Assembly: GCA_964016885.1 (NCBI GenBank) | Contig: OZ024741.1 | Location: 310,062,001-310,126,000, forward strand | From: Eledone cirrhosa | Taxonomy: Eukaryota | Reading direction: 5' to 3' | DNA: 64,000 bases | In this document: piece by piece, positions 1 through 64,000 of the stretch | Numbering within the stretch: position 1 is the stretch's first letter | How the letters are laid out: every line of letters begins with the position of its first letter | Notes under the pieces: generated by a model | Databases searched by the model: none | What the model was told of the DNA's origin: nothing | What the model saw: only the letters and a program-made list of their open reading frames with translations | Program-made: the position numbers and the translations under genes

Positions 1-2153
1 GACGCTGATAAGAAGGTAGCTTGGAAGTGTCACTATGAAAGGCTACTAAATGAGGAGAATGAATGGGAGAAAGACAGTCTCCCCCATATCGACCCAATAG
101 AGGGACCAGCAGTGTTAGTCGAGGGGAGTATAATAAGTAAGGCAATCAAGGATATGAAGACGGGTAAGGCGGCTGGGCCTTCGGAAATAGTTGCTGAGAT
201 GCTGAAGGCATCTGGCACGGTGGGACACTCCATGGTCACCCGCATAGTTAACCAAGTCGTACAGAATGGGGTTGTTTCGAAGGACTGGCATAGCAGCATC
301 ATCGTTAACTGTTATAAGGGTAAAGGAGACGCCCTAGATAGGAGTAACTATAGAGGCATTAAATTAATCGACCAGGTCATGAAGGTCACGGAAAAAGTAA
401 TAGCACAACTAATCAGAGAGAGAATTGACCTAGATGAAATGCAGTTCGGGTTTGTGTCAGGCAAAAGTACCACAGACGCTCTTTTCATTGTACGACAACT
501 ACAGGAGAAGTACCTAGCTAAAGGTAAACCCCTCTACTTAGCTTTTGTCGACTTGGAGAAAGCCTTCGACAGAGTCCCCCGCTCCATTATCTGGTGGGCT
601 CTTAGAAAACTAGGCGTTGACGAATGGCTTGTGAGAGCTATACAAGCCATGTATAAAGAAACAGTCAGCAAGATTAGAATTAACAACGAATATAGTGAAG
701 AGTTTAGCGTAAAAGTTGGCGTCCATCAGGGCTCTGTTCTCAGCCCCCTACTATTTATTATTGCCCTTCAGGCTATAACAGAGGAGTTCAAGACCGGCTG
801 CCCATGGGAACTCCTATACGCAGACGACCTGACACTCATAGCGGAATCAATGGCTGAGCTAGAGAAGAAATTCCAAACATGGAAGCACGGCCTAGAATCA
901 AAAGGCCTTAAAATTAACCTGGCTAAGACTAAAGTTCTAGTTTGTAGGAAAGAAAATAGGGCGGCGGTCCCTTCTGGGAAATGGTCGTGCTCGGTGTGTA
1001 GGAAAGGCGTAGGTAGAAACTCCATTTTATGTCCTAAATGCAAAGTATGGGTGCATAAAAGATGTAGTGGGATCACAGGTAAGCTAACTAAGAACATAGA
1101 TTTTACATGTGGCCGGTGTTCTGGTGCAATAAGTAGCAGCAAGTGCCCACAAATACTAGCTCTTTCAATTGCGCAGAGGGTTCTATAGAAATAGTGGACA
1201 GTTTCCGTTACCTGGGTGATAAAATCAGCAGTGGGGGAGGGTGCTCTGAAAGTACAGTAGCTAGAGTCAGAACTGGTTGGAAAAAGTTCAGAGAGCTTAT
1301 ACCACTATTAGCTGCTAAAGGGTTCTCCCTAAAAATGAAAGGCAGGTTGTACGATGCCTGCATACGAACAGCAATGTTGCATGGCAGTGAGACCTGGGCA
1401 TTGTGTGCAGAGGATATACGCAGACTAGAGAGGAACGAAGCTTGCATGCTCCGCTGGATGTGTAACAGTAATATACGTGAACGGCAAAGCATAAATGAAC
1501 TAAGGAAAAAATTAGAAATAAGAGGGATCAGATGTTGTTTACTCGAGAGAAGGCTACGTTGGTATGGACACGTGATGCGCATGAAAGTCGATAGCTGTAT
1601 AACAAAGTGCAGGGCAATAAAGATAGACGGTAGCCACGGAATAGGCAGACCTAGAAAAACCTGGGACGAGCTGATAAACTCCGACCTCACACACTTACAC
1701 CTCTCCAAGACAATGTCACTGGACCGAGACCTTTGGCGGTACTCAGTAACAGAGAAGACCCGCCTTGCCTAAATACATAGTAAAACCTACTACAGCCAGT
1801 AGGCATCTCTAACAAAATAACCCCCCCCGCCCCCCGCCCCCACCCCATCCACACCACCCCATCCTATGTAAAGTTATGTTGGTGCCACACCATCCAGGCC
1901 GAAACAAATGAGATCGTGTAGGTGTCACGACAAAAAAACACACAGTCCACGCTGTAATGTGGCCGTGTAGGCAACACGGTAAAAACCTCCCAGACCCACA
2001 CTGTAAATGTGGTTGGTGTTAGGAAGGGCATCCAACTGTAGAAAACCTGCCAGACAGTCCTATGCGAGCAAGACAATCACTCTTGCCTCAAGTGGGACTA
2101 CCCCTGTCCAAACCCATGCAAGCGTGGAACACGGACGTTAAACGTTGATGATG
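1..2153 (+). mobile_element. RTE-clade LINE, family A; RT and C-terminal part, one frameshift near 1150, cut by the window start
   Basis: ORFs 112-1188 and 1143-1772 carry RT motifs (QFGF, FVDLEKAFD, GVHQGSVLSP, YADD, FRYLG, RLRWYGHV, GRPRKTW); 3' UTR ends in GTTAAACGTT(GAT)n. Confidence 0.95.
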
Positions 2154-2159
2154 ATAGAT

Positions 2160-2246
<87 letters not shown>

Positions 2247-2333
2247 CATATTTATACATATTTATACATATATATATATATATACATATTTATACATATT
2301 TATACATATATATATATATATATATACATATTT

Positions 2334-2423
<90 letters not shown>
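2154..2423. repeat. (TA)n microsatellite interrupted mostly by CA on the + strand
   Basis: Direct reading; polarity opposite to the arrays at 29-52 kb. Confidence 0.95.
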
Positions 2424-2425
<2 letters not shown>

Positions 2426-2738
2426 AGGCACATGGCTTAGTGGTTAAAGCATTGGCCTTGCAATCAAAAGGCTGTGAGTTCAATTCTCAGACCGGGTGAT
2501 GTGTTGTTTCCTTGAGCAAGACACTTTATTTCACATTGCTTCAGTTTACTCAGCTGTAGAAATGAGATGTGGACTGCGAAGTGGACATGGAGGTGCCACG
2601 GAAAAAAAACACCCACCACTCACTGTAAATGAGGTTGGTGTTAGGAAGGGCATCCAGCTGTAGAAATCAAGCCAGAATCAGTTCCCATCCCACCCTTGGA
2701 AGCAGGGAAAAGTGGACGTAAAATGATGATGATGATGA
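2424..2738 (+). mobile_element. tRNA-derived CORE-type SINE with RTE-derived 3' tail (copy 1)
   Basis: A box TGGCTTAGTGG, B box GAGTTCAATTC, CORE-like CCTTGAGCAAGACACTT...CAGCTGTAGAAATG, tail matching the family B LINE end, (GAT)n. Confidence 0.85.
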
Positions 2739-2748
2739 TATATATTCA

Positions 2749-4050
2749 CAGGGTGTGGACGATATTTGTTAGCAATTTTCAACTGCTAATTCTATGCAAA
2801 TTTTTTTTACTTCTGTTGTCACTCTTGTCTTCATAAAAACAGTGACTATATTTCCATTATTTATTTTCAGAATAATTGATTATGAATAATTTTGAACCTC
2901 CAAATTTGTGGAAGAGACACAGAGTTCTTCTTGCAATCCACGACGGGAGGACAAATAAGGAAATTTCAGACTTTCTCAGCGTCAGCAGGAGAATGGTGGC
3001 AAAAGTTAGAAAGGAATTGGAAGATTCAGGATTCGACTACGAAGCAACATCGGAGAGGAAAACACATGATCGACGATCTGATGCCTTCAGAACGCCCAAG
3101 TTCACCGCTGAAGTTCAGGATATCAACAACAATGAACCTAGCAAGTCAATGCGTGCCATTGCAAGGGAGAAAGGCGTGGATGAAAAGCTCATTAGGCTGG
3201 TGGTACATGAAGACATTCGCTACGTTTCATACAAGATGAGGAAAGGAGAATTTCTGTCAAAGGCGATGCAAGAAAAGCGACTGAAGCACGCAAAGAAGCT
3301 GATCAACAAGTTGAAACACCCACTGGAGCCAGACATGCTGTGGTTTTTCTCAGATGAGAAAAACTTCTGCGAAGACCAGATCAACTCTCAGAACAACAGG
3401 TGGCTCGCTGTCTCATCCAAAGACGTGCCCAGAGTCATGCAGACAAAGTTTCCATCGACAACATTGGTCTTAGGTGTCGTCAGCCGTCAAGGTGACGTCA
3501 TGCAACCTCACTTCCTCCCTGAGGGCCTCAAGCTGAACACCGATGGCTACATCCGTGTTCTGAGCAAGGTAGTAAAGCCAGGTAGCTGCAGCTAGGCCGT
3601 ACGTGTGGCAGAAAGACTCAGCGCCCTGCCATACCAGCCGAAAGACCCAAGCCTGGCTGTCAGAGAACTTCGTCGACCACACTTCACCTACATCTGGCCT
3701 CCCAGCTCACCTGATTGCAACCCCCTCGACTCTTTGTGTGGGGCGCAGTGGACGAGACACCAACAGATCTAGCTGCAATACGAAAGACGATCTGAGGGGG
3801 GGGTTCTTGGGGTGGGGGGGGGCGGGGGGGGGGGGGGGGGGGGCGCTAAGTCGGGGGGACAGTGACGAAGGCCTGTAGCCGGTTCCGAGGCCGCCTTGAG
3901 TCCGTCATTAAAGCCAATGGCTTTGAGATCGAAAGAACAAGTCATGAAGACAAACTGACCCAAGTTTGATAAATAAATCTTAAAAAATAAAACTACTGTG
4001 TTATTTTTTCCTAGACAGTAATCTTGCGAACAAATATTGTCCGCACCCTG
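2749..4050 (+). mobile_element. Tc1/mariner-superfamily DNA transposon, DD37D (maT-like), decayed
   Basis: TIRs CAGGGTGTGGACGATATTTGTT / AACAAATATTGTCCGCACCCTG followed by TA; transposase fragments with FSDEK, QKDSAPCH and a frameshifted WPPSSPDCNPLD; about 37 residues between the 2nd and 3rd D. Confidence 0.88.
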
Positions 4051-4079
4051 TATATATCTACATATATATATATAGATGA

Positions 4080-4128
4080 GATTCTACAGGACTAGAACTG
4101 TTTCATTCTTTAGAAATCATCAGAAATC
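4080..4128 (-). ncRNA. Type I hammerhead ribozyme (left arm of palindrome)
   Basis: Minus strand reads GATTT-CTGATGA-T TTC TAAA GAA T-GAAA-CAG TTCTAGTC CTG-TA^GAATC. Confidence 0.7.
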
Positions 4129-4129
4129 T

Positions 4130-4178
4130 GATTCCTGATGATTTCTAAAGAATGAAACAGTTCTAGTCCTGTAGAATC
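4130..4178 (+). ncRNA. Type I hammerhead ribozyme (right arm of palindrome)
   Basis: Stem I GATTC/GAATC, core CTGATGA at 4135-4141, GAAA at 4154-4157, stem III ACAG/CTGT, predicted GUA cleavage after 4173. Confidence 0.75.
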
Positions 4179-4862
4179 TCATCTATATTAAAACTTTTAT
4201 ACTCTGCTATGTATTGAGTCCCTTACTTACTGTGGTTACCTCCGATTCAACCCGGAATAACTTACCTATATATATATTCATTCTTTCTTCTCCTTCTTTT
4301 CACATTATATCCTTAATAACATTAATATTTTTATTTTAATAATACATATTAATAATTTCTTTTCCTTGCACTAATTATTAAACCCTTTAATATACAAACC
4401 TTAATTTAATATTCTTAATTCTTTTTTCTCTTCATGCATAAACTCATTAACTTTTAATTTCAAATTCTTTTAAATTATCTCTTATCTTCAACGGCTTTTA
4501 ACTTCTCTCTGTGAGACAATATATATTATAATATATATTACTATTACAGATATCTCTCAGTTGTAAAGGATATCTCCTCTCTCTATCACCCATCTCTCCT
4601 CCTCCTCACCATTCTCTTACAAGATCACTACTTTCAATAAATGATGAGAAGCGAGAAGACCCTCATAAGCTGTTTCCAATCTCATACATCAATCTGAAAT
4701 TATTTTTCATATGTGATTTAAAACTTCACTATTCACAAGTGTTTTTTAAGCTTCATATCATGGTATGCTAGTTGTATCTGAACTGGCAGATATCATCCAT
4801 GATATTTGTTTTGAAATGTGCATAATAAAATACTTGGAACACTTTTAACCTTCTTTTGATCT

Positions 4863-4913
<51 letters not shown>

Positions 4914-5308
4914 TGTATTCCTGTCTGTTTGTTTGTTTGTTTGCTCACGAACTACTCCTATGATTTTGGAGATAGACCCCCATAACCATATCATATTCTG
5001 AAATTACATTGCCCAGGGTACTTGGATAAGTATATTTCATTTTAATCAAAGGGTTCCCCAGGGGTCATGAAACCCCCCGCTGAAAATTTTTTTCCTTCGT
5101 TTTATATGAAATTTAAATCATAGGTAAATGACAAGATATGATGCCTATTCACAAAAGTTTTGAATTGACATTTCGAAAAAAATTATTTACAAGAAACAAT
5201 AATAATAAGATTTAATAATGTAATTTTGATTTGATATATTACAAAAAATAATGTTTTCCAATTTTTCATATATACATATCTCTCTCTCTATATATATATA
5301 CATATCTA

Positions 5309-5555
5309 GGTGTAGGTGTCACAACAAAAAAATACAGTCCACGCTGCTATGTGGTCGTGTAGGTAACACGGTAAAAAGCTGCCAGTCCACATTGTAAATG
5401 TGGTTGGTGTTAGGAAGGGCATCCAGCCGTAGAAAACCTGCCAGATAGTCCTATACGAGTGAGACAAGGTCACCCGACCAATCTTGCCTCAAGTGGAACA
5501 ATTCCCGTCTAACTCATGCTAGCGTGGAAGATAGACGTTAAACGATGATGATGAT
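5309..5555 (+). mobile_element. Isolated RTE-type 3' UTR/tail fragment; related copy at about 59375-59591
   Basis: Same pseudoknot-like module and AGGAAGGGCATCC hairpin as family A, a CATGCTAGCGTG terminal hairpin and a (GAT)n tail. Confidence 0.75.
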
Positions 5556-5723
5556 ATACATATCTATCTATCTAATATATATATATATGTAGAAGAGATA
5601 TTTAATTTGTTGGAAATCCAATAAATATATATGTTTACAACTGATTCAAAGCGCTCAACAGATTTCTGGAGTAAGTATTCAATGATATTAAATAAATGGA
5701 AACTATATTTATAAAACCATATT

Positions 5724-5785
5724 TATTCTATTATATATATTTCAAGGGTACCAAAAAATTTGGTACGCTATCATCAGATAAAATA
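5724..5785 (-). ncRNA. Minimal type I hammerhead ribozyme of the PLE terminal repeat
   Basis: TATTTTAT-CTGATGA-TAGC GTACCAAA TTT TTTGGTAC CCTT-GAAA-TATATA-TA^ATAGAATA; 8-bp stem I, palindromic stem III. Confidence 0.75.
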
Positions 5786-8700
5786 CAAAATGTTTTATAA
5801 ATATTTGACATGACCAAGGATGATATACCTTAACGGTTCAAGTTATCCTTGGATAGTGAAGGGAAGAGAGGAGAAAAGTCAGATATTTAAAATTATTAAT
5901 ATGAGTATGCAAATGATGTGTATATTAAAGGGCTGAAAAAACGTTATTTTAGACGCTATGGAAAATTTAAATATTTATGATAAGGAAGAAAGAGAAAAGA
6001 ATAACGTTAATTTTGGGGAAAAGATTTTTGTTACCTATATTATGAGTTATAAAATTATATGAAGAATTATGGTTGTAAGTATTTTTATCTTATTACATTA
6101 GAATAGGTTATATGTATATAAATATCTCTATATATATTAAGTTGCGTATGCATTGATTGTTTATATAAACAAATATGAGTTACGAAGGATGTTGAAAATT
6201 TTATTTTCAAGTTGTGAGATTAGAATAATTTGTGGATTCAAAAATGTTCAACATTGAGAATGTTTTCAGAATATTGTTAATTTAACGAAGCTATATAAAT
6301 TATCAAACTAAAATTGTTAAAGAAGGAAAAGGAAGATCACTTGAACGTTAATTTAGGGAAAATATATTCAGACATTTATCTATATTTATATGGAGAATTA
6401 TTTATCTTATAATAATATATAAATATCTATATATGTATTTTAATAATAGCATCCGACTCGGCGCAAATAACGGATCTTGTGGGCTTATTTATTAATAATA
6501 CACTGCATAGAAAAATGCCAGAGATGACCAGTGTTTATATTGAAAACCATAAGTGAAATTAATAAGAAAATAAAATCCATAATACAATTCTTCAATAATT
6601 ATAACCTTAAGTTAGAAATAACTATAAAATCGTTAACTTTTTAGACGTAACATTAAACCTTAGCACAGGGCTCTACTATCCATTCCATAAAATCAATGAG
6701 AATCTAAATTACGTAAGTTTTAACTCTAATCATCCTAGATCTATTAAGAATACTATCGTCAATAGTGTCCAGCAACGAATTTCCATCATCGCTGCTAATA
6801 AAAATATTTTTGAGGATAAGGCTGAATATTATAATAAAGCTTTACATAGAGCAGGATACTCAAATAGAATTAAATACATAGATAACAATAACATGACATA
6901 TCATCCTAGTATTAACTTAAACACTAAACCAAACAAAAAAAAAACTAGAACTAGAAATATTATTTGGTATTCTCCCTCATTCTCATTAAGCGTTAAAACA
7001 CCTTTAGCAAAGCTATTCTTTAAAGCACTAGACAAATGTTTTCCTAAAATCCACAGATACCACTCAATCTTTAACAGACATAATATAAAACTATCCTACT
7101 CTACTACTATGAACATAGCACAAAATATAAATAGAATTAATAATAGAAACTTAAATTTAAACCCTAACCAAAATAACCATAATAGTAATAACATTTCTAG
7201 CAATATCCAGTGTAATAGTACCGTTCTGAGCAACAACAACTCCGTAAAATGTAACTGTAGAATAAAATCAAACTGCCCTTTACAAAATAAGTGTTTAGAT
7301 AAAAACATAGTTTATAAATGTACAGTTAAAACTAGTGATAATATATTCAACTATGTCAGTGCCACTTCTACAGAATTTAAACTTTGCTGGAATAACCACA
7401 ATTGTTCTTTTAGAAGATCTGACAAAAAATATTCTACTACCCTCTCACATCTTATATGGAATTTAAAAAGCAGGAATATAGACTATTCATTATCTTGGAA
7501 AATGATTTCGAAAGCACCTGCTTACTGAAACACGGCCTTATCAAGATTCTGTAAATTATGTATTGAAGACATTTTTTATATAATTAATTGAAAAAACTCT
7601 ATTAATCTTAGAACAGAAATATTTAGTTGTTGCAAACATTGCCAAAATTCTACATTCAGAACTATATGTAACTTATAATATACTTATAATATTCCTATTA
7701 ATCTCCAAAATGATCTTACCTGCTCTAACATTTTATATTTTTAATACTTTAATATATTAATATCTCTAAATCATAATATCTTAAAAATTTCTTATAATAT
7801 ATATATACGTGTGTATGTATAGATATTTATATATATTTATGTACTTCTACATTATGTACTTCTATATAATTTTAATTTTAACTTTTTAAATTCTTTAATT
7901 TTTTTTTCTTAATTTTTTATTTTTCTAATGACACCCTCTAAAGCTAATTTTTAAATGTAGATTAATAACCATTAACTGTTTTTAGTAAAATATATACTAT
8001 TCAGGATGGTGTTTAAATATTCATATTTCTTTAGAATAAATAATTAATCCCACACTAGCGATTAATAAAAAAAATTGGAGTTATCTTTCCTACTTTCAAT
8101 CATAAACACTTTTTATACATAACTCCATTAATTTAACCTTATAAATTGTAACTGCCTATTTATTTACATAAAATCAACATCCCTAATAACTTATATTAGG
8201 AACAAACACCTATTTATTTTATTTATTTATAAATCAACATCCCTCGTAACTCATATTATAAACAAACTATCCTTTAAAAAAAAAACACATATGCTATTAT
8301 TAAAATACATATATAGATATTTATATATTATTATAATAAGATAAATAATTCTCCATATAAATATAGATAAATGTCTGAATATATTTTCCCTAAATTAACG
8401 TTCAAGTGGTCTTCCTTTTCCTTCTTCTTTAACAATTTTAGTTTGATAATTTATATAGCTTCGTTAAATTAACAATATTCTGAAAACATTCTCAATGTTG
8501 AAAATTTTTGAATTCGCAAATTATTCTAATCTCACAACTTGAAAATAAAATGTTCAACATCCTTCGTAACTCATATTTGTTTATATAAACAATCAATGCA
8601 TACGCAACTTAATATATATAGAGATATTTATATACATATAACCTATTCTAATGTAATAAGATAAAAATACTTACAACCATAATTTTTCATATAATTTTAT

Positions 8701-8992
8701 AACTCATAATATAGGTAACAAAAATCTTTTCCCCAAAATTAACGTTATTCTTTTCTCTTTCTCTTCCTTCCTTATAAATATTTAAATTTTCCAGTGTCTA
8801 AAATAACGTTTTTTCAGCCCTTTAATATACACATCATTTGCATACTGATATTAATAATTTTAAATATCTGACTTTTCTCCTCTCTTCCCTTCATTATCCA
8901 AGGATAACTTGAACCGTTAAGGTATATCATCCTTGGTCATGTCAAATATTTATAAAACATTTTGTATTTTATCTGATGATATTTTATCTGAT

Positions 8993-9338
8993 GGAGGCAC
9001 ATGGCTTAGTGGTTAGAGCATTGGCCTTGCAATCAAAAGGTTGTGAGTTCAATTCTCAGACCGGGTGATGTGTTGTTTCCTAGAGCAAGACACTTTATTT
9101 CACATTGCTCCAGTTTACTCAGCTGTAGAAATGAGATGATAGGGACTGGGGTCCATATCATTCCACTGCAAAGTGGTCGTGGAGGTGCCACAGCAAAAAA
9201 GCACCCAGCACTCACTGTAAATGAGGTTGGTGTTAGGAAGAGCATCCAGCTGTAGAAATCAAGCCAGAATCAGTTCCCGTCCCACCCTTGCAAGCAGGGA
9301 AAAAGCGGACGTAAAATGAAATGATGAATGATGATGAT
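8993..9338 (+). mobile_element. tRNA/CORE SINE (copy 2) inserted in the PLE right arm
   Basis: Same head, CORE and tail as 2424-2738; interrupts sequence that is continuous in the inverted left arm. Confidence 0.88.
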
Positions 9339-9438
9339 AGCATACCAACATTTTTGGTACCCTTGAAATATATATAATAGAATAAATATGGTTTTTCCAT
9401 TTATTTAATATCATTGTATATATATATATATATATATA

Positions 9439-10078
9439 GAAGTGGTTACACAACAGTTAGTTCACCTTAGCGGATCCTCAGCTCATAATTGACATGGTTA
9501 GATGGAACAGGAAGGACAACCGTATGAAGGCGCATGCGCAGAAACCATCACTTCACACAGGAAATACTAAAAAGCGTGCGAGAGGTGTAAGGGAGATAAC
9601 TGCGAAAGTCCGAAAAGTTTCTAGTTGATAAGAAAATTAGGATGTTGTGATTCAATCCGGAGCTTTGTAGTTATGTAAGAGGTGTTTCGAGACGTGTGGA
9701 CAACGTGTGAAGAATTCATTTCTCGTGTTTAGGCAATCACTATTGCATAATCTCTTTAGAATATTTATTAGTTCATCAATACATAGTCCACACGACGGAT
9801 TTCCCCTTGTGTATGGCTTGGACTTAGTGATGGCTTTCCATTGAATGGAGTAGTCTATACTTGAGTCCTTGAGGGACTATACATGGCTCGCGAATTTCAA
9901 GGATGAACGTCTGTCCGGGTACCTAAAGGTCGACTAGTGGTTCATGAAGCATTCCTTAAATCGGCCCTCCGCCATACCCACATAGGATTTGACCTCCTGT
10001 GGTTGATTTGGTCGGTTGGAAGTGACCACAGCTTCATAAATTACAGCTGTAATTTATGAAGCTGTGGTCACTTCCAAC
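9439..10078 (-). mobile_element. Second PLE 3' fragment (GIY-YIG end) with a 64-bp fold-back palindrome
   Basis: Minus-strand translation AVIYEAVVTS..KSYVGMAEGRFKE..NH*STF..IDYSIQWK..PY..CGLCIDE..LNTRNEFFTRCPH with stops; perfect palindrome at 10015-10078. Confidence 0.8.
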
Positions 10079-10411
10079 ATCATCATCATTGTTTAATGTC
10101 AATTTTCCATGTTTACATGGGGTAGACTGGTTGTAACTCTGAGGCTTGAAATGACAAGTGACCACCTTCTACTCATATGTTGTTGTTTGCTTGGTCTGTA
10201 TACCTGAATGCCTTTCTTATATATATATATATTATTGACGGTAAAATGTATGTATGTATGTATGTATGTATGTTTTCTTTCTCTTAATTTCGAGTATATT
10301 TTTTTGACCGGCCACCTTCCTGGTGGCAAGGTTGTAAAAGAAAAGAAATTGTCATCCCTTGAATCGCAATGTATCCCTTGTATGTATGTATGTATGTATG
10401 TATGTATGTAT

Positions 10412-10845
10412 GTCACCCTTTGTAGGAGTTTAGTCGCCAACGACCCGACCATGAGACAAGTTGTACTGGGATACATGTTACCAGTAGCACCAACTGGTGA
10501 CCTGACATAATCACCGGGAGAGTTGACCCTTAGAATTGTTCTTCTTTTTGGTAAATATCATCTTGGTTAAGAGAGTGGGACTGGCTTTGTGCAGTGCCTT
10601 TGCTCACTATAAAAGCTTCACGGCACAGGCATTGCTTTATATCTGGAGATCTCTCTGCACTTGTCGTCACATGGTACCATGGGCCCAGAACTATATGTCA
10701 ATAATTGTCACAAGTGTAGTGTTTGTACCAGAGTTTTCAAGTCGTTGACTGGACTAAAAAGTCACACTCGTTCAGCGCATCGGTAGGGGTTCTCCTACAT
10801 GGATATGAAGTAGTGGCCGTACTCGAAAAAGAGTTGGCAGCCACC
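10412..10845 (+). mobile_element. Rearranged copy of the non-autonomous element at 36691-37302
   Basis: 10510-10845 matches 36889-37302 with a deletion; about 10428-10510 is the reverse complement of 36691-36773; flanked by (TATG)n. Confidence 0.8.
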
Positions 10846-10859
10846 ATGTATGTATGTAT

Positions 10860-10990
10860 GTGAGTGGTGTGTGTTTGTATACATAAGTGTTGGTGTGTGT
10901 GTTTGTATACATAAGTGTTGGTGTGTGAGTGGTGTGTGTGTTTGTATACATAAGTGTTGGTGTGTGAGTGGCGTGTGTGTGTGTGCCGTG
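10860..10990. repeat. GT-rich minisatellite (unit contains GTGTGTTTGTATACATAAGTGTTG)
   Basis: Three recognisable tandem units. Confidence 0.8.
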
Positions 10991-11029
10991 AGTGTCAGTG
11001 TTTTTTTTTTTCTTTGACCATGCTGTAAA

Positions 11030-14000
11030 ATGGAGGGGTAAAGAGGGTCCTTGAGTCTAGTAAGACATCCTCTCTAGTGCTGGTGGCACAAATAAAAGCA
11101 CCCAGTCCATGCTATAAAGTGGCGCTGATGTTAGGAAGGGCATCCAACCAGTGTATCAATGCCAAAACAAGTATATAGGAACAACAAAATATGAAGACGT
11201 CGCATCTCAGAGTTGCAACACTTAATGTTGGCACTCTCAGAGGTAGATCTGCTGAAATAGCAGAGATGCTGGAGAGAAGGCATCTGGATGTGTGCTGCGT
11301 GCAAGAGGTGATATGGAGAGGTGCCTCTGCGAGTCTAGTCGTAGGCAAACATCTAAGCTATAAGCTTTTCTGGGTAGGTAAGGATGATGGGTTAGGGGGA
11401 GTAGGTATTTTCCTGGCTGAGAGATGGATCAATAAGACAATAGAGGTAGTTTGAGTTAGTAATCGAATAATTAAGCTTAGATTAGTTGTAGGCAGGAGAC
11501 TACTGACAATCATCTCTGCCTATGCTCCCCAAGCAGGCCTAGGCAAAGATGAGAAAGACTGCTTTTACGAGCAACTTTTACAAACAACCGCAATGACAGA
11601 GGACGGAGACATCATTATGCCAGCAGGGGACTTCAATGGTCATGTTGGACAGCTCCAGGATGATTACACTGGGGTACATGGTGGGCACGGTTACGGCTCA
11701 AGAAATGAAGGAGTGAGACTTCTTGAATTTTGTGATGCAAGTACACTGACTATTTGCAACACTAACTTCCAGAAACCTGCCAACCACCTAATAACCTACA
11801 AATCTGGCGAGCACATAAGCCAGATTGATTTCTTACTAGTTAGGCAGCAGGACAGGCAGATAGTGTCTAATACCAAGGCATACCCTGGGGAAGAATGTAC
11901 CCCACACCATAGGTTAGTCGTTAGTGATATCTCAGTAAGCAAGAGATGGAATGAGGTGTGGAGAAGAAAGGTCTGGAAGCTAAAAGACCTTTCACTAAAT
12001 TACAAATTTAGGAAAGCCCTCCTAGATGTGTATGACGAAAAAGACGATTTAGAGACGTATAACATAGATAATAACTGGAATTTCTTACGTGACAACTTAC
12101 TGCAGGCTACTGAAGAAACTTGTGGTTGGAGCAGAGCTCCAACCAGACAGAGAGTGACCTGGTGGTGGAACAGCACAGTAGATAAGGCCATTAGAGACAA
12201 AAGACTAGCATGGAAGGCTTGGAAAAAGGGTGGGAGTAGAGAAGGATATACAGCCGCTAAGAGAGAAGCTAGACGTCAGGTGTACTTAGCATGCAGGGAG
12301 GCTGAGAGTAGGAGGTTTGCCAATGTTCTGTGACGGGAAGATCAGAGGCGTGCGGAGTTCCACATTGCAAGGCAGTGTGTCATTGCAAATCAGGATGTTG
12401 TTGGAGATGAATGTGTCCGGAATGATGCCGGTGTACTTAGTGTCATAAATGATCAGAAAAAGGAAGCCTGGAAATGTCATTATGAGAGACTGATGAATGT
12501 GGAGAACGAATGGGAGCAAGAGAAATTACCCTCAGTAGATCCGACAGAGGGACCAGCTATTGAGATTGACGAATATAGGGTCCAAGAGGCGATTAAGGAA
12601 ATGAAAAATGGTATGGTTGCTGGACCATCGGGGATAGTTGCTGAGATGCTGAAGGCACCAGGAGACATAGGCACTAAACTGGTTGCACGCATCATCAATC
12701 AGGCTATATATGGTGGTGTCATACCCAAAGACTGGTGCAGCAGCATTCTCATAAATTGCTACAAAGGTAAAGGGGATGCTTTGGAGAGGAGCAATTATAG
12801 GGGTATAAAACTGATGGATCAGGTTATGAAAGTGGCAGAAAGGATATTAGCACAACTAATTAGAGAAAGGGTCAAACTAGTTTGGTTTTGTGTCTGGGAA
12901 GAGTACAACAGATGCCCTCTACTTGGTGAGACAATTGCAAGAGAGGTTCTTAGAGAAAAATAAGCCACTATACTTAGCCTTTGTTGACCTAGAGAAGGCC
13001 TTTGATAGGGTACCCCGATCTGTCATCTGGTGGTCCCTAAGGAAACTAGGTGTTGAGGAATGGCTTGGGAGGACAGTGCAAACTTTGTACAGAGGTACTG
13101 TCATTAAAGTCAGGGTAGGAATGGAGTTTAGTGAGGAATTCCAGATACAAGTAGGAGTACATCAAGGTTCGGTCCTCAGCCCGCTCTTGTTCATTACAGT
13201 CCTCCAAGGCATAACGGAGGAGTTTAAGACTGGCTGTCCATGGGAACTTCTCTATGCTGACGATCTGGTTCTTATAGCAGAATCAGTAGAGGAGCTAGAG
13301 AATAAATTCTGGCTATGGAAACAGCAGTTGGAAGCAAGAGGACTGAGAGTGAACCTAGCTAAGACAAAAGTGTTGATGAGTAGTAAAGTGGACAAAACTC
13401 TTGATTCCGTCAGGGAAATGGCCATGTTCGATATGCAGAAAAGGAACTGGCATAAATTCTATAAAATGCACACAATGCAGATCCTGGGTACACAAGAGAT
13501 GTAGTGGGATAGCAGGCAAACTCACAGGTAGGGAGAAATACGTATGCAGTAGATGTACAGGGAAATTAAACAGTAGAAGTTGCATTGATAGACACATTTT
13601 TCAAATGCAGGCAGGTGCTATAGAAGTGGTGGATAGCTTCCGGTACCTAGGAGATCAGATTAGCATGGGAGGGGGCTCTTCCGAGGCCATAGTATCTAGA
13701 ATAAGGACGGGTTGGATGAAGTTTAGGGAGCTGCTTCCTCTGCTGACGAAGAAGGGTTTCTCCCTGCGTATGAAAGGCCGGTTATATGATGCCTGTGTGA
13801 GGAGCGTGATGCTGCATGGTAGTGAGACATGGGCAGCAACTGCAGAGGATATGCAACGGCTGGAGAGAAATGAGACAAGCATGCTCCGTTGGATGTGCAA
13901 TGTCAATGTGCATGAACGACCCAGCATGAATGTGTTGAGAGAGAAACTGTATTTGAGAGGGATAGAATGTAGTGTGCGAGAGAGGAGACTGAGGTGGTAT

Positions 14001-14244
14001 GGACATGTGATGCGCCTGGAGGATGACTGATGGGTGAAGAAGTGCCAGGAAATGCCAGTTGAAGGAAGACGTGGTAGAGGTAGACCACAAAAAACATGGG
14101 CGGAGGTGGTGAGAACAGACCTCAGATCGCTGAAGCTCACGGTGGAGATGACGAAGGACGTGACAAGTGGAGAGATGCTGTGCTGAATAAGACCCGTCCC
14201 ACCCTTGCAAACAGGGAAAGCGGACGTAAAATGATGATGATGAT
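11030..14244 (+). mobile_element. RTE LINE family B, near full length, pseudogenised
   Basis: APE endonuclease motifs (TLNVGTL, CVQE, AYAPQ, GDFNGHVG, QIDF), RT with YADD, PHD-type finger; several stops and frameshifts; (GAT)n tail. Confidence 0.93.
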
Positions 14245-17200
14245 ATATATACTCATCATTATCATCTTTTTTATGTTGACTTTTCAATGTTAGGGACTTT
14301 TTTACAGCTGGGTGCCCTTCCCGACACTAACCTTTTTAGTCACTTTTTAGGACATGCAGAAATACAGTGTACCTATTCTAAATCAGATATTTCATGCATA
14401 TATGTGGTTCTCTAATCTGCTTATTCTCCAACCCCTGCCATTATGCAAAATGGTCGTAAAATGATCTGTGTGTGTTCCATGTTCATATTTACATAATATA
14501 TATAGAGATTTAGGCCTGGAGAGGGATGGGGCCACGGCTTAAAATGCCCAAGAAACGCTGTATATCAATATGGCGCCCCTATGACTAAATCACGAGTTAC
14601 AGGACCATACATATATAGGTTTACATATATAGGTTTACATATAGAGATAACATCTGATGTGAACCATACATTTCTGTAATTCAAAATGTGTTAGTTATGT
14701 CAGTGATGTACAACCCTTTTCATAAGGTATTCTGCAGAATTTATGAATCACCAAATATAAATTTACTTTTAATTGCACTATGTCATGCATTAGGACATAA
14801 ATCCTGATGTGGACCACCTAATCCTTGGTATAGACCACTGGAGTCCACTTTATGTTTCACTGATTTTGTTGGGAAAAATCCATAAATCATTCAGTTATCT
14901 AATCTTATTATTGGAACCATAAACTGAAGGAGTATCATGTACTTAATTTCTGAAACTCCCTGTCTGTTATTATATCAAAACAATTGGCTTGTGTTTTCTA
15001 GCTGTTGTTGTTTTGAGGTTTGCAGTCAGATCTTCTAAAAGTAAATTAATGGCTTGGAATTGATAGATGATTGAAGGCTAAGCATCAATTCACAGGTTTG
15101 ACATAGATTTAGATATATTGAGTATGTCAGTTTGCATTGAACTCTATGATTTGGTGCTCATAGATGTAGTTATGCTAACATTACTATGGAGCATGTTGTT
15201 GGAACAGGTTTTGAATGAGGCTTTTGTTTGTAGTGCACAGAATTCCTAAAGGGTTTCTCTTTAAATAGAAATCTTTCAACATAACTTGATATAAGAATAT
15301 TTTATTAAGTTGTTACAAATACTATTGTAATAATGAATTTTAGTAAATCCCTTCAAATTCTTCATAAATTCAAATACTGTAATTCATATAAATATGGTAA
15401 TGAAGGGTTAAAGAAGGAATACTTCAGTATACATCTTATCATGTGTATCTGGTTTTGAATAAGTACATCATATCTTTTCATGTCGTAAGAAGCAATTAAG
15501 AGTTAATGCCAGGAAGGGCATCTGACCATGAAACTGCTTGGAAAAGGATTTCATGATTAGTATTATTATTTTTGTGTAATTGTCATGAAGCCCTTTCTCT
15601 TATGTTTGTTTAAATCGTTAACTTCAACATCTGAAGTAGAACATAGTCCAGTAGTGAAATATTTAACAACACTGAAAGTAAAATTTGGGCTGGACTAGGT
15701 TTGACTATGTGCTATTTCCGATGTTGAATTTGATGATTTAAACAAGGTTAAGATAGATATTTGTTTTATATTTCATAAAAGAGTTAATCATAGGTATGGC
15801 TGTGTGGTTAAGATGTTCAGTTTGCAGCTACATGGTTTCAGTTTCAGTCCCACTGTATGGTACCATGGGAAATATCTTTTACTGTAACTTCTAGCTGACC
15901 AGTGCCCTGTGAGTAAAGTGTGCTCGGTGGAAATTGATGAAAGCACATGTGTGCGCACACATACACACACATACTTATACACTAATCGTTTTAAGGCCAT
16001 TTTCCAAGCTAAAGCAGAAGTTAGGCATGCAGGCCCCACAACAAGCTTCATAATCTTTATGGGGATCTTTTTGAGGCAATGTTTTATGGCTAGTTGTTCT
16101 TGGTGCTGCCCTTTTAGTCGTTTTTTACAACATGCAAGAATATGGTGTACATAATCTAAACCTAATGTGCACAGCATGGATGTGTGTATATACAAGAGTG
16201 CATGTGTGTTTGTCCAAGCATTAATACTGACATCAAGTTAGCCAGTGATGTTTATGTCCTATTGATCAGTGGTTGGATATGTGATGCTTAGTGGAATATA
16301 GTACCTTAAATTAAAAACAAGGGTTGGCATCAGGAAGGACATCTGGTTATAGAATACTGCCTTAAGGTTTGTCCAACCCATGCCAGCATAGAAATAGTGG
16401 ATATAAAAAAGGAAAACAATCATATTGTCCATTGATTGATAAGGCATTTTATTGAATTCAATTAAATTGATTGTAATTGAAATAACATTAAAAATGTCAA
16501 TATGATGGGGGGTAGATGATAGAATTGGTAGAACATTCAACAAAATACTTTGTAGTGTTTGTTTACATCCCTTTATGTTCTGAGTTCAAACCCTGCCCAG
16601 TTCCACATTGACTTTAACTCTTTCTCTGCAGATAATATAAGTACCTGTCAATAAAACAAGTCTGGAGGTTGATGTAATTGATTGTACTTTAGCAGGTGGT
16701 GTCCCAACATAGCCACAGTCCAATGACTAAAAGTGATGGAGCCTCTTAGGGATAGCTGCCAAATCTTCCCTCAAACTACACCTTACTGTCTTAAAAAAGT
16801 GAATGACACATTAGGTAATATAGTTGTAGATACTCTTAAAAAAGGGGTAAAGCATTTTTGATGACAGTGCTCCTTGTTGAAGGTTGACGTAAGGCCCCCA
16901 AAATAGCATAGTAAAATTGATTCTTAGTTATTATAACTTTAGTTTCTGGCAACTCTAACTATATTCTGTTACTAGTTTCAGCCGTTAGGCAGAGGCCATG
17001 CTGGAACATTGTAAATGTTTATTTTGTAAGTTTACCTCCAAATTATACTACTGTTAGTTTTTAGACTTTATAACTTTTAGTCGCCACTTTTAAAATTGGA
17101 TTCTTTTGGTTTAAAAATCTTTCTCGTTTGTAAACACTCAAAGGTCAACAGTTAGAGGAATTATCAAGTATTTGTTTGTGCGTTAAACAAATTAGTTATG

Positions 17201-19128
17201 TTTTATTTTGAGGTTGCTGATTTTGGCAGAATTATTAAATTGAAATACATTGTGAAAAGACATTTTGTGGTAATACCATCATTATATTGGTTTTTCCATG
17301 CTGGTATGGGTTTCATGAGACTTTTTGAGGCAGTGTTTTATGACCAGATGCTTTTCCTGATAGCAACCTTATCTCTTACTATACACAGGTATATGGCATG
17401 TCTATTCTAAAGCCAGGATGCATTGAGTAAACTGGAATATCTGGGATACAAATGGTATTTACATTTATATCTGTGTAAAAATTTGAGCAAATCAATCCTT
17501 CTGCTCCTCTTAACCAAAGAGCCACATATGCTCATGATTGCATGTTAGATAAGTATGTATGTATTGAAAAATATTTCCTTGTCATCATTTTATTCTGTAA
17601 TTTTTTTAGCTGAATACACATTCCCTTTTCATTAGTTATTTGTTTTGGTAAAGATTGTAAATTGATTTTTTTTTTTTGTGTCTTGTAACTGTCATTTCTA
17701 AACATCTAACATTAATTCACCAAGAAATTAGATGCCTATAGATTTATCCAGTTAGTTGGTATGCTTCACTGATTATTATAGTGTCATAAAACTACTGAAA
17801 CTAAGGACAGATCTTTTTTCACTAAGCAAAGATAAAAAAAAAAAATCCAGCAAAATTGTAGCTTCAAATTTTGTTAGCTGTCTAATTTGGCTGTAGGTAA
17901 GTTGTAGGTGAGAGGGTTTTGTAGTTAGGTTGGTTGTTGTAGGAAGGTAAGTTAGTGCTAACATTTTTAATGCACATGAGAATTAAAAAGCTAACTAGAA
18001 ATAGTAGTTGGGGGAAAAACGGCAATATTAGTGTATGTTTAATATTATTTTCATTTTTTGCTGTCAAGTATTAAACAACTCCAGGCATATTTTAGTTTTA
18101 TTCTGACCTCCTTAGTAAAGCGTAACCTCCCTATCCTTGTGGAAATAGTGATGAATGAATTACTAAGTAAATATAATTGGAATTGTTTAGAAATTATATG
18201 ATTGGACAAATTGTGATTTATATAAAAAGCCAACTCAATTTACATCATAAACAGTTTCTTTTAGATGTTGGTGTGTATAATAGACAATCGTGTAAAATAC
18301 TAACTACATATGTAAAGAATATTGTTGTTTTCATCTGCTAATTTTGGGTTATAATTGGGTCAAATATTTATTCTAATGCTGTCACAGAATCTGGCTGGAT
18401 ATACATCAAATGTAGCAGTATTTATTTTAAACGGCTTGTTCTTCTCAAAGATTCAACACAAAATTCTTTTTATTTAGCTATTATTTACAGTTAGAATATT
18501 AATAGTGAGTTGTTTTATAGAGAAAAACCTTCACCATGTCACACACATTGGAACTCTGTAGTAACTTCTAGAGCCTTCCATTTCTTTTCTTTGCTACTAT
18601 ATTTCTTGTATGTTTGAGAGTTTGGCAGATTTTTCTTTTCGTTGGTTGTATGAATCTGTCATCATTCATTTCACGTCCACCTTTCTATGCAAGCATGAGT
18701 TGGATGCGTTAATACAGATCAAGTCAGTACTTAATTGGAACTACTGATCTAGGTGGGTGGGGGTGAATGAAGAAGGTTCTAAGGGAGCATGCCTTGCTTA
18801 CATACATTCCAATTTTTATAGTGGGATGCCATTCTTGATGCTAACCACTTTAAACAGTGTATTGGGTATATTTTATTGTGACACCAACATTAGGGAGATT
18901 GTCATATCCTTGACATGACTAAAGAGTTTTCTATTTATACAAAATCAGTGTGTGTGTGTGTGTGTGTGCATGTGTGATGATTATTGCTAAAAACTATATA
19001 CTTAAAAAGGTATTTATGTAATTTTTATTTTTCTCTTTTTTAATAATTCCAGATGTGATTAATTTTTTCAGTTTGTAGCAACTAAAGTTGATTTATTAAT
19101 TATTAATTAAATGTTTTTTTTTTTCTAG

Positions 19129-19188
19129 GCTGACCATGATTTGAATGAATTAAAAATGTTGATTGAAGATAGCTGTCAGACAACTTTG
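19129..19188 (+). CDS. WDR26: WDR26-like exon (CTLH region) ADHDLNELKMLIEDSCQTTL
   Basis: Polypyrimidine-TAG acceptor, GT donor, 60 nt phase 0/0; resembles recalled WDR26 AENDLNELKPLV. Confidence 0.8.
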
Positions 19189-19619
19189 GTAATGTTCAGA
19201 GGAAAAACATTTCTTTTTTTTCTTTTATTCTTTTGTTCTTTGATTAACATGATGGTTGGCATTCTTTAAATTCTAAGGACCAATATCCTAAATGCTGGTA
19301 ATCCATTTCATCAGCTTGGTATGGGCTGGTTGCATAAACCTGATATGGTTTTTAACTAAGCCAGCTTAACGAATCACTCACTATCTTTGTTACAATCTAA
19401 CATGTCTCTTTCTTGCTGTTCCCTGTCCCCACTTTCTCTAGACATATTACCATTTTGGCCTATTCTATTCCATACGGAAACTGTCTGTAAAGTATTTTAA
19501 TTTTAATACTTGTTGTTTGCCTCCAAGATAGTCCTAATTCAGTTGACATTTCAGTCATGACCAGCTAAGCGTTTTGTATATAGTATAAATAAGAATTCCA
19601 CTATTCAGTGTTTTTACTT

Positions 19620-19690
19620 TAAGATGGTGGTGTGATTTGTGGAAGATTTGACTGCTATTTCTAGTTAGTTGAGCAACAACATAAATGCTT
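19620..19690 (+). repeat. Dispersed short repeat family (other copies at about 21760-21840, 58580-58655 and 60865-60935 on +; 16740-16800 and 24635-24710 on -)
   Basis: Shared AAGATGG..GTGTGATTT..GAGATTT.GCTGCTATTTCTAG.AGGTTGAGCAACCACAT motif. Confidence 0.6.
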
Positions 19691-19804
19691 CACTATCAGG
19701 CTTCGTTTTCTCCATCTTTCATTGAAACTACCAACCCATTCCCTCATCAATCAGACTGTCCTTTAGTCATATACATGTGTGTATGTGTAATATTTTTTAT
19801 GGAA

Positions 19805-20378
19805 TTAATGTGGATGTGCAATTATATTAGTAGTAGTATACATGAAAAGCAAAGCATCAATGAGCTGAGAGAAAAACTTTGCATAAGAGGGATCAGATAT
19901 AGTGTGGAAGAGAGGTAACTGCATTGGTATGGACATATGATGCATAAGGAAGATGACAACTGCATAAAGAAATACAGAGTGCTAAAATGTGATGGAACTT
20001 CTGGACGATGAAGACTTAGAAAACTTGGGACTATGTTGTGAATGCTGATCTCATGCAGCTGAACCTCATGAAAGAAATGATCTAGGCTCAAGATGACAGG
20101 TGACATGCTATACTGCAGAATACTCACCTTCCCATGCAATCGGGGTGAAGTGAACACAGATGATGTTCCTTATTTGCCAGTATGGTCTTGATTCCCCTCT
20201 TCCCCACCTTCCTCAATAAACACAAAGAAGCAGAGGTGGAGCATTCTAAGACCCTGCTTGCCAGTGTTTTCTTGATTTCCCACTCTGATCCCCTGTGTGT
20301 GAGAGCAAGATGTGGTTACTTGACCTATCTAGCCTCAATGTGGAAAATAGATGTTAAACTGTGACAATGATGATGATG
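19805..20378 (+). mobile_element. Old, degraded RTE 3' fragment
   Basis: Remnant WMCN..IHEKQSINELREKLCIRGIR..WYGHM; decayed terminal hairpin and (GAT)n tail. Confidence 0.75.
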
Positions 20379-20968
20379 TACAGCTAATGTGTTAGAAACT
20401 ACTGGTCCAGGTAAATTTATTACCTGGGTATTTGTTGTAGTCATCTGTATGAAGGTTCATATGATATTTATGCTATTTGTTTGTAGTCCATTCTAAATCA
20501 AATAATGAATTGCCACTCTGAAACAAAGAATTTATTTCATGTATCATTGTGTGTGACTCATGTTGCCATCATGCAAATGTGCCTTCAATAAATTCCTTAG
20601 TGGTAAGGTATGTTGGACTTCTGATCATAATGTTGTGGGTTTGATTCTTGGGCTGGGTTGTGTATTGTGTCATTTTATATTGCTCCTGTATACTCAACTG
20701 AAAATGAGTATACAGTATGGCGTCCTGTCCAGCGGGGAGTCGTGTACTGTCAGTTCACGCCACAAAATCAAGATAAATACTAGTCTGACAAGCCTCCTGG
20801 CCTGAGACAGACTTTAGATATATACACACACATGCATCATATATCAGCCAAAAAAGTGGTTTAACTCGCCTTCTAACCACTATTTTTTTATAGTATTCTT
20901 TTGATAGAAATATTTTTTAAAAAGAAGTTTTGATGTCATTTGTTAACGAAGTATTCATTTTATTTCAG

Positions 20969-21105
20969 AAGATGAAATTTCTTATTCTTGAACAGAAGTA
21001 TCTTGAGTTCTTAGAAGAAGGCAAGAACTTGGATGCATTACAGTGTTTACGGCATGAATTAACGCCGTTAAAATTTAATACTGAACGAGTGCATGAACTT
21101 AGTAC
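20969..21105 (+). CDS. WDR26: WDR26-like exon [45 protein letters not shown]
   Basis: TTTCAG acceptor, GTAAGT donor, 137 nt phase 0/2; matches recalled WDR26 MKFLLLQQKYLEYLEDGK. Confidence 0.93.
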
Positions 21106-21952
21106 GTAAGTAAACAGTTGGCTTTTATGTATTTTTTTTTTATGTTTGCTTCAGGTAGTGAATATTTTTGTTTGCAGACATTTATTTCAATATATGAATG
21201 TCGCGTGCACTTGGAAAAAGCAAAGGCAAAAGCTACAGCTGGGCACCAGTGATGTCACAGGTGAAGTCAGAATGCAGAGGACTGACAGTTGGTGCAAGAC
21301 AAACCATCTGATGTGCTAACAATTCCACCAATCAACCATCTTAGACTGACTCTTTGTTTATTGACCCTGAAAGAATGAAAGGAAAAGTCGACTTTGACAG
21401 GATTTACCACTAGGCATTTAATCTTATGATGATAATGATAACTGCTCAACTGATCAACATAGCCAAGATACTTAACTCTGCATAGATCTAGATATATACT
21501 AATGAGAATGTAACATTCACTGCTGTATTTAGTAGGAGTACTATACTATTAAGAGTTACTCTAGTCAGTTCTTTCATGAGAATCTTTCTGTTGTTTCATC
21601 AACAAGACTACCATGTCTCATTTACAACTTGATCTGTTTAGTGCCAGGCTAGCCCTGGACCGATGGACTTATGATCAAAAGTGTTTTCACTATGTGATTG
21701 TCTATTTTTTCCCCAGAAATTATCTATGGTTACATTTTCCTATGAATCCTTCCTATTTTTAAAGATGGTTGGGTATGATTTAAGAGACGGTTGTTACTCT
21801 ATCTGGTAGGTTTAGAGACCATGTAAAACCTCTTCTCTCATTGCCAGTCTCTATATCAAAGCTGGCTATGTTTATCATGATACCAGCAGTAGAGATGTTT
21901 GCTTTAAGACAGAGGATCCTTCTCCATATGTTTTTATTTTACATGGTTTTTT

Positions 21953-23114
21953 CATAGCTGAATCTATAGTAGAACTAGAGAATAAATTCCAAACTTGGAA
22001 GCAGGGACTAGAAAGAAAGGGTCTCAAAGTCAACATGACAAAGACTAAGACCCTTGTAAGTAGACGAGAAAACAGAACCCAGATCCCCTCAGGGAAATGG
22101 CCTTGCTCAGTATGTAGGAAAGGTGTAGGTAGGAACTCCATTCTCTGCCCCAAATGCAAACAATGGGTACACAAGAGATGTAGCGGGATCTCAGGAAGCT
22201 TAATTAAGAATGTAGGCTTCACATGCAGCAGCTGTGCTGAGACAGCAAGCAGCAAACAGCCACAGGAAACAAGTACCACCAATCTCTGGGAGGGCTCTGT
22301 AGAAACAGTAGACAGCTTCTGCTACCTAGGTGACCGAATTAGCAGCGGAGGTGGGTGTTCAGAAAGTACAATAACTAGGGTAAGAACGGGATGGAAGAAG
22401 TTTAGGGAACTACTACCACTGCTAGCTGCAAAAGGCTTCTCCCTCAGAATGAAAGGCAGACTGTATGATGCGTGTATCCGAACAGCAATGTTGCATGGTA
22501 GTGAGACCTGGGCGCTGAAGGTGGAAGACTTACGTAGATTAGAGAGAAACGAAGCCTGCATGCTCCGATGGATGTGTAACAGTAATATACGTGAACGACA
22601 AAGCATAAATGAATTGAGAGACTGAGCATAAGAGGAATCAAATGCTGTGTGCAGGAGAAGTTGATGGAAACCGCGGAGTGGGGAGACCCAAGATGACCTG
22701 GGATGAGGTGATAAAAGCCGACCTTACCCAATTACACCTCTCAAAGGCAATGACACGCGACCGTGACTTCTGGCGTCACGCAGTAATACAGAGTACCCGA
22801 CCTCCCATGGGTACAAGCTGAAGCATATAGACAATGTGCCCCCACACTCCCCACTGCAAGGTGGTCGTGGAGGTGCCATGACAAAAAAGCACCCAGCCCA
22901 CACTGTAAAGTGGACGTGTAGGCGCCACGAAAAAGCACCCAGCACTCACTGTAAATGAGGTTGGTGTTAGGAAGGGCATCCAGCTGTAGAAATCAAGCCA
23001 GATCAGTTCCTGTATGAGCAAGGCATGGTCAGCCGACCAGACACTGCCCACAACAGGACAACCCGTCTAACCCATGCTAGCGTGGAAGAACGGACGTAAA
23101 ACGGTGATGATGAT
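21953..23114 (+). mobile_element. RTE LINE family C, 5'-truncated with internal deletions
   Basis: Near-identical to 43140-44322; ORF 22035-22625; (GAT)n tail. Confidence 0.92.
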
Positions 23115-23364
23115 GGTTCCTTTGAGGTGGGTTTGGTTTCACTGTGTTATAACTTATTACATCTCTGCTAAAAAGACATGTATACATTCATAACTGCATA
23201 CATAAATATATATGTAATAATTTTCTCAGTTATATAAGTGTTGTGTGGTGTGTATGTATATGAAGTATATGGTGTGTAAGGATCATTCCCTCTACCCAGC
23301 TCTATGATGTATAATATATATTTTCTTGATCAAGTACATATGTAATTTTTATTTTGTTGCCCAG

Positions 23365-23462
23365 ATATATGATGTGTAATAATCCACAAGATTTAAGAGA
23401 AACATCCGATTGGGAAGGAAAAGGAATTGTTTCCCGGCAAAAACTTATCGAAAAATTACAAT
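23365..23462 (+). CDS. WDR26: WDR26-like exon YMMCNNPQDLRETSDWEGKGIVSRQKLIEKLQ
   Basis: CAG acceptor, GTAAGT donor, 98 nt phase 2/1; WEGKG..SR.KL..KLQ motif. Confidence 0.93.
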
Positions 23463-23748
23463 GTAAGTAGTAATTTTTAAAAATATTAAAAAGAGAAGAA
23501 AAAAAATGTTAGAAACAATTTTTCACTTATGCAATATTGCCTTCAAATCTTACGTAACATGAAAATAATTAAATTTGATTCCTTAAAAATTAATCTACAC
23601 TATAGGTTAAAAATTTTCAAATTACATGTTGCTAACAAGCTAGGTCATCAACTGCAGCTTGGTTGCTGATAATGTAATATAGAAAACAATACTTCAATCA
23701 TAGTTGCTAATAACTTCCTAAATTGTTTTGTTACTATCATTACCTTAA

Positions 23749-23966
23749 CCCTTTAACATTTAAACCGGCTGTATCCGTCCAGAATTCTCTCACCTTTTTC
23801 TGTTGAAACCAGCTGTAACCGGCTGCTCATACTGATGTTAAGGTATTGTTGTCAAAATAAATATCAAAATCTCATAGATTCGATATTATGTGAGATAATT
23901 ATGTAAGGTAAAGCCTTCATTGTGAAAATGTAACAATATATATAGAGTAATGTAAATGCTTAAGTG
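23749..23966. mobile_element. piggyBac-type MITE
   Basis: TTAA on both sides; imperfect TIRs CCCTTTAACATT / AATGCTTAAGTG. Confidence 0.55.
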
Positions 23967-25302
23967 TTAAATTTATATGAAATATTTTCATATAAAAATC
24001 TGGTGCATTTTATGCAAGCCACAAAATATGAGCTATACAAAAAGCTTTTTAGGTAAAGTAACATTTAAGCATTTTCTTCTAGATTATAAAAGAAAACTAA
24101 CAGACTTGGGTTGGGTTCCATGGTTTATTTAAAGGACATATTTAGTGTTTATATTTTTAATCCTTTTCTTTTCATCTTCAGTCATTTAATGCAGTAATGG
24201 ATTGCTAGATCTTCCTTTCATACTGTACCTATCTATATTCAGATCTCTGTTAACACTGTGCTTTTTGACTTATTTCTCTTTACAACTACATAAACAATAA
24301 AAATCAGAATACGTTGCCTTCTGCTCAAAACTGATGATTCTTATAGAATTTGTGTGGATAAACATTTGCCAATGTTTCAAATTTATCAATTTCAATAAAA
24401 TTTTCACCAATAAATATGTAATAAATGCAGTCTAAGATGTTCTAAAACTAATTTATGATTGGTAAATTTAAAACTTCCAAAAAAGACAGTTTTGTTTTTG
24501 AGAAAGAATAAAATAGTATATAGTTTTCAATATTTATTAAACATTTTATCCTCGAAAATATACATTAGATATTTTAGTGCTTTCCATTGTGTTTGATTGC
24601 TATTGTAAGCTTTCTGATACATTACAAATGGAGTGCCTCTACATGATCACTTGACCTGTTAGGTATAGCAACAAAATCTTCCTGAGGTCACATCCTATCA
24701 TCTTAAAAAAATATTACACATTAGATAAACTAGACTATCTATAGGTTTTAGCTAATACTATGTAATAGACAGATATCAGCATCCTGTCTGTACATACAAT
24801 ATCTTCATGGACAGAAAAAGAGGGATCACTTGGATTAATTTCAATTCTGTTAAATTATTCAGAGATGCTACTTATAAACCCACATTGGCTTAAATAAATC
24901 AATTAAACTGATTTGTATTTTATAATGCATTCATGACAGCTAGTTGAATTACTGTTGCTTTCTTTTGTTTTAAAGCAATATTATACTACAGTGTATATCT
25001 ATAGGTTTTAGAAAACAGTGTGTGTTTAGAAAGATGTAAAACACCTTGTCTGTATATATATTATGATTTGCAAAATTCTCTTCATTCATAGTCTTTCTAT
25101 AGTTGCAACATGTGTGTGTGAATAGTAAACTCACGTGGGTTACTCTTTGCAGAGATGATCAACTTCTGATCAGAGCCAAAGTGTTTTTTTTTCCATCAAG
25201 GAGGCTCAACGTTGGGATGTACTTTGAGGTTTATGTGAAATAACTAAGGGAGCTAATCGGGGGTTGTGACGACCGAGGCGTGGTTTGTAACTGTTTCTGT
25301 AA

Positions 25303-25754
25303 TCTAAACTAATAAAGTAAGGAGTGCAGGACTGCGTCCAGAATGTATTTTTTTTATCACGTTTTAAAATAAGTTGGATTACTTTGAATAAATAATGAAT
25401 ATTACATAATTTATCTACTAAATATCGTTATTCTTGATTAAATATAAATAATTTTGTTGCTTATTTTAAGATTCACTTCTTTAAAATTTTCAAATGTCAA
25501 CACTTCGATCGCTTAAATAAACATCCATATATTTCCGTCGCTAAATTTTCTCCTAATGCAGTTTATATATAATATCGTCTTTTTATAATGTATCATGAAT
25601 TACGTTACTGATTACATAAGACACTGTAACGCAGTCTTCGTTCAATTTCTGTGTATATTGTCAAATACGATTTTATTTGATGTATCATATCTAAATGTGT
25701 ATATACTTGCGTATAATATCAATATGCACACTACACGGGTGGTTTTTCTGCTAG
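25303..25754 (+). mobile_element. Putative non-autonomous Helitron-like element
   Basis: Starts TCTAAACTAATAAA after an A, ends CACGGGTGGTTTTTCTGCTAG before a T. Confidence 0.45.
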
Positions 25755-26242
25755 TATCTATATATATATAAAACTGAGGATGTCTGTCTGTGTGAGTTTG
25801 AATCCCTAAAACTTGAGAACCACCCAACCGACTCTTTTCAAACTTTACACATGTAATATTTATGTTTCGGGGAGTGTTCTGAGCAAAAAGAATTTCAAAT
25901 TTTCAATGCCCTAGGGACCACATTAGGCGATTTAGTGATCTCTCTCTATAATTCTTAGTCTTTCTCTTTTTAGATAGATACATACATATAACGTCGTGCC
26001 CTTATAATATGTCTGTATGTCTGGTTGTCTGCATTACGTCACTTCCCTGAGGATGTCTGTGTGTGTGTGTGTCTGTGTCTGAATTTGAATCCCTAAAACT
26101 CGAGAAGTACCCAACCGATTTTTTTCAAACTTTACATGTGTATTACTTATGTTTCAGGGAATGTTATGCACATAAAAAATTCAACTTTTTGATCTCCTAA
26201 GGCCCCCATTAGGTGAAAAACACCATACAAGAAATGCCTTAA

Positions 26243-27475
26243 CTCTTTAGTGTTCAAATCGCCCGAAATTATTTCCCCTTCATTTGTTGAAATCGCCCGA
26301 AAACACCCACACTAAAAAATCGTTCTAAAAATAAACAAACCATCATCAAAATCTCGTCAATTCGAGACTGCTGTGAGATTAGGCTCTTACCGTGAAAATT
26401 AACACTTAATATAGTGGAAGAACTTAAAACAACAAGTGTTTTTTTAACTTTGAAAGTGCAACAAATTTTTTTTTTTGTATCAACATGGCTTATGAAAGTA
26501 GCGATACCGACTTTGAAGTTTTTACATACGACGACATTCAGAATAAACAAGAAACAAACGATAATATTAGTGATATATCTTCAAATGAATCTGATGTTTA
26601 TATTTCTGAAATTTCGTCTGACGATGATTGTTTTGAAAGTGAAAACAGAGGAGACTCCAGGGCGCCATTGAAGATATTACAGCAACGTGGTTGAAAAATA
26701 TTGCACTATATGTTCTTGATTTTATTCAAATTACTGATCCACAACACACATTAGCTCCTGATGCTAAAGCTCTGGATTATTTCTTTTTGTTTTTACCACA
26801 AACTTTCTTCGAAGTTGTGGCAGAAGAGATTAATCGATATGCCCAACAACAGATTTCAAATCAAGGAAAACCCGATCTGTTTGGCGACCGACAGAAGCTG
26901 CGGAAATGCAAGTATTTTTTACCGTAAATATTATATTCGGTATAAAACAATTTCCAAGACTGTGGAATTACTAGAACACTGATATAAGGTTTAGTGATTC
27001 TTATATATCAAGTATTATGCTGAAAACAACGTATTTAAAATTAACCCAGTATTTGCACCTGTTGATACTTCAAATGTCCCTATTAATTAATTTCACCTGC
27101 CCATAAAAGTCAAATTTGACCAAAAAAATCAGGTAAAATTATATAATTGTAAATTATTGATATTTAAACATCTACTGACAAAATTTCAAGCCTGCACATA
27201 GAAAATTAAGAAAATTACAAACAAATAAAATTGATAACCCTCTTGAGTATGATTAACTCAAAATAATTGTTTCTACTTTTGGCACAAGGCCAGTAATTAC
27301 CAGTACATTACTGGTACTTTATTTTATCGATCCCGTAAGGATGAAAGGCAAAGTCAACCTCGGCGGGATTTGAACTCGGATCGTAAATGGACGTAACTAT
27401 GCTGGAAAGCATGGCGTCCGACCCTCCACCGATACTGCCAAATGACGTTTGAAAATTAATGCGAATGCTAAAGGG
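26243..27475 (+). mobile_element. Internally deleted piggyBac (PGBD4-like) transposon nested in the Helitron-like element
   Basis: TTAA then CTCTTTAGTGTT at left, AATGCTAAAGGG at right; acidic N-terminus and ALDYFFLFLP..VAEEINRYAQQ in ORFs 26485-26927. Confidence 0.7.
27265..27440 (-). mobile_element. Different tRNA-related SINE nested in the piggyBac remnant
   Basis: Minus-strand B-box-like GAGTTCAAATCCCGCC followed by GAGGTTGACTTTGCCTTTCATCC; degenerate relatives near 16580, 21360 and 62600. Confidence 0.6.
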
Positions 27476-28789
27476 CTAGGGACCGCATTAGGCGATTTAG
27501 CGATCTCGCTCTACAATTCTTAGTCTTTCTCTTTTTAGATAGATACATATAACGTCGCGCCCTTATAATATCTGTCTGTATGTCTGGCTGTCTGCATTAC
27601 GTCACTTCCCTAAGGATGTCTGTCTGTGTGTGTGTGTGTCTGTCTGTGTGTGTGTGTGTCTGTCTGTGTGTGTGTGTGTCTGTCTGTGAGTTTGAATCCC
27701 TAAAACTCGAAGTACCCAACCGATTTTTTTCAAACTTTACATGTGTATTACTTATGTTTCAGGGAGTGTTATGCACATAAAAGGCTAGGGACCGCATTAG
27801 TCGATTTAGCGATCTCTTTCTACAATTCTTAGTCTTTCTTTTTTTGGATAGATACATATAACGTTGTGCTCTTATAATATCTGTCTGTATGTCTGGCTGT
27901 CTGCATTACGTCACTTCCCTAAGGATGTCTGTCTGTCTGAGTTTGAATCCCTAAAACTCGAGAAGTACCCAACCGATTTTTTTCAAACTTTACATGTGTA
28001 TTACTTATGTTTCAGGGAGTGTTATGCACATAAAAGGCTAGGGACCGCATTAGTCGATTTAGCGATCTCTTTCTACAATTCTTAGTCTTTCTTTTTTTAG
28101 ATAGATACATATAACGTTGTGCCCTTATAATATCTGTCTGTATGTCTGGCTGTCTGCATTACGTCACTTCCCTAAGGATGTCTGTCTGTGTGTGTGTCTG
28201 TCTGTGAGTTTGAATCCCTAAAACTCGAGAAGTACCCAACCGATTTTTTTCAAACTTTACATGTGTATTACTTGTTTCAGGGAGTGATCTCCTAAGCCCG
28301 CTTTAGGTGAAAAACTGCGTTTTTTCCAGCTTTTTAGGGTTTTTTTGGCGTTACGTCAGACCGATTTCCTTGAAATTGTAACTATATATTAGTCGGTCTC
28401 TTCTTCATACCGTGAGCAAAGAAAATCCAACTTTTATCCTGTGAAACGCTGGGTACCACTGCTAGTATGTAATAATTGTGTTATTGCATTGTTGAAAGGA
28501 ACTAGTTTGTCATATCTCCATTAGATAATGTTTTTTGAGATCAGTGTTCGTAAACGCAGGGGAAGTCTGCAGTGAGATGTACTTATATACAGCAAGAACT
28601 ACCTTGTGTTGTAACTATCACTGTTGTTTTACGCCTGTTTTTCATACTGATTGGATGATATCCAACCAGGATATCATCCAATCAATAAGTTGTCACGATC
28701 TGAGACTAAACAGGTCAGATGACCACATTTTGCTCATGTGTTCCATTTTGGCATGGTTTCTATGGCTGGGTGCATTATATTTTGGCACC

Positions 28790-29233
28790 AGCACTACCAA
28801 GCTTGCTTGGTGAGGAGAGTGATATTTGGAGACCCTGCAGGATGAAATACAAGACTTGGCAAAGGGCAGAGGAACACAGTAGAGTCAGCGGCCATCCAAA
28901 TAGTACTTTTATTTATTTTTTTTTTTTTCATCTGGGAGTGAAAGGCCCCCAGTTATCACAACAACATTTCTAGGAGAGGGAGACTCTGAAAAAAATATGC
29001 GGCTTCGGAAGCATCCGATGATGTTGACTGGTTCTTCCTTTTCGGGTAGTGTTTTCCATGCTTAGAGTGGGATTGGTTGAGTGCAAGGCCTTTCCCCACT
29101 TAAAAGACATTCAACAGGCATTGCTTGTTCAGGGTATATTACAGGTTTGTGTGATTGGCTGTAGCCTAAAAGTGCACCAAACTCTATAATCCTCCAAGCA
29201 ATTGCAGTACTCTTAGCAGAGTTTGCAGCCATT
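28790..29233 (+). mobile_element. Diverged relative of the non-autonomous element at 36776-37302
   Basis: Shared ACCAAG..CTTGGTGAGGAG, CCTGCAGGA, GCCATCCAAA, CTAGGAGA.GG..ACTCTGA, AGAGTGGGA and the 3' end GTACTC..GAGTT.GCAGCCA. Confidence 0.7.
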
Positions 29234-29266
29234 ATGTATATATATATATATATATGTATATATATG

Positions 29267-29329
<63 letters not shown>

Positions 29330-29403
29330 GTATATATATGTATATATATATATATGTATATATGTATATATATATATATGTATATATGTATATATGTATA
29401 TTG

Positions 29404-29482
<79 letters not shown>

Positions 29483-29483
29483 G

Positions 29484-29545
<62 letters not shown>

Positions 29546-29661
29546 TATGTATATATAAATATGTATATATATATATATGTATATATATATATGTATATAT
29601 ATATATGTATATATATATATGTATATATATATATGTATATATATATGTATATATATATATG

Positions 29662-29716
<55 letters not shown>

Positions 29717-29735
29717 GTATATATATATATGTATG

Positions 29736-29782
<47 letters not shown>

Positions 29783-30177
29783 GTATATATATATATGTAT
29801 ATATATATATGTATATATATATATGTATATATATATATGTATATATATATATGTATATATATATATGTATATATATATATGTATATATATATATATGTAT
29901 ATATATATATGTATATATATATATGTATATATATATATGTATATATATATATGTATATATATATATGTATATGTATATATGTATATGTATATATGTATAT
30001 ATATATATGTATATATATATATGTATATATATATATATGTATATATATACATGTATATATATATATGTATATATATATATGTATATGTATATATGTATAT
30101 GTATATATGTATATATATATGTATATATATATATATATATGTATATGTATATATATATATGTATATATATGTATATG

Positions 30178-30222
<45 letters not shown>

Positions 30223-30285
30223 GTATATATATATATGTATATATATGTATATGTATATATATATATGTATATATATATGTATATG

Positions 30286-30330
<45 letters not shown>

Positions 30331-30377
30331 GTATATATATATATGTATATATATATATGTATATATATATGTATATG

Positions 30378-30422
<45 letters not shown>

Positions 30423-30527
30423 GTATATATATATATGTATATATATATATGTATATATATATATGTATATATATATATGTATATATATATATATGTATAT
30501 ATATATGATGGCATATATATATATATG
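29234..30527. repeat. Irregular (TA)n-TG array, about 1.3 kb
   Basis: TA runs of variable length punctuated by TG; almost no C on the + strand. Confidence 0.95.
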
Positions 30528-30535
30528 ATGGCATA

Positions 30536-32682
30536 CTTGCCATCACCGACACTGATAAGAAGGTAGCTTGGAAGTGTCACTATGAAAGGCTACTAAATGA
30601 GGAGAATAAATGGGAGAAAGACAGTCTCCCCCATATCGACCCGATAGAGGGACCAGCAGTGTTAGTCGAGGGGAGTATAATAAGTAAGGCAATCAAGGAT
30701 ATGAAGACTGGTAAGGCGGCTGGGCCTTCGGAAATAGTTGCTGAGATGCTGAAGGCATCTGGCACGGTGGGACACACCATGGTCACCCGCATAGTTAACC
30801 AAGTCGTACAGAATGGGGTTGTTCCGAAGGACTGGCATAGCAGCATCATCGTTAACTGTTATAAGGGTAAAGGAGACGCCCTAGATAGGAGTAACTATAG
30901 AGGCATTAAATTAATCGACCAGGTCATGAAGGTCACGGAAAAAGTAATAGCGCAACTAATCAGAGAGAGAATTGATCTAGATGAAATGCAGTTCGGGTTT
31001 GTGTCAGGCAAAAGCACCACAGACGCTCTTTTCATAGTACGACAACTACAGGAGAAGTACCTAGCTAAAGGTAAACCCCTCTACTTAGCTTTTGTCGACC
31101 TGGAGAAAGCCTTCGACAGAGTCCCCCGCTCCATTATCTGGTGGGCTCTTAGAAAACTAGGCGTTGACGAATGGCTTGTGAGGGCTATACAAGCCATGTA
31201 TAAAGAAACAGTCAGCAAGGTTAGAATTAACAACGAATATAGTGAAGAGTTTAGCGTAAAAGTTGGCGTCCATCAGGGCTCTGTTCTCAGCCCCCTACTA
31301 TTTATTATTGCCCTTCAGGCTATAACAGAGGAGTTCAAGACAGGCTGCCCATGGGAACTCCTATACGCAGACGACCTGACACTCATAGCGGAATCAATGG
31401 CCGAGCTAGAGAAGAAATTCCAAACATGGAAGCACGGCCTAGAGTCAAAAGGACTTAAAATTAACCTGGCTAAGACCAAAGTTCTAGTTTGTAGGAAAGA
31501 AAACAAGGCGGCGGTCCCTTCTGGGAAATGGTCGTGCTCGGTATGTAGGAAAGGCGTAGGTAGAAACTCCATCTTATGTCCTAAATGCAAAGTATGGGTG
31601 CATAAAAGATGTAGTGGGATCACAGGTAAGCTAACTAAGAACATAGACTTTACATGTGGCCGATGTTCTGGTGCAATAAGTAGCAGCAAGTGCCCACAAA
31701 ATACTAGCTCTTTCAAGTGCGCAGAGGGTTCTATAGAAATAGTGGACAGCTTCCGTTACCTGGGCGATAAAATCAGCAGTGGGGGAGGGTGCTCTGAAAG
31801 TACTGTAGCTAGAGTCAGAACTGGTTGGAAAAAGTTCAGAGAGCTTATACCACTATTAGCTGCTAAAGGGTTCTCCCTAAAAATGAAAGGCAGGTTGTAC
31901 GATGCCTGCATACGAACAGCAATGTTGCATGGTAGTGAGACCTGGGCATTGTGTGCAGAGGATATACGTAGACTAGAGAGGAACGAAGCTTGCATGCTCC
32001 GCTGGATGTGTAACAGTAATATACGTGAACGGCAAAGCATAAACGAACTAAGGAAAAAATTAGAGATAAGAGGGATCAGATGTTGTTTACTCGAGAGAAG
32101 GCTGCGTTGGTATGGACACGTGATGCGCATGAAAGTCGATAGCTGTATTACAAAGTGCAGGGCAATAAAGATAGACGGTAGCCACGGAATAGGCAGACCT
32201 AGAAAAACATGGGATGAGCTGATAAACTCCGACCTCATACACTTACACCTCTCCAAGACAATGTCACTGGACCGTGACCTTTGGCGGTACTCAGTAACAG
32301 AGAAGACCCGCCTTGCCAGTAGGCATCTCTAACAAACTACACCCCGTCCCGCCACCACCCCCACCCCATCCACACCACCCCGTTCCATGTAAAGTTATGT
32401 TGGTGCCGCGCCATCCAGGCCGAAACAAACGAGATCGTGTAGGTGTCACGACAAAAAAACACACAGTCCACGCTGTAATGTGGCCGTGTAGGCAACACGG
32501 TAAAAACCTCCCAGACCCACACTGTAAATGTGGTTGGTGTTAGGAAGGGCATCCAACTGTAGAAAATCTGCCAGACAGTCCTATGCGAGCAAGACAATCA
32601 CTCTTGCCTCAAGTGGGACTACCCCCGTCCAAACCCATGCAAGCGTGGAACACGGACGTTAAACGTTGATGATGATGATGAT
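30536..32682 (+). mobile_element. RTE LINE family A, 5'-truncated, uninterrupted RT-PHD-C-terminal ORF (30659-32332)
   Basis: 557-aa ORF with full RT motifs; 3' UTR and (GAT)n tail. Confidence 0.95.
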
Positions 32683-36690
<4,008 letters not shown>

Positions 36691-37302
36691 TTATGTCAGG
36701 TCACCAGTTGGTGCTACTGGTAACATGTATTCCAGTACAACCTGTCTCATGGTCGGGTCGTTGGCGACTAAACTGGCAACCCCACCAAGGTTTCTTGGTG
36801 AGGAGGGTGGCTTTGGACATCCTGCAGGACTAAAAACAAAACCTGTCAAAAGGCAAAGGGGCTCTTAAGAGTCAATAGCCATCCAAAATCACCGGGAGAG
36901 ATGACCCCTTAGCCTTTGTCAAGGCAGAATTCTAGGAGAAGGAAAACTCTGATATAACACCTGCAACCCTGATGGTATCCAATGATGTTGAATTATTCTT
37001 CTTTTTGGTAAATATCATCTTGGTTAAGAGAGTGGGACTGGCTTTGTGCAGTGCCTTTGCTCACTATAAAAGCTTCACAGCACAGGCATTGCTTTATATC
37101 TGGAGATCTCTCTGCACTTGTCGCCACATGGTACCATGGGCCCAGCACTATGTGTCAATAATTGTCACAGGTGTAGTGTTTGTACCAGAGTTTTCAAGTC
37201 GCTGGCTGGACTAAAAAGTCACACTCGTTCAGCGCATTGGTAGGGGTTCTCCTACATGGATATAGAGCAGTGGCCGTACTCGAAAACGAGTTGGCAGCCA
37301 CC
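36691..37302 (+). mobile_element. Non-autonomous LINE-derived element: RTE-like 5' UTR joined to the last codons of a C2H2 finger and a 3' end
   Basis: CTAGGAGAAGGAAAACTCTGA (recalled as an RTE 5' UTR motif); 37172-37237 reads [22 protein letters not shown]; second copy at 10412-10845. Confidence 0.7.
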
Positions 37303-38410
<1,108 letters not shown>

Positions 38411-38992
38411 AAAAACAAATAACGAAACGAAATTAAATTTTGTTTCGTTTGTAACTCACTTTTGTATGACTGACGCTTAAACAATTAAGTTAAAAATGTA
38501 CATCCACATATGTATACTGAAATACTAGTATGCATATGAATACACACACGTGTACATATGTAGATGTACCGAGTTTTTCACTGGACACTTTACTGTCAGT
38601 GTCCAGCTATTCTGTATGTAAACACACAGACAAACCGGTTTTTAGAGTCATACTGGTTTTCGAGGAAACACCTTTCCTCTATTCTCCAGAAAGCCAGACA
38701 AGGAATATTGGACTAGTTTCGATGTTGTTACATCTCATCAGCAATATTTACCTATCTTCCGGCCTTTCTAGAGAATCGTAAAAGCACATATCGTTATATG
38801 CTTTTTCTATGAAAATTAGTAGTGGGCAGACTAATTTGCATAGAGCGTGAGTACGTACCGGTTCAGCGGAGACGATAAAAACAAATAACGAAACGAAATT
38901 AAATTTCGTTTCGTTTGTAACTCACTTTTGTATGACTGACGCTTAAACAATTAAGTTAAAAATGTACATCCACATATGTATACTGAAATACT
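38411..38992 (-). mobile_element. Retrozyme-like non-coding element: 466-bp unit plus 116-bp terminal redundancy
   Basis: 38411-38526 is repeated at 38877-38992 (one mismatch seen); internal hammerhead and several hairpins; no credible ORF. Confidence 0.75.
38704..38748 (-). ncRNA. Canonical minimal type I hammerhead ribozyme
   Basis: AATATTG-CTGATGA-GATGT AACA ACATC-GAAA-CTAG-TC^CAATATT: 7-bp stem I, 5-bp stem II, palindromic stem III, GUC triplet. Confidence 0.92.
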
Positions 38993-38995
38993 GAA

Positions 38996-40665
<1,670 letters not shown>

Positions 40666-40669
40666 TTAA

Positions 40670-43600
40670 TTTTACTGATGTAGTATTAACTTGGATATTT
40701 ACCATGCGACCCTCAGTTCCTACCTCACAATTTCCCTCCCCCCACCCCCACACACCACCTAGTCTATTCGACCAATCAAACCTAGCATGCCATTTCCACT
40801 GCTGCTGCTACTACCTGCCTAACTAACTCTCTCCTCCTCTGGCGCATCCCAACACACCCTGCCATTACCCCACCACCACTGTTCTTCTAACCCTCAATTT
40901 TCCCACCGTTATGCATGGATGAGCTGGGAATACACGAGCAACTCTGAATCAATAGATGAAATATGAATCTGCGAGCTACCAAGCACCCACGTGAAGCGCC
41001 AACCCAGAGACCCTCCCCTACGAGTGTCGAAAAATGCCCAAAACTCCGAGTTGGTACCATCAATGTAGGCTCAATGAAAGGAAGAGCAGGAGAAATCGTA
41101 GAAATGCTAGAGCGAAAGGAAGTTGATGTATGCTGTGTGCAAGAGACTAGATGGAGAGGAGGGTCTGCTAGAGTCCTTGTGGGAAAAAGCCAGTGCTACA
41201 AATTTTTCTGGGTGGGAAATGACGATGGGATGGGTGGTGTAGGTATACTATTAGCTGACAAGTGGGTAGATAAAGTAATCTCAGTGTACAGGGTAAATGC
41301 AAGAATCATTAAACTCAGACTAGTCCTGAATAAGACAATTACCACAATAATATCAGCTTACGCACCCCAATCGGGGCTGCCAGACGAACTTATGGATAGG
41401 TTTTACGAGTCCCTAATACACACTACTGCTCTAACAGACGACAAGGACTTCCTAATCATTGCAGGAGATTTTAACGGACACGTAGGTAAACACTGCGACG
41501 GCTTCAATAGAGTACATGGAGGCCATGGAGTTGGCACAAGGAATGAGGAAGGATTCAGACTTCTAGAATTCTGCGACGCCAATGACATGTCGATATGTAA
41601 CACAAACTTTAAAAAACCCGACAACCACCTGATCACCTATAGATCAGGGGAGCACTCTAGTCAGTTAGATTTTATCCTCATCAGAGGACGTGACAGATGG
41701 ACGGTCGTAAACACAAAAGCCTTCCCTAGTGAGGAATGTACATCCCAACATAGCTTAGTTGTCAGCGACCTCACGGTCAGAACTAGACGAGCCCTGAAAC
41801 AGAGGCCAACCTGGAGAAGAAAGATCTGGAAGCTGAAAGTCCCCTCAACCAGTAACAGATTTAAAGATATTTTACTCAACGCCTACGACAGTAAAGAAGA
41901 ACAGATAGAGACATTTAACGTAGAAGAGAACTGGGAGTTCCTAAAAAATAACTTACTAGAGGCGACGGATGAGGTTTGTGGCTGGAGTAAGACCTCAAGC
42001 AGGAGGAGAGTGACTTGGTGGTGGAACAATAAGGTAGATGAAGCAGTCAAGGCCAAGAGACAGGCATGGAAAGAATGGAAGAACGGGGGGAGCAGGGTAC
42101 ATTACATAGAGACCAAGAGGGAAGCTAGGCGACAAGTATACTTAGCTAGGAGGGAAGCAGAGGATAGAAAATTCAAGCATGTTTTACAACGTGAGGACCA
42201 GAAACAGGAGGTATTCAAGATTGCGAGGCAGTGTGTCAGAGATAGTTGTGATGTCATTGGAGAGAAGTGTATCCGGAATGATAAAGGTGAGCTTGCCCTC
42301 ACAAGTGCTGAGAAGAAAGATGCATGGAAGAGTCATTATGATAGATTACTAAATGAGGAGAATGCATGGGAAGAAGAGACCCTACCCCACGTAGACCCTA
42401 TAGAGGGACCAGCAGTACAAGTCAGCGGCAGCGTAGTAAGTAAGGCAATCAGAGATATGAAGATAGGGAAGGCAACCGGTCCATCGGGTATAGCTGCCGA
42501 GATGCTGAAGGCATCTGGGTCTGTAGGTCACACTATAACCACACGTATCGTTAACCAGGTAATACTAGAGGGGGCCATACCAAAAGATTGGTGCAGTAGC
42601 ATCATTGTCTACTGCTACAAAGGTAAAGGCGATGCACTAGATAGAGGAAACTATAGAGGTATAAAGTTGATGGACCAGGTCATGAAAGTAACAGAAAGAG
42701 TTATAGCACAGCTGATTAGGGACCGGGTGAATATAGACGAGATGCAATTTGGGTTTGTACCAGGGAAAGGCACCACTGATGCCCTCTTCCTTGTGAGGCA
42801 ATTACAGGAAAAGTACCTAGCTAAAAGTAAGCCACTCTACTTGGCATTTGTCGACCTTGAGAAAGCCTTTGACAGAGTTCCACGTGCAGTAATCTGGTGG
42901 GCTCTTAGAAAACTAGGAGTAGATGAATGGCTTGTGAAAGCGGTACAAGCCATGTATAGAGGAGCAGTCAGCAAAGTTAGGATTGGCAATGAGTATAGCG
43001 AGGAATTTAGCGTACAGGTTGGGGTCCACCAGGGCTCTGTTCTTAGCCCTCTCCTGTTCATCATAGTCCTGCAGGCAATAACGGAGGAGTTTAAGACCGG
43101 ATGCCCATGGGAACTCCTGTATGCTGATGACCTCGCACTCATAGCTGAATCTATGGTAGAACTAGAGAATAAATTCCAAACCTGGAAGCAGGGACTAGAG
43201 AGAAAGGGCCTCAAAGTCAACATGACAAAGACTAAGGTCCTTATAAGTAGACGAGAAAACAGAACCCAGATCCCCTCAGGGAAATGGCCTTGCTCAGTAT
43301 GTAGGAAAGGTGTAGGTAGGAACTCCATTCTCTGCCCCAAATGCAAACAATGGGTACACAAGAGATGTAGCGGGATCTCAGGAAGCTTAATTAAGAATGT
43401 AGGATTCACATGCAGCAGCTGTGATGAAACAGCAAGCAAACAGCCACAGGAAACAAGTACCACCAATCTCTGGGAGGGCTCTGTAGAAACAGTAGACAGC
43501 TTCTGCTACCTAGGTGACCGAATTAGCAACGGAGGTGGGTGCTCAGAAAGTACAATAACTAGGGTAAGAACGGGATGGAAGAAGTTTAGGGAACTACTAC

Positions 43601-44322
43601 CACTGCTAGCTGCAAAAGGCTTCTCCCTCAGAATGAAAGGCAGACTGTATGATGCGTGTATCCGAACAGCGATGTTGCATGGTAGTGAGACCTGGGCGCT
43701 GAAGGTGGAAGACTTACGTAGATTAGAGAGAAACGAAGCCTGCATGCTCCGATGGATGTGTAACAGTAATATACGTGAACGACAAAGCATAAAGGAATTG
43801 AGAGAGAGACTGAGCATAAGAGGAATCAAATGCTGCGTGCAGGAGAGGCGGTTACGCTGGTATGGACATGTGATGCGTATGAAGGATGACAGCTGCATAA
43901 AAAGGTGCAGAGCACTAGAAGTTGATGGAAACCGCGGAGTGGGGAGACCCAAGATGACTTGGGATGAGGTGATAAAAGCCGACCTTACCCAACTACACCT
44001 CTCAAAGTCAATGACACACGACCGTGACTTCTGGCGTCACGCAGTAATACAGGGTACCCGACCTCCCATGGGTACATGCTGAAGCATATACACCCAGCCC
44101 ACACTGTAAAGTGGACGTGTAGGTGCCACGAAAAAGCACCCAGCACTCACTGTAAATGAGGTTGGTGTTAGGAAGGGCATCCAGCTGTAGAAATCAAGCC
44201 AGATCAGTTCCTGTATGAGCAAGGCATGGTCAGCCGACCAGACACTGCACACAACAGGACAACCCGTCTAACCCATGCTAGCGTGGAAGAACGGACGTAA
44301 AACGGTGATGATGATGATGATG
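40670..44322 (+). mobile_element. RTE LINE family C, apparently full length
   Basis: C-rich 5' UTR of about 290 nt, one long ORF, structured 3' UTR, (GAT)n tail; TA arrays on both sides. Confidence 0.95.
40963..44082 (+). CDS. APE endonuclease - reverse transcriptase polyprotein with internal PHD-type zinc finger (1039 aa)
   Basis: TINVGSM, CVQETRW, SAYAPQ, GDFNGHVG, QLDF, SQHSLV (EN); YADD at 43120; C4HC3 at 43291-43422; no stops. Confidence 0.95.
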   Translation: MNLRATKHPREAPTQRPSPTSVEKCPKLRVGTINVGSMKGRAGEIVEMLERKEVDVCCVQETRWRGGSARVLVGKSQCYKFFWVGNDDGMGGVGILLADKWVDKVISVYRVNARIIKLRLVLNKTITTIISAYAPQSGLPDELMDRFYESLIHTTALTDDKDFLIIAGDFNGHVGKHCDGFNRVHGGHGVGTRNEEGFRLLEFCDANDMSICNTNFKKPDNHLITYRSGEHSSQLDFILIRGRDRWTVVNTKAFPSEECTSQHSLVVSDLTVRTRRALKQRPTWRRKIWKLKVPSTSNRFKDILLNAYDSKEEQIETFNVEENWEFLKNNLLEATDEVCGWSKTSSRRRVTWWWNNKVDEAVKAKRQAWKEWKNGGSRVHYIETKREARRQVYLARREAEDRKFKHVLQREDQKQEVFKIARQCVRDSCDVIGEKCIRNDKGELALTSAEKKDAWKSHYDRLLNEENAWEEETLPHVDPIEGPAVQVSGSVVSKAIRDMKIGKATGPSGIAAEMLKASGSVGHTITTRIVNQVILEGAIPKDWCSSIIVYCYKGKGDALDRGNYRGIKLMDQVMKVTERVIAQLIRDRVNIDEMQFGFVPGKGTTDALFLVRQLQEKYLAKSKPLYLAFVDLEKAFDRVPRAVIWWALRKLGVDEWLVKAVQAMYRGAVSKVRIGNEYSEEFSVQVGVHQGSVLSPLLFIIVLQAITEEFKTGCPWELLYADDLALIAESMVELENKFQTWKQGLERKGLKVNMTKTKVLISRRENRTQIPSGKWPCSVCRKGVGRNSILCPKCKQWVHKRCSGISGSLIKNVGFTCSSCDETASKQPQETSTTNLWEGSVETVDSFCYLGDRISNGGGCSESTITRVRTGWKKFRELLPLLAAKGFSLRMKGRLYDACIRTAMLHGSETWALKVEDLRRLERNEACMLRWMCNSNIRERQSIKELRERLSIRGIKCCVQERRLRWYGHVMRMKDDSCIKRCRALEVDGNRGVGRPKMTWDEVIKADLTQLHLSKSMTHDRDFWRHAVIQGTRPPMGTC

Positions 44323-44354
44323 TATATATATATGTATATGTATATATGTATATG

Positions 44355-44385
<31 letters not shown>

Positions 44386-44472
44386 GTATATATGTATATG
44401 TGTATATGTATATATGTATATATATGTATATATGTATATATATGTATATATGTATATATATGTATATATGTA

Positions 44473-44565
<93 letters not shown>

Positions 44566-44572
44566 ATATATA
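44323..44572. repeat. (TA)n-TG array
   Basis: Direct reading. Confidence 0.95.
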
Positions 44573-45954
44573 TTTCGTTTCTGAATTTGTTTAGCAAGAT
44601 TCTTTATCTGAAATGGTGTGTTGAAACCGATATTGTTATACTTTGGGACGGTCATGTTGCCAATAAGAAACACACGCACCAGTTGCTTTCACTTCAATTT
44701 ATTATTATAATAAATTTATAAATTTCTAGCTGGTTGGTTGGTTCCACAACCAGATAGTTGTTTATATATTGTCATAGTCCTTTCGTCACACACTCTGCGA
44801 CCTCTTCAGTGACTGGGGATTCCTTTCTTTGTTTCTGTGCCTCTCCTTTGTTCTGTCCTACGCCATTTTGTTTCTGTGTGTGTGTTGTGTGCTCAGTCTG
44901 CGCATGCGCGACATCCGGGTGTCTGTGTGTGTTTATGTTCATTTATTTATTTGTTTATTTACATGTTACTGGTTGGTTGTTTGTTCTATGTGTGTGTGTG
45001 TTTTCATTTTGTCCTTAATTGTAAGTTGTGATGTTGCTGTTCTAATTTTGGTTGTAATTCTTTTATGTTTATTGCCTCTGTAATTTGTCTAAACATTGCG
45101 TCTTTTCTGTGTGTAGATTCTATTTTTATTTCTATGTTCTCTAATTTACCCTTGTGTTCTATTTTAGCATGTTGGTAGAGTACAGATGATTCTTTACTAT
45201 CTTGAAGGTCTCGCCAGTGTTCATTTATCCGTTCCCCTACACTACGAGCTGTCTCACCTATGTACACTATATTTTTGTCTCTACATTGTCCTTCAGTACA
45301 TCTTATGCTATACACTACATTTCTAGTTTTACAGTTAATATGGGGGCTTATTTTACAGGTTATACATTTCTTATCTATACAGAGGGGTCTTTGAAAAGGG
45401 TATGTCTTGCTAATAAGTGTTTTTACGGAGGTACCTGGTCTTTCTACTATCTTAATATTGAGGTTATGTTTATCTAGGGCTCTTCTAAATTTGTAAGCTA
45501 ATTCACCTCTAGGGGTTGTATCGATGAACATTACACTCTGGTATTTATTGCTATCATACCATAAGTTTATTCTATTAGTCTTATTCCTAGTTCTTTCTAT
45601 TCTATTCCAAAATTTGCTCCTATACAAGGGGCAGGTCCCATTTATGTCATTATTTACCATTTTTTCCCATTTGGTTCTGGCTCCTCTATACACTCTGATT
45701 TTATCTCTCTGATTGTAGCCAGAGAACTACATACGGTGGATGAAGTGTTGTATGTGTCTCTCTGGTTCTTCGGGGTTGCACATGCGGGACACGTTTCTCA
45801 TCACCTGTACCAAATCCGCAATCAGTATTTTGGACCATACCAAAATCAACATACTGATTGCGGATTTGGTACGGGTGATGAGAAACGTGTCCCGCATGTG
45901 CAACCCCGAAGAACTAGAGAGACACATACAACACTTCATCCACCGTATGCAGTT
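44573..45954 (-). mobile_element. Third PLE, 5'-truncated (thumb and GIY-YIG), with about 100 bp folded back at the truncation point
   Basis: ORF 45004-45693(-) has NVVYSIRC..YIGETARSVGERINEH; inverted repeat 45725-45828 / 45851-45954. Confidence 0.88.
44771..44813 (-). ncRNA. Minimal type I hammerhead ribozyme in the PLE 3' region
   Basis: GTCA-CTGAAGA-G GTCGCA GAGTG TGTGAC-GAAA-GGAC-TA^TGAC. Confidence 0.7.
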
Positions 45955-46140
45955 GGGACGGGTGTGTATTTTGTTAGAGGTGCCTACTGACTGTAGTAAG
46001 TTTTACTTTGTATTTAGGTAAGGCGGTTTTACTTTGTATTTAGGTAAGAGCAATGTGAAATAAAGTGTCTTGCTCATATGTATGTATATATATATATATA
46101 TATGTATGTATATATATATATATATGTATGTATATATATG

Positions 46141-47474
46141 TTAGAGAAGAAATTCCAAAAATTCCAAAAATTCCAAACATGGAAGCACGGCCTAGAGTCA
46201 AAAGGACTTAAAATTAACCTGGCTAAGACCAAAGTACTAGTTTGTAGGAAAGAAAACAAGGCGGCGGTCCCTTCTGGGAAATGGTCGTGCTCGGTGTGTA
46301 GGAAAGGCGTAGGTAGAAACTCCATTTTATGTCCTAAATGCAAAGTATGGGTGCATAAAAGATGTAGTGGGATCACAGGTAAGCTAACTAAGAACATAGA
46401 TTTTACATGTGGCCGGTGCTCTGGTGCAATAAGTAGCAGCAAGTGCCCACAAACTACTAGCTCTTTCAATTGCGCAGAGGGTTCTATAGAAATAGTGGAC
46501 AGCTTCCGTTACCTGGGCGATAAAATCAGCAGTGGGGGAGGGTGCTCTGAAAGTACTGTAGCTAGAGTCAGAACTGGTTGGAAAAAGTTCAGAGAGCTTA
46601 TACCACTATTAGCTGCTAAAGGGTTCTCACTAAAAATGAAAGGCAGGTTGTACGATGCCTGCATACGAACAGCAATGCTGCATGGCAGTGAGACCTGGGC
46701 ATTGTGTGCAGAGGATATACGCAGACTAGAGAGGAACGAAGCTTGCATGCTCCGCTGGATGTGTAACAGTAATATACGTGAACGGCAAAGCATAAACGAA
46801 CTAAGGAAAAAATTAGAGATAAGAGGGATCAGATGTTGTTTACTCGAGAGAAGGCTACGTTGGTATGGACACGTGATGCGCATGAAAGTCGATAGCTGTA
46901 TAACCAAGTGCAGGGCAATAAAGATAGACGGTAGTCACGGAATAGGCAGACCTAGAAAAACCTGGGACGAGCTGATAAACTCCGACATCACACACTTACA
47001 CCTCTCCAAGACAATGTCACTGGACCGAGACCTTTGGCGGTACTCAGTAACAGAGAAGACCCGCCTTACCTAAATATATAGTAAAACCTACTCCAGCCAG
47101 TAGGCATCTCTAACAAAATACACCCCGTCCCACCACCACCACCCCCACCCGATCCACACCACCCCGTTCTATGTAAAGTTATGTTGGTGCCGCGCCATCG
47201 AGGCCGAAACAAATGAGATCGTGTAGGTGTCACGACAAAAAAACACACAGTCCACGCTGTAATGTGGCCGTGTAGGCAACACGGTAAAAACCTCCCAGAC
47301 CCACACTGTAAATGTGGTTGGTGTTAGGAAGGGCATCCAACTGTAGAAAACCTGCCAGACAGTCCTATGCGAGCAAGACAATCACTCTTGCCTCAAGTGG
47401 GACTACCCCCCGTCCAAACCCATGCAAGCGTGGAACACGGACGTTAAACGTTGATGATGATGATGATGATGATG
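46141..47474 (+). mobile_element. RTE LINE family A, 5'-truncated
   Basis: Starts LEKKFQ with AAATTCCAA three times; PHD-type finger, C-terminus, 3' UTR, (GAT)n. Confidence 0.95.
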
Positions 47475-47493
47475 TATATGTATATATGTATAT

Positions 47494-47838
47494 GGAGGCA
47501 CATGGCTTAGTGGTCAGAGCACTGGCCTTGCAATCGAAAGGTTGTGAGTTCAATTCTCAGACCGGGTGATGTGTTGTTTCCTTGAGCAAGACACTTTATT
47601 TCACATTGCTCCAGTTTACTCAGCTGTAGAAATGAGATGATAGAGACTGGGGTCCATATCATTCCACTGCAAAGTGGTCTTGGAGGTGCCACGGCAAAAA
47701 AGCCAGCACTCACTGTAAATGAGGTTAGTGTTAGGAAGGGCATCCAGCTGTAGAAATCAAGCCACAATCAGTTCCTGTCCCACCCTTGCAATCAGGGAAA
47801 AGCGGACGTAAAATGAAATGATGAATGATGATGATGAT
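47494..47838 (+). mobile_element. tRNA/CORE SINE (copy 3)
   Basis: Near-identical to 8993-9338. Confidence 0.88.
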
Positions 47839-47964
47839 ATATGTATATGTATATATATATGTGTATGTATATGTAGATATATGTATATGTATGTATATGT
47901 ATATATATATATGTATATGTGTATATGTATATGTGTATATGTATGTATGTGTATATGTATGTAT

Positions 47965-47995
<31 letters not shown>

Positions 47996-48008
47996 TATAT
48001 ATATATGT

Positions 48009-48044
<36 letters not shown>

Positions 48045-48127
48045 GTATGTATGTATATATATGTATGTATATGTGTATGTATGTATATGTATGTATGTAT
48101 ATATATGTATGTATATGTGTATATATG

Positions 48128-48160
<33 letters not shown>

Positions 48161-48174
48161 GTATGTATATATAT
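47839..48174. repeat. (TA/TG)n array between two tail-to-tail elements
   Basis: Direct reading. Confidence 0.95.
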
Positions 48175-50210
48175 ATCATCATCATCATCATTTTACGTCC
48201 GCTTTTCCCTGCTTGCAAGGGTGGGACGGGTCTTATTCAGCACAGCATCTCTCCACTCGTCACGGTCCCTCGTCATCTCCACCGTGAGCTTCAATGATCT
48301 GAGGTCTGTTCTCACCACCTCTGCCCATGTTTTTCGTGGTCTACCTCTACCACGTCTTCCCTCAACTGGCATTTCCTGGCACTTCTTCACCCATCGGTCA
48401 TCCTCCATGCGCATCACATGTCCATACCACCTCAGTCTCCTCTCCCGTACACTACATTCTATCCCTCTCAGACACAGTTTCTCTCTCAACACATTTATGC
48501 TGGGTCGTTCACGCACATTTACACTGCACATCCAACGGAGCATGCTTGCCTCATTTCTCTCCAGCCGTCGCATATCCTCTGCGGTTGCTGCCCATGTCTC
48601 ACTACCATGCAGCATCGCGCTCCTCACACAGGCATCATACAACCGGCCTTTCGTACGCAGGGAGAAACCCTTCTTCGTCAACAGAGGAAGCAGCTCCCTA
48701 AACTTCTTCCAACCCGTCCTTATTCTAGATACTATGGCCTCGGAACACCCTCCTCCCATGCTAATCTGATCTCCTAGGTACCGGAAGCTATCCACCACTT
48801 CTATAGCGCCTTCTCGCATTTGAAAAATGTGTCTATCAGTGCGACTTCTACTGTCTAATTTCCCTGTACATCTACTGCATACATATTTCTCCCTACCTGT
48901 TAGTTTGCCTGCTATCCCGCTACATCTCTTGTGTACCCAGGACCTGCATTGTGTGCATTTTATAGAATTTATGCCAGTTCCTTTTCTGCATATCGAACAT
49001 GGCCATTTCCCTGACGGAATCAGGGTTTTGTCCTCTTTTCTACTCATCAACACTTTTGTCTTAGCTAGATTTACTCTCAGTCCTCTTGCTTCCAACTGCT
49101 GTTTCCATAGCCGGAATTTATTCTCTAGCTCCTCTACTGATTCTGCCATAAGAGCCAGATCGTCAGCATAGAGAAGTTCCCATGGACAGCCAGTCTTAAA
49201 CTCCTCTGTTATGGCTTGGAGGACTATAATGAACAAGAGCGGGCTGAGGACCGAACCCTGATGTACTCCTACTTGTATCTGGAATTCCTCACTAAACTCC
49301 ATTCCTACCCTGACTTTACTGAGAGTACCTCTGTACAAAGTTTGCACTGTCCTCACAAGCCATTCCTCAACACCCAGCTTCCTTAGGGACCACCAGATGA
49401 CAGATCGGGGTACCCTATCAAAGGCCTTCTCTAGGTCAACAAAGGCTAAGTATAGTGGCTTATTCTTCTCTAAGAACCTCTCTTGCATTTGTCTCACCAA
49501 GAAGAGGGCATCTGTTGTACTCTTCCCAGGCACAAAACCAAACTGCATCTCATCTAGTTTGACCCTTTCTCTAATTAGTTGTGCTAAAATCCTTTCTGCC
49601 ACTTTCATAACCTGATCTATCAGCTTTATACCCCTATAATTGCTCCTCTCCAAAGCATTCCCTTTACCTTTGTAGCAATTTATGAGAATACTGCTGCACC
49701 AGTCTTTGGGTATGACACCACCATATATAGCCTGATTGATGATGCGTGCAACCAGTTTAGTGCCTACGTCCCCTGATGCCTTCAGCATCTCAGCAACTAT
49801 TCCCGATGGTCCGGCCGCCTTACCATTTTTCATTTCCCTAATCGCCTCTTGGAGCCTATATTCGTCAATCTCAATAGCTGGTCCCTCTGTCGGATCTACC
49901 AAGGGTAATTTCTCTCTCTCCCATTCGTTCTCCACATTCATCAGTCTCTCATAATGACATTTCCAGGCCTCCTTTTTCTGGTCATTCGTGACACTAAGTA
50001 CACCGGCATCATCCCGGACACATTTATCACCAACAACATCCTGATTTGCATTGACACACTACCTTGCAATGTGGAACACCGCACGTCTCTGATCTTCCCG
50101 TCGCAGAACATTGGCAAACTTCCTACTCTCTGCCTCCCTGCGTGCTAAGTACACCTGACGTCTAGCTTCTCTCTTAGTGGCTGTATATTCTTCCCTACTC
50201 CCACCCTCTT
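48175..50210 (-). mobile_element. RTE LINE family B, 5'-truncated, uninterrupted ORF 48193-49941
   Basis: 582-aa RT-PHD ORF whose stop lies immediately before the tail; homologous to 12225-14244. Confidence 0.95.
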
Positions 50211-50215
50211 TTTTT

Positions 50216-50398
50216 ATGTATGTATGTATATATATATGTATGTATATATATATATGTATGTATATATATATATGTATGTATATGTATATATATGTATATA
50301 TATATATGTATGTATATGTATATATATATATGTATGTATATGTATGTATATATATTTGTATGTATATATATATATATGTATGTATATATATTTGTATG

Positions 50399-50451
<53 letters not shown>

Positions 50452-50901
50452 GTATGTGTATGTATGTATGTATATATATGTATATATATGTATGTATATG
50501 TATGTATATATATGTATATGTATAAATATATGTATGTATATATATTTATGTATATATATATATATATATATATATCATCATCATCATCATCATCATCATC
50601 ATCGTTTAACGTCCCTGTTCCACGCTTGCATGGGTTTGGACGGGGGTTTTCCCACTTGAGGCAAGAGTGGTTGTCTTGCTCGCATAGGACCGTCTGGCGG
50701 GTTTTCTACAGCTGGATGCCCTTCCTAACACCAACCACATTTACATATATATATATATATGTATGTATGTATATGTATATATATATATATTTATGTATAT
50801 ATATATATGTATGTATGTATGTATATGTATGTATGTATATGTATATATATATTTATGTATATATATATATGTATGTATGTATGTATATGTATGTATGTAT
50901 G

Positions 50902-50932
<31 letters not shown>

Positions 50933-50935
50933 ATG

Positions 50936-50972
<37 letters not shown>

Positions 50973-51055
50973 GTATGTATGTATATGTATATATATATAT
51001 ACATATGTATGTATGTATATATGTATATATATATATATATGTATGTATGTATATG

Positions 51056-51088
<33 letters not shown>

Positions 51089-51211
51089 ATGTATATATAT
51101 ATATATATATATGTATGTATATGTATATATATATATATATGTATGTATGTATATGTATATATATATATGTATGTATGTATATGTATATATATATATGTAT
51201 GTATGTATATG

Positions 51212-51249
<38 letters not shown>

Positions 51250-51279
51250 TATGTATGTATATGTATATATCTATGTATG

Positions 51280-51310
<31 letters not shown>

Positions 51311-51552
51311 GTATGTATATGTATATATATATATATATGTATATATATATGTATATGTATATATATATATGTATGTATGTATATGTATATATATATATAT
51401 GTATGTATATGTATATATATATATATGTATGTATATGTATATGTGTATGTATATGTATATGTGTATGTATATGTATATGTGTATATATATATATATATAT
51501 TTATATGTATATGTGTATATATATATGTATGTATATGTATATATATATATGT
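50216..51552. repeat. Two (TA/TATG)n arrays split by a family A 3' UTR fragment (50574-50744, - strand)
   Basis: Direct reading; (ATC)n-GTTTAACGTCC..CCACATTTACA in the middle. Confidence 0.9.
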
Positions 51553-51583
<31 letters not shown>

Positions 51584-53416
51584 ACGTTTAACGTCCGTGT
51601 TCCACGCTTGCATGGGTTTGGACGGGGGTTTTCCCACTTGAGGCAAGAGTGGTTGTCTTGCTCGCACAGGGCCGTCTGGCGGGTTTTCTACAGTTGGATG
51701 CCCTTCCTAACACCAACCACATTTACAGTGGGGGTCTGGGAGGTTTTTACCGTGTTGCCTACACGGCCACATTACAGCGTGGACTGTGTGTATTTTTGTC
51801 GCGACACCTACAAGATCTCATTTGTTTCGGCCTGGATGGCGCGGCACCAACATAACTTTACATAGAACGGGGTGGTGTGGATGGGGTGGTGGTGGTGGCG
51901 GGACGGGCTGTATTTTGTTAGAGATGCCTACTGGCAAGGCGGGTCTTCTCTGTTACTGAGTACCGCCAAAGGTCTCGGTCCAGTGACATTGTCTTGGAGA
52001 GGTGTAAGTGTGTGAGGTCGGAGCTTATCAGCTCGTACCAGGTTTTTCTAGGTCTGCCTATTCCGTGGCTACCGTCTATCTTTATTGCCCTGCACTTTGT
52101 TATACAGCTATCGACTTTCATGCGCATCACGTGTCCATACCAACGTAGCCTTCTCTCGAGTAAACAACATCTGATCCCTCTTATCTCTAATTTTTTCCTT
52201 AGTTTGTTTATGCTTTGCCGTTCACGTATATTACTGTTACACATCCAGCGGAGCATGCAAGCTTCGTTCCTCTCTAGTCTGCGTATATCCTCTGCACACA
52301 ATGCCCAGGTCTCACTACCATGCAACATTGCTGTTCGTATGCAGGCATCGTACAACCTGCCTTTCATTTTTAGGGAGAACCCTTTAGCAGCTAATAGTGG
52401 TATAAGCTCTCTGAACTTTTTCCAACCAGTTCTGACTCTAGCTACAGTACTTTCAGAGCACCCTCCCCCACTGCTGATTTTATCGCCCAGGTAACGGAAG
52501 CTGTCCACTATTTCTATAGAACCCTCTGCGCAATTGAAAGAGCTAGTATTTTGTGGGCACTTGCTGCTACTTATTGCACCAGAACACCGGCCACATGTAA
52601 AATCTATGTTCTTAGTTAGCTTACCTGTGATCCCACTACATCTTTTATGCACCCATACTTTGCATTTAGGACATAAAATGGAGTTTCTACCTACGCCTTT
52701 CCTACACACCGAGCACGACCATTTCCCAGAAGGGACCGCCGCCTTGTTTTCTTTCCTACAAACTAGAACTTTGGTCTTAGCCAGGTTAATTTTAAGTCCT
52801 TTTGACTCTAGGCCGTGCTTCCATGTTTGGAATTTCTTCTCTAGCTCGGCCATTGATTCCGCTATGAGTGACAGGTCGTCTGCGTATAGGAGTTCCCATG
52901 GGCAGCCTGTCTTGAACTCCTCTGTTATAGCCTGAAGGGCAATAATAAATAGTAGGGGGCTGAGAACAGAGCCCTGATGGACGCCAACTTTTACGCTAAA
53001 CTCTTCACTATATTCGTTGTTAATTCTAACCTTGCTGACTGTTTCTTTATACATGGCTTGTATAGCCCTCACAAGCCATTCGTCAACGCCTAGTTTTCTA
53101 AGAGCCCACCAGATAATGGAGCGGGGGACTCTGTCGAAGGCTTTCTCCAAGTCGACAAAAGCTAAGTAGAGGGGTTTACCTTTAGCTAGGTACTTCTCCT
53201 GTAGTTGTCGTACTATGAAAAGAGCGTCTGTGGTGCTTTTGCCTGACACAAACACGAACTGCATTTCATCTAGGTCAATTCTCTCTTTGATTAGTTGCGC
53301 TATTACTTTTTCCGTGACCTTCATGACCTGGTCGATTAATTTAATGCCTCTATAGTTACTCCTATCTAGGGCATCTCCTTTACCCTTATAACAGTTAACG
53401 ATGATGCTGCTATGCC
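51553..53416 (-). mobile_element. RTE LINE family A, 5'-truncated, reverse orientation
   Basis: ORF 51918-53324(-), 468 aa; 3' UTR and tail. Confidence 0.95.
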
Positions 53417-53765
53417 GGGGGTTTTCCCACTTGAGGCAAGAGTGGTTGTCTTGCTCGCATAGGACTGTCTGGCAGGTTTTCTACAGTTGGATGCCCTTCC
53501 TAACACCAACCGCATTTACAGTGTGGGGCTGGGAGGTTTTTACCGTGTTGCCTACACGGCCACATTACAGCGTGGACTGTCTGGCAGGTTTTCTACAGCT
53601 GGATGCCCTTCCTAACACCAACCACATTTACAGTGTGGGACTGGGACGTTTTTACCGTGTTGCCTACACGGTCATATTACAGCGTGGACTGTGTGTTTTT
53701 TTTTTTTCGTGACACCTACACGATCTCATTTGTTTCGGCCTGGATTTTGTGGCACCAACATAACT
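53417..53765 (-). mobile_element. Tailless, internally duplicated family A 3' UTR fused to the 5' break of the preceding copy
   Basis: About 53463-53580 is repeated at about 53574-53692; no terminal hairpin or (GAT)n. Confidence 0.85.
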
Positions 53766-53838
53766 ATGTATACATATATAAATCTATATACACACATGTA
53801 CATGTACACATACACGCACTCCCAGAAATATATATATA

Positions 53839-55123
53839 TCAAACATGGAAGCACGGCCTAGAATCAAAAGGCCTTAAAATTAACCTGGCTAAGACTAAAG
53901 TTCTAGTTTGTAAGAAAGAAAATAAGGCGGCGGTCCCCTCCGGGAAGTGGCCATGCGCAGAGTGTAGGAAAGGCGTAGGTAGAAACTCCATTTTGTGTCC
54001 CAAATGCAAAGTTTGGGTGCATAAAAGATGTAGTGGTATCACAGGTAAGCTAACTAAGAACATAGATTTTACATGTGGCCGGTGTTCCAGCGCAATAAGT
54101 AGCAGCAAGTGCCCACAAAATACTAGCTCTTTCAGCTGCGCAGAGGGTTCTATGGATATAGTGGACAGCTTCAGTTACCTGGGTGACAAAATCAGCAGTG
54201 GGGGAGGGTGCTCTGAAAGTACAGTAGCTAGAGTCAGAACTGGGTGGAAAAAGTTCAGAGAGCTTATACCACTATTAGCCGCTAAAGGGTTCTCCCTAAA
54301 AATGAAAGGCAGGTTGTACGATGCCTGCATACGAACAGCAATGTTGCATGGCAGTGAGACCTGGGCATTGTGTGCAGAAGATATACGCAGACTAGAGAGA
54401 AACGAAGCTTGCATGCTCCGCTGGATGTGTAATAGTAATATACGTGAACGACAAAGCATAAACGAACTAAGGAAAAAATTAGAAATAAGAGGGATCAGAT
54501 GTTGTCTACTCGAGAGAAGGCTACGTTGGTATGGTCACGTAATGCGCATGAAGGACGATAGCTGTATAACAAAGTGCAGGGCAATAAAGATAGACGGTAG
54601 CCACGGAATAGGCAGACCCAGAAAAACCTGGGATGAGCTGATAAACTCCGACCTCACACACTTACACCTCACCAAGACAATGTCACTGGACCGAGACCTT
54701 TGGCGGTACTCAGTAATAGAGAAGACCCGCCTTACCTAAATACAAAGTAAAACCTACGACAGTCAGTAGGCATCTCTAACAAAATACTCCCCCGTCCCAC
54801 CACCCCCACCCCATCCACACCGCCCCCTTCTATGTAAAGTTATGTTGGTGTCACACCATCCAGGCCGAACAAATGAGATCGTGTAGGTGTCACGACAAAA
54901 AAACACACAGTCCACGCTGTAATGTGGCCGTGTAGGCAACACGGTAAAAACCTCCCAGACCCACACTGTAAATGTGGTTGGTGTTAGGAAGGGCATCCAA
55001 CTGTAGAAAACCTGCCAGACAGTCCTATGTGAGCAAGACAATCACTCTTGCCTCAAGTGGGAAAACCCCCGTCCAAACCCATGCAAGCGTGGAACACGGA
55101 CGTTAAACGTTGATGATGATGAT
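53839..55123 (+). mobile_element. RTE LINE family A, 5'-truncated
   Basis: QTWKHGLESKG to EKTRLT*, 3' UTR, (GAT)n. Confidence 0.95.
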
Positions 55124-55839
55124 ATATATATTGAGTGAGTGTGAAAGACCAAAGGTCATTATTGAAAGTCTCTGGATGTGTATATTTCGCAAGGTATTTT
55201 ATATTTTTTTAATGGAGAAGGTAAGAATGATCACTTGCATACTCTACTAAAAATTCTATTATAACATTCTGTATTAACATTTAGTATTACTGTATATTGC
55301 CAGTAATATGTACAGTATATATATACACTATAATTAGTAAAAGAAAATGTATTTTTTCCCGCAATATTTTGATTACACTGTTTTGTTTTGATTTACGTAA
55401 TTTTTGAAAATGTTATTCATTATTAAAGTTAAATGATAGCATTCTATATGTGGGTGAGCCCTCTTTATCTCTTGGCAACCAATATCTTTAGACCCAGTCC
55501 GCCACTATATGTATGTATGTATAGTTATGTTCTGTAAAAATTACTGGATACCAATTTCAGCTTTAGATGCATTTATGTGAATTTGATATTTATTATATAA
55601 ACATGGAAATGATGCTACTATCTATTTGTTATTGACATAAGCTGCAGAGTGTTTATATGAAATATGATTGACTGAAGTTTCAATTCATCATATTTTATTT
55701 GTATTCAGGCATAACTCGTGTTTTGCAAATTATCTGCTCTAAGCCACATGCAGTTATGTTATAGTTTCATTACATGCAGCTTAACTATGTTTCGATCTGT
55801 TCATCAGATGCTATGATGATTACAATTAACGCAATTTAT

Positions 55840-55899
<60 letters not shown>

Positions 55900-55963
55900 G
55901 CTAGAGTGTGTGTGTATGCACACAGATTCTTACATTTATTCCTGTATTTGTTCATTCTACTAG

Positions 55964-56120
55964 CTTTTCTTCCACCCACTGTGATGCTACCCCCTCGTCG
56001 TTTACAAACCTTACTTAGCCAGGCTGTAGAACTACAAACAGATCAATGTTTGTACCACAATACCAAACTTGACAACAACCTTGATGCAGTCTCTCTCCTC
56101 ATAGACCACACTTGTAATAG
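55964..56120 (+). CDS. WDR26: WDR26-like exon [51 protein letters not shown]
   Basis: TAG acceptor, GT donor, phase 1/2 continuing the exon that ends at 23462; near-identical to recalled WDR26 sequence. Confidence 0.96.
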
Positions 56121-56854
56121 GTTGGTACATTCAATTCAATTTTTTTTTTTTTTAAACTTTTGTTGGATATTTACATGTATGCACACAGACGCATGCATAT
56201 GCGCACACAAACACACACCTTGTTATAGAATATGTCAGGCTAAAATATTTTGTAGCATTTAGTTATTTACCATAAAATTCTTCATTTTACGTTTGTGGCA
56301 TAGGTTGGATGAATTGTCACACTCAGTGAATTGACAGGTCAGGACCTCATCTTGTTCATACATTCTGTATTTGACATGGTTTCTATGGTTGGATGCTCTT
56401 TCTAAAACTAACTACCTTACAGGGTGTATTGGGTGTATTTTATTGTGGCATCAACGCTACCACCTTACAGAGTGTAGTGAGTATGTTTTATTGTGGTACC
56501 AACACTACCACATTACTAATGTGTCTAATGGGTGTGTTTTATATCAGTATATTCTGTATTTATATCCTACATTTTTATTCTAGAGAAAAATAAAATGTTT
56601 TATCCTGTAATGTGGTTGGCATTAGGAAGGGCACCCAGCCATAGAAAACCAAACCCAAAATGGAGCATATGAAGATGTGGTCACCTGACCTATCTAATGT
56701 GACAGTCTGTCTAATCCATGCCAGCATGGAAAATAGATGTTAAATGGTGATGATGATTGGGAGGTTTATAAAATAATATCCTAAAGTATATTCAAGTAGT
56801 TATATCCCTTTTCTACAAATTTATTGCCAAAGTTAAAAATTATTATTTAAAAAG

Positions 56855-56936
56855 GGAGAGATGCTGTGCTGAATAAGACCCGTCCCACCCTTGCGAGCAG
56901 GGAAGGGTGGACGTAAAATGATGATGATGATGATGA
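56855..56936 (+). mobile_element. Very short family B 3' end insertion
   Basis: GGAGAGATGCTGTGCTGAATAAGACCCGTCCCACCCTTGC..GGACGTAAAAT(GAT)n. Confidence 0.85.
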
Positions 56937-58219
56937 CAGTAGATGTAGAATCAGTTGTCTCTATTTGGTTATCTATCAAGCCACTCACAAATATACTCAC
57001 TTTGTGAGTTCAAATGCTGCCAATGTTAACTCTGACATTTATCTTTCTGCCATAAGTGGGAGCATTGTAATTGTTTGATTAGCTCAAGACTGATGTATGC
57101 ACTGTTGTCGTCATTTAATGTCCGTTCACCCTGCTAGCAAGGGTTGGATGGGTTGTCATAGACCTAACAGTACTCAAGTGGAGCTACTGACTTCTCAGAT
57201 GTGTCTAACTTACAACTGTTCCCATGCTCTACTGAGTTTATTTTATCATAGCACCAGCACTAAGGAGGCTGTCATGTTTTTGACACAACTGAAGAATCCT
57301 TTTGATCCTGTGTTTTGCATTTTTCTACAGCTGGAGGCCTTTATCACCACCCACTTCATAGTGATCAATAATAAACACAAACATGAACTTGCCATGAAAT
57401 CTAATTGAAAAATTAAAATAAATTCTTATAGTTATTTTTTATTGGATTTTAATTAAAGTTTTAAACTTGATTTCCATGAATAATTATTTTTAAAAAATTC
57501 TATATCATCCTAATTTCAGTTCATAAAATCTAATATTTTTTGTTTTTTCATCTGAAGTACTAAAAATATCTTGACTGAAATTGGGTTTACAGAAACTATT
57601 TGGAAGCCATTAGATGGACTGTACTTGTATTCCAAAAGACCAGCCTTGTGCTGAATCTCCCTGAGAATTACATTAAGGATACATGTGTCTGTGGTATGCT
57701 CAGACACTTGCACATTGATTTGATGAGCAGGTGGCCCTGTTGATTGAACAACTGGAGCACTCATTGTTAAAACCAATGAGGGTCCATTCCATCATTGTTT
57801 TTACATACATTTTTCCTTGTTTGTACAGGCTGCATGAGATCTACGAATAATAGCCCTTCCTGGTGCTAGCCTATACTTTATTCTAAGTAATGTATGTGTC
57901 ACTAATGTTTGTTGAACAGCTGTGCTGCCAGACATGTATGAGTAACATACAACTGCCACCATAGGCTTTATAAAATGGTCATGTGATCTATATGGTAACA
58001 GGCTTCTTGAGTTTCCATTCATCAAATGTACTCACATTGCACTGGTTTGTTTGGAGATATAATGAAAGACATTTGTCCAAGGTGCCATGCACTGGGACTG
58101 AACACAAAACTGTGGGGTACCAAAGTGAAATTCTTAACCACACACTCATGTCTGCACCTTACACACACACACACACATATTGTGTGCGTGTGTGTATGTA
58201 AGCCTGTCATTATAAATTG

Positions 58220-58257
<38 letters not shown>

Positions 58258-58912
58258 TTATATATATATATATTTATATATATATATATATTGTGTGTTT
58301 GAATGTATGTATATGCATTTATTAGACAATATATATATGTGTGTGTGTGTGTATCTGTCTGGATAAATACACACACACACACTCTCTCTCTCTCATCAAC
58401 ACTGACAGAGGCATATTTATTTACATGGTAATGCTAATTATATTATGTAGGTGGACTGTTTGTACTTCTGCTTACCTTAGTTATGGTGGTTTAGCCCCAA
58501 GTCAGCCCTTATTGAGCAAGTTATGACTATTCAAAAGTCTTGTATATCTGGGACTATATCTAATGTATGTTAAATTTTAAAAATGGTTGGGTGTGGTTTA
58601 AGGGAGATTTTGCTGCTTCATTTAGTAGGTTCAGTGACAACATAAAGGCTCTCTCATTAAGTTCCCATGCTGTGTTTGTTTCAGTTTGACTGATTATCAG
58701 CAGGTTCTATCTCTACTACTCCTTACACACTCAACTTTATAGTAAAGGCATTCTGTGGTAAAAACTAATTGCTTCAACAAGCTTCATACTATCATACCCA
58801 TAGTAACAGAAAAATAGATCTAAAACATCAAAAAAGAGAAAATGTTGTTTATTATATCATGAAACAAAAAATAATAATTTAAATAAATTTACCTTAAATT
58901 TTCTATTTCTAG

Positions 58913-59051
58913 GGATCAGTTTCCTTGTAACACTATTCAAATATTGAATGACCATTGTGATGAAGTATGGTTTTGTCGTTTTTCTCCGGATGGTACAAAA
59001 TTAGCCACAGGCTCCAAGGATGGTACTCTCATTATTTGGGATGTTGATATG
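58913..59051 (+). CDS. WDR26: WDR26-like exon, first WD40 repeat ([46 protein letters not shown])
   Basis: TAG/GTAAG boundaries, 139 nt phase 2/0. Confidence 0.96.
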
Positions 59052-60056
59052 GTAAGCCACAACATTTGTATATAAGCATTGTAGACATAAATATGGCTGG
59101 CTTGTTAATAAGTTTCTTCACAATCATGATGTCTCGGGTTTCATCTCATTATATGGCATCTTGAGCATGTGTCATTTACTATAGCCTTAAGTCAGTGAAA
59201 GCTTCGTGAGGGGAAATTGGGTTGACAGAAACTGTATGGAAGCCAGTCAGATGGATTGTACCTGTAATTCAAAATTTCAGCCTTGTCACATATTGTGACA
59301 TGTTGTTTTGGTTTTGGAATTTACCTTAAGATTTCACATGTTTCAAAAAAAACCAAAAAAAATAAAAACTACTCACAGTCCATGCTGTAATGTAGGTAAC
59401 ACGGTAAAAAGTTCCCAGTTCCACACTGTAAATGTGGTTGGTGTTAGGAAGGGCATCCAGCTGTAGAAAGCCTGCCAGATAGTCCTATACGAGCGAGACA
59501 CGGTCACCCGACCAACCTTGCCTCAAGTTGGCACAACTCCCGTCTAACCCATGCTAGCCTGGAAGATGGACGTTAAACGATGATGATGATGTTTATGAAA
59601 TACTTAGCCACTTGCATGTTAATTAAACCAGAGATTCAGTTGTAACTGATAAAGGCCCCATTTTATCTGCTTGGGACAGTGGTTAATAAGTATTACAATG
59701 AAGGGCATCAAGCCATAGAAACCAAGCCAAAATCAGTTCTGTATGAGCAAGACATGGTCATCTGACCTGGTTTGTCTCATAATGGGACAACTCGTCTAAC
59801 TCATGCTAGTATGGAAAATGGTGGTGATGAGGATGATACTACATTTTTGTGTATGTGTATCATTATCAATGTTTAACATCTGTTTTCCATGCTTGCATGG
59901 GCTAGATGTGTTGTCACTTAGGCTTGACTAGTCAGGTGACTACAAGTTTACACCATTTTGAGGTTGGTTTATGCAGATGATTGCCCTTCCTAACACTTTG
60001 CATGCTCAGGGTGGACTGGGTGCTTTTCCCAATATATATATATATATATTATTTTA

Positions 60057-60250
60057 TTATAGAATCAACTTCTACAGGACTAAACTGTTTCATTTGTAAG
60101 AAATCATTAGGAAAGATCTAATGATTTCTTACGAATGAAACTAGTCCCGTAGAAGTCATTTCTATTATAAAATAAAGATAACTTTACTCCACTAACATAT
60201 TGAGTACCTTTTTTAAACTATGGTCACCTCCCGATATATATCAGGAATCC
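60057..60250 (+). mobile_element. Degenerate second copy of the hammerhead-palindrome element at 4070-4265
   Basis: Imperfect inverted repeat at about 60060-60165 with CTAATGA cores; downstream TATTGAGT..TGGT.ACCTCC matches 4213-4243. Confidence 0.7.
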
Positions 60251-60554
60251 ATCAGTTATATATATATTCATGCAAGTGTGGAGAAACTAACGCAAAATTG
60301 ATGAAACGGTGACCACTCACTCACACACACATACAGATTTAACTTCTGTTCTTCCATATTGGGAAATGGATTGTCAGAAATCAAAGCTAATGGCTTCTCA
60401 GAGTGGGAGCCCACATCTTACATATGTTCCAGTTTTGGCATGGTTTCTACTGCTGGATGCCCTTCCTATCACCAACCACTTTTGCATAAATATATGTATA
60501 CATTTCTAAGATTCTTATTCTCTAATTTGTTTTCTCTTTATCTTTTTAAAACAG

Positions 60555-60695
60555 TATACATTTGAAGTATTGATGCGTAGAGCATATGAAGGTCACTCAT
60601 ATGGTGTATCGTATATAGCATGGCATCCAGATAGTAAATATATCATTGCTTGTGGTCCAGACGACTGTGCTGAAGTTTGGTTATGGAATGTTGAG
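60555..60695 (+). CDS. WDR26: WDR26-like exon, WD40 ([47 protein letters not shown])
   Basis: CAG/GTGAG boundaries, 141 nt phase 0/0. Confidence 0.96.
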
Positions 60696-61315
60696 GTGAG
60701 CTTTTGTTGGCGTGATACCAGTAATATTGTTGTTGTTTGGCCCCAATTCATCCTTGACTGAGCAGCCCTATCTTCAAAGGGATTCCTGCTATCACCAGTT
60801 TGCCCTTCTCTCAGAAATTGCATATGTAGTACCACATAATACAATGTACCATAGTACCACATAATCAAGATGGTCTGGTGTGATTTAAGTGAATGTTTGC
60901 TGCTATTTCTAGGAGGTTGAGCAACCACATTAGCTCTTGCATAGATTAGCGTTGAATATATGTTCCACATTTTCTGTGTTTTGAAATGATAAATATTGAT
61001 GTCAAATTTTAGTAAAGAGTGATGGAAGTTACCTCAATGTGGAGGAAAGAAACTATTATATTCATTCAGTATGTTGGCTTTAGTAATAAGCTCTAATTGC
61101 AATTTTAATGTTTTCTATTTAAATAGCAATGCTACAGATTGAAGTTAAAAATTTTCATTGGGTGTGTGTGTGTGTGGGCACATATGTAACCAGGCCAGAG
61201 GGAGTCAACAAATGGGCTAGTTGTAATTGACCTACGATTTTGATGGTGCCCACTTATGTCATGTTCTCATTCTATTATTTTGTTCTGTTACTTGTAAGTA
61301 CAAAATGTACAGGTA

Positions 61316-61510
61316 CAGACCTGCCAACCTCTAAAAACCCAAATGGGGAGTGCCATGAAAAAAAGTGCCCCAAAACTGGGAGAAATGAGGCAAAATGGGG
61401 AGATTTTACATAAAGAAAGCTATACCTATTTTCGCAAGAGAAGACATCTCTCACCCACCCCAAAGTGGGTGGGAGATCTCCCCATTGGTTGGGGAGAGTT
61501 GACAGGTCTA
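61316..61510. mobile_element. Possible MITE
   Basis: Inverted ends AGACCTGCCAAC / GTTGACAGGTCT; no convincing target-site duplication. Confidence 0.4.
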
Positions 61511-62057
61511 ATGTAAATACCTGTAACTCATATATAAATCATCTGTATTTAGCATGGATTGCTAAAATACTTAACAACTGTTTGAAATAAGACCTACATT
61601 ACCTGTTTGGGCCACATTTTACATCTGGCTTGAGCCTAGTGCTGGCTTGAGTTACATTTTATATGAGCTTTGGGTCTATTACCAACATTGGAAGCTTACA
61701 TTTTACATCATGCCTGGCCCTTTTGCTACCTTTGCATAGGCATGATTGTAACTGCTCCAACTTATACTATGTTGAAGGTGATATAAAGCTGAAGGTAACA
61801 CCATTTTTAGTTATTTATTTTGTTAAATTACTCCAAAGGAAATTGATATCACACTCCTTGTTATAGTTTCAATTTTTCTCTATTTGCTTTCTTGTTTATT
61901 TATCCAAGTGTTAATGTCTTTTTATCCTTTTTTATTTTAAATTCTTGTTGTTATATTGAACTTCAGAGAGTTTTCCATAAAATATATCTTAATCTAGCTT
62001 CATAAAATTATATAAATTAACATATTTCTCCCCTTCTATTTTTTTTATATCTTGTAG

Positions 62058-62177
62058 ACAAGTGAATTGAAAGCTAAAATGAGTCAATCTCCTGAAGATA
62101 GTTTAACCAGTGCTGCATGGCATGCAGATGGCAAAGAATTTTTCACAGGAGGCACTAGAGGACAATTCTACCAATGT
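62058..62177 (+). CDS. WDR26: WDR26-like exon, WD40 ([40 protein letters not shown])
   Basis: TAG/GTATG boundaries, 120 nt phase 0/0. Confidence 0.96.
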
Positions 62178-63245
62178 GTATGCTATATTTTCTTCTTTCA
62201 ATTTTGATATATACGCACACACATCAGCAGCATTACTTGACATTGGGCATGGTTTGGATGGGTTGGAGAGATTTGTTTACTATTTCCATATGCTTTTAAT
62301 TAATTTTGAAACAATGAGCTTATTCATAAGAAATGTGCCAAACTCAAGACTCTTGGTATTTTGAATTGTGAATGTATAACAGTGGAGATATTACATTGTA
62401 AACCTTTTGGATGTATGTATGTATTTATGAATCCATATCTCCTGTTGAATGGAGTTGTAGGGGTGCCATGATGATATATGGCATGTCATAGATATTTTAA
62501 TGGAGCCCATTCTGAGCCCATTCTGACTCCAAGTCTGAAGACAATTTCTTCTGGAGAAATAGGAAGTAAGAGATGTAGAGAAAGGCTCACCCCAGTACTG
62601 AACTGGTGCTTTTCTTTATCAACCTCAAAGGAATGCAAAGAGTTCTGTCTAATATTCTAATGACATTCATCACACTTCCCTTGGATATTATACTGTATAA
62701 TCTATATAGCATGTGACCTAATGGTTCGTGTTGGACTCATGAATATAAGGGTGTTGGTCCGATTCCTGGACTAGGTGGCACTTTGGGTTCTTGAGCAAGA
62801 CACTTCATTTGATGTTGACTTTCATGATAGGAGTGGTGTCTCTATTATGAAAACACCCAAGAATCCTCCTGCAAGACGTAAACTCGTTGGACACCATCTA
62901 AATCCGCATAGGTGAGATCTGATAAACTATTCGCACAATAAACATTTCCAGAAGATTTAATATCTATTCTCCACAGTTAGGTGAACTGAGGCATGTAGAA
63001 ATGCAATTTTCCCATCTCTATTTAATACTTATTCTCTACCCATTATTTGTTTCCCTTATCAATTTTCTTTTTGCTCACATCTGTCTAATATGAAGTAATG
63101 TTTCTTGTATACTTAATTTTGTGGCAATTATTATCTCCCTTTAGAAACAAATGCGCACTCACACACAGACATAAATAAGTACACACAAATACATATGCAC
63201 ATACGCATATTATAAAGTAAATGCTCTTGTTATTTGAACTTTCAG

Positions 63246-63391
63246 GATCAAGATGGTAATTTTTTTGATAATTGGGAAGGTGTTCGAGTCCAGTGCCTTG
63301 CATGTCAACACGATGGGAAAGCCGTTTTAGCTGCTGACACCCACAATAGAATAAGAGGCTACAATTTTGAAGATAAATCAGATTTTCATAT
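63246..63391 (+). CDS. WDR26: WDR26-like exon ([48 protein letters not shown]); the gene continues past the window
   Basis: CAG/GTGAGT boundaries, 146 nt phase 0/2. Confidence 0.96.
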
Positions 63392-64000
63392 GTGAGTATT
63401 TCTCATGTTATTAATGGGAGCAAATTTCAATTGATGGGTGTGGGTAGTAGCATTGCATCATCATCATCATCATCGTTTGATGTTCATCTTCCACACTACC
63501 ATGGGTTTGAATACAGGCTGTTGAGAAAAATCCATTTCAGCAGTTGGATTAGTGGGTGCATTGGGTATGGTTGTATGATAGACAAATTGCTGAGATTGGA
63601 GGGTTTGTCCTATGGACTTTGTTACATGTCAGCCTCGTCTGCTACTATTTTGGCAACTGTCAGCAAACTGGAAGCATTCCAAGTCTTTTGAGCCATGGAG
63701 GAGAGATATTTCTTAGGAAAGACCCAAACATCATAGGCAACTTCAACTCTGCTGAACACAGTGTTGAAGATTTAGGCAAAGATGTTCACCAAGAGGCTGG
63801 CACTTGTTTGAAATGATTTAATTCAAGACATACAAACTTCTATAACAACAACCAATAGATCACCTCATGACAACCTCTATTTCATGCAATTCATTGTAGA
63901 CTGAGTTTGCACTAGATCTAGCTTCAGTGGGGCTGTGCTCAATTTAGATCAGCCCAAAGTATAGAACAGGCTTGATCATGGCTACCTGACAGCTGCCCTA

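Follow-up and report, generated by a model that had tools for sequence, protein, structure and literature searches.

Retention of both a 5' and a 3' piece is typical of RTE retrotransposons (PMC5786205), and bipartite RTE SINEs and RTE twisters are both already known. The available text of that study leaves to speculation what purpose is served by the LINE 5'-UTR piece kept in RTE-derived SINEs (PMC5786205). In the RTE element Perere-3, a twister is followed by a stem ending CATCCCGTAGAAAA (PMC8501958, Supplementary Table 4), along with a TTAGCG/CGCTAA match, and the loop of that stem is complementary to a downstream stretch (PMC8501958). No non-circular forms of twister were found, according to the accessible part of PMC10085705. 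In vertebrate R2 elements, a pseudoknot is bound by the non-LTR protein, and compensatory rescue has been shown (PMC12180492). The original prediction for the locus described here was of a chain of pseudoknots and hairpins in retroelement 3' ends, put forward as not known to have been described before. In the literature searched, which is that outside Repbase, patents and subscription papers, we found no report of tandem pseudoknots in RTE UTRs, of a move to the 3' UTR or of a twister relic.

The window (the whole stretch of 64,000 nucleotides that was analysed) is animal DNA rich in TA microsatellites and non-LTR retrotransposons, in a repeat style reminiscent of octopus genomes, and includes three LINE families, designated A, C and D, that have one type of endonuclease-RT-PHD (EN-RT-PHD) frame in common. 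Family A is represented by a 5'-truncated, RTE-like ORF (30525..32332, plus strand; RT, PHD finger and C-terminal part) that starts after a TA microsatellite, matches Pfam RVT_1 (E 1e-32) as well as PHD, and is 77% identical in amino acids to the full-length family C ORF (A and C share 77-79% of residues). The family C LINE (40667..44321, plus strand) has a full frame of 1040 codons at 40960-44082 with Exo_endo_phos and RVT_1 matches; no second long non-repeat ORF lies upstream of this frame, which places an APE endonuclease and then the RT in a single ORF. Family D (11000-14245, with a second copy at 48175-50211) shares 60-76% of residues with A and C, varying by stretch. In a tree, a single clade (100/99) unites A, C and D and leaves out the outside elements L156 and L168, with weak branching inside it (A+D at 88/83). 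We call these families RTE-like from their single EN-RT frame, their hairpin and (GAT)n tail and their bipartite SINE partners, a label given with an RT tree that holds no named RTE proteins and 120 listed homologs that bear no clade names. The SINE, termed B (8993..9345, plus strand; other copies at 2424-2739 and 47494-47835), consists of a tRNA head, a body that is CORE-like by eye against the motif in PMC5786205, a C-like module and a D-like tail. Its head (9002-9059) scores 28.5 bits, slightly below the gathering threshold of 29, and ARAGORN reports none; with a tRNA head, a LINE 5'-UTR piece that matches the D 5' UTR, and a LINE 3' tail, the element has the composition of a bipartite RTE SINE.

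Other features of the window were noted alongside these elements. Between the A tail and the C element lies an 8-kb TA-rich tract with islands (32684-40666), and the best 150 of 243 rows from an Rfam search over the whole window are almost all TA-repeat artefacts. In a non-repeat island of this tract, 38688-38759 (minus strand) matches Hammerhead_HH9 at 38.9 bits (E 2.5e-6), below the gathering threshold of 52. Its core looks intact and its stem III is minimal, and we take it to resemble Penelope-type minimal hammerheads. A near-perfect palindrome of ~65 nt (10013-10080) adjoins an old tail copy, and an open frame at 2876-3595 with a weak HTH_23 match (E 2.5e-5) is perhaps a piece of a DNA transposon.

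The predicted chain lies in the 3' UTR of the RTE-like family A LINE, with all of its parts on the plus strand. A C-rich linker (32333..32434) leads from the stop codon to a module built from a tandem unit of ~49 nt (repeat periods 46 and 48), each unit comprising one type I and one type II knot. In the first unit, PK1 (32435..32462) is a predicted type I H-type pseudoknot with a nested TCGTG/CACGA and a crossing GTGT/ACAC stem, and PK2 (32463..32483) is a predicted type II pseudoknot with a nested CAG/CTG and a crossing CCAC/GTGG stem. The second unit comprises PK3 (type I; 32484..32509) and PK4 (type II; 32512..32533), the latter sitting where outside RTE 5' UTRs have a twister 3' half. There follows a conserved core (32533..32572; hairpin 32533-32557), made of a GTTG(G)/CCRRC stem closing AGGAAGGGCAT, an A-rich linker and TGCC. 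Folding adds a long hairpin absent from the original prediction (32577..32620), which families A and C have and the SINE is missing, with one A-U to G-C swap between A and C in a by-eye comparison. The region ends in an RTE-type two-stem terminal hairpin and (GAT)n tail (32626..32682; hairpin 32626-32658). All stems that the original prediction had written out are found in the sequence at PK1-PK4, the core and the terminal hairpins; its third knot nevertheless fails on comparison, the nested stem of PK3 being sound but its 3-bp AGG/CCT crossing stem weak, unconserved and disrupted in two copies, 5355-5403 and 53622-53671.

The variants claimed for family C and the SINE (GGTGC/GCACC, CTCA/TGAG and CCCTTGC/GCAGGG) are likewise real in the sequence, and unit number does vary, from a single unit in D through one and a half in B and two in A to either one and a half or two and a half in C. 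The long chain of family C is found in the 3' UTR at 22843..23115 (plus strand; partial II, I-II, I-II, core, tail), with more units at 22843-22960 than at 44089-44160. Elsewhere, an A-family 3' UTR on the minus strand (53416-53765), joined to ORF fragments of both orientations, contains a 112-nt tandem duplication of unit plus core. The stretch 11018-11074, which precedes the D module, holds a second type II-like 3' half and another G-rich/C-rich paired stretch, and reads from other copies show an 89-nt tandem unit at the corresponding region.

Taken singly, the sequences are weak evidence for a knot chain. The four compact knots that A has in one chain were reached by 2 of 100 dinucleotide shuffles, compared with 10 of 100 for C and, for the shorter chains, 28 of 100 for B and 69 of 100 for D (C, B and D not significant), and the nested-only fold of 32430-32575 has a z of -0.19. 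In the type I alignment (17 rows), 84% of cells are paired versus 75.5% when shuffled, two-sided cells number 13 versus 4.6 (0/500), and pairs with two-sided change number 3 versus 2.3 (199/500); in type II (15 distinct rows), the crossing stem is 88% paired with one A-U/U-A swap, and pairs with two-sided change number 1 versus 0.4 (185/500), the nested stem being undercounted through MAFFT offsets in six rows and all shuffle tests being inflated by related rows. In type I, the nested stem has a clean U-A/C-G swap at its base and the crossing stem a clean C-G/U-A swap, and genome reads provide further GGAG/CTCC versions of the crossing stem; six A-U cells at one type I crossing pair stem from PK3, where adjacent pairs are broken. 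In all, crossing-stem covariation amounts to about 3-4 independent events. At several of the defects in the D copy, many or most reads, which mix families, show pair-forming letters. In the terminal hairpin, 7 of 11 pairs have changes on both sides over 18 rows, a number matched by none of 500 shuffles. The chain had been called covarying, which holds strongly for the terminal hairpin and extends to both crossing stems in the form of compensatory changes, but the events are few and PK3 is unconserved. PK1, PK2 and PK4 are moderately supported by these comparisons and PK3 is not, and there is moderate support for the module as a real, conserved and structured RNA domain, its fold being a predicted one.

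The 13-mer AGGAAGGGCATCC, expected from the original prediction to recur roughly 20 times, has 19 matches in the window at up to one mismatch (16 of them exact), whereas 0.03 would be expected. A scan with the core pattern gave 133 metagenome loci (in a collection estimated at 140,000 stretches) and 25 genome-contig loci. An outer stem of at least 4 bp is kept in 12/14 window, 18/19 genome-contig and 112/126 metagenome matches versus 0/20 chance loci, with five prokaryotic chance loci (L159, L166, L176, L178 and L180) excluded from the core counts. Changes in this stem are one-sided only, and the core displays no clear covariation in an alignment whose 3' strand is fixed by the search pattern and whose TTG-type rows are off register. 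The proposed inner TGTT/GGCA stem holds in most families, but here too every change is one-sided, and in the commonest outside SINE the stem is disrupted (the middle pair is kept in 3% of 126 matches). The core loop letters can pair instead with a downstream or an upstream stretch: of 89 copies of that commonest SINE, 85% have a 5' CCTTC that complements the loop, and other families have GCY directly behind the A-rich linker. The TGCC after this linker is a possible fifth knot, competing with the inner stem. Searching freely downstream for a stretch to pair with the core loop gave no better result than at chance loci, and a positional test for GCY gave 14/14 and 16/17, but also 55% at chance loci. 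As the type I and II knots are absent from most outside families, only the core is widely shared. Among the outside loci, a very abundant headless bipartite element (L027-L155; e.g. L079, 900-1160) begins in most copies at about the same GCCTTCAG start, and its 5' CCTTC, by complementarity, would be an upstream partner of the core loop, replacing the downstream one.

The chain had been assigned to LINE and SINE 3' ends; it does occur there, but the description is incomplete, as the module is also found in a LINE 5' UTR. In family D, a I-II-core module (11075..11165, plus strand; 65/97 columns identical to A) stops roughly 25 nt short of the ATG (11191) that opens the endonuclease-domain frame, and the 3' end is a bare tail hairpin with no module (14192..14245, plus strand). 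In family C, the module is confined to the 3' UTR (44089-44202), with none in the ORF or in the 375 nt before the endonuclease domain of the one copy at 40667..44321, although another could lie further upstream than this copy reaches. Both LINEs with known ends therefore carry the module at one end only, 5' in D and 3' in C, a pattern that covers these two families, the 5' end of A being outside the window. In SINE B, which has no coding region, the module lies mid-body beside the tail and is C-like (85/92), while the tail is D-like (43/46), suggesting that parts have been exchanged between families. Among the outside rows listed, an RTE-like ORF follows the core at 208-215 nt in L156, L168 and L174, the first of which has a short D-type tail, and L161, L170 and L171 have core plus tail with no ORF in between. 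Given this 5' core in outside elements and an A/C/D clade with L156 and L168 outside it, the 5' position is likely ancestral. The family A frame ends KTRLASR (KTRLASRHL*), where the D frame continues through the tail hairpin as KTRPTLASR; this frame end fits an old tail kept in place with the module and a new tail added behind, and 32303..32332 (plus strand), within the A ORF end, is probably the remnant of the ancestral, D-type tail.

About 20 contigs in bacterial or archaeal assemblies (L156-L180) were found to contain eukaryote-type LINE/SINE sequence, L156 with a whole RTE-like frame; such loci have LINE frames or (GAT)n tails and probably represent eukaryotic contamination. Viral contigs, which were used as a negative control, yielded 26 motif matches, all attributable to chance, and no RT relative.

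Outside relatives also connect the module to a ribozyme. In 6 of 17 outside loci picked by hand, the core is immediately preceded by an Rfam twister-P1 match (best match 63.9 bits, E 3e-12; all six below the gathering threshold of 67.2). The type II knot fills the position of the twister 3' half and has the topology of P4 plus T1, as in the example alignment CCAGTCCCA-CTG-TAAAT-GG. With chosen ends, comparison of type II with the twister 3' half gave p 0.0005-0.04 in 8/8 units and that of two type I controls p 0.7-0.9, the six twister targets including L054, which was taken by eye and has no Rfam match. With ends fixed by anchors, all six window copies score 18.5-24 (p 0.008-0.09, four of the six under 0.05), compared with one of 18 chance loci at 18.5 or above (it reached 19) and 4/32 comparison rows with p under 0.05; L161 and L177 score 21 and 20. 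We regard this anchored similarity as modest and suggestive. The twister models of Rfam have no match in 32300-32690, 8900-11300 or 40660-41100, and these regional scans assigned the module to no family. P2, T2 and the cleavage-site loop are structural elements of the twister, and in alignments to outside twister halves all three are missing from type II. On sequence comparison, type II probably descends from a twister, and the knot is likely a relic of the twister P4/T1 knot and not itself a twister. A permuted, still-active twister was rejected as a candidate, since needed parts are missing from the window unit. The ORF-less element L161 (640-760) has a twister-like end, GGAGGG, together with a CTCC/GGAG type II knot and a half that resembles type I, and is a possible intermediate form between twister and type II.

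The reading that we favour, and to which we give about an even chance, is that the module is an RTE-like 5'-UTR RNA element, relocated in A and C, whose predicted knot chain would serve together with the tail hairpin in template selection by the EN-RT protein. Ancestrally, the order would have been twister ribozyme, core, ORF and tail. In this lineage the twister would have lost P2, T2 and the cleavage site, its P4/T1 knot persisting as type II; this knot would have joined a type I knot, after which the ~49-nt units were duplicated. A bipartite module-plus-tail piece may then have landed behind the A/C ancestor, or been template-switched onto it, to give a new 3' end. One module copy per RNA would be needed, whatever its position, so that the module would act at RNA-protein assembly or TPRT. 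Its presence in non-coding RNAs, at either LINE end and once per element where both ends are known, with variation that keeps the pairs, argues for an RNA signal, rather than a promoter or translation, as the shared function. To such a signal being read at assembly or priming we give about an even chance, and more than one role is possible, for example in translation in the D leader. The part of the original prediction that foresaw a modular RNA domain common to LINE and SINE is supported, and of the three functions it offered (stability, translation and RT recognition) the last ranks best, but the analogy to a poly(A) substitute is not borne out. A further idea, that a twister scaffold has been reused without catalysis as the repeatable block of a portable RNA tag, needed by RTE proteins once per template at either end, we put forward tentatively and think somewhat doubtful.

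Several other functions could be envisaged. An xrRNA-like block to 5'-3' decay, shielding uncapped RNA after ribozyme cleavage, would suit the ancestral module position directly behind a 5' cleavage site, and in A and C it would leave a stable module-plus-tail fragment of ~250 nt as a ready non-autonomous template; of 9 A-type copies, 4 are short and begin at about 32393-32523, and 5 are at least 1.3 kb. These copies are few, however, with some from an older subfamily, and 5' truncation is common in general; moreover, a tRNA-headed SINE would need such protection less, and Rfam has no match in 32300-32690. We consider both the block and the fragment that it would leave unlikely, if still worth weighing. 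(RT stalling at the knots as a source of the short copies was set aside, sharp 5' ends being too few to judge.) A translation element, which would drive cap-independent initiation when in the 5' UTR and, when in the 3' UTR, replace poly(A) or act as an enhancer, appears improbable. It would accord with the D module ending so close to the ATG, with (GAT)n rather than poly(A) at element ends, and with the reporter translation supported by cleaved Perere-3 twister leaders (PMC8501958). Yet the paired module is kept in the tRNA-headed SINE and in ORF-less bipartite elements, and D and L156 have no 3' knots of this kind. Tobamoviruses, on which the original prediction drew, have an upstream pseudoknot domain in which compact H-type knots follow one another close to a 3' end that is not polyadenylated. 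As an origin this parallel does not survive, as the module is 5'-UTR in D and in outside elements, behind a twister, and is kept in a SINE with no ORF, and the Rfam search of 32300-32690 returned neither a tobamovirus family nor any other (best E 3.5, with E values up to 10 considered).

The module could also be neutral cargo, a SINE-like piece behind a master LINE with pairings that are remnants of the twister and of tandem duplication. Elements do insert into one another's tails (the SINE at 47494 comes after an A tail ending 47467), the knot statistics of single sequences are weak, PK3 has degenerated, and the number of units varies in a copy whose ORF is intact. Cargo of this sort would be at odds with the lack of a module at the usual 5' position in C, with the wide retention of the core stem relative to chance loci, and with the pair-forming letters in reads, families mixed, at several defects of the D copy; we judge it rather improbable. 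Finally, the module could act at the DNA level, for example as an internal promoter or a site for factor binding, a speculation made by Kojima 2018 for conserved RTE 5'-UTR pieces. In favour of this, distant families have the 13-mer without any change of letters, a conservation that is partly forced by the search pattern. The surrounding variation retains U-G/U-A and G-C pairs, however, and a promoter at the 3' end would be unable to drive C, leaving this the least credible of the possibilities and a very remote one.

Under the favoured reading of a template-selection signal, the locus is a natural experiment, in which three sister LINEs carry the module at opposite ends and a SINE mixes their parts, and a concrete structure makes the idea of template recognition directly testable. 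A defined cis structure would also be of practical value, since RTE UTRs are being optimised empirically for gene insertion (PMC13708176). Reuse of the P4/T1 knot, if true, would explain why RTE-derived SINEs retain the 5'-UTR piece, and LINEs with the tag moved to the 3' UTR would make each short truncated copy a potential template. Should twister descent hold, type II would provide a natural example of a ribozyme fold reused without catalysis.

Compared with described systems, the window module differs from the tobamovirus domain in origin, has no sequence match to it and is present in untranslated SINEs and 5' UTRs. The pseudoknot-hinge-stem of the vertebrate R2 3' UTR, a knot beside a terminal stem that acts as a template-recognition signal (PMC12180492), is a likely functional parallel, but R2 belongs to another clade (RLE type) and has a single knot, whereas the window module is 5'-UTR-derived and repeated. 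The RTE 3'-terminal hairpin in the available text of PMC6007223, with compensatory changes, common to LINE and SINE and followed by a short repeat, is of the same kind as the tail in the window, whose terminal hairpin is thus an already known RTE type. With the twister of Perere-3 (Liu 2021, PMC8501958) the link is positional, outside relatives with the same core having twister-P1 in the same place. Type II resembles a twister in its 3-bp P4-like stem, its UAAA linker and a CC-rich loop whose partner is a GG stretch on the 3' side; unlike a twister, the window unit is without the 5' half, P2, loop AAGC (T2) and GAGGG, and it is duplicated, relocated to the 3' UTR and predicted to be non-cleaving.

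There is a further match to the bipartite RTE SINEs and non-autonomous RTEs (MAR1, WALLSI2, Bov-tA and SINE1-1_EBu; PMC5786205, PMC7245038), which have the same order of head, body, 5' piece and tail, and in which, as here, module and tail are swapped between families. The core is absent from the Ceph-SINE sequences compared, the supplement files searched for MetaSINE (PMC4824008), where alignments are given as figures, gave no match, and the 13-mer is absent from the text-searchable supplement of PMC5786205. By eye, the 5'-UTR pieces of Bov-A2, EbuSINE2, SINE2-1_EC, CoeSINE4 and MonoRep87A (PMC5786205 S1) can be drawn as H-type pseudoknots with stem letters changed, so that knots of this sort could be a general feature of RTE leaders. 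What sets the window apart from the elements of Kojima 2018 and 2020 is that the bipartite piece forms the 3' UTR of LINEs whose long frames are intact, and that this piece, for which the accessible text of those studies proposes no pseudoknot (PMC5786205, PMC7245038), is here a predicted tandem chain of knots.

Follow-up and report, generated by a model that had tools for sequence, protein, structure and literature searches.

The window analyzed here is a stretch of 64,000 nucleotides from Eledone cirrhosa (contig OZ024741.1, positions 310,062,001 to 310,126,000 of the forward strand). Positions 38411-38992 form a non-coding island of 582 bases between TA/TG tracts (Table 1). When the island was compared with itself at an offset of 466, 115 of 116 positions matched, against 27-48 matches at 19 other offsets (455-474). 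This confirmed the reading of an earlier note on this DNA, in which the island consisted of 1.25 copies of a 466-bp unit. The sole mismatch between the two partial copies lies at position 38441, and because of it the AACGAAACGAAATT/AATTTCGTTTCGTT hairpin, listed in the same note, is perfect only in the second copy (38887-38915). The other hairpins listed there are present in the sequence, as is the octamer ATTTGCAT at 38834-38841, and the listed hairpins also appear in the predicted circular fold of the unit. The unit has a G+C content of 36%, no LTR structure, and no protein coding; its longest ATG frame comprises 19 codons on the sense strand and 83 codons on the other strand.

The 3' end of the copy lies at 38409-38411, where AT is common to the element and the TA tract, and its 5' end lies at ~38992. 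A segment of ~221 bp carrying the 5' junction of the element (its last 9 bases) is tandemly repeated at 39209-39429 within the right TA tract, and 198 of 221 positions of this duplication (38988-39429) match without gaps. Elsewhere in the window, LINE reverse-transcriptase frames are found at 1-1185, 30509-32329, 40960-44079, 48196-50058, and 51921-53480; one of them is open for 1,040 codons, and several end in ATG/ATC triplet tails beside TA tracts. We take these LINEs to be RTE-like.

Table 1. Features of the island, its flanks, and the related sister family. Coordinates are those of the window unless a locus is named.
Feature	Position	Strand	Basis
Insertion of the 466-bp family, 1.25 units, 5'-truncated	38409..38992	- (sense)	Self-match and genome matches
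TA/TG microsatellite target, left	37302..38410	.	Sequence
TA/TG microsatellite target, right	38988..40666	.	Sequence
"Long" fixed 3' end (putative reverse-transcription start 1), used by the window copy	38409..38411	-	Arm ends
"Short" fixed 3' end (putative start 2), unused by the window copy	38478..38483	-	Arm ends
~70-nt "tail" between the end sites	38411..38482	-	Arm ends; concept from PMC8557442, PMC11167929
Type I hammerhead motif	38704..38748	-	Motif scan, Rfam HH9, covariation with older sister family
Candidate transcription start (A of TCA at 38848), then ATGCAAAT octamer	38834..38850	-	Arm stops, conservation
Sister family copies	L048:3385-4533, L038:1-635, L091:2695-3264, L118:6540-7255, L242

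The unit carries a canonical type I hammerhead motif

A complete hammerhead with a GUC triplet and a palindromic CTAG had been noted on the minus strand, and both the motif scan and Rfam confirmed it. Read from 38748 to 38704, it runs AATATTG-CTGATGA-GATGT, the loop, ACATC-GAAA-CTAG-TC and, after the cut predicted between 38711 and 38710, CAATATT. It consists of a 7-bp helix I, the CUGAUGA core, a 5-bp helix II with an AACA loop, GAAA, the GUC triplet, and a helix III of 1-2 bp with palindromic CUAG. The Rfam HH9 match (38688-38759), at 38.9 bits with E 2.2e-8, fell short of the gathering score (52), and the other matches of the Rfam scan were only miRNA and UTR models on TA repeats, far below threshold. 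Both scans found the hammerhead in one polarity of the unit only. The predicted fold of the 91-nt hammerhead region was that of hammerhead helices I and II (z -2.8). The term "minimal" used in the earlier note does not hold: by the definition in PMC4209133, this is a canonical metazoan type I hammerhead with a short helix III and a palindromic loop. In the same source, a short palindromic helix III in type I hammerheads is described as favoring cleavage as a dimer.

We then aligned 16 hammerheads of the 466-bp family and an older sister family. Both sides had changed in 6 of 14 pairs, and the covariation score was 0.369, compared with 0.125 ± 0.023 for shuffled alignments and at most 0.112 for slid controls; the score rests on about two lineages, and six double-changed pairs were reached by 38 of 500 shuffles. 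These results suggest that the ribozyme core is intact and has been kept under sequence change, and self-cleavage is predicted.

At least five other hammerhead variants were seen near TA tracts (L033:2992-3057, L047:1165-1229, L049:6227-6304, L053, L055, and L061) and are probably the ends of further PLE (Penelope-like element) families. A short tandem of the start of one other variant lies in the window at 8965-8993, near a PLE-like reading frame fragment at 6611-7525.

The 466-bp repeat is a young, high-copy family

In a DNA search of the genome in which 40 of 544 candidate places were scored, at least 162 matches were obtained, many of them spaced 466 apart; identity to the window copy was 96-100% among the 150 listed. 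The exact 34-nt ribozyme core occurred 1,608 times, with the spacing of 466 also seen, and a control gave 0. Tandem and circularly permuted copies, proposed earlier as a check, are therefore abundant. On the plus strand alone, there were 1,294 exact matches to the long 3' end joined to TA and 630 to the short 3' end joined to TA; being counts of exact patterns, these are lower bounds. The former number suggests about 2,600 insertions. The minus-strand counts (1,494 and 1,242), inflated by overlapping matches, were not used. Family copies are dispersed over many chromosomes. The window copy has one hammerhead, and two or more consecutive hammerhead units are present in the family (433 motif hits), in which every sequence-level feature of the retrozyme class was found; the earlier assignment to this type is thus supported. 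These results indicate that the 466-bp repeat is a young, high-copy family of the non-LTR retrozyme type, located at thousands of TA-microsatellite sites.

Older subfamilies share 88-95% identity with the family. A sister hammerhead repeat family of ~470 bp, also older, is colinear with it at ~63% identity. The two families agree in their ends joined to TA, in the octamer block, and in the CUAG of helix III, and they are fused to each other in L048 and L242. Arrays reach 15 or more units per arm (15.6 units resolved), and most are uniform for their own subfamily variants. Higher-order periods of 4 and 6 units were found on one arm only (L038, L039_40, and L112), which points to duplication at the DNA level, so that array length is no clean count of turns round a template. 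Later block duplication in the DNA probably lengthened the longest arrays.

Very long arrays were observed at L141 (C1:5738088-5752750), L106, L158, and L227. L141, of which the ends were read, would span ~14.6 kb between its paired ends if continuous, and L106 exceeds 20 units. The tail of the array length distribution is heavier than random fall-off predicts. The insertions L176 and L177, separated by 18 kb, are identical and probably reflect a local duplication or redundancy in the assembly.

Insertions have two fixed 3' ends and pair as inverted arms

We examined 178 loci with family matches, window included, mostly the first ones on C1. They were picked from the best genome matches, the first core places, and the 80 first long ends on C1, together with 37 chosen by the short end, three more long ends, and two beside PLE copies. 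Arms of at least 60 nt whose 3' end abuts TA were counted (n = 273); L177, as a duplicate of L176, was left out of this count and kept among the 94 junctions described below and in the any-phase count.

Nearly all TA-abutting arm ends (271/273) fell at two sites ~70 nt apart, phases 464-1 and 67-78. The long end was used by 143 arms, 133 of these at one phase, and 130 used the short end (phases 67-78), 115 of these at 68 or 73. Within the island, the long-end site recurs internally at 38875-38877 and the short-end site at 38944-38949, and TA loose ends were found at both sites (38478 and 38875) in run X1, which may come from the source sample itself. The tail between the sites holds the long hairpin, at 38421-38449 with one mismatch and perfect at 38887-38915. 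Where two inverted arms adjoin, 93 of 94 junctions combined a long with a short end; one was short with short, and none was long with long. Two complex short-with-short loci (L228 and L251) fall outside the 94. The 5' ends of the arms were spread round the unit, and the largest cluster, at phases 36-42, coincides with the palindromic hairpin and is read as fold-back microhomology. The window copy used the long end and has no second arm; its length of 1.25 units is nothing special and marks one of many random 5' truncation points.

The combination of two fixed ends, 5' truncation, an inverted arm, and a (TA)n target is the "tail" signature of PLEs. The tail, the inverted copy, and the (TA)n bias are known for these elements (PMC8557442), and the tail is the stretch between two internal reverse-transcription starts (PMC11167929). 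The suggestion of PLE machinery in the earlier note is supported by the anatomy of both ends and pairs. One apparent PLE between two units, at C1:154.71 Mb, turned out to be one unit split by a LINE-containing insert (L097).

The long arrays and block duplications (more than 20 units in L106; L112) could also be produced by a satellite spreading at the DNA level through extrachromosomal circles, a Helitron-like process, or recombination, with the ribozyme as a passenger. Fixed 3' and random 5' ends, long-with-short pairing, and TA targeting, however, are polarized in the manner of target-primed reverse transcription, and the ends of the PLEs found in these loci follow an identical pattern. We consider DNA-level dispersal, already largely refuted by these data, highly improbable.

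Some arms meet PLE pieces, and none of those sampled abuts a PLE reading frame in the same sense

The 5' flanks of the 273 arms were translated and compared with 105 PLE-like frames from the sampled loci; many matches of 15-19 residues, from frames running into the repeat or the tail, were left out. In this comparison, no arm (0/273) was abutted by a same-sense PLE ORF. In L049, a same-sense PLE fragment lies 146 nt upstream of an arm, and a flank match in L201 proved to be a LINE. A large share of the arms, 181 of 273, continue into the previous unit. The earlier note had set a retrozyme against a non-autonomous PLE; these are not rivals, as PLE-like fixed 3' ends occur here with no attached ORF. 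Non-autonomous, PLE-mobilized non-LTR retrozymes are a published class, to which the 466-bp family likely belongs, and the two alternatives are therefore one thing.

An inverted PLE coding piece adjoins each of three arms, at distances of 0, 1, and 37 nt (L033, L138, and L160), and by eye the arms of L194, L178, and L202 meet PLE 3' ends. In L033, a retrozyme arm with the long end is joined 5'-to-5' and without a gap to a PLE piece with its own short end. Copies of this PLE were ~100% identical in 40 of 40 scored cases (1,285 candidates). It encodes a reverse transcriptase, a CX4CxxC linker of the Neptune type, and GIY-YIG; the type was read from the linker, and the sole Pfam match was a weak one to RVT_1. 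This PLE has a long and a short end of its own, ~58 nt apart, and TATCGT at the long site is common to it and the 466-bp family. On these sequence features, the young Neptune-type PLE (P0001) appears to be the likeliest helper, a best candidate that is not pinned down. The partners in fused arms include three or more PLE families as well as the sister retrozyme (L033, L138, L160, L194, L048, and L242) and hence name no single helper, and some of the fusions may have arisen at the DNA level in shared TA tracts.

An older, 5'-truncated copy of the candidate helper lies in the window at 44573-45726 on the minus strand, with a GIY-YIG frame at 45007-45726, a hammerhead-like motif of its own near 44780-44815, a long end at 44573 in a TA tract, and a short inverted piece upstream. 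The closest named relative of a neighboring PLE protein is a prediction from Octopus vulgaris, at 70% identity. In L129 and L130, the reading frame of the young PLE starts just before the short end, and the tail therefore lies within its first codons, as reported for the anole element.

If the unit were only the pseudo-LTR of an autonomous PLE, the island would be a truncated PLE copy. Its ends do behave exactly as PLE ends, the PLE fragment of L049 lies close by in the same sense, and 24 of 57 Xenopus retrozyme families match annotated elements, nearly all at PLE termini (10.64898/2026.07.22.740005). The absence of an abutting same-sense ORF and the run-on of the 181 arms speak against this. 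In addition, a low-stringency BLAST against the window and 66 loci (30 with GIY-YIG) returned only the family, its sister family, and TA-rich noise among the matches listed. Descent from a PLE pseudo-LTR was not seen in the sampled loci, where only the 6-nt context at the long site is common. The hammerhead in the terminal region of the young PLE also differs from that of the 466-bp family; PLE candidates were found with GIY-YIG (PF01541), and as 150 of 10,596 were scored, a rare parent is possible. We judge this explanation improbable.

The template was longer than one unit and is probably circular

The earlier note had taken terminal redundancy as a mark of a circle, which fails because an uncut multimeric transcript leaves the same trace. 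A template longer than one unit is supported, since the 181 arms cross the unit junction. The ribozyme cut site was passed by 221 of 273 arms, twice by 100 and five times by 19. A pile-up of 5' ends at the cut was looked for among the arms and was not found: 3 of 225 first passes stopped there (1.3 expected) and 2 of 244 later passes (2.1 expected). Among 433 motif hits, none had an indel at the cut itself, and two had lost one base two bases further on. Background-level stops and the lack of a scar at the cut argue against template jumping between cut monomers.

Stops were also examined at the candidate transcription start, where the TCAC-octamer block is conserved in the alignment with the older sister family; the sequence suggests a promoter function. 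We assume that the TCA at 38848 is initiator-like. At phases 437-443, a window chosen after seeing the data, 9 of 196 arms stopped on the first pass compared with 1.2 expected (p 3.5e-6, uncorrected, 53 windows). On later passes, only 1 of 219 stopped there (Fisher p 0.008 against the first pass); the later passes lack independence, and taken by itself the second pass gave 0 of 88 (p 0.06). Early stops without later ones fit an endless template. The 9-10 arms stopping at phases 437-443 point to uncut linear RNA, if the candidate start is real.

We next compared variants between paired arms, leaving out rows with ~130-195 variants (wrong-strand palindromic anchor) and the majority line. The two arms were closer to each other than to the median other locus in all 19 loci with whole units on both arms, and no further apart than the nearest other locus in 16 of them. 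L046, L054, and L114 each had their variants in every unit of both arms, and a two-unit alternation was found on both arms in L057. These results indicate that the same template served both arms. Inversion junctions were not inherited: among the 94, only L176/L177 repeat, with a near-match in L066/L151.

The circular fold of the unit was predicted at -157.8 kcal/mol (z -11.6, 0/60 shuffles) with the hammerhead exposed; the opposite strand also folds (z -7.1), and part of the fold signal is therefore plain inverted repeats. Single contigs of 495 and 497 bases in two runs, one of them going back 466, were considered as circles and rejected, as a collapsed DNA array gives the same result.

A highly paired circular fold of 466 nt would also suit a viroid-like RNA with RNA-to-RNA replication, copied into the genome by occasional reverse transcription, and the sequence heterogeneity of mussel retrozyme circles left RNA replication open (PMC7229834). 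The hammerhead, however, is found in one polarity only, and RNA replication is not needed to account for the spread, for which the thousands of nearly identical copies in the genome, with their PLE ends, suffice. Of all the explanations considered, this is the least probable. The phrase "new viroid-like circRNA family" in the earlier note was overstated, as the class had already been described and no data here bear on RNA-to-RNA replication.

The weightiest alternative is a PLE-mobilized family copied from uncut linear multimers, with circles as a by-product and arrays kept by unequal DNA exchange. Uncut RNA was used by a purified anole PLE protein in vitro, as its dominant substrate and with no need for the ribozyme (PMC11167929). 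The first-pass stops suggest at least occasional use of uncut linear RNA, the one-arm higher-order periods reflect growth at the DNA level, and monomers would cleave poorly with so weak a helix III (PMC4209133). Against this stand the 187 of 196 arms that pass the first candidate start, with a single stop in the later passes, the donors' inversion junctions, which are not inherited, and the uniformity of most arrays for subfamily variants. We regard copying from linear multimers as a real but less probable possibility and, on balance, favor a circular over a linear template. The explanation as a whole, PLE-driven insertion into TA microsatellites from a template that is probably circular RNA, is assigned a probability of roughly 55%.

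A possible insertion cycle

Arrays would be transcribed from an internal start near phase 438 (38848 in the window). Neighboring hammerheads would pair through the palindromic ACUAGU helix III and then cut, and monomers and some multimers would be ligated into circles by a host ligase. The PLE protein would cut both strands of the TA tract, and both DNA ends would serve as primers on one and the same RNA, each at one of its two internal start sites. Each cDNA would go round the template until it falls off, after which the two cDNA 5' ends would be joined. From single-ribozyme loci such as that of the window, most of the RNA would be linear and uncut, a possible reason for the copies of 440 nt that end at the start site. 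With its one ribozyme, the window locus is a product, and no 466-nt monomer or circle can be released from it. The simplest joint reading is that single-ribozyme loci give uncut linear RNA and arrays give circles.

The insertions may be a direct genomic record of the retrozyme cycle so far only proposed, in which a PLE protein primes both cut DNA strands at two fixed sites on one circle; we put this at slightly below even odds. With the same reserve, rolling might leave the inverted long and short arms, and the helper need not share the unit sequence. Equally tentative is the idea that in some insertions the helper brings a retrozyme circle together with a PLE mRNA or with a sister retrozyme.

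Because the class is already known, the island is no discovery of kind: the 466-bp family is new, and its kind, the non-LTR retrozymes, is known. PLE integration is only partly understood (PMC11167929), and the value of the island is that of a test case with unusually clear mechanistic traces. The family is young and abundant; its start sites are defined at the base level, its paired ends obey a strict long-with-short rule, and it has a candidate promoter as well as a candidate helper that is active alongside it. These traits make the question of whether PLEs copy circles, and the origin of the tail and the inverted arm, directly testable.

Comparison with known systems

Non-LTR retrozymes have units of 220-245 bp in coral, 350-390 bp in mussel, and 330/350 bp in axolotl, and their circles were demonstrated by Northern blot, according to Cervera and de la Pena 2020 (PMC7229834); in that paper and in PMC7761336, it is hypothesized that PLEs are the likely helpers and that circles are the likely templates. 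As with the elements described there, the tandem units of the 466-bp family are non-coding, lack an LTR, and carry a single type I hammerhead; the G+C content is under 50%, arrays range from dimers to long ones, PLEs are present in the same genome, and the predicted circle is highly paired with the ribozyme exposed. Its unit is slightly above the 150-450 bp given in that text for metazoan non-LTR retrozymes and within the 51-972 bp of 10.64898/2026.07.22.740005. Circles were shown for those elements, whereas the 466-bp family is known from genomic sequence alone. Double fixed 3' ends, inverted arms, and TA targeting are seen here and are not described in the main text of PMC7229834, the supplement of which may list further molluscan repeats.

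Animal retrozymes have been argued to be non-autonomous PLE derivatives (Li, Clavereau, and Pollet 2026, 10.64898/2026.07.22.740005), and we reach the same conclusion about the class of helper. The evidence in that work was co-occurrence and pseudo-LTR likeness in vertebrates (35 genomes, no mollusc), whereas ours is insertion anatomy and fused arms, with no pseudo-LTR parent found in the sampled loci. In the same work, only 1 of 9 dimers of predicted Xenopus retrozymes was cleaved in vitro; this result and our Rfam score below gathering count against the best explanation. In the literature searched, outside which lay Repbase, Dfam, subscription papers, and two supplements, neither a cephalopod retrozyme nor a description of long-with-short end pairing in retrozymes was found. 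A giant squid genome paper lists 235 hammerhead matches but does not analyze them (PMC6962438).

Viroids and satellite circular RNAs with hammerheads resemble the family in size and in the predicted self-paired circle; unlike them, the family has a hammerhead on one strand, is genomic, and spreads via DNA copies. Chlamys/MRC1 of Chlamydomonas are likewise non-autonomous PLE derivatives with multi-copy head-to-tail insertions; their 3' ends are like those of their autonomous partners, and their clade is said to lack canonical hammerheads (PMC8557442). In anatomy, the family resembles the Neptune, Naiad, and Hydra PLEs (PMC8557442) and the anole Poseidon PAc (PMC11167929), which share 5' truncation, partial tandems, an inverted truncated arm, a one-end tail, (TA)n targets, and two internal starts. 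In contrast to these endonuclease-bearing PLEs, the family has no ORF, a tail of ~70 nt rather than 30-40, a hammerhead that is canonical rather than minimal, and a unit that forms a closed 466-bp cycle.
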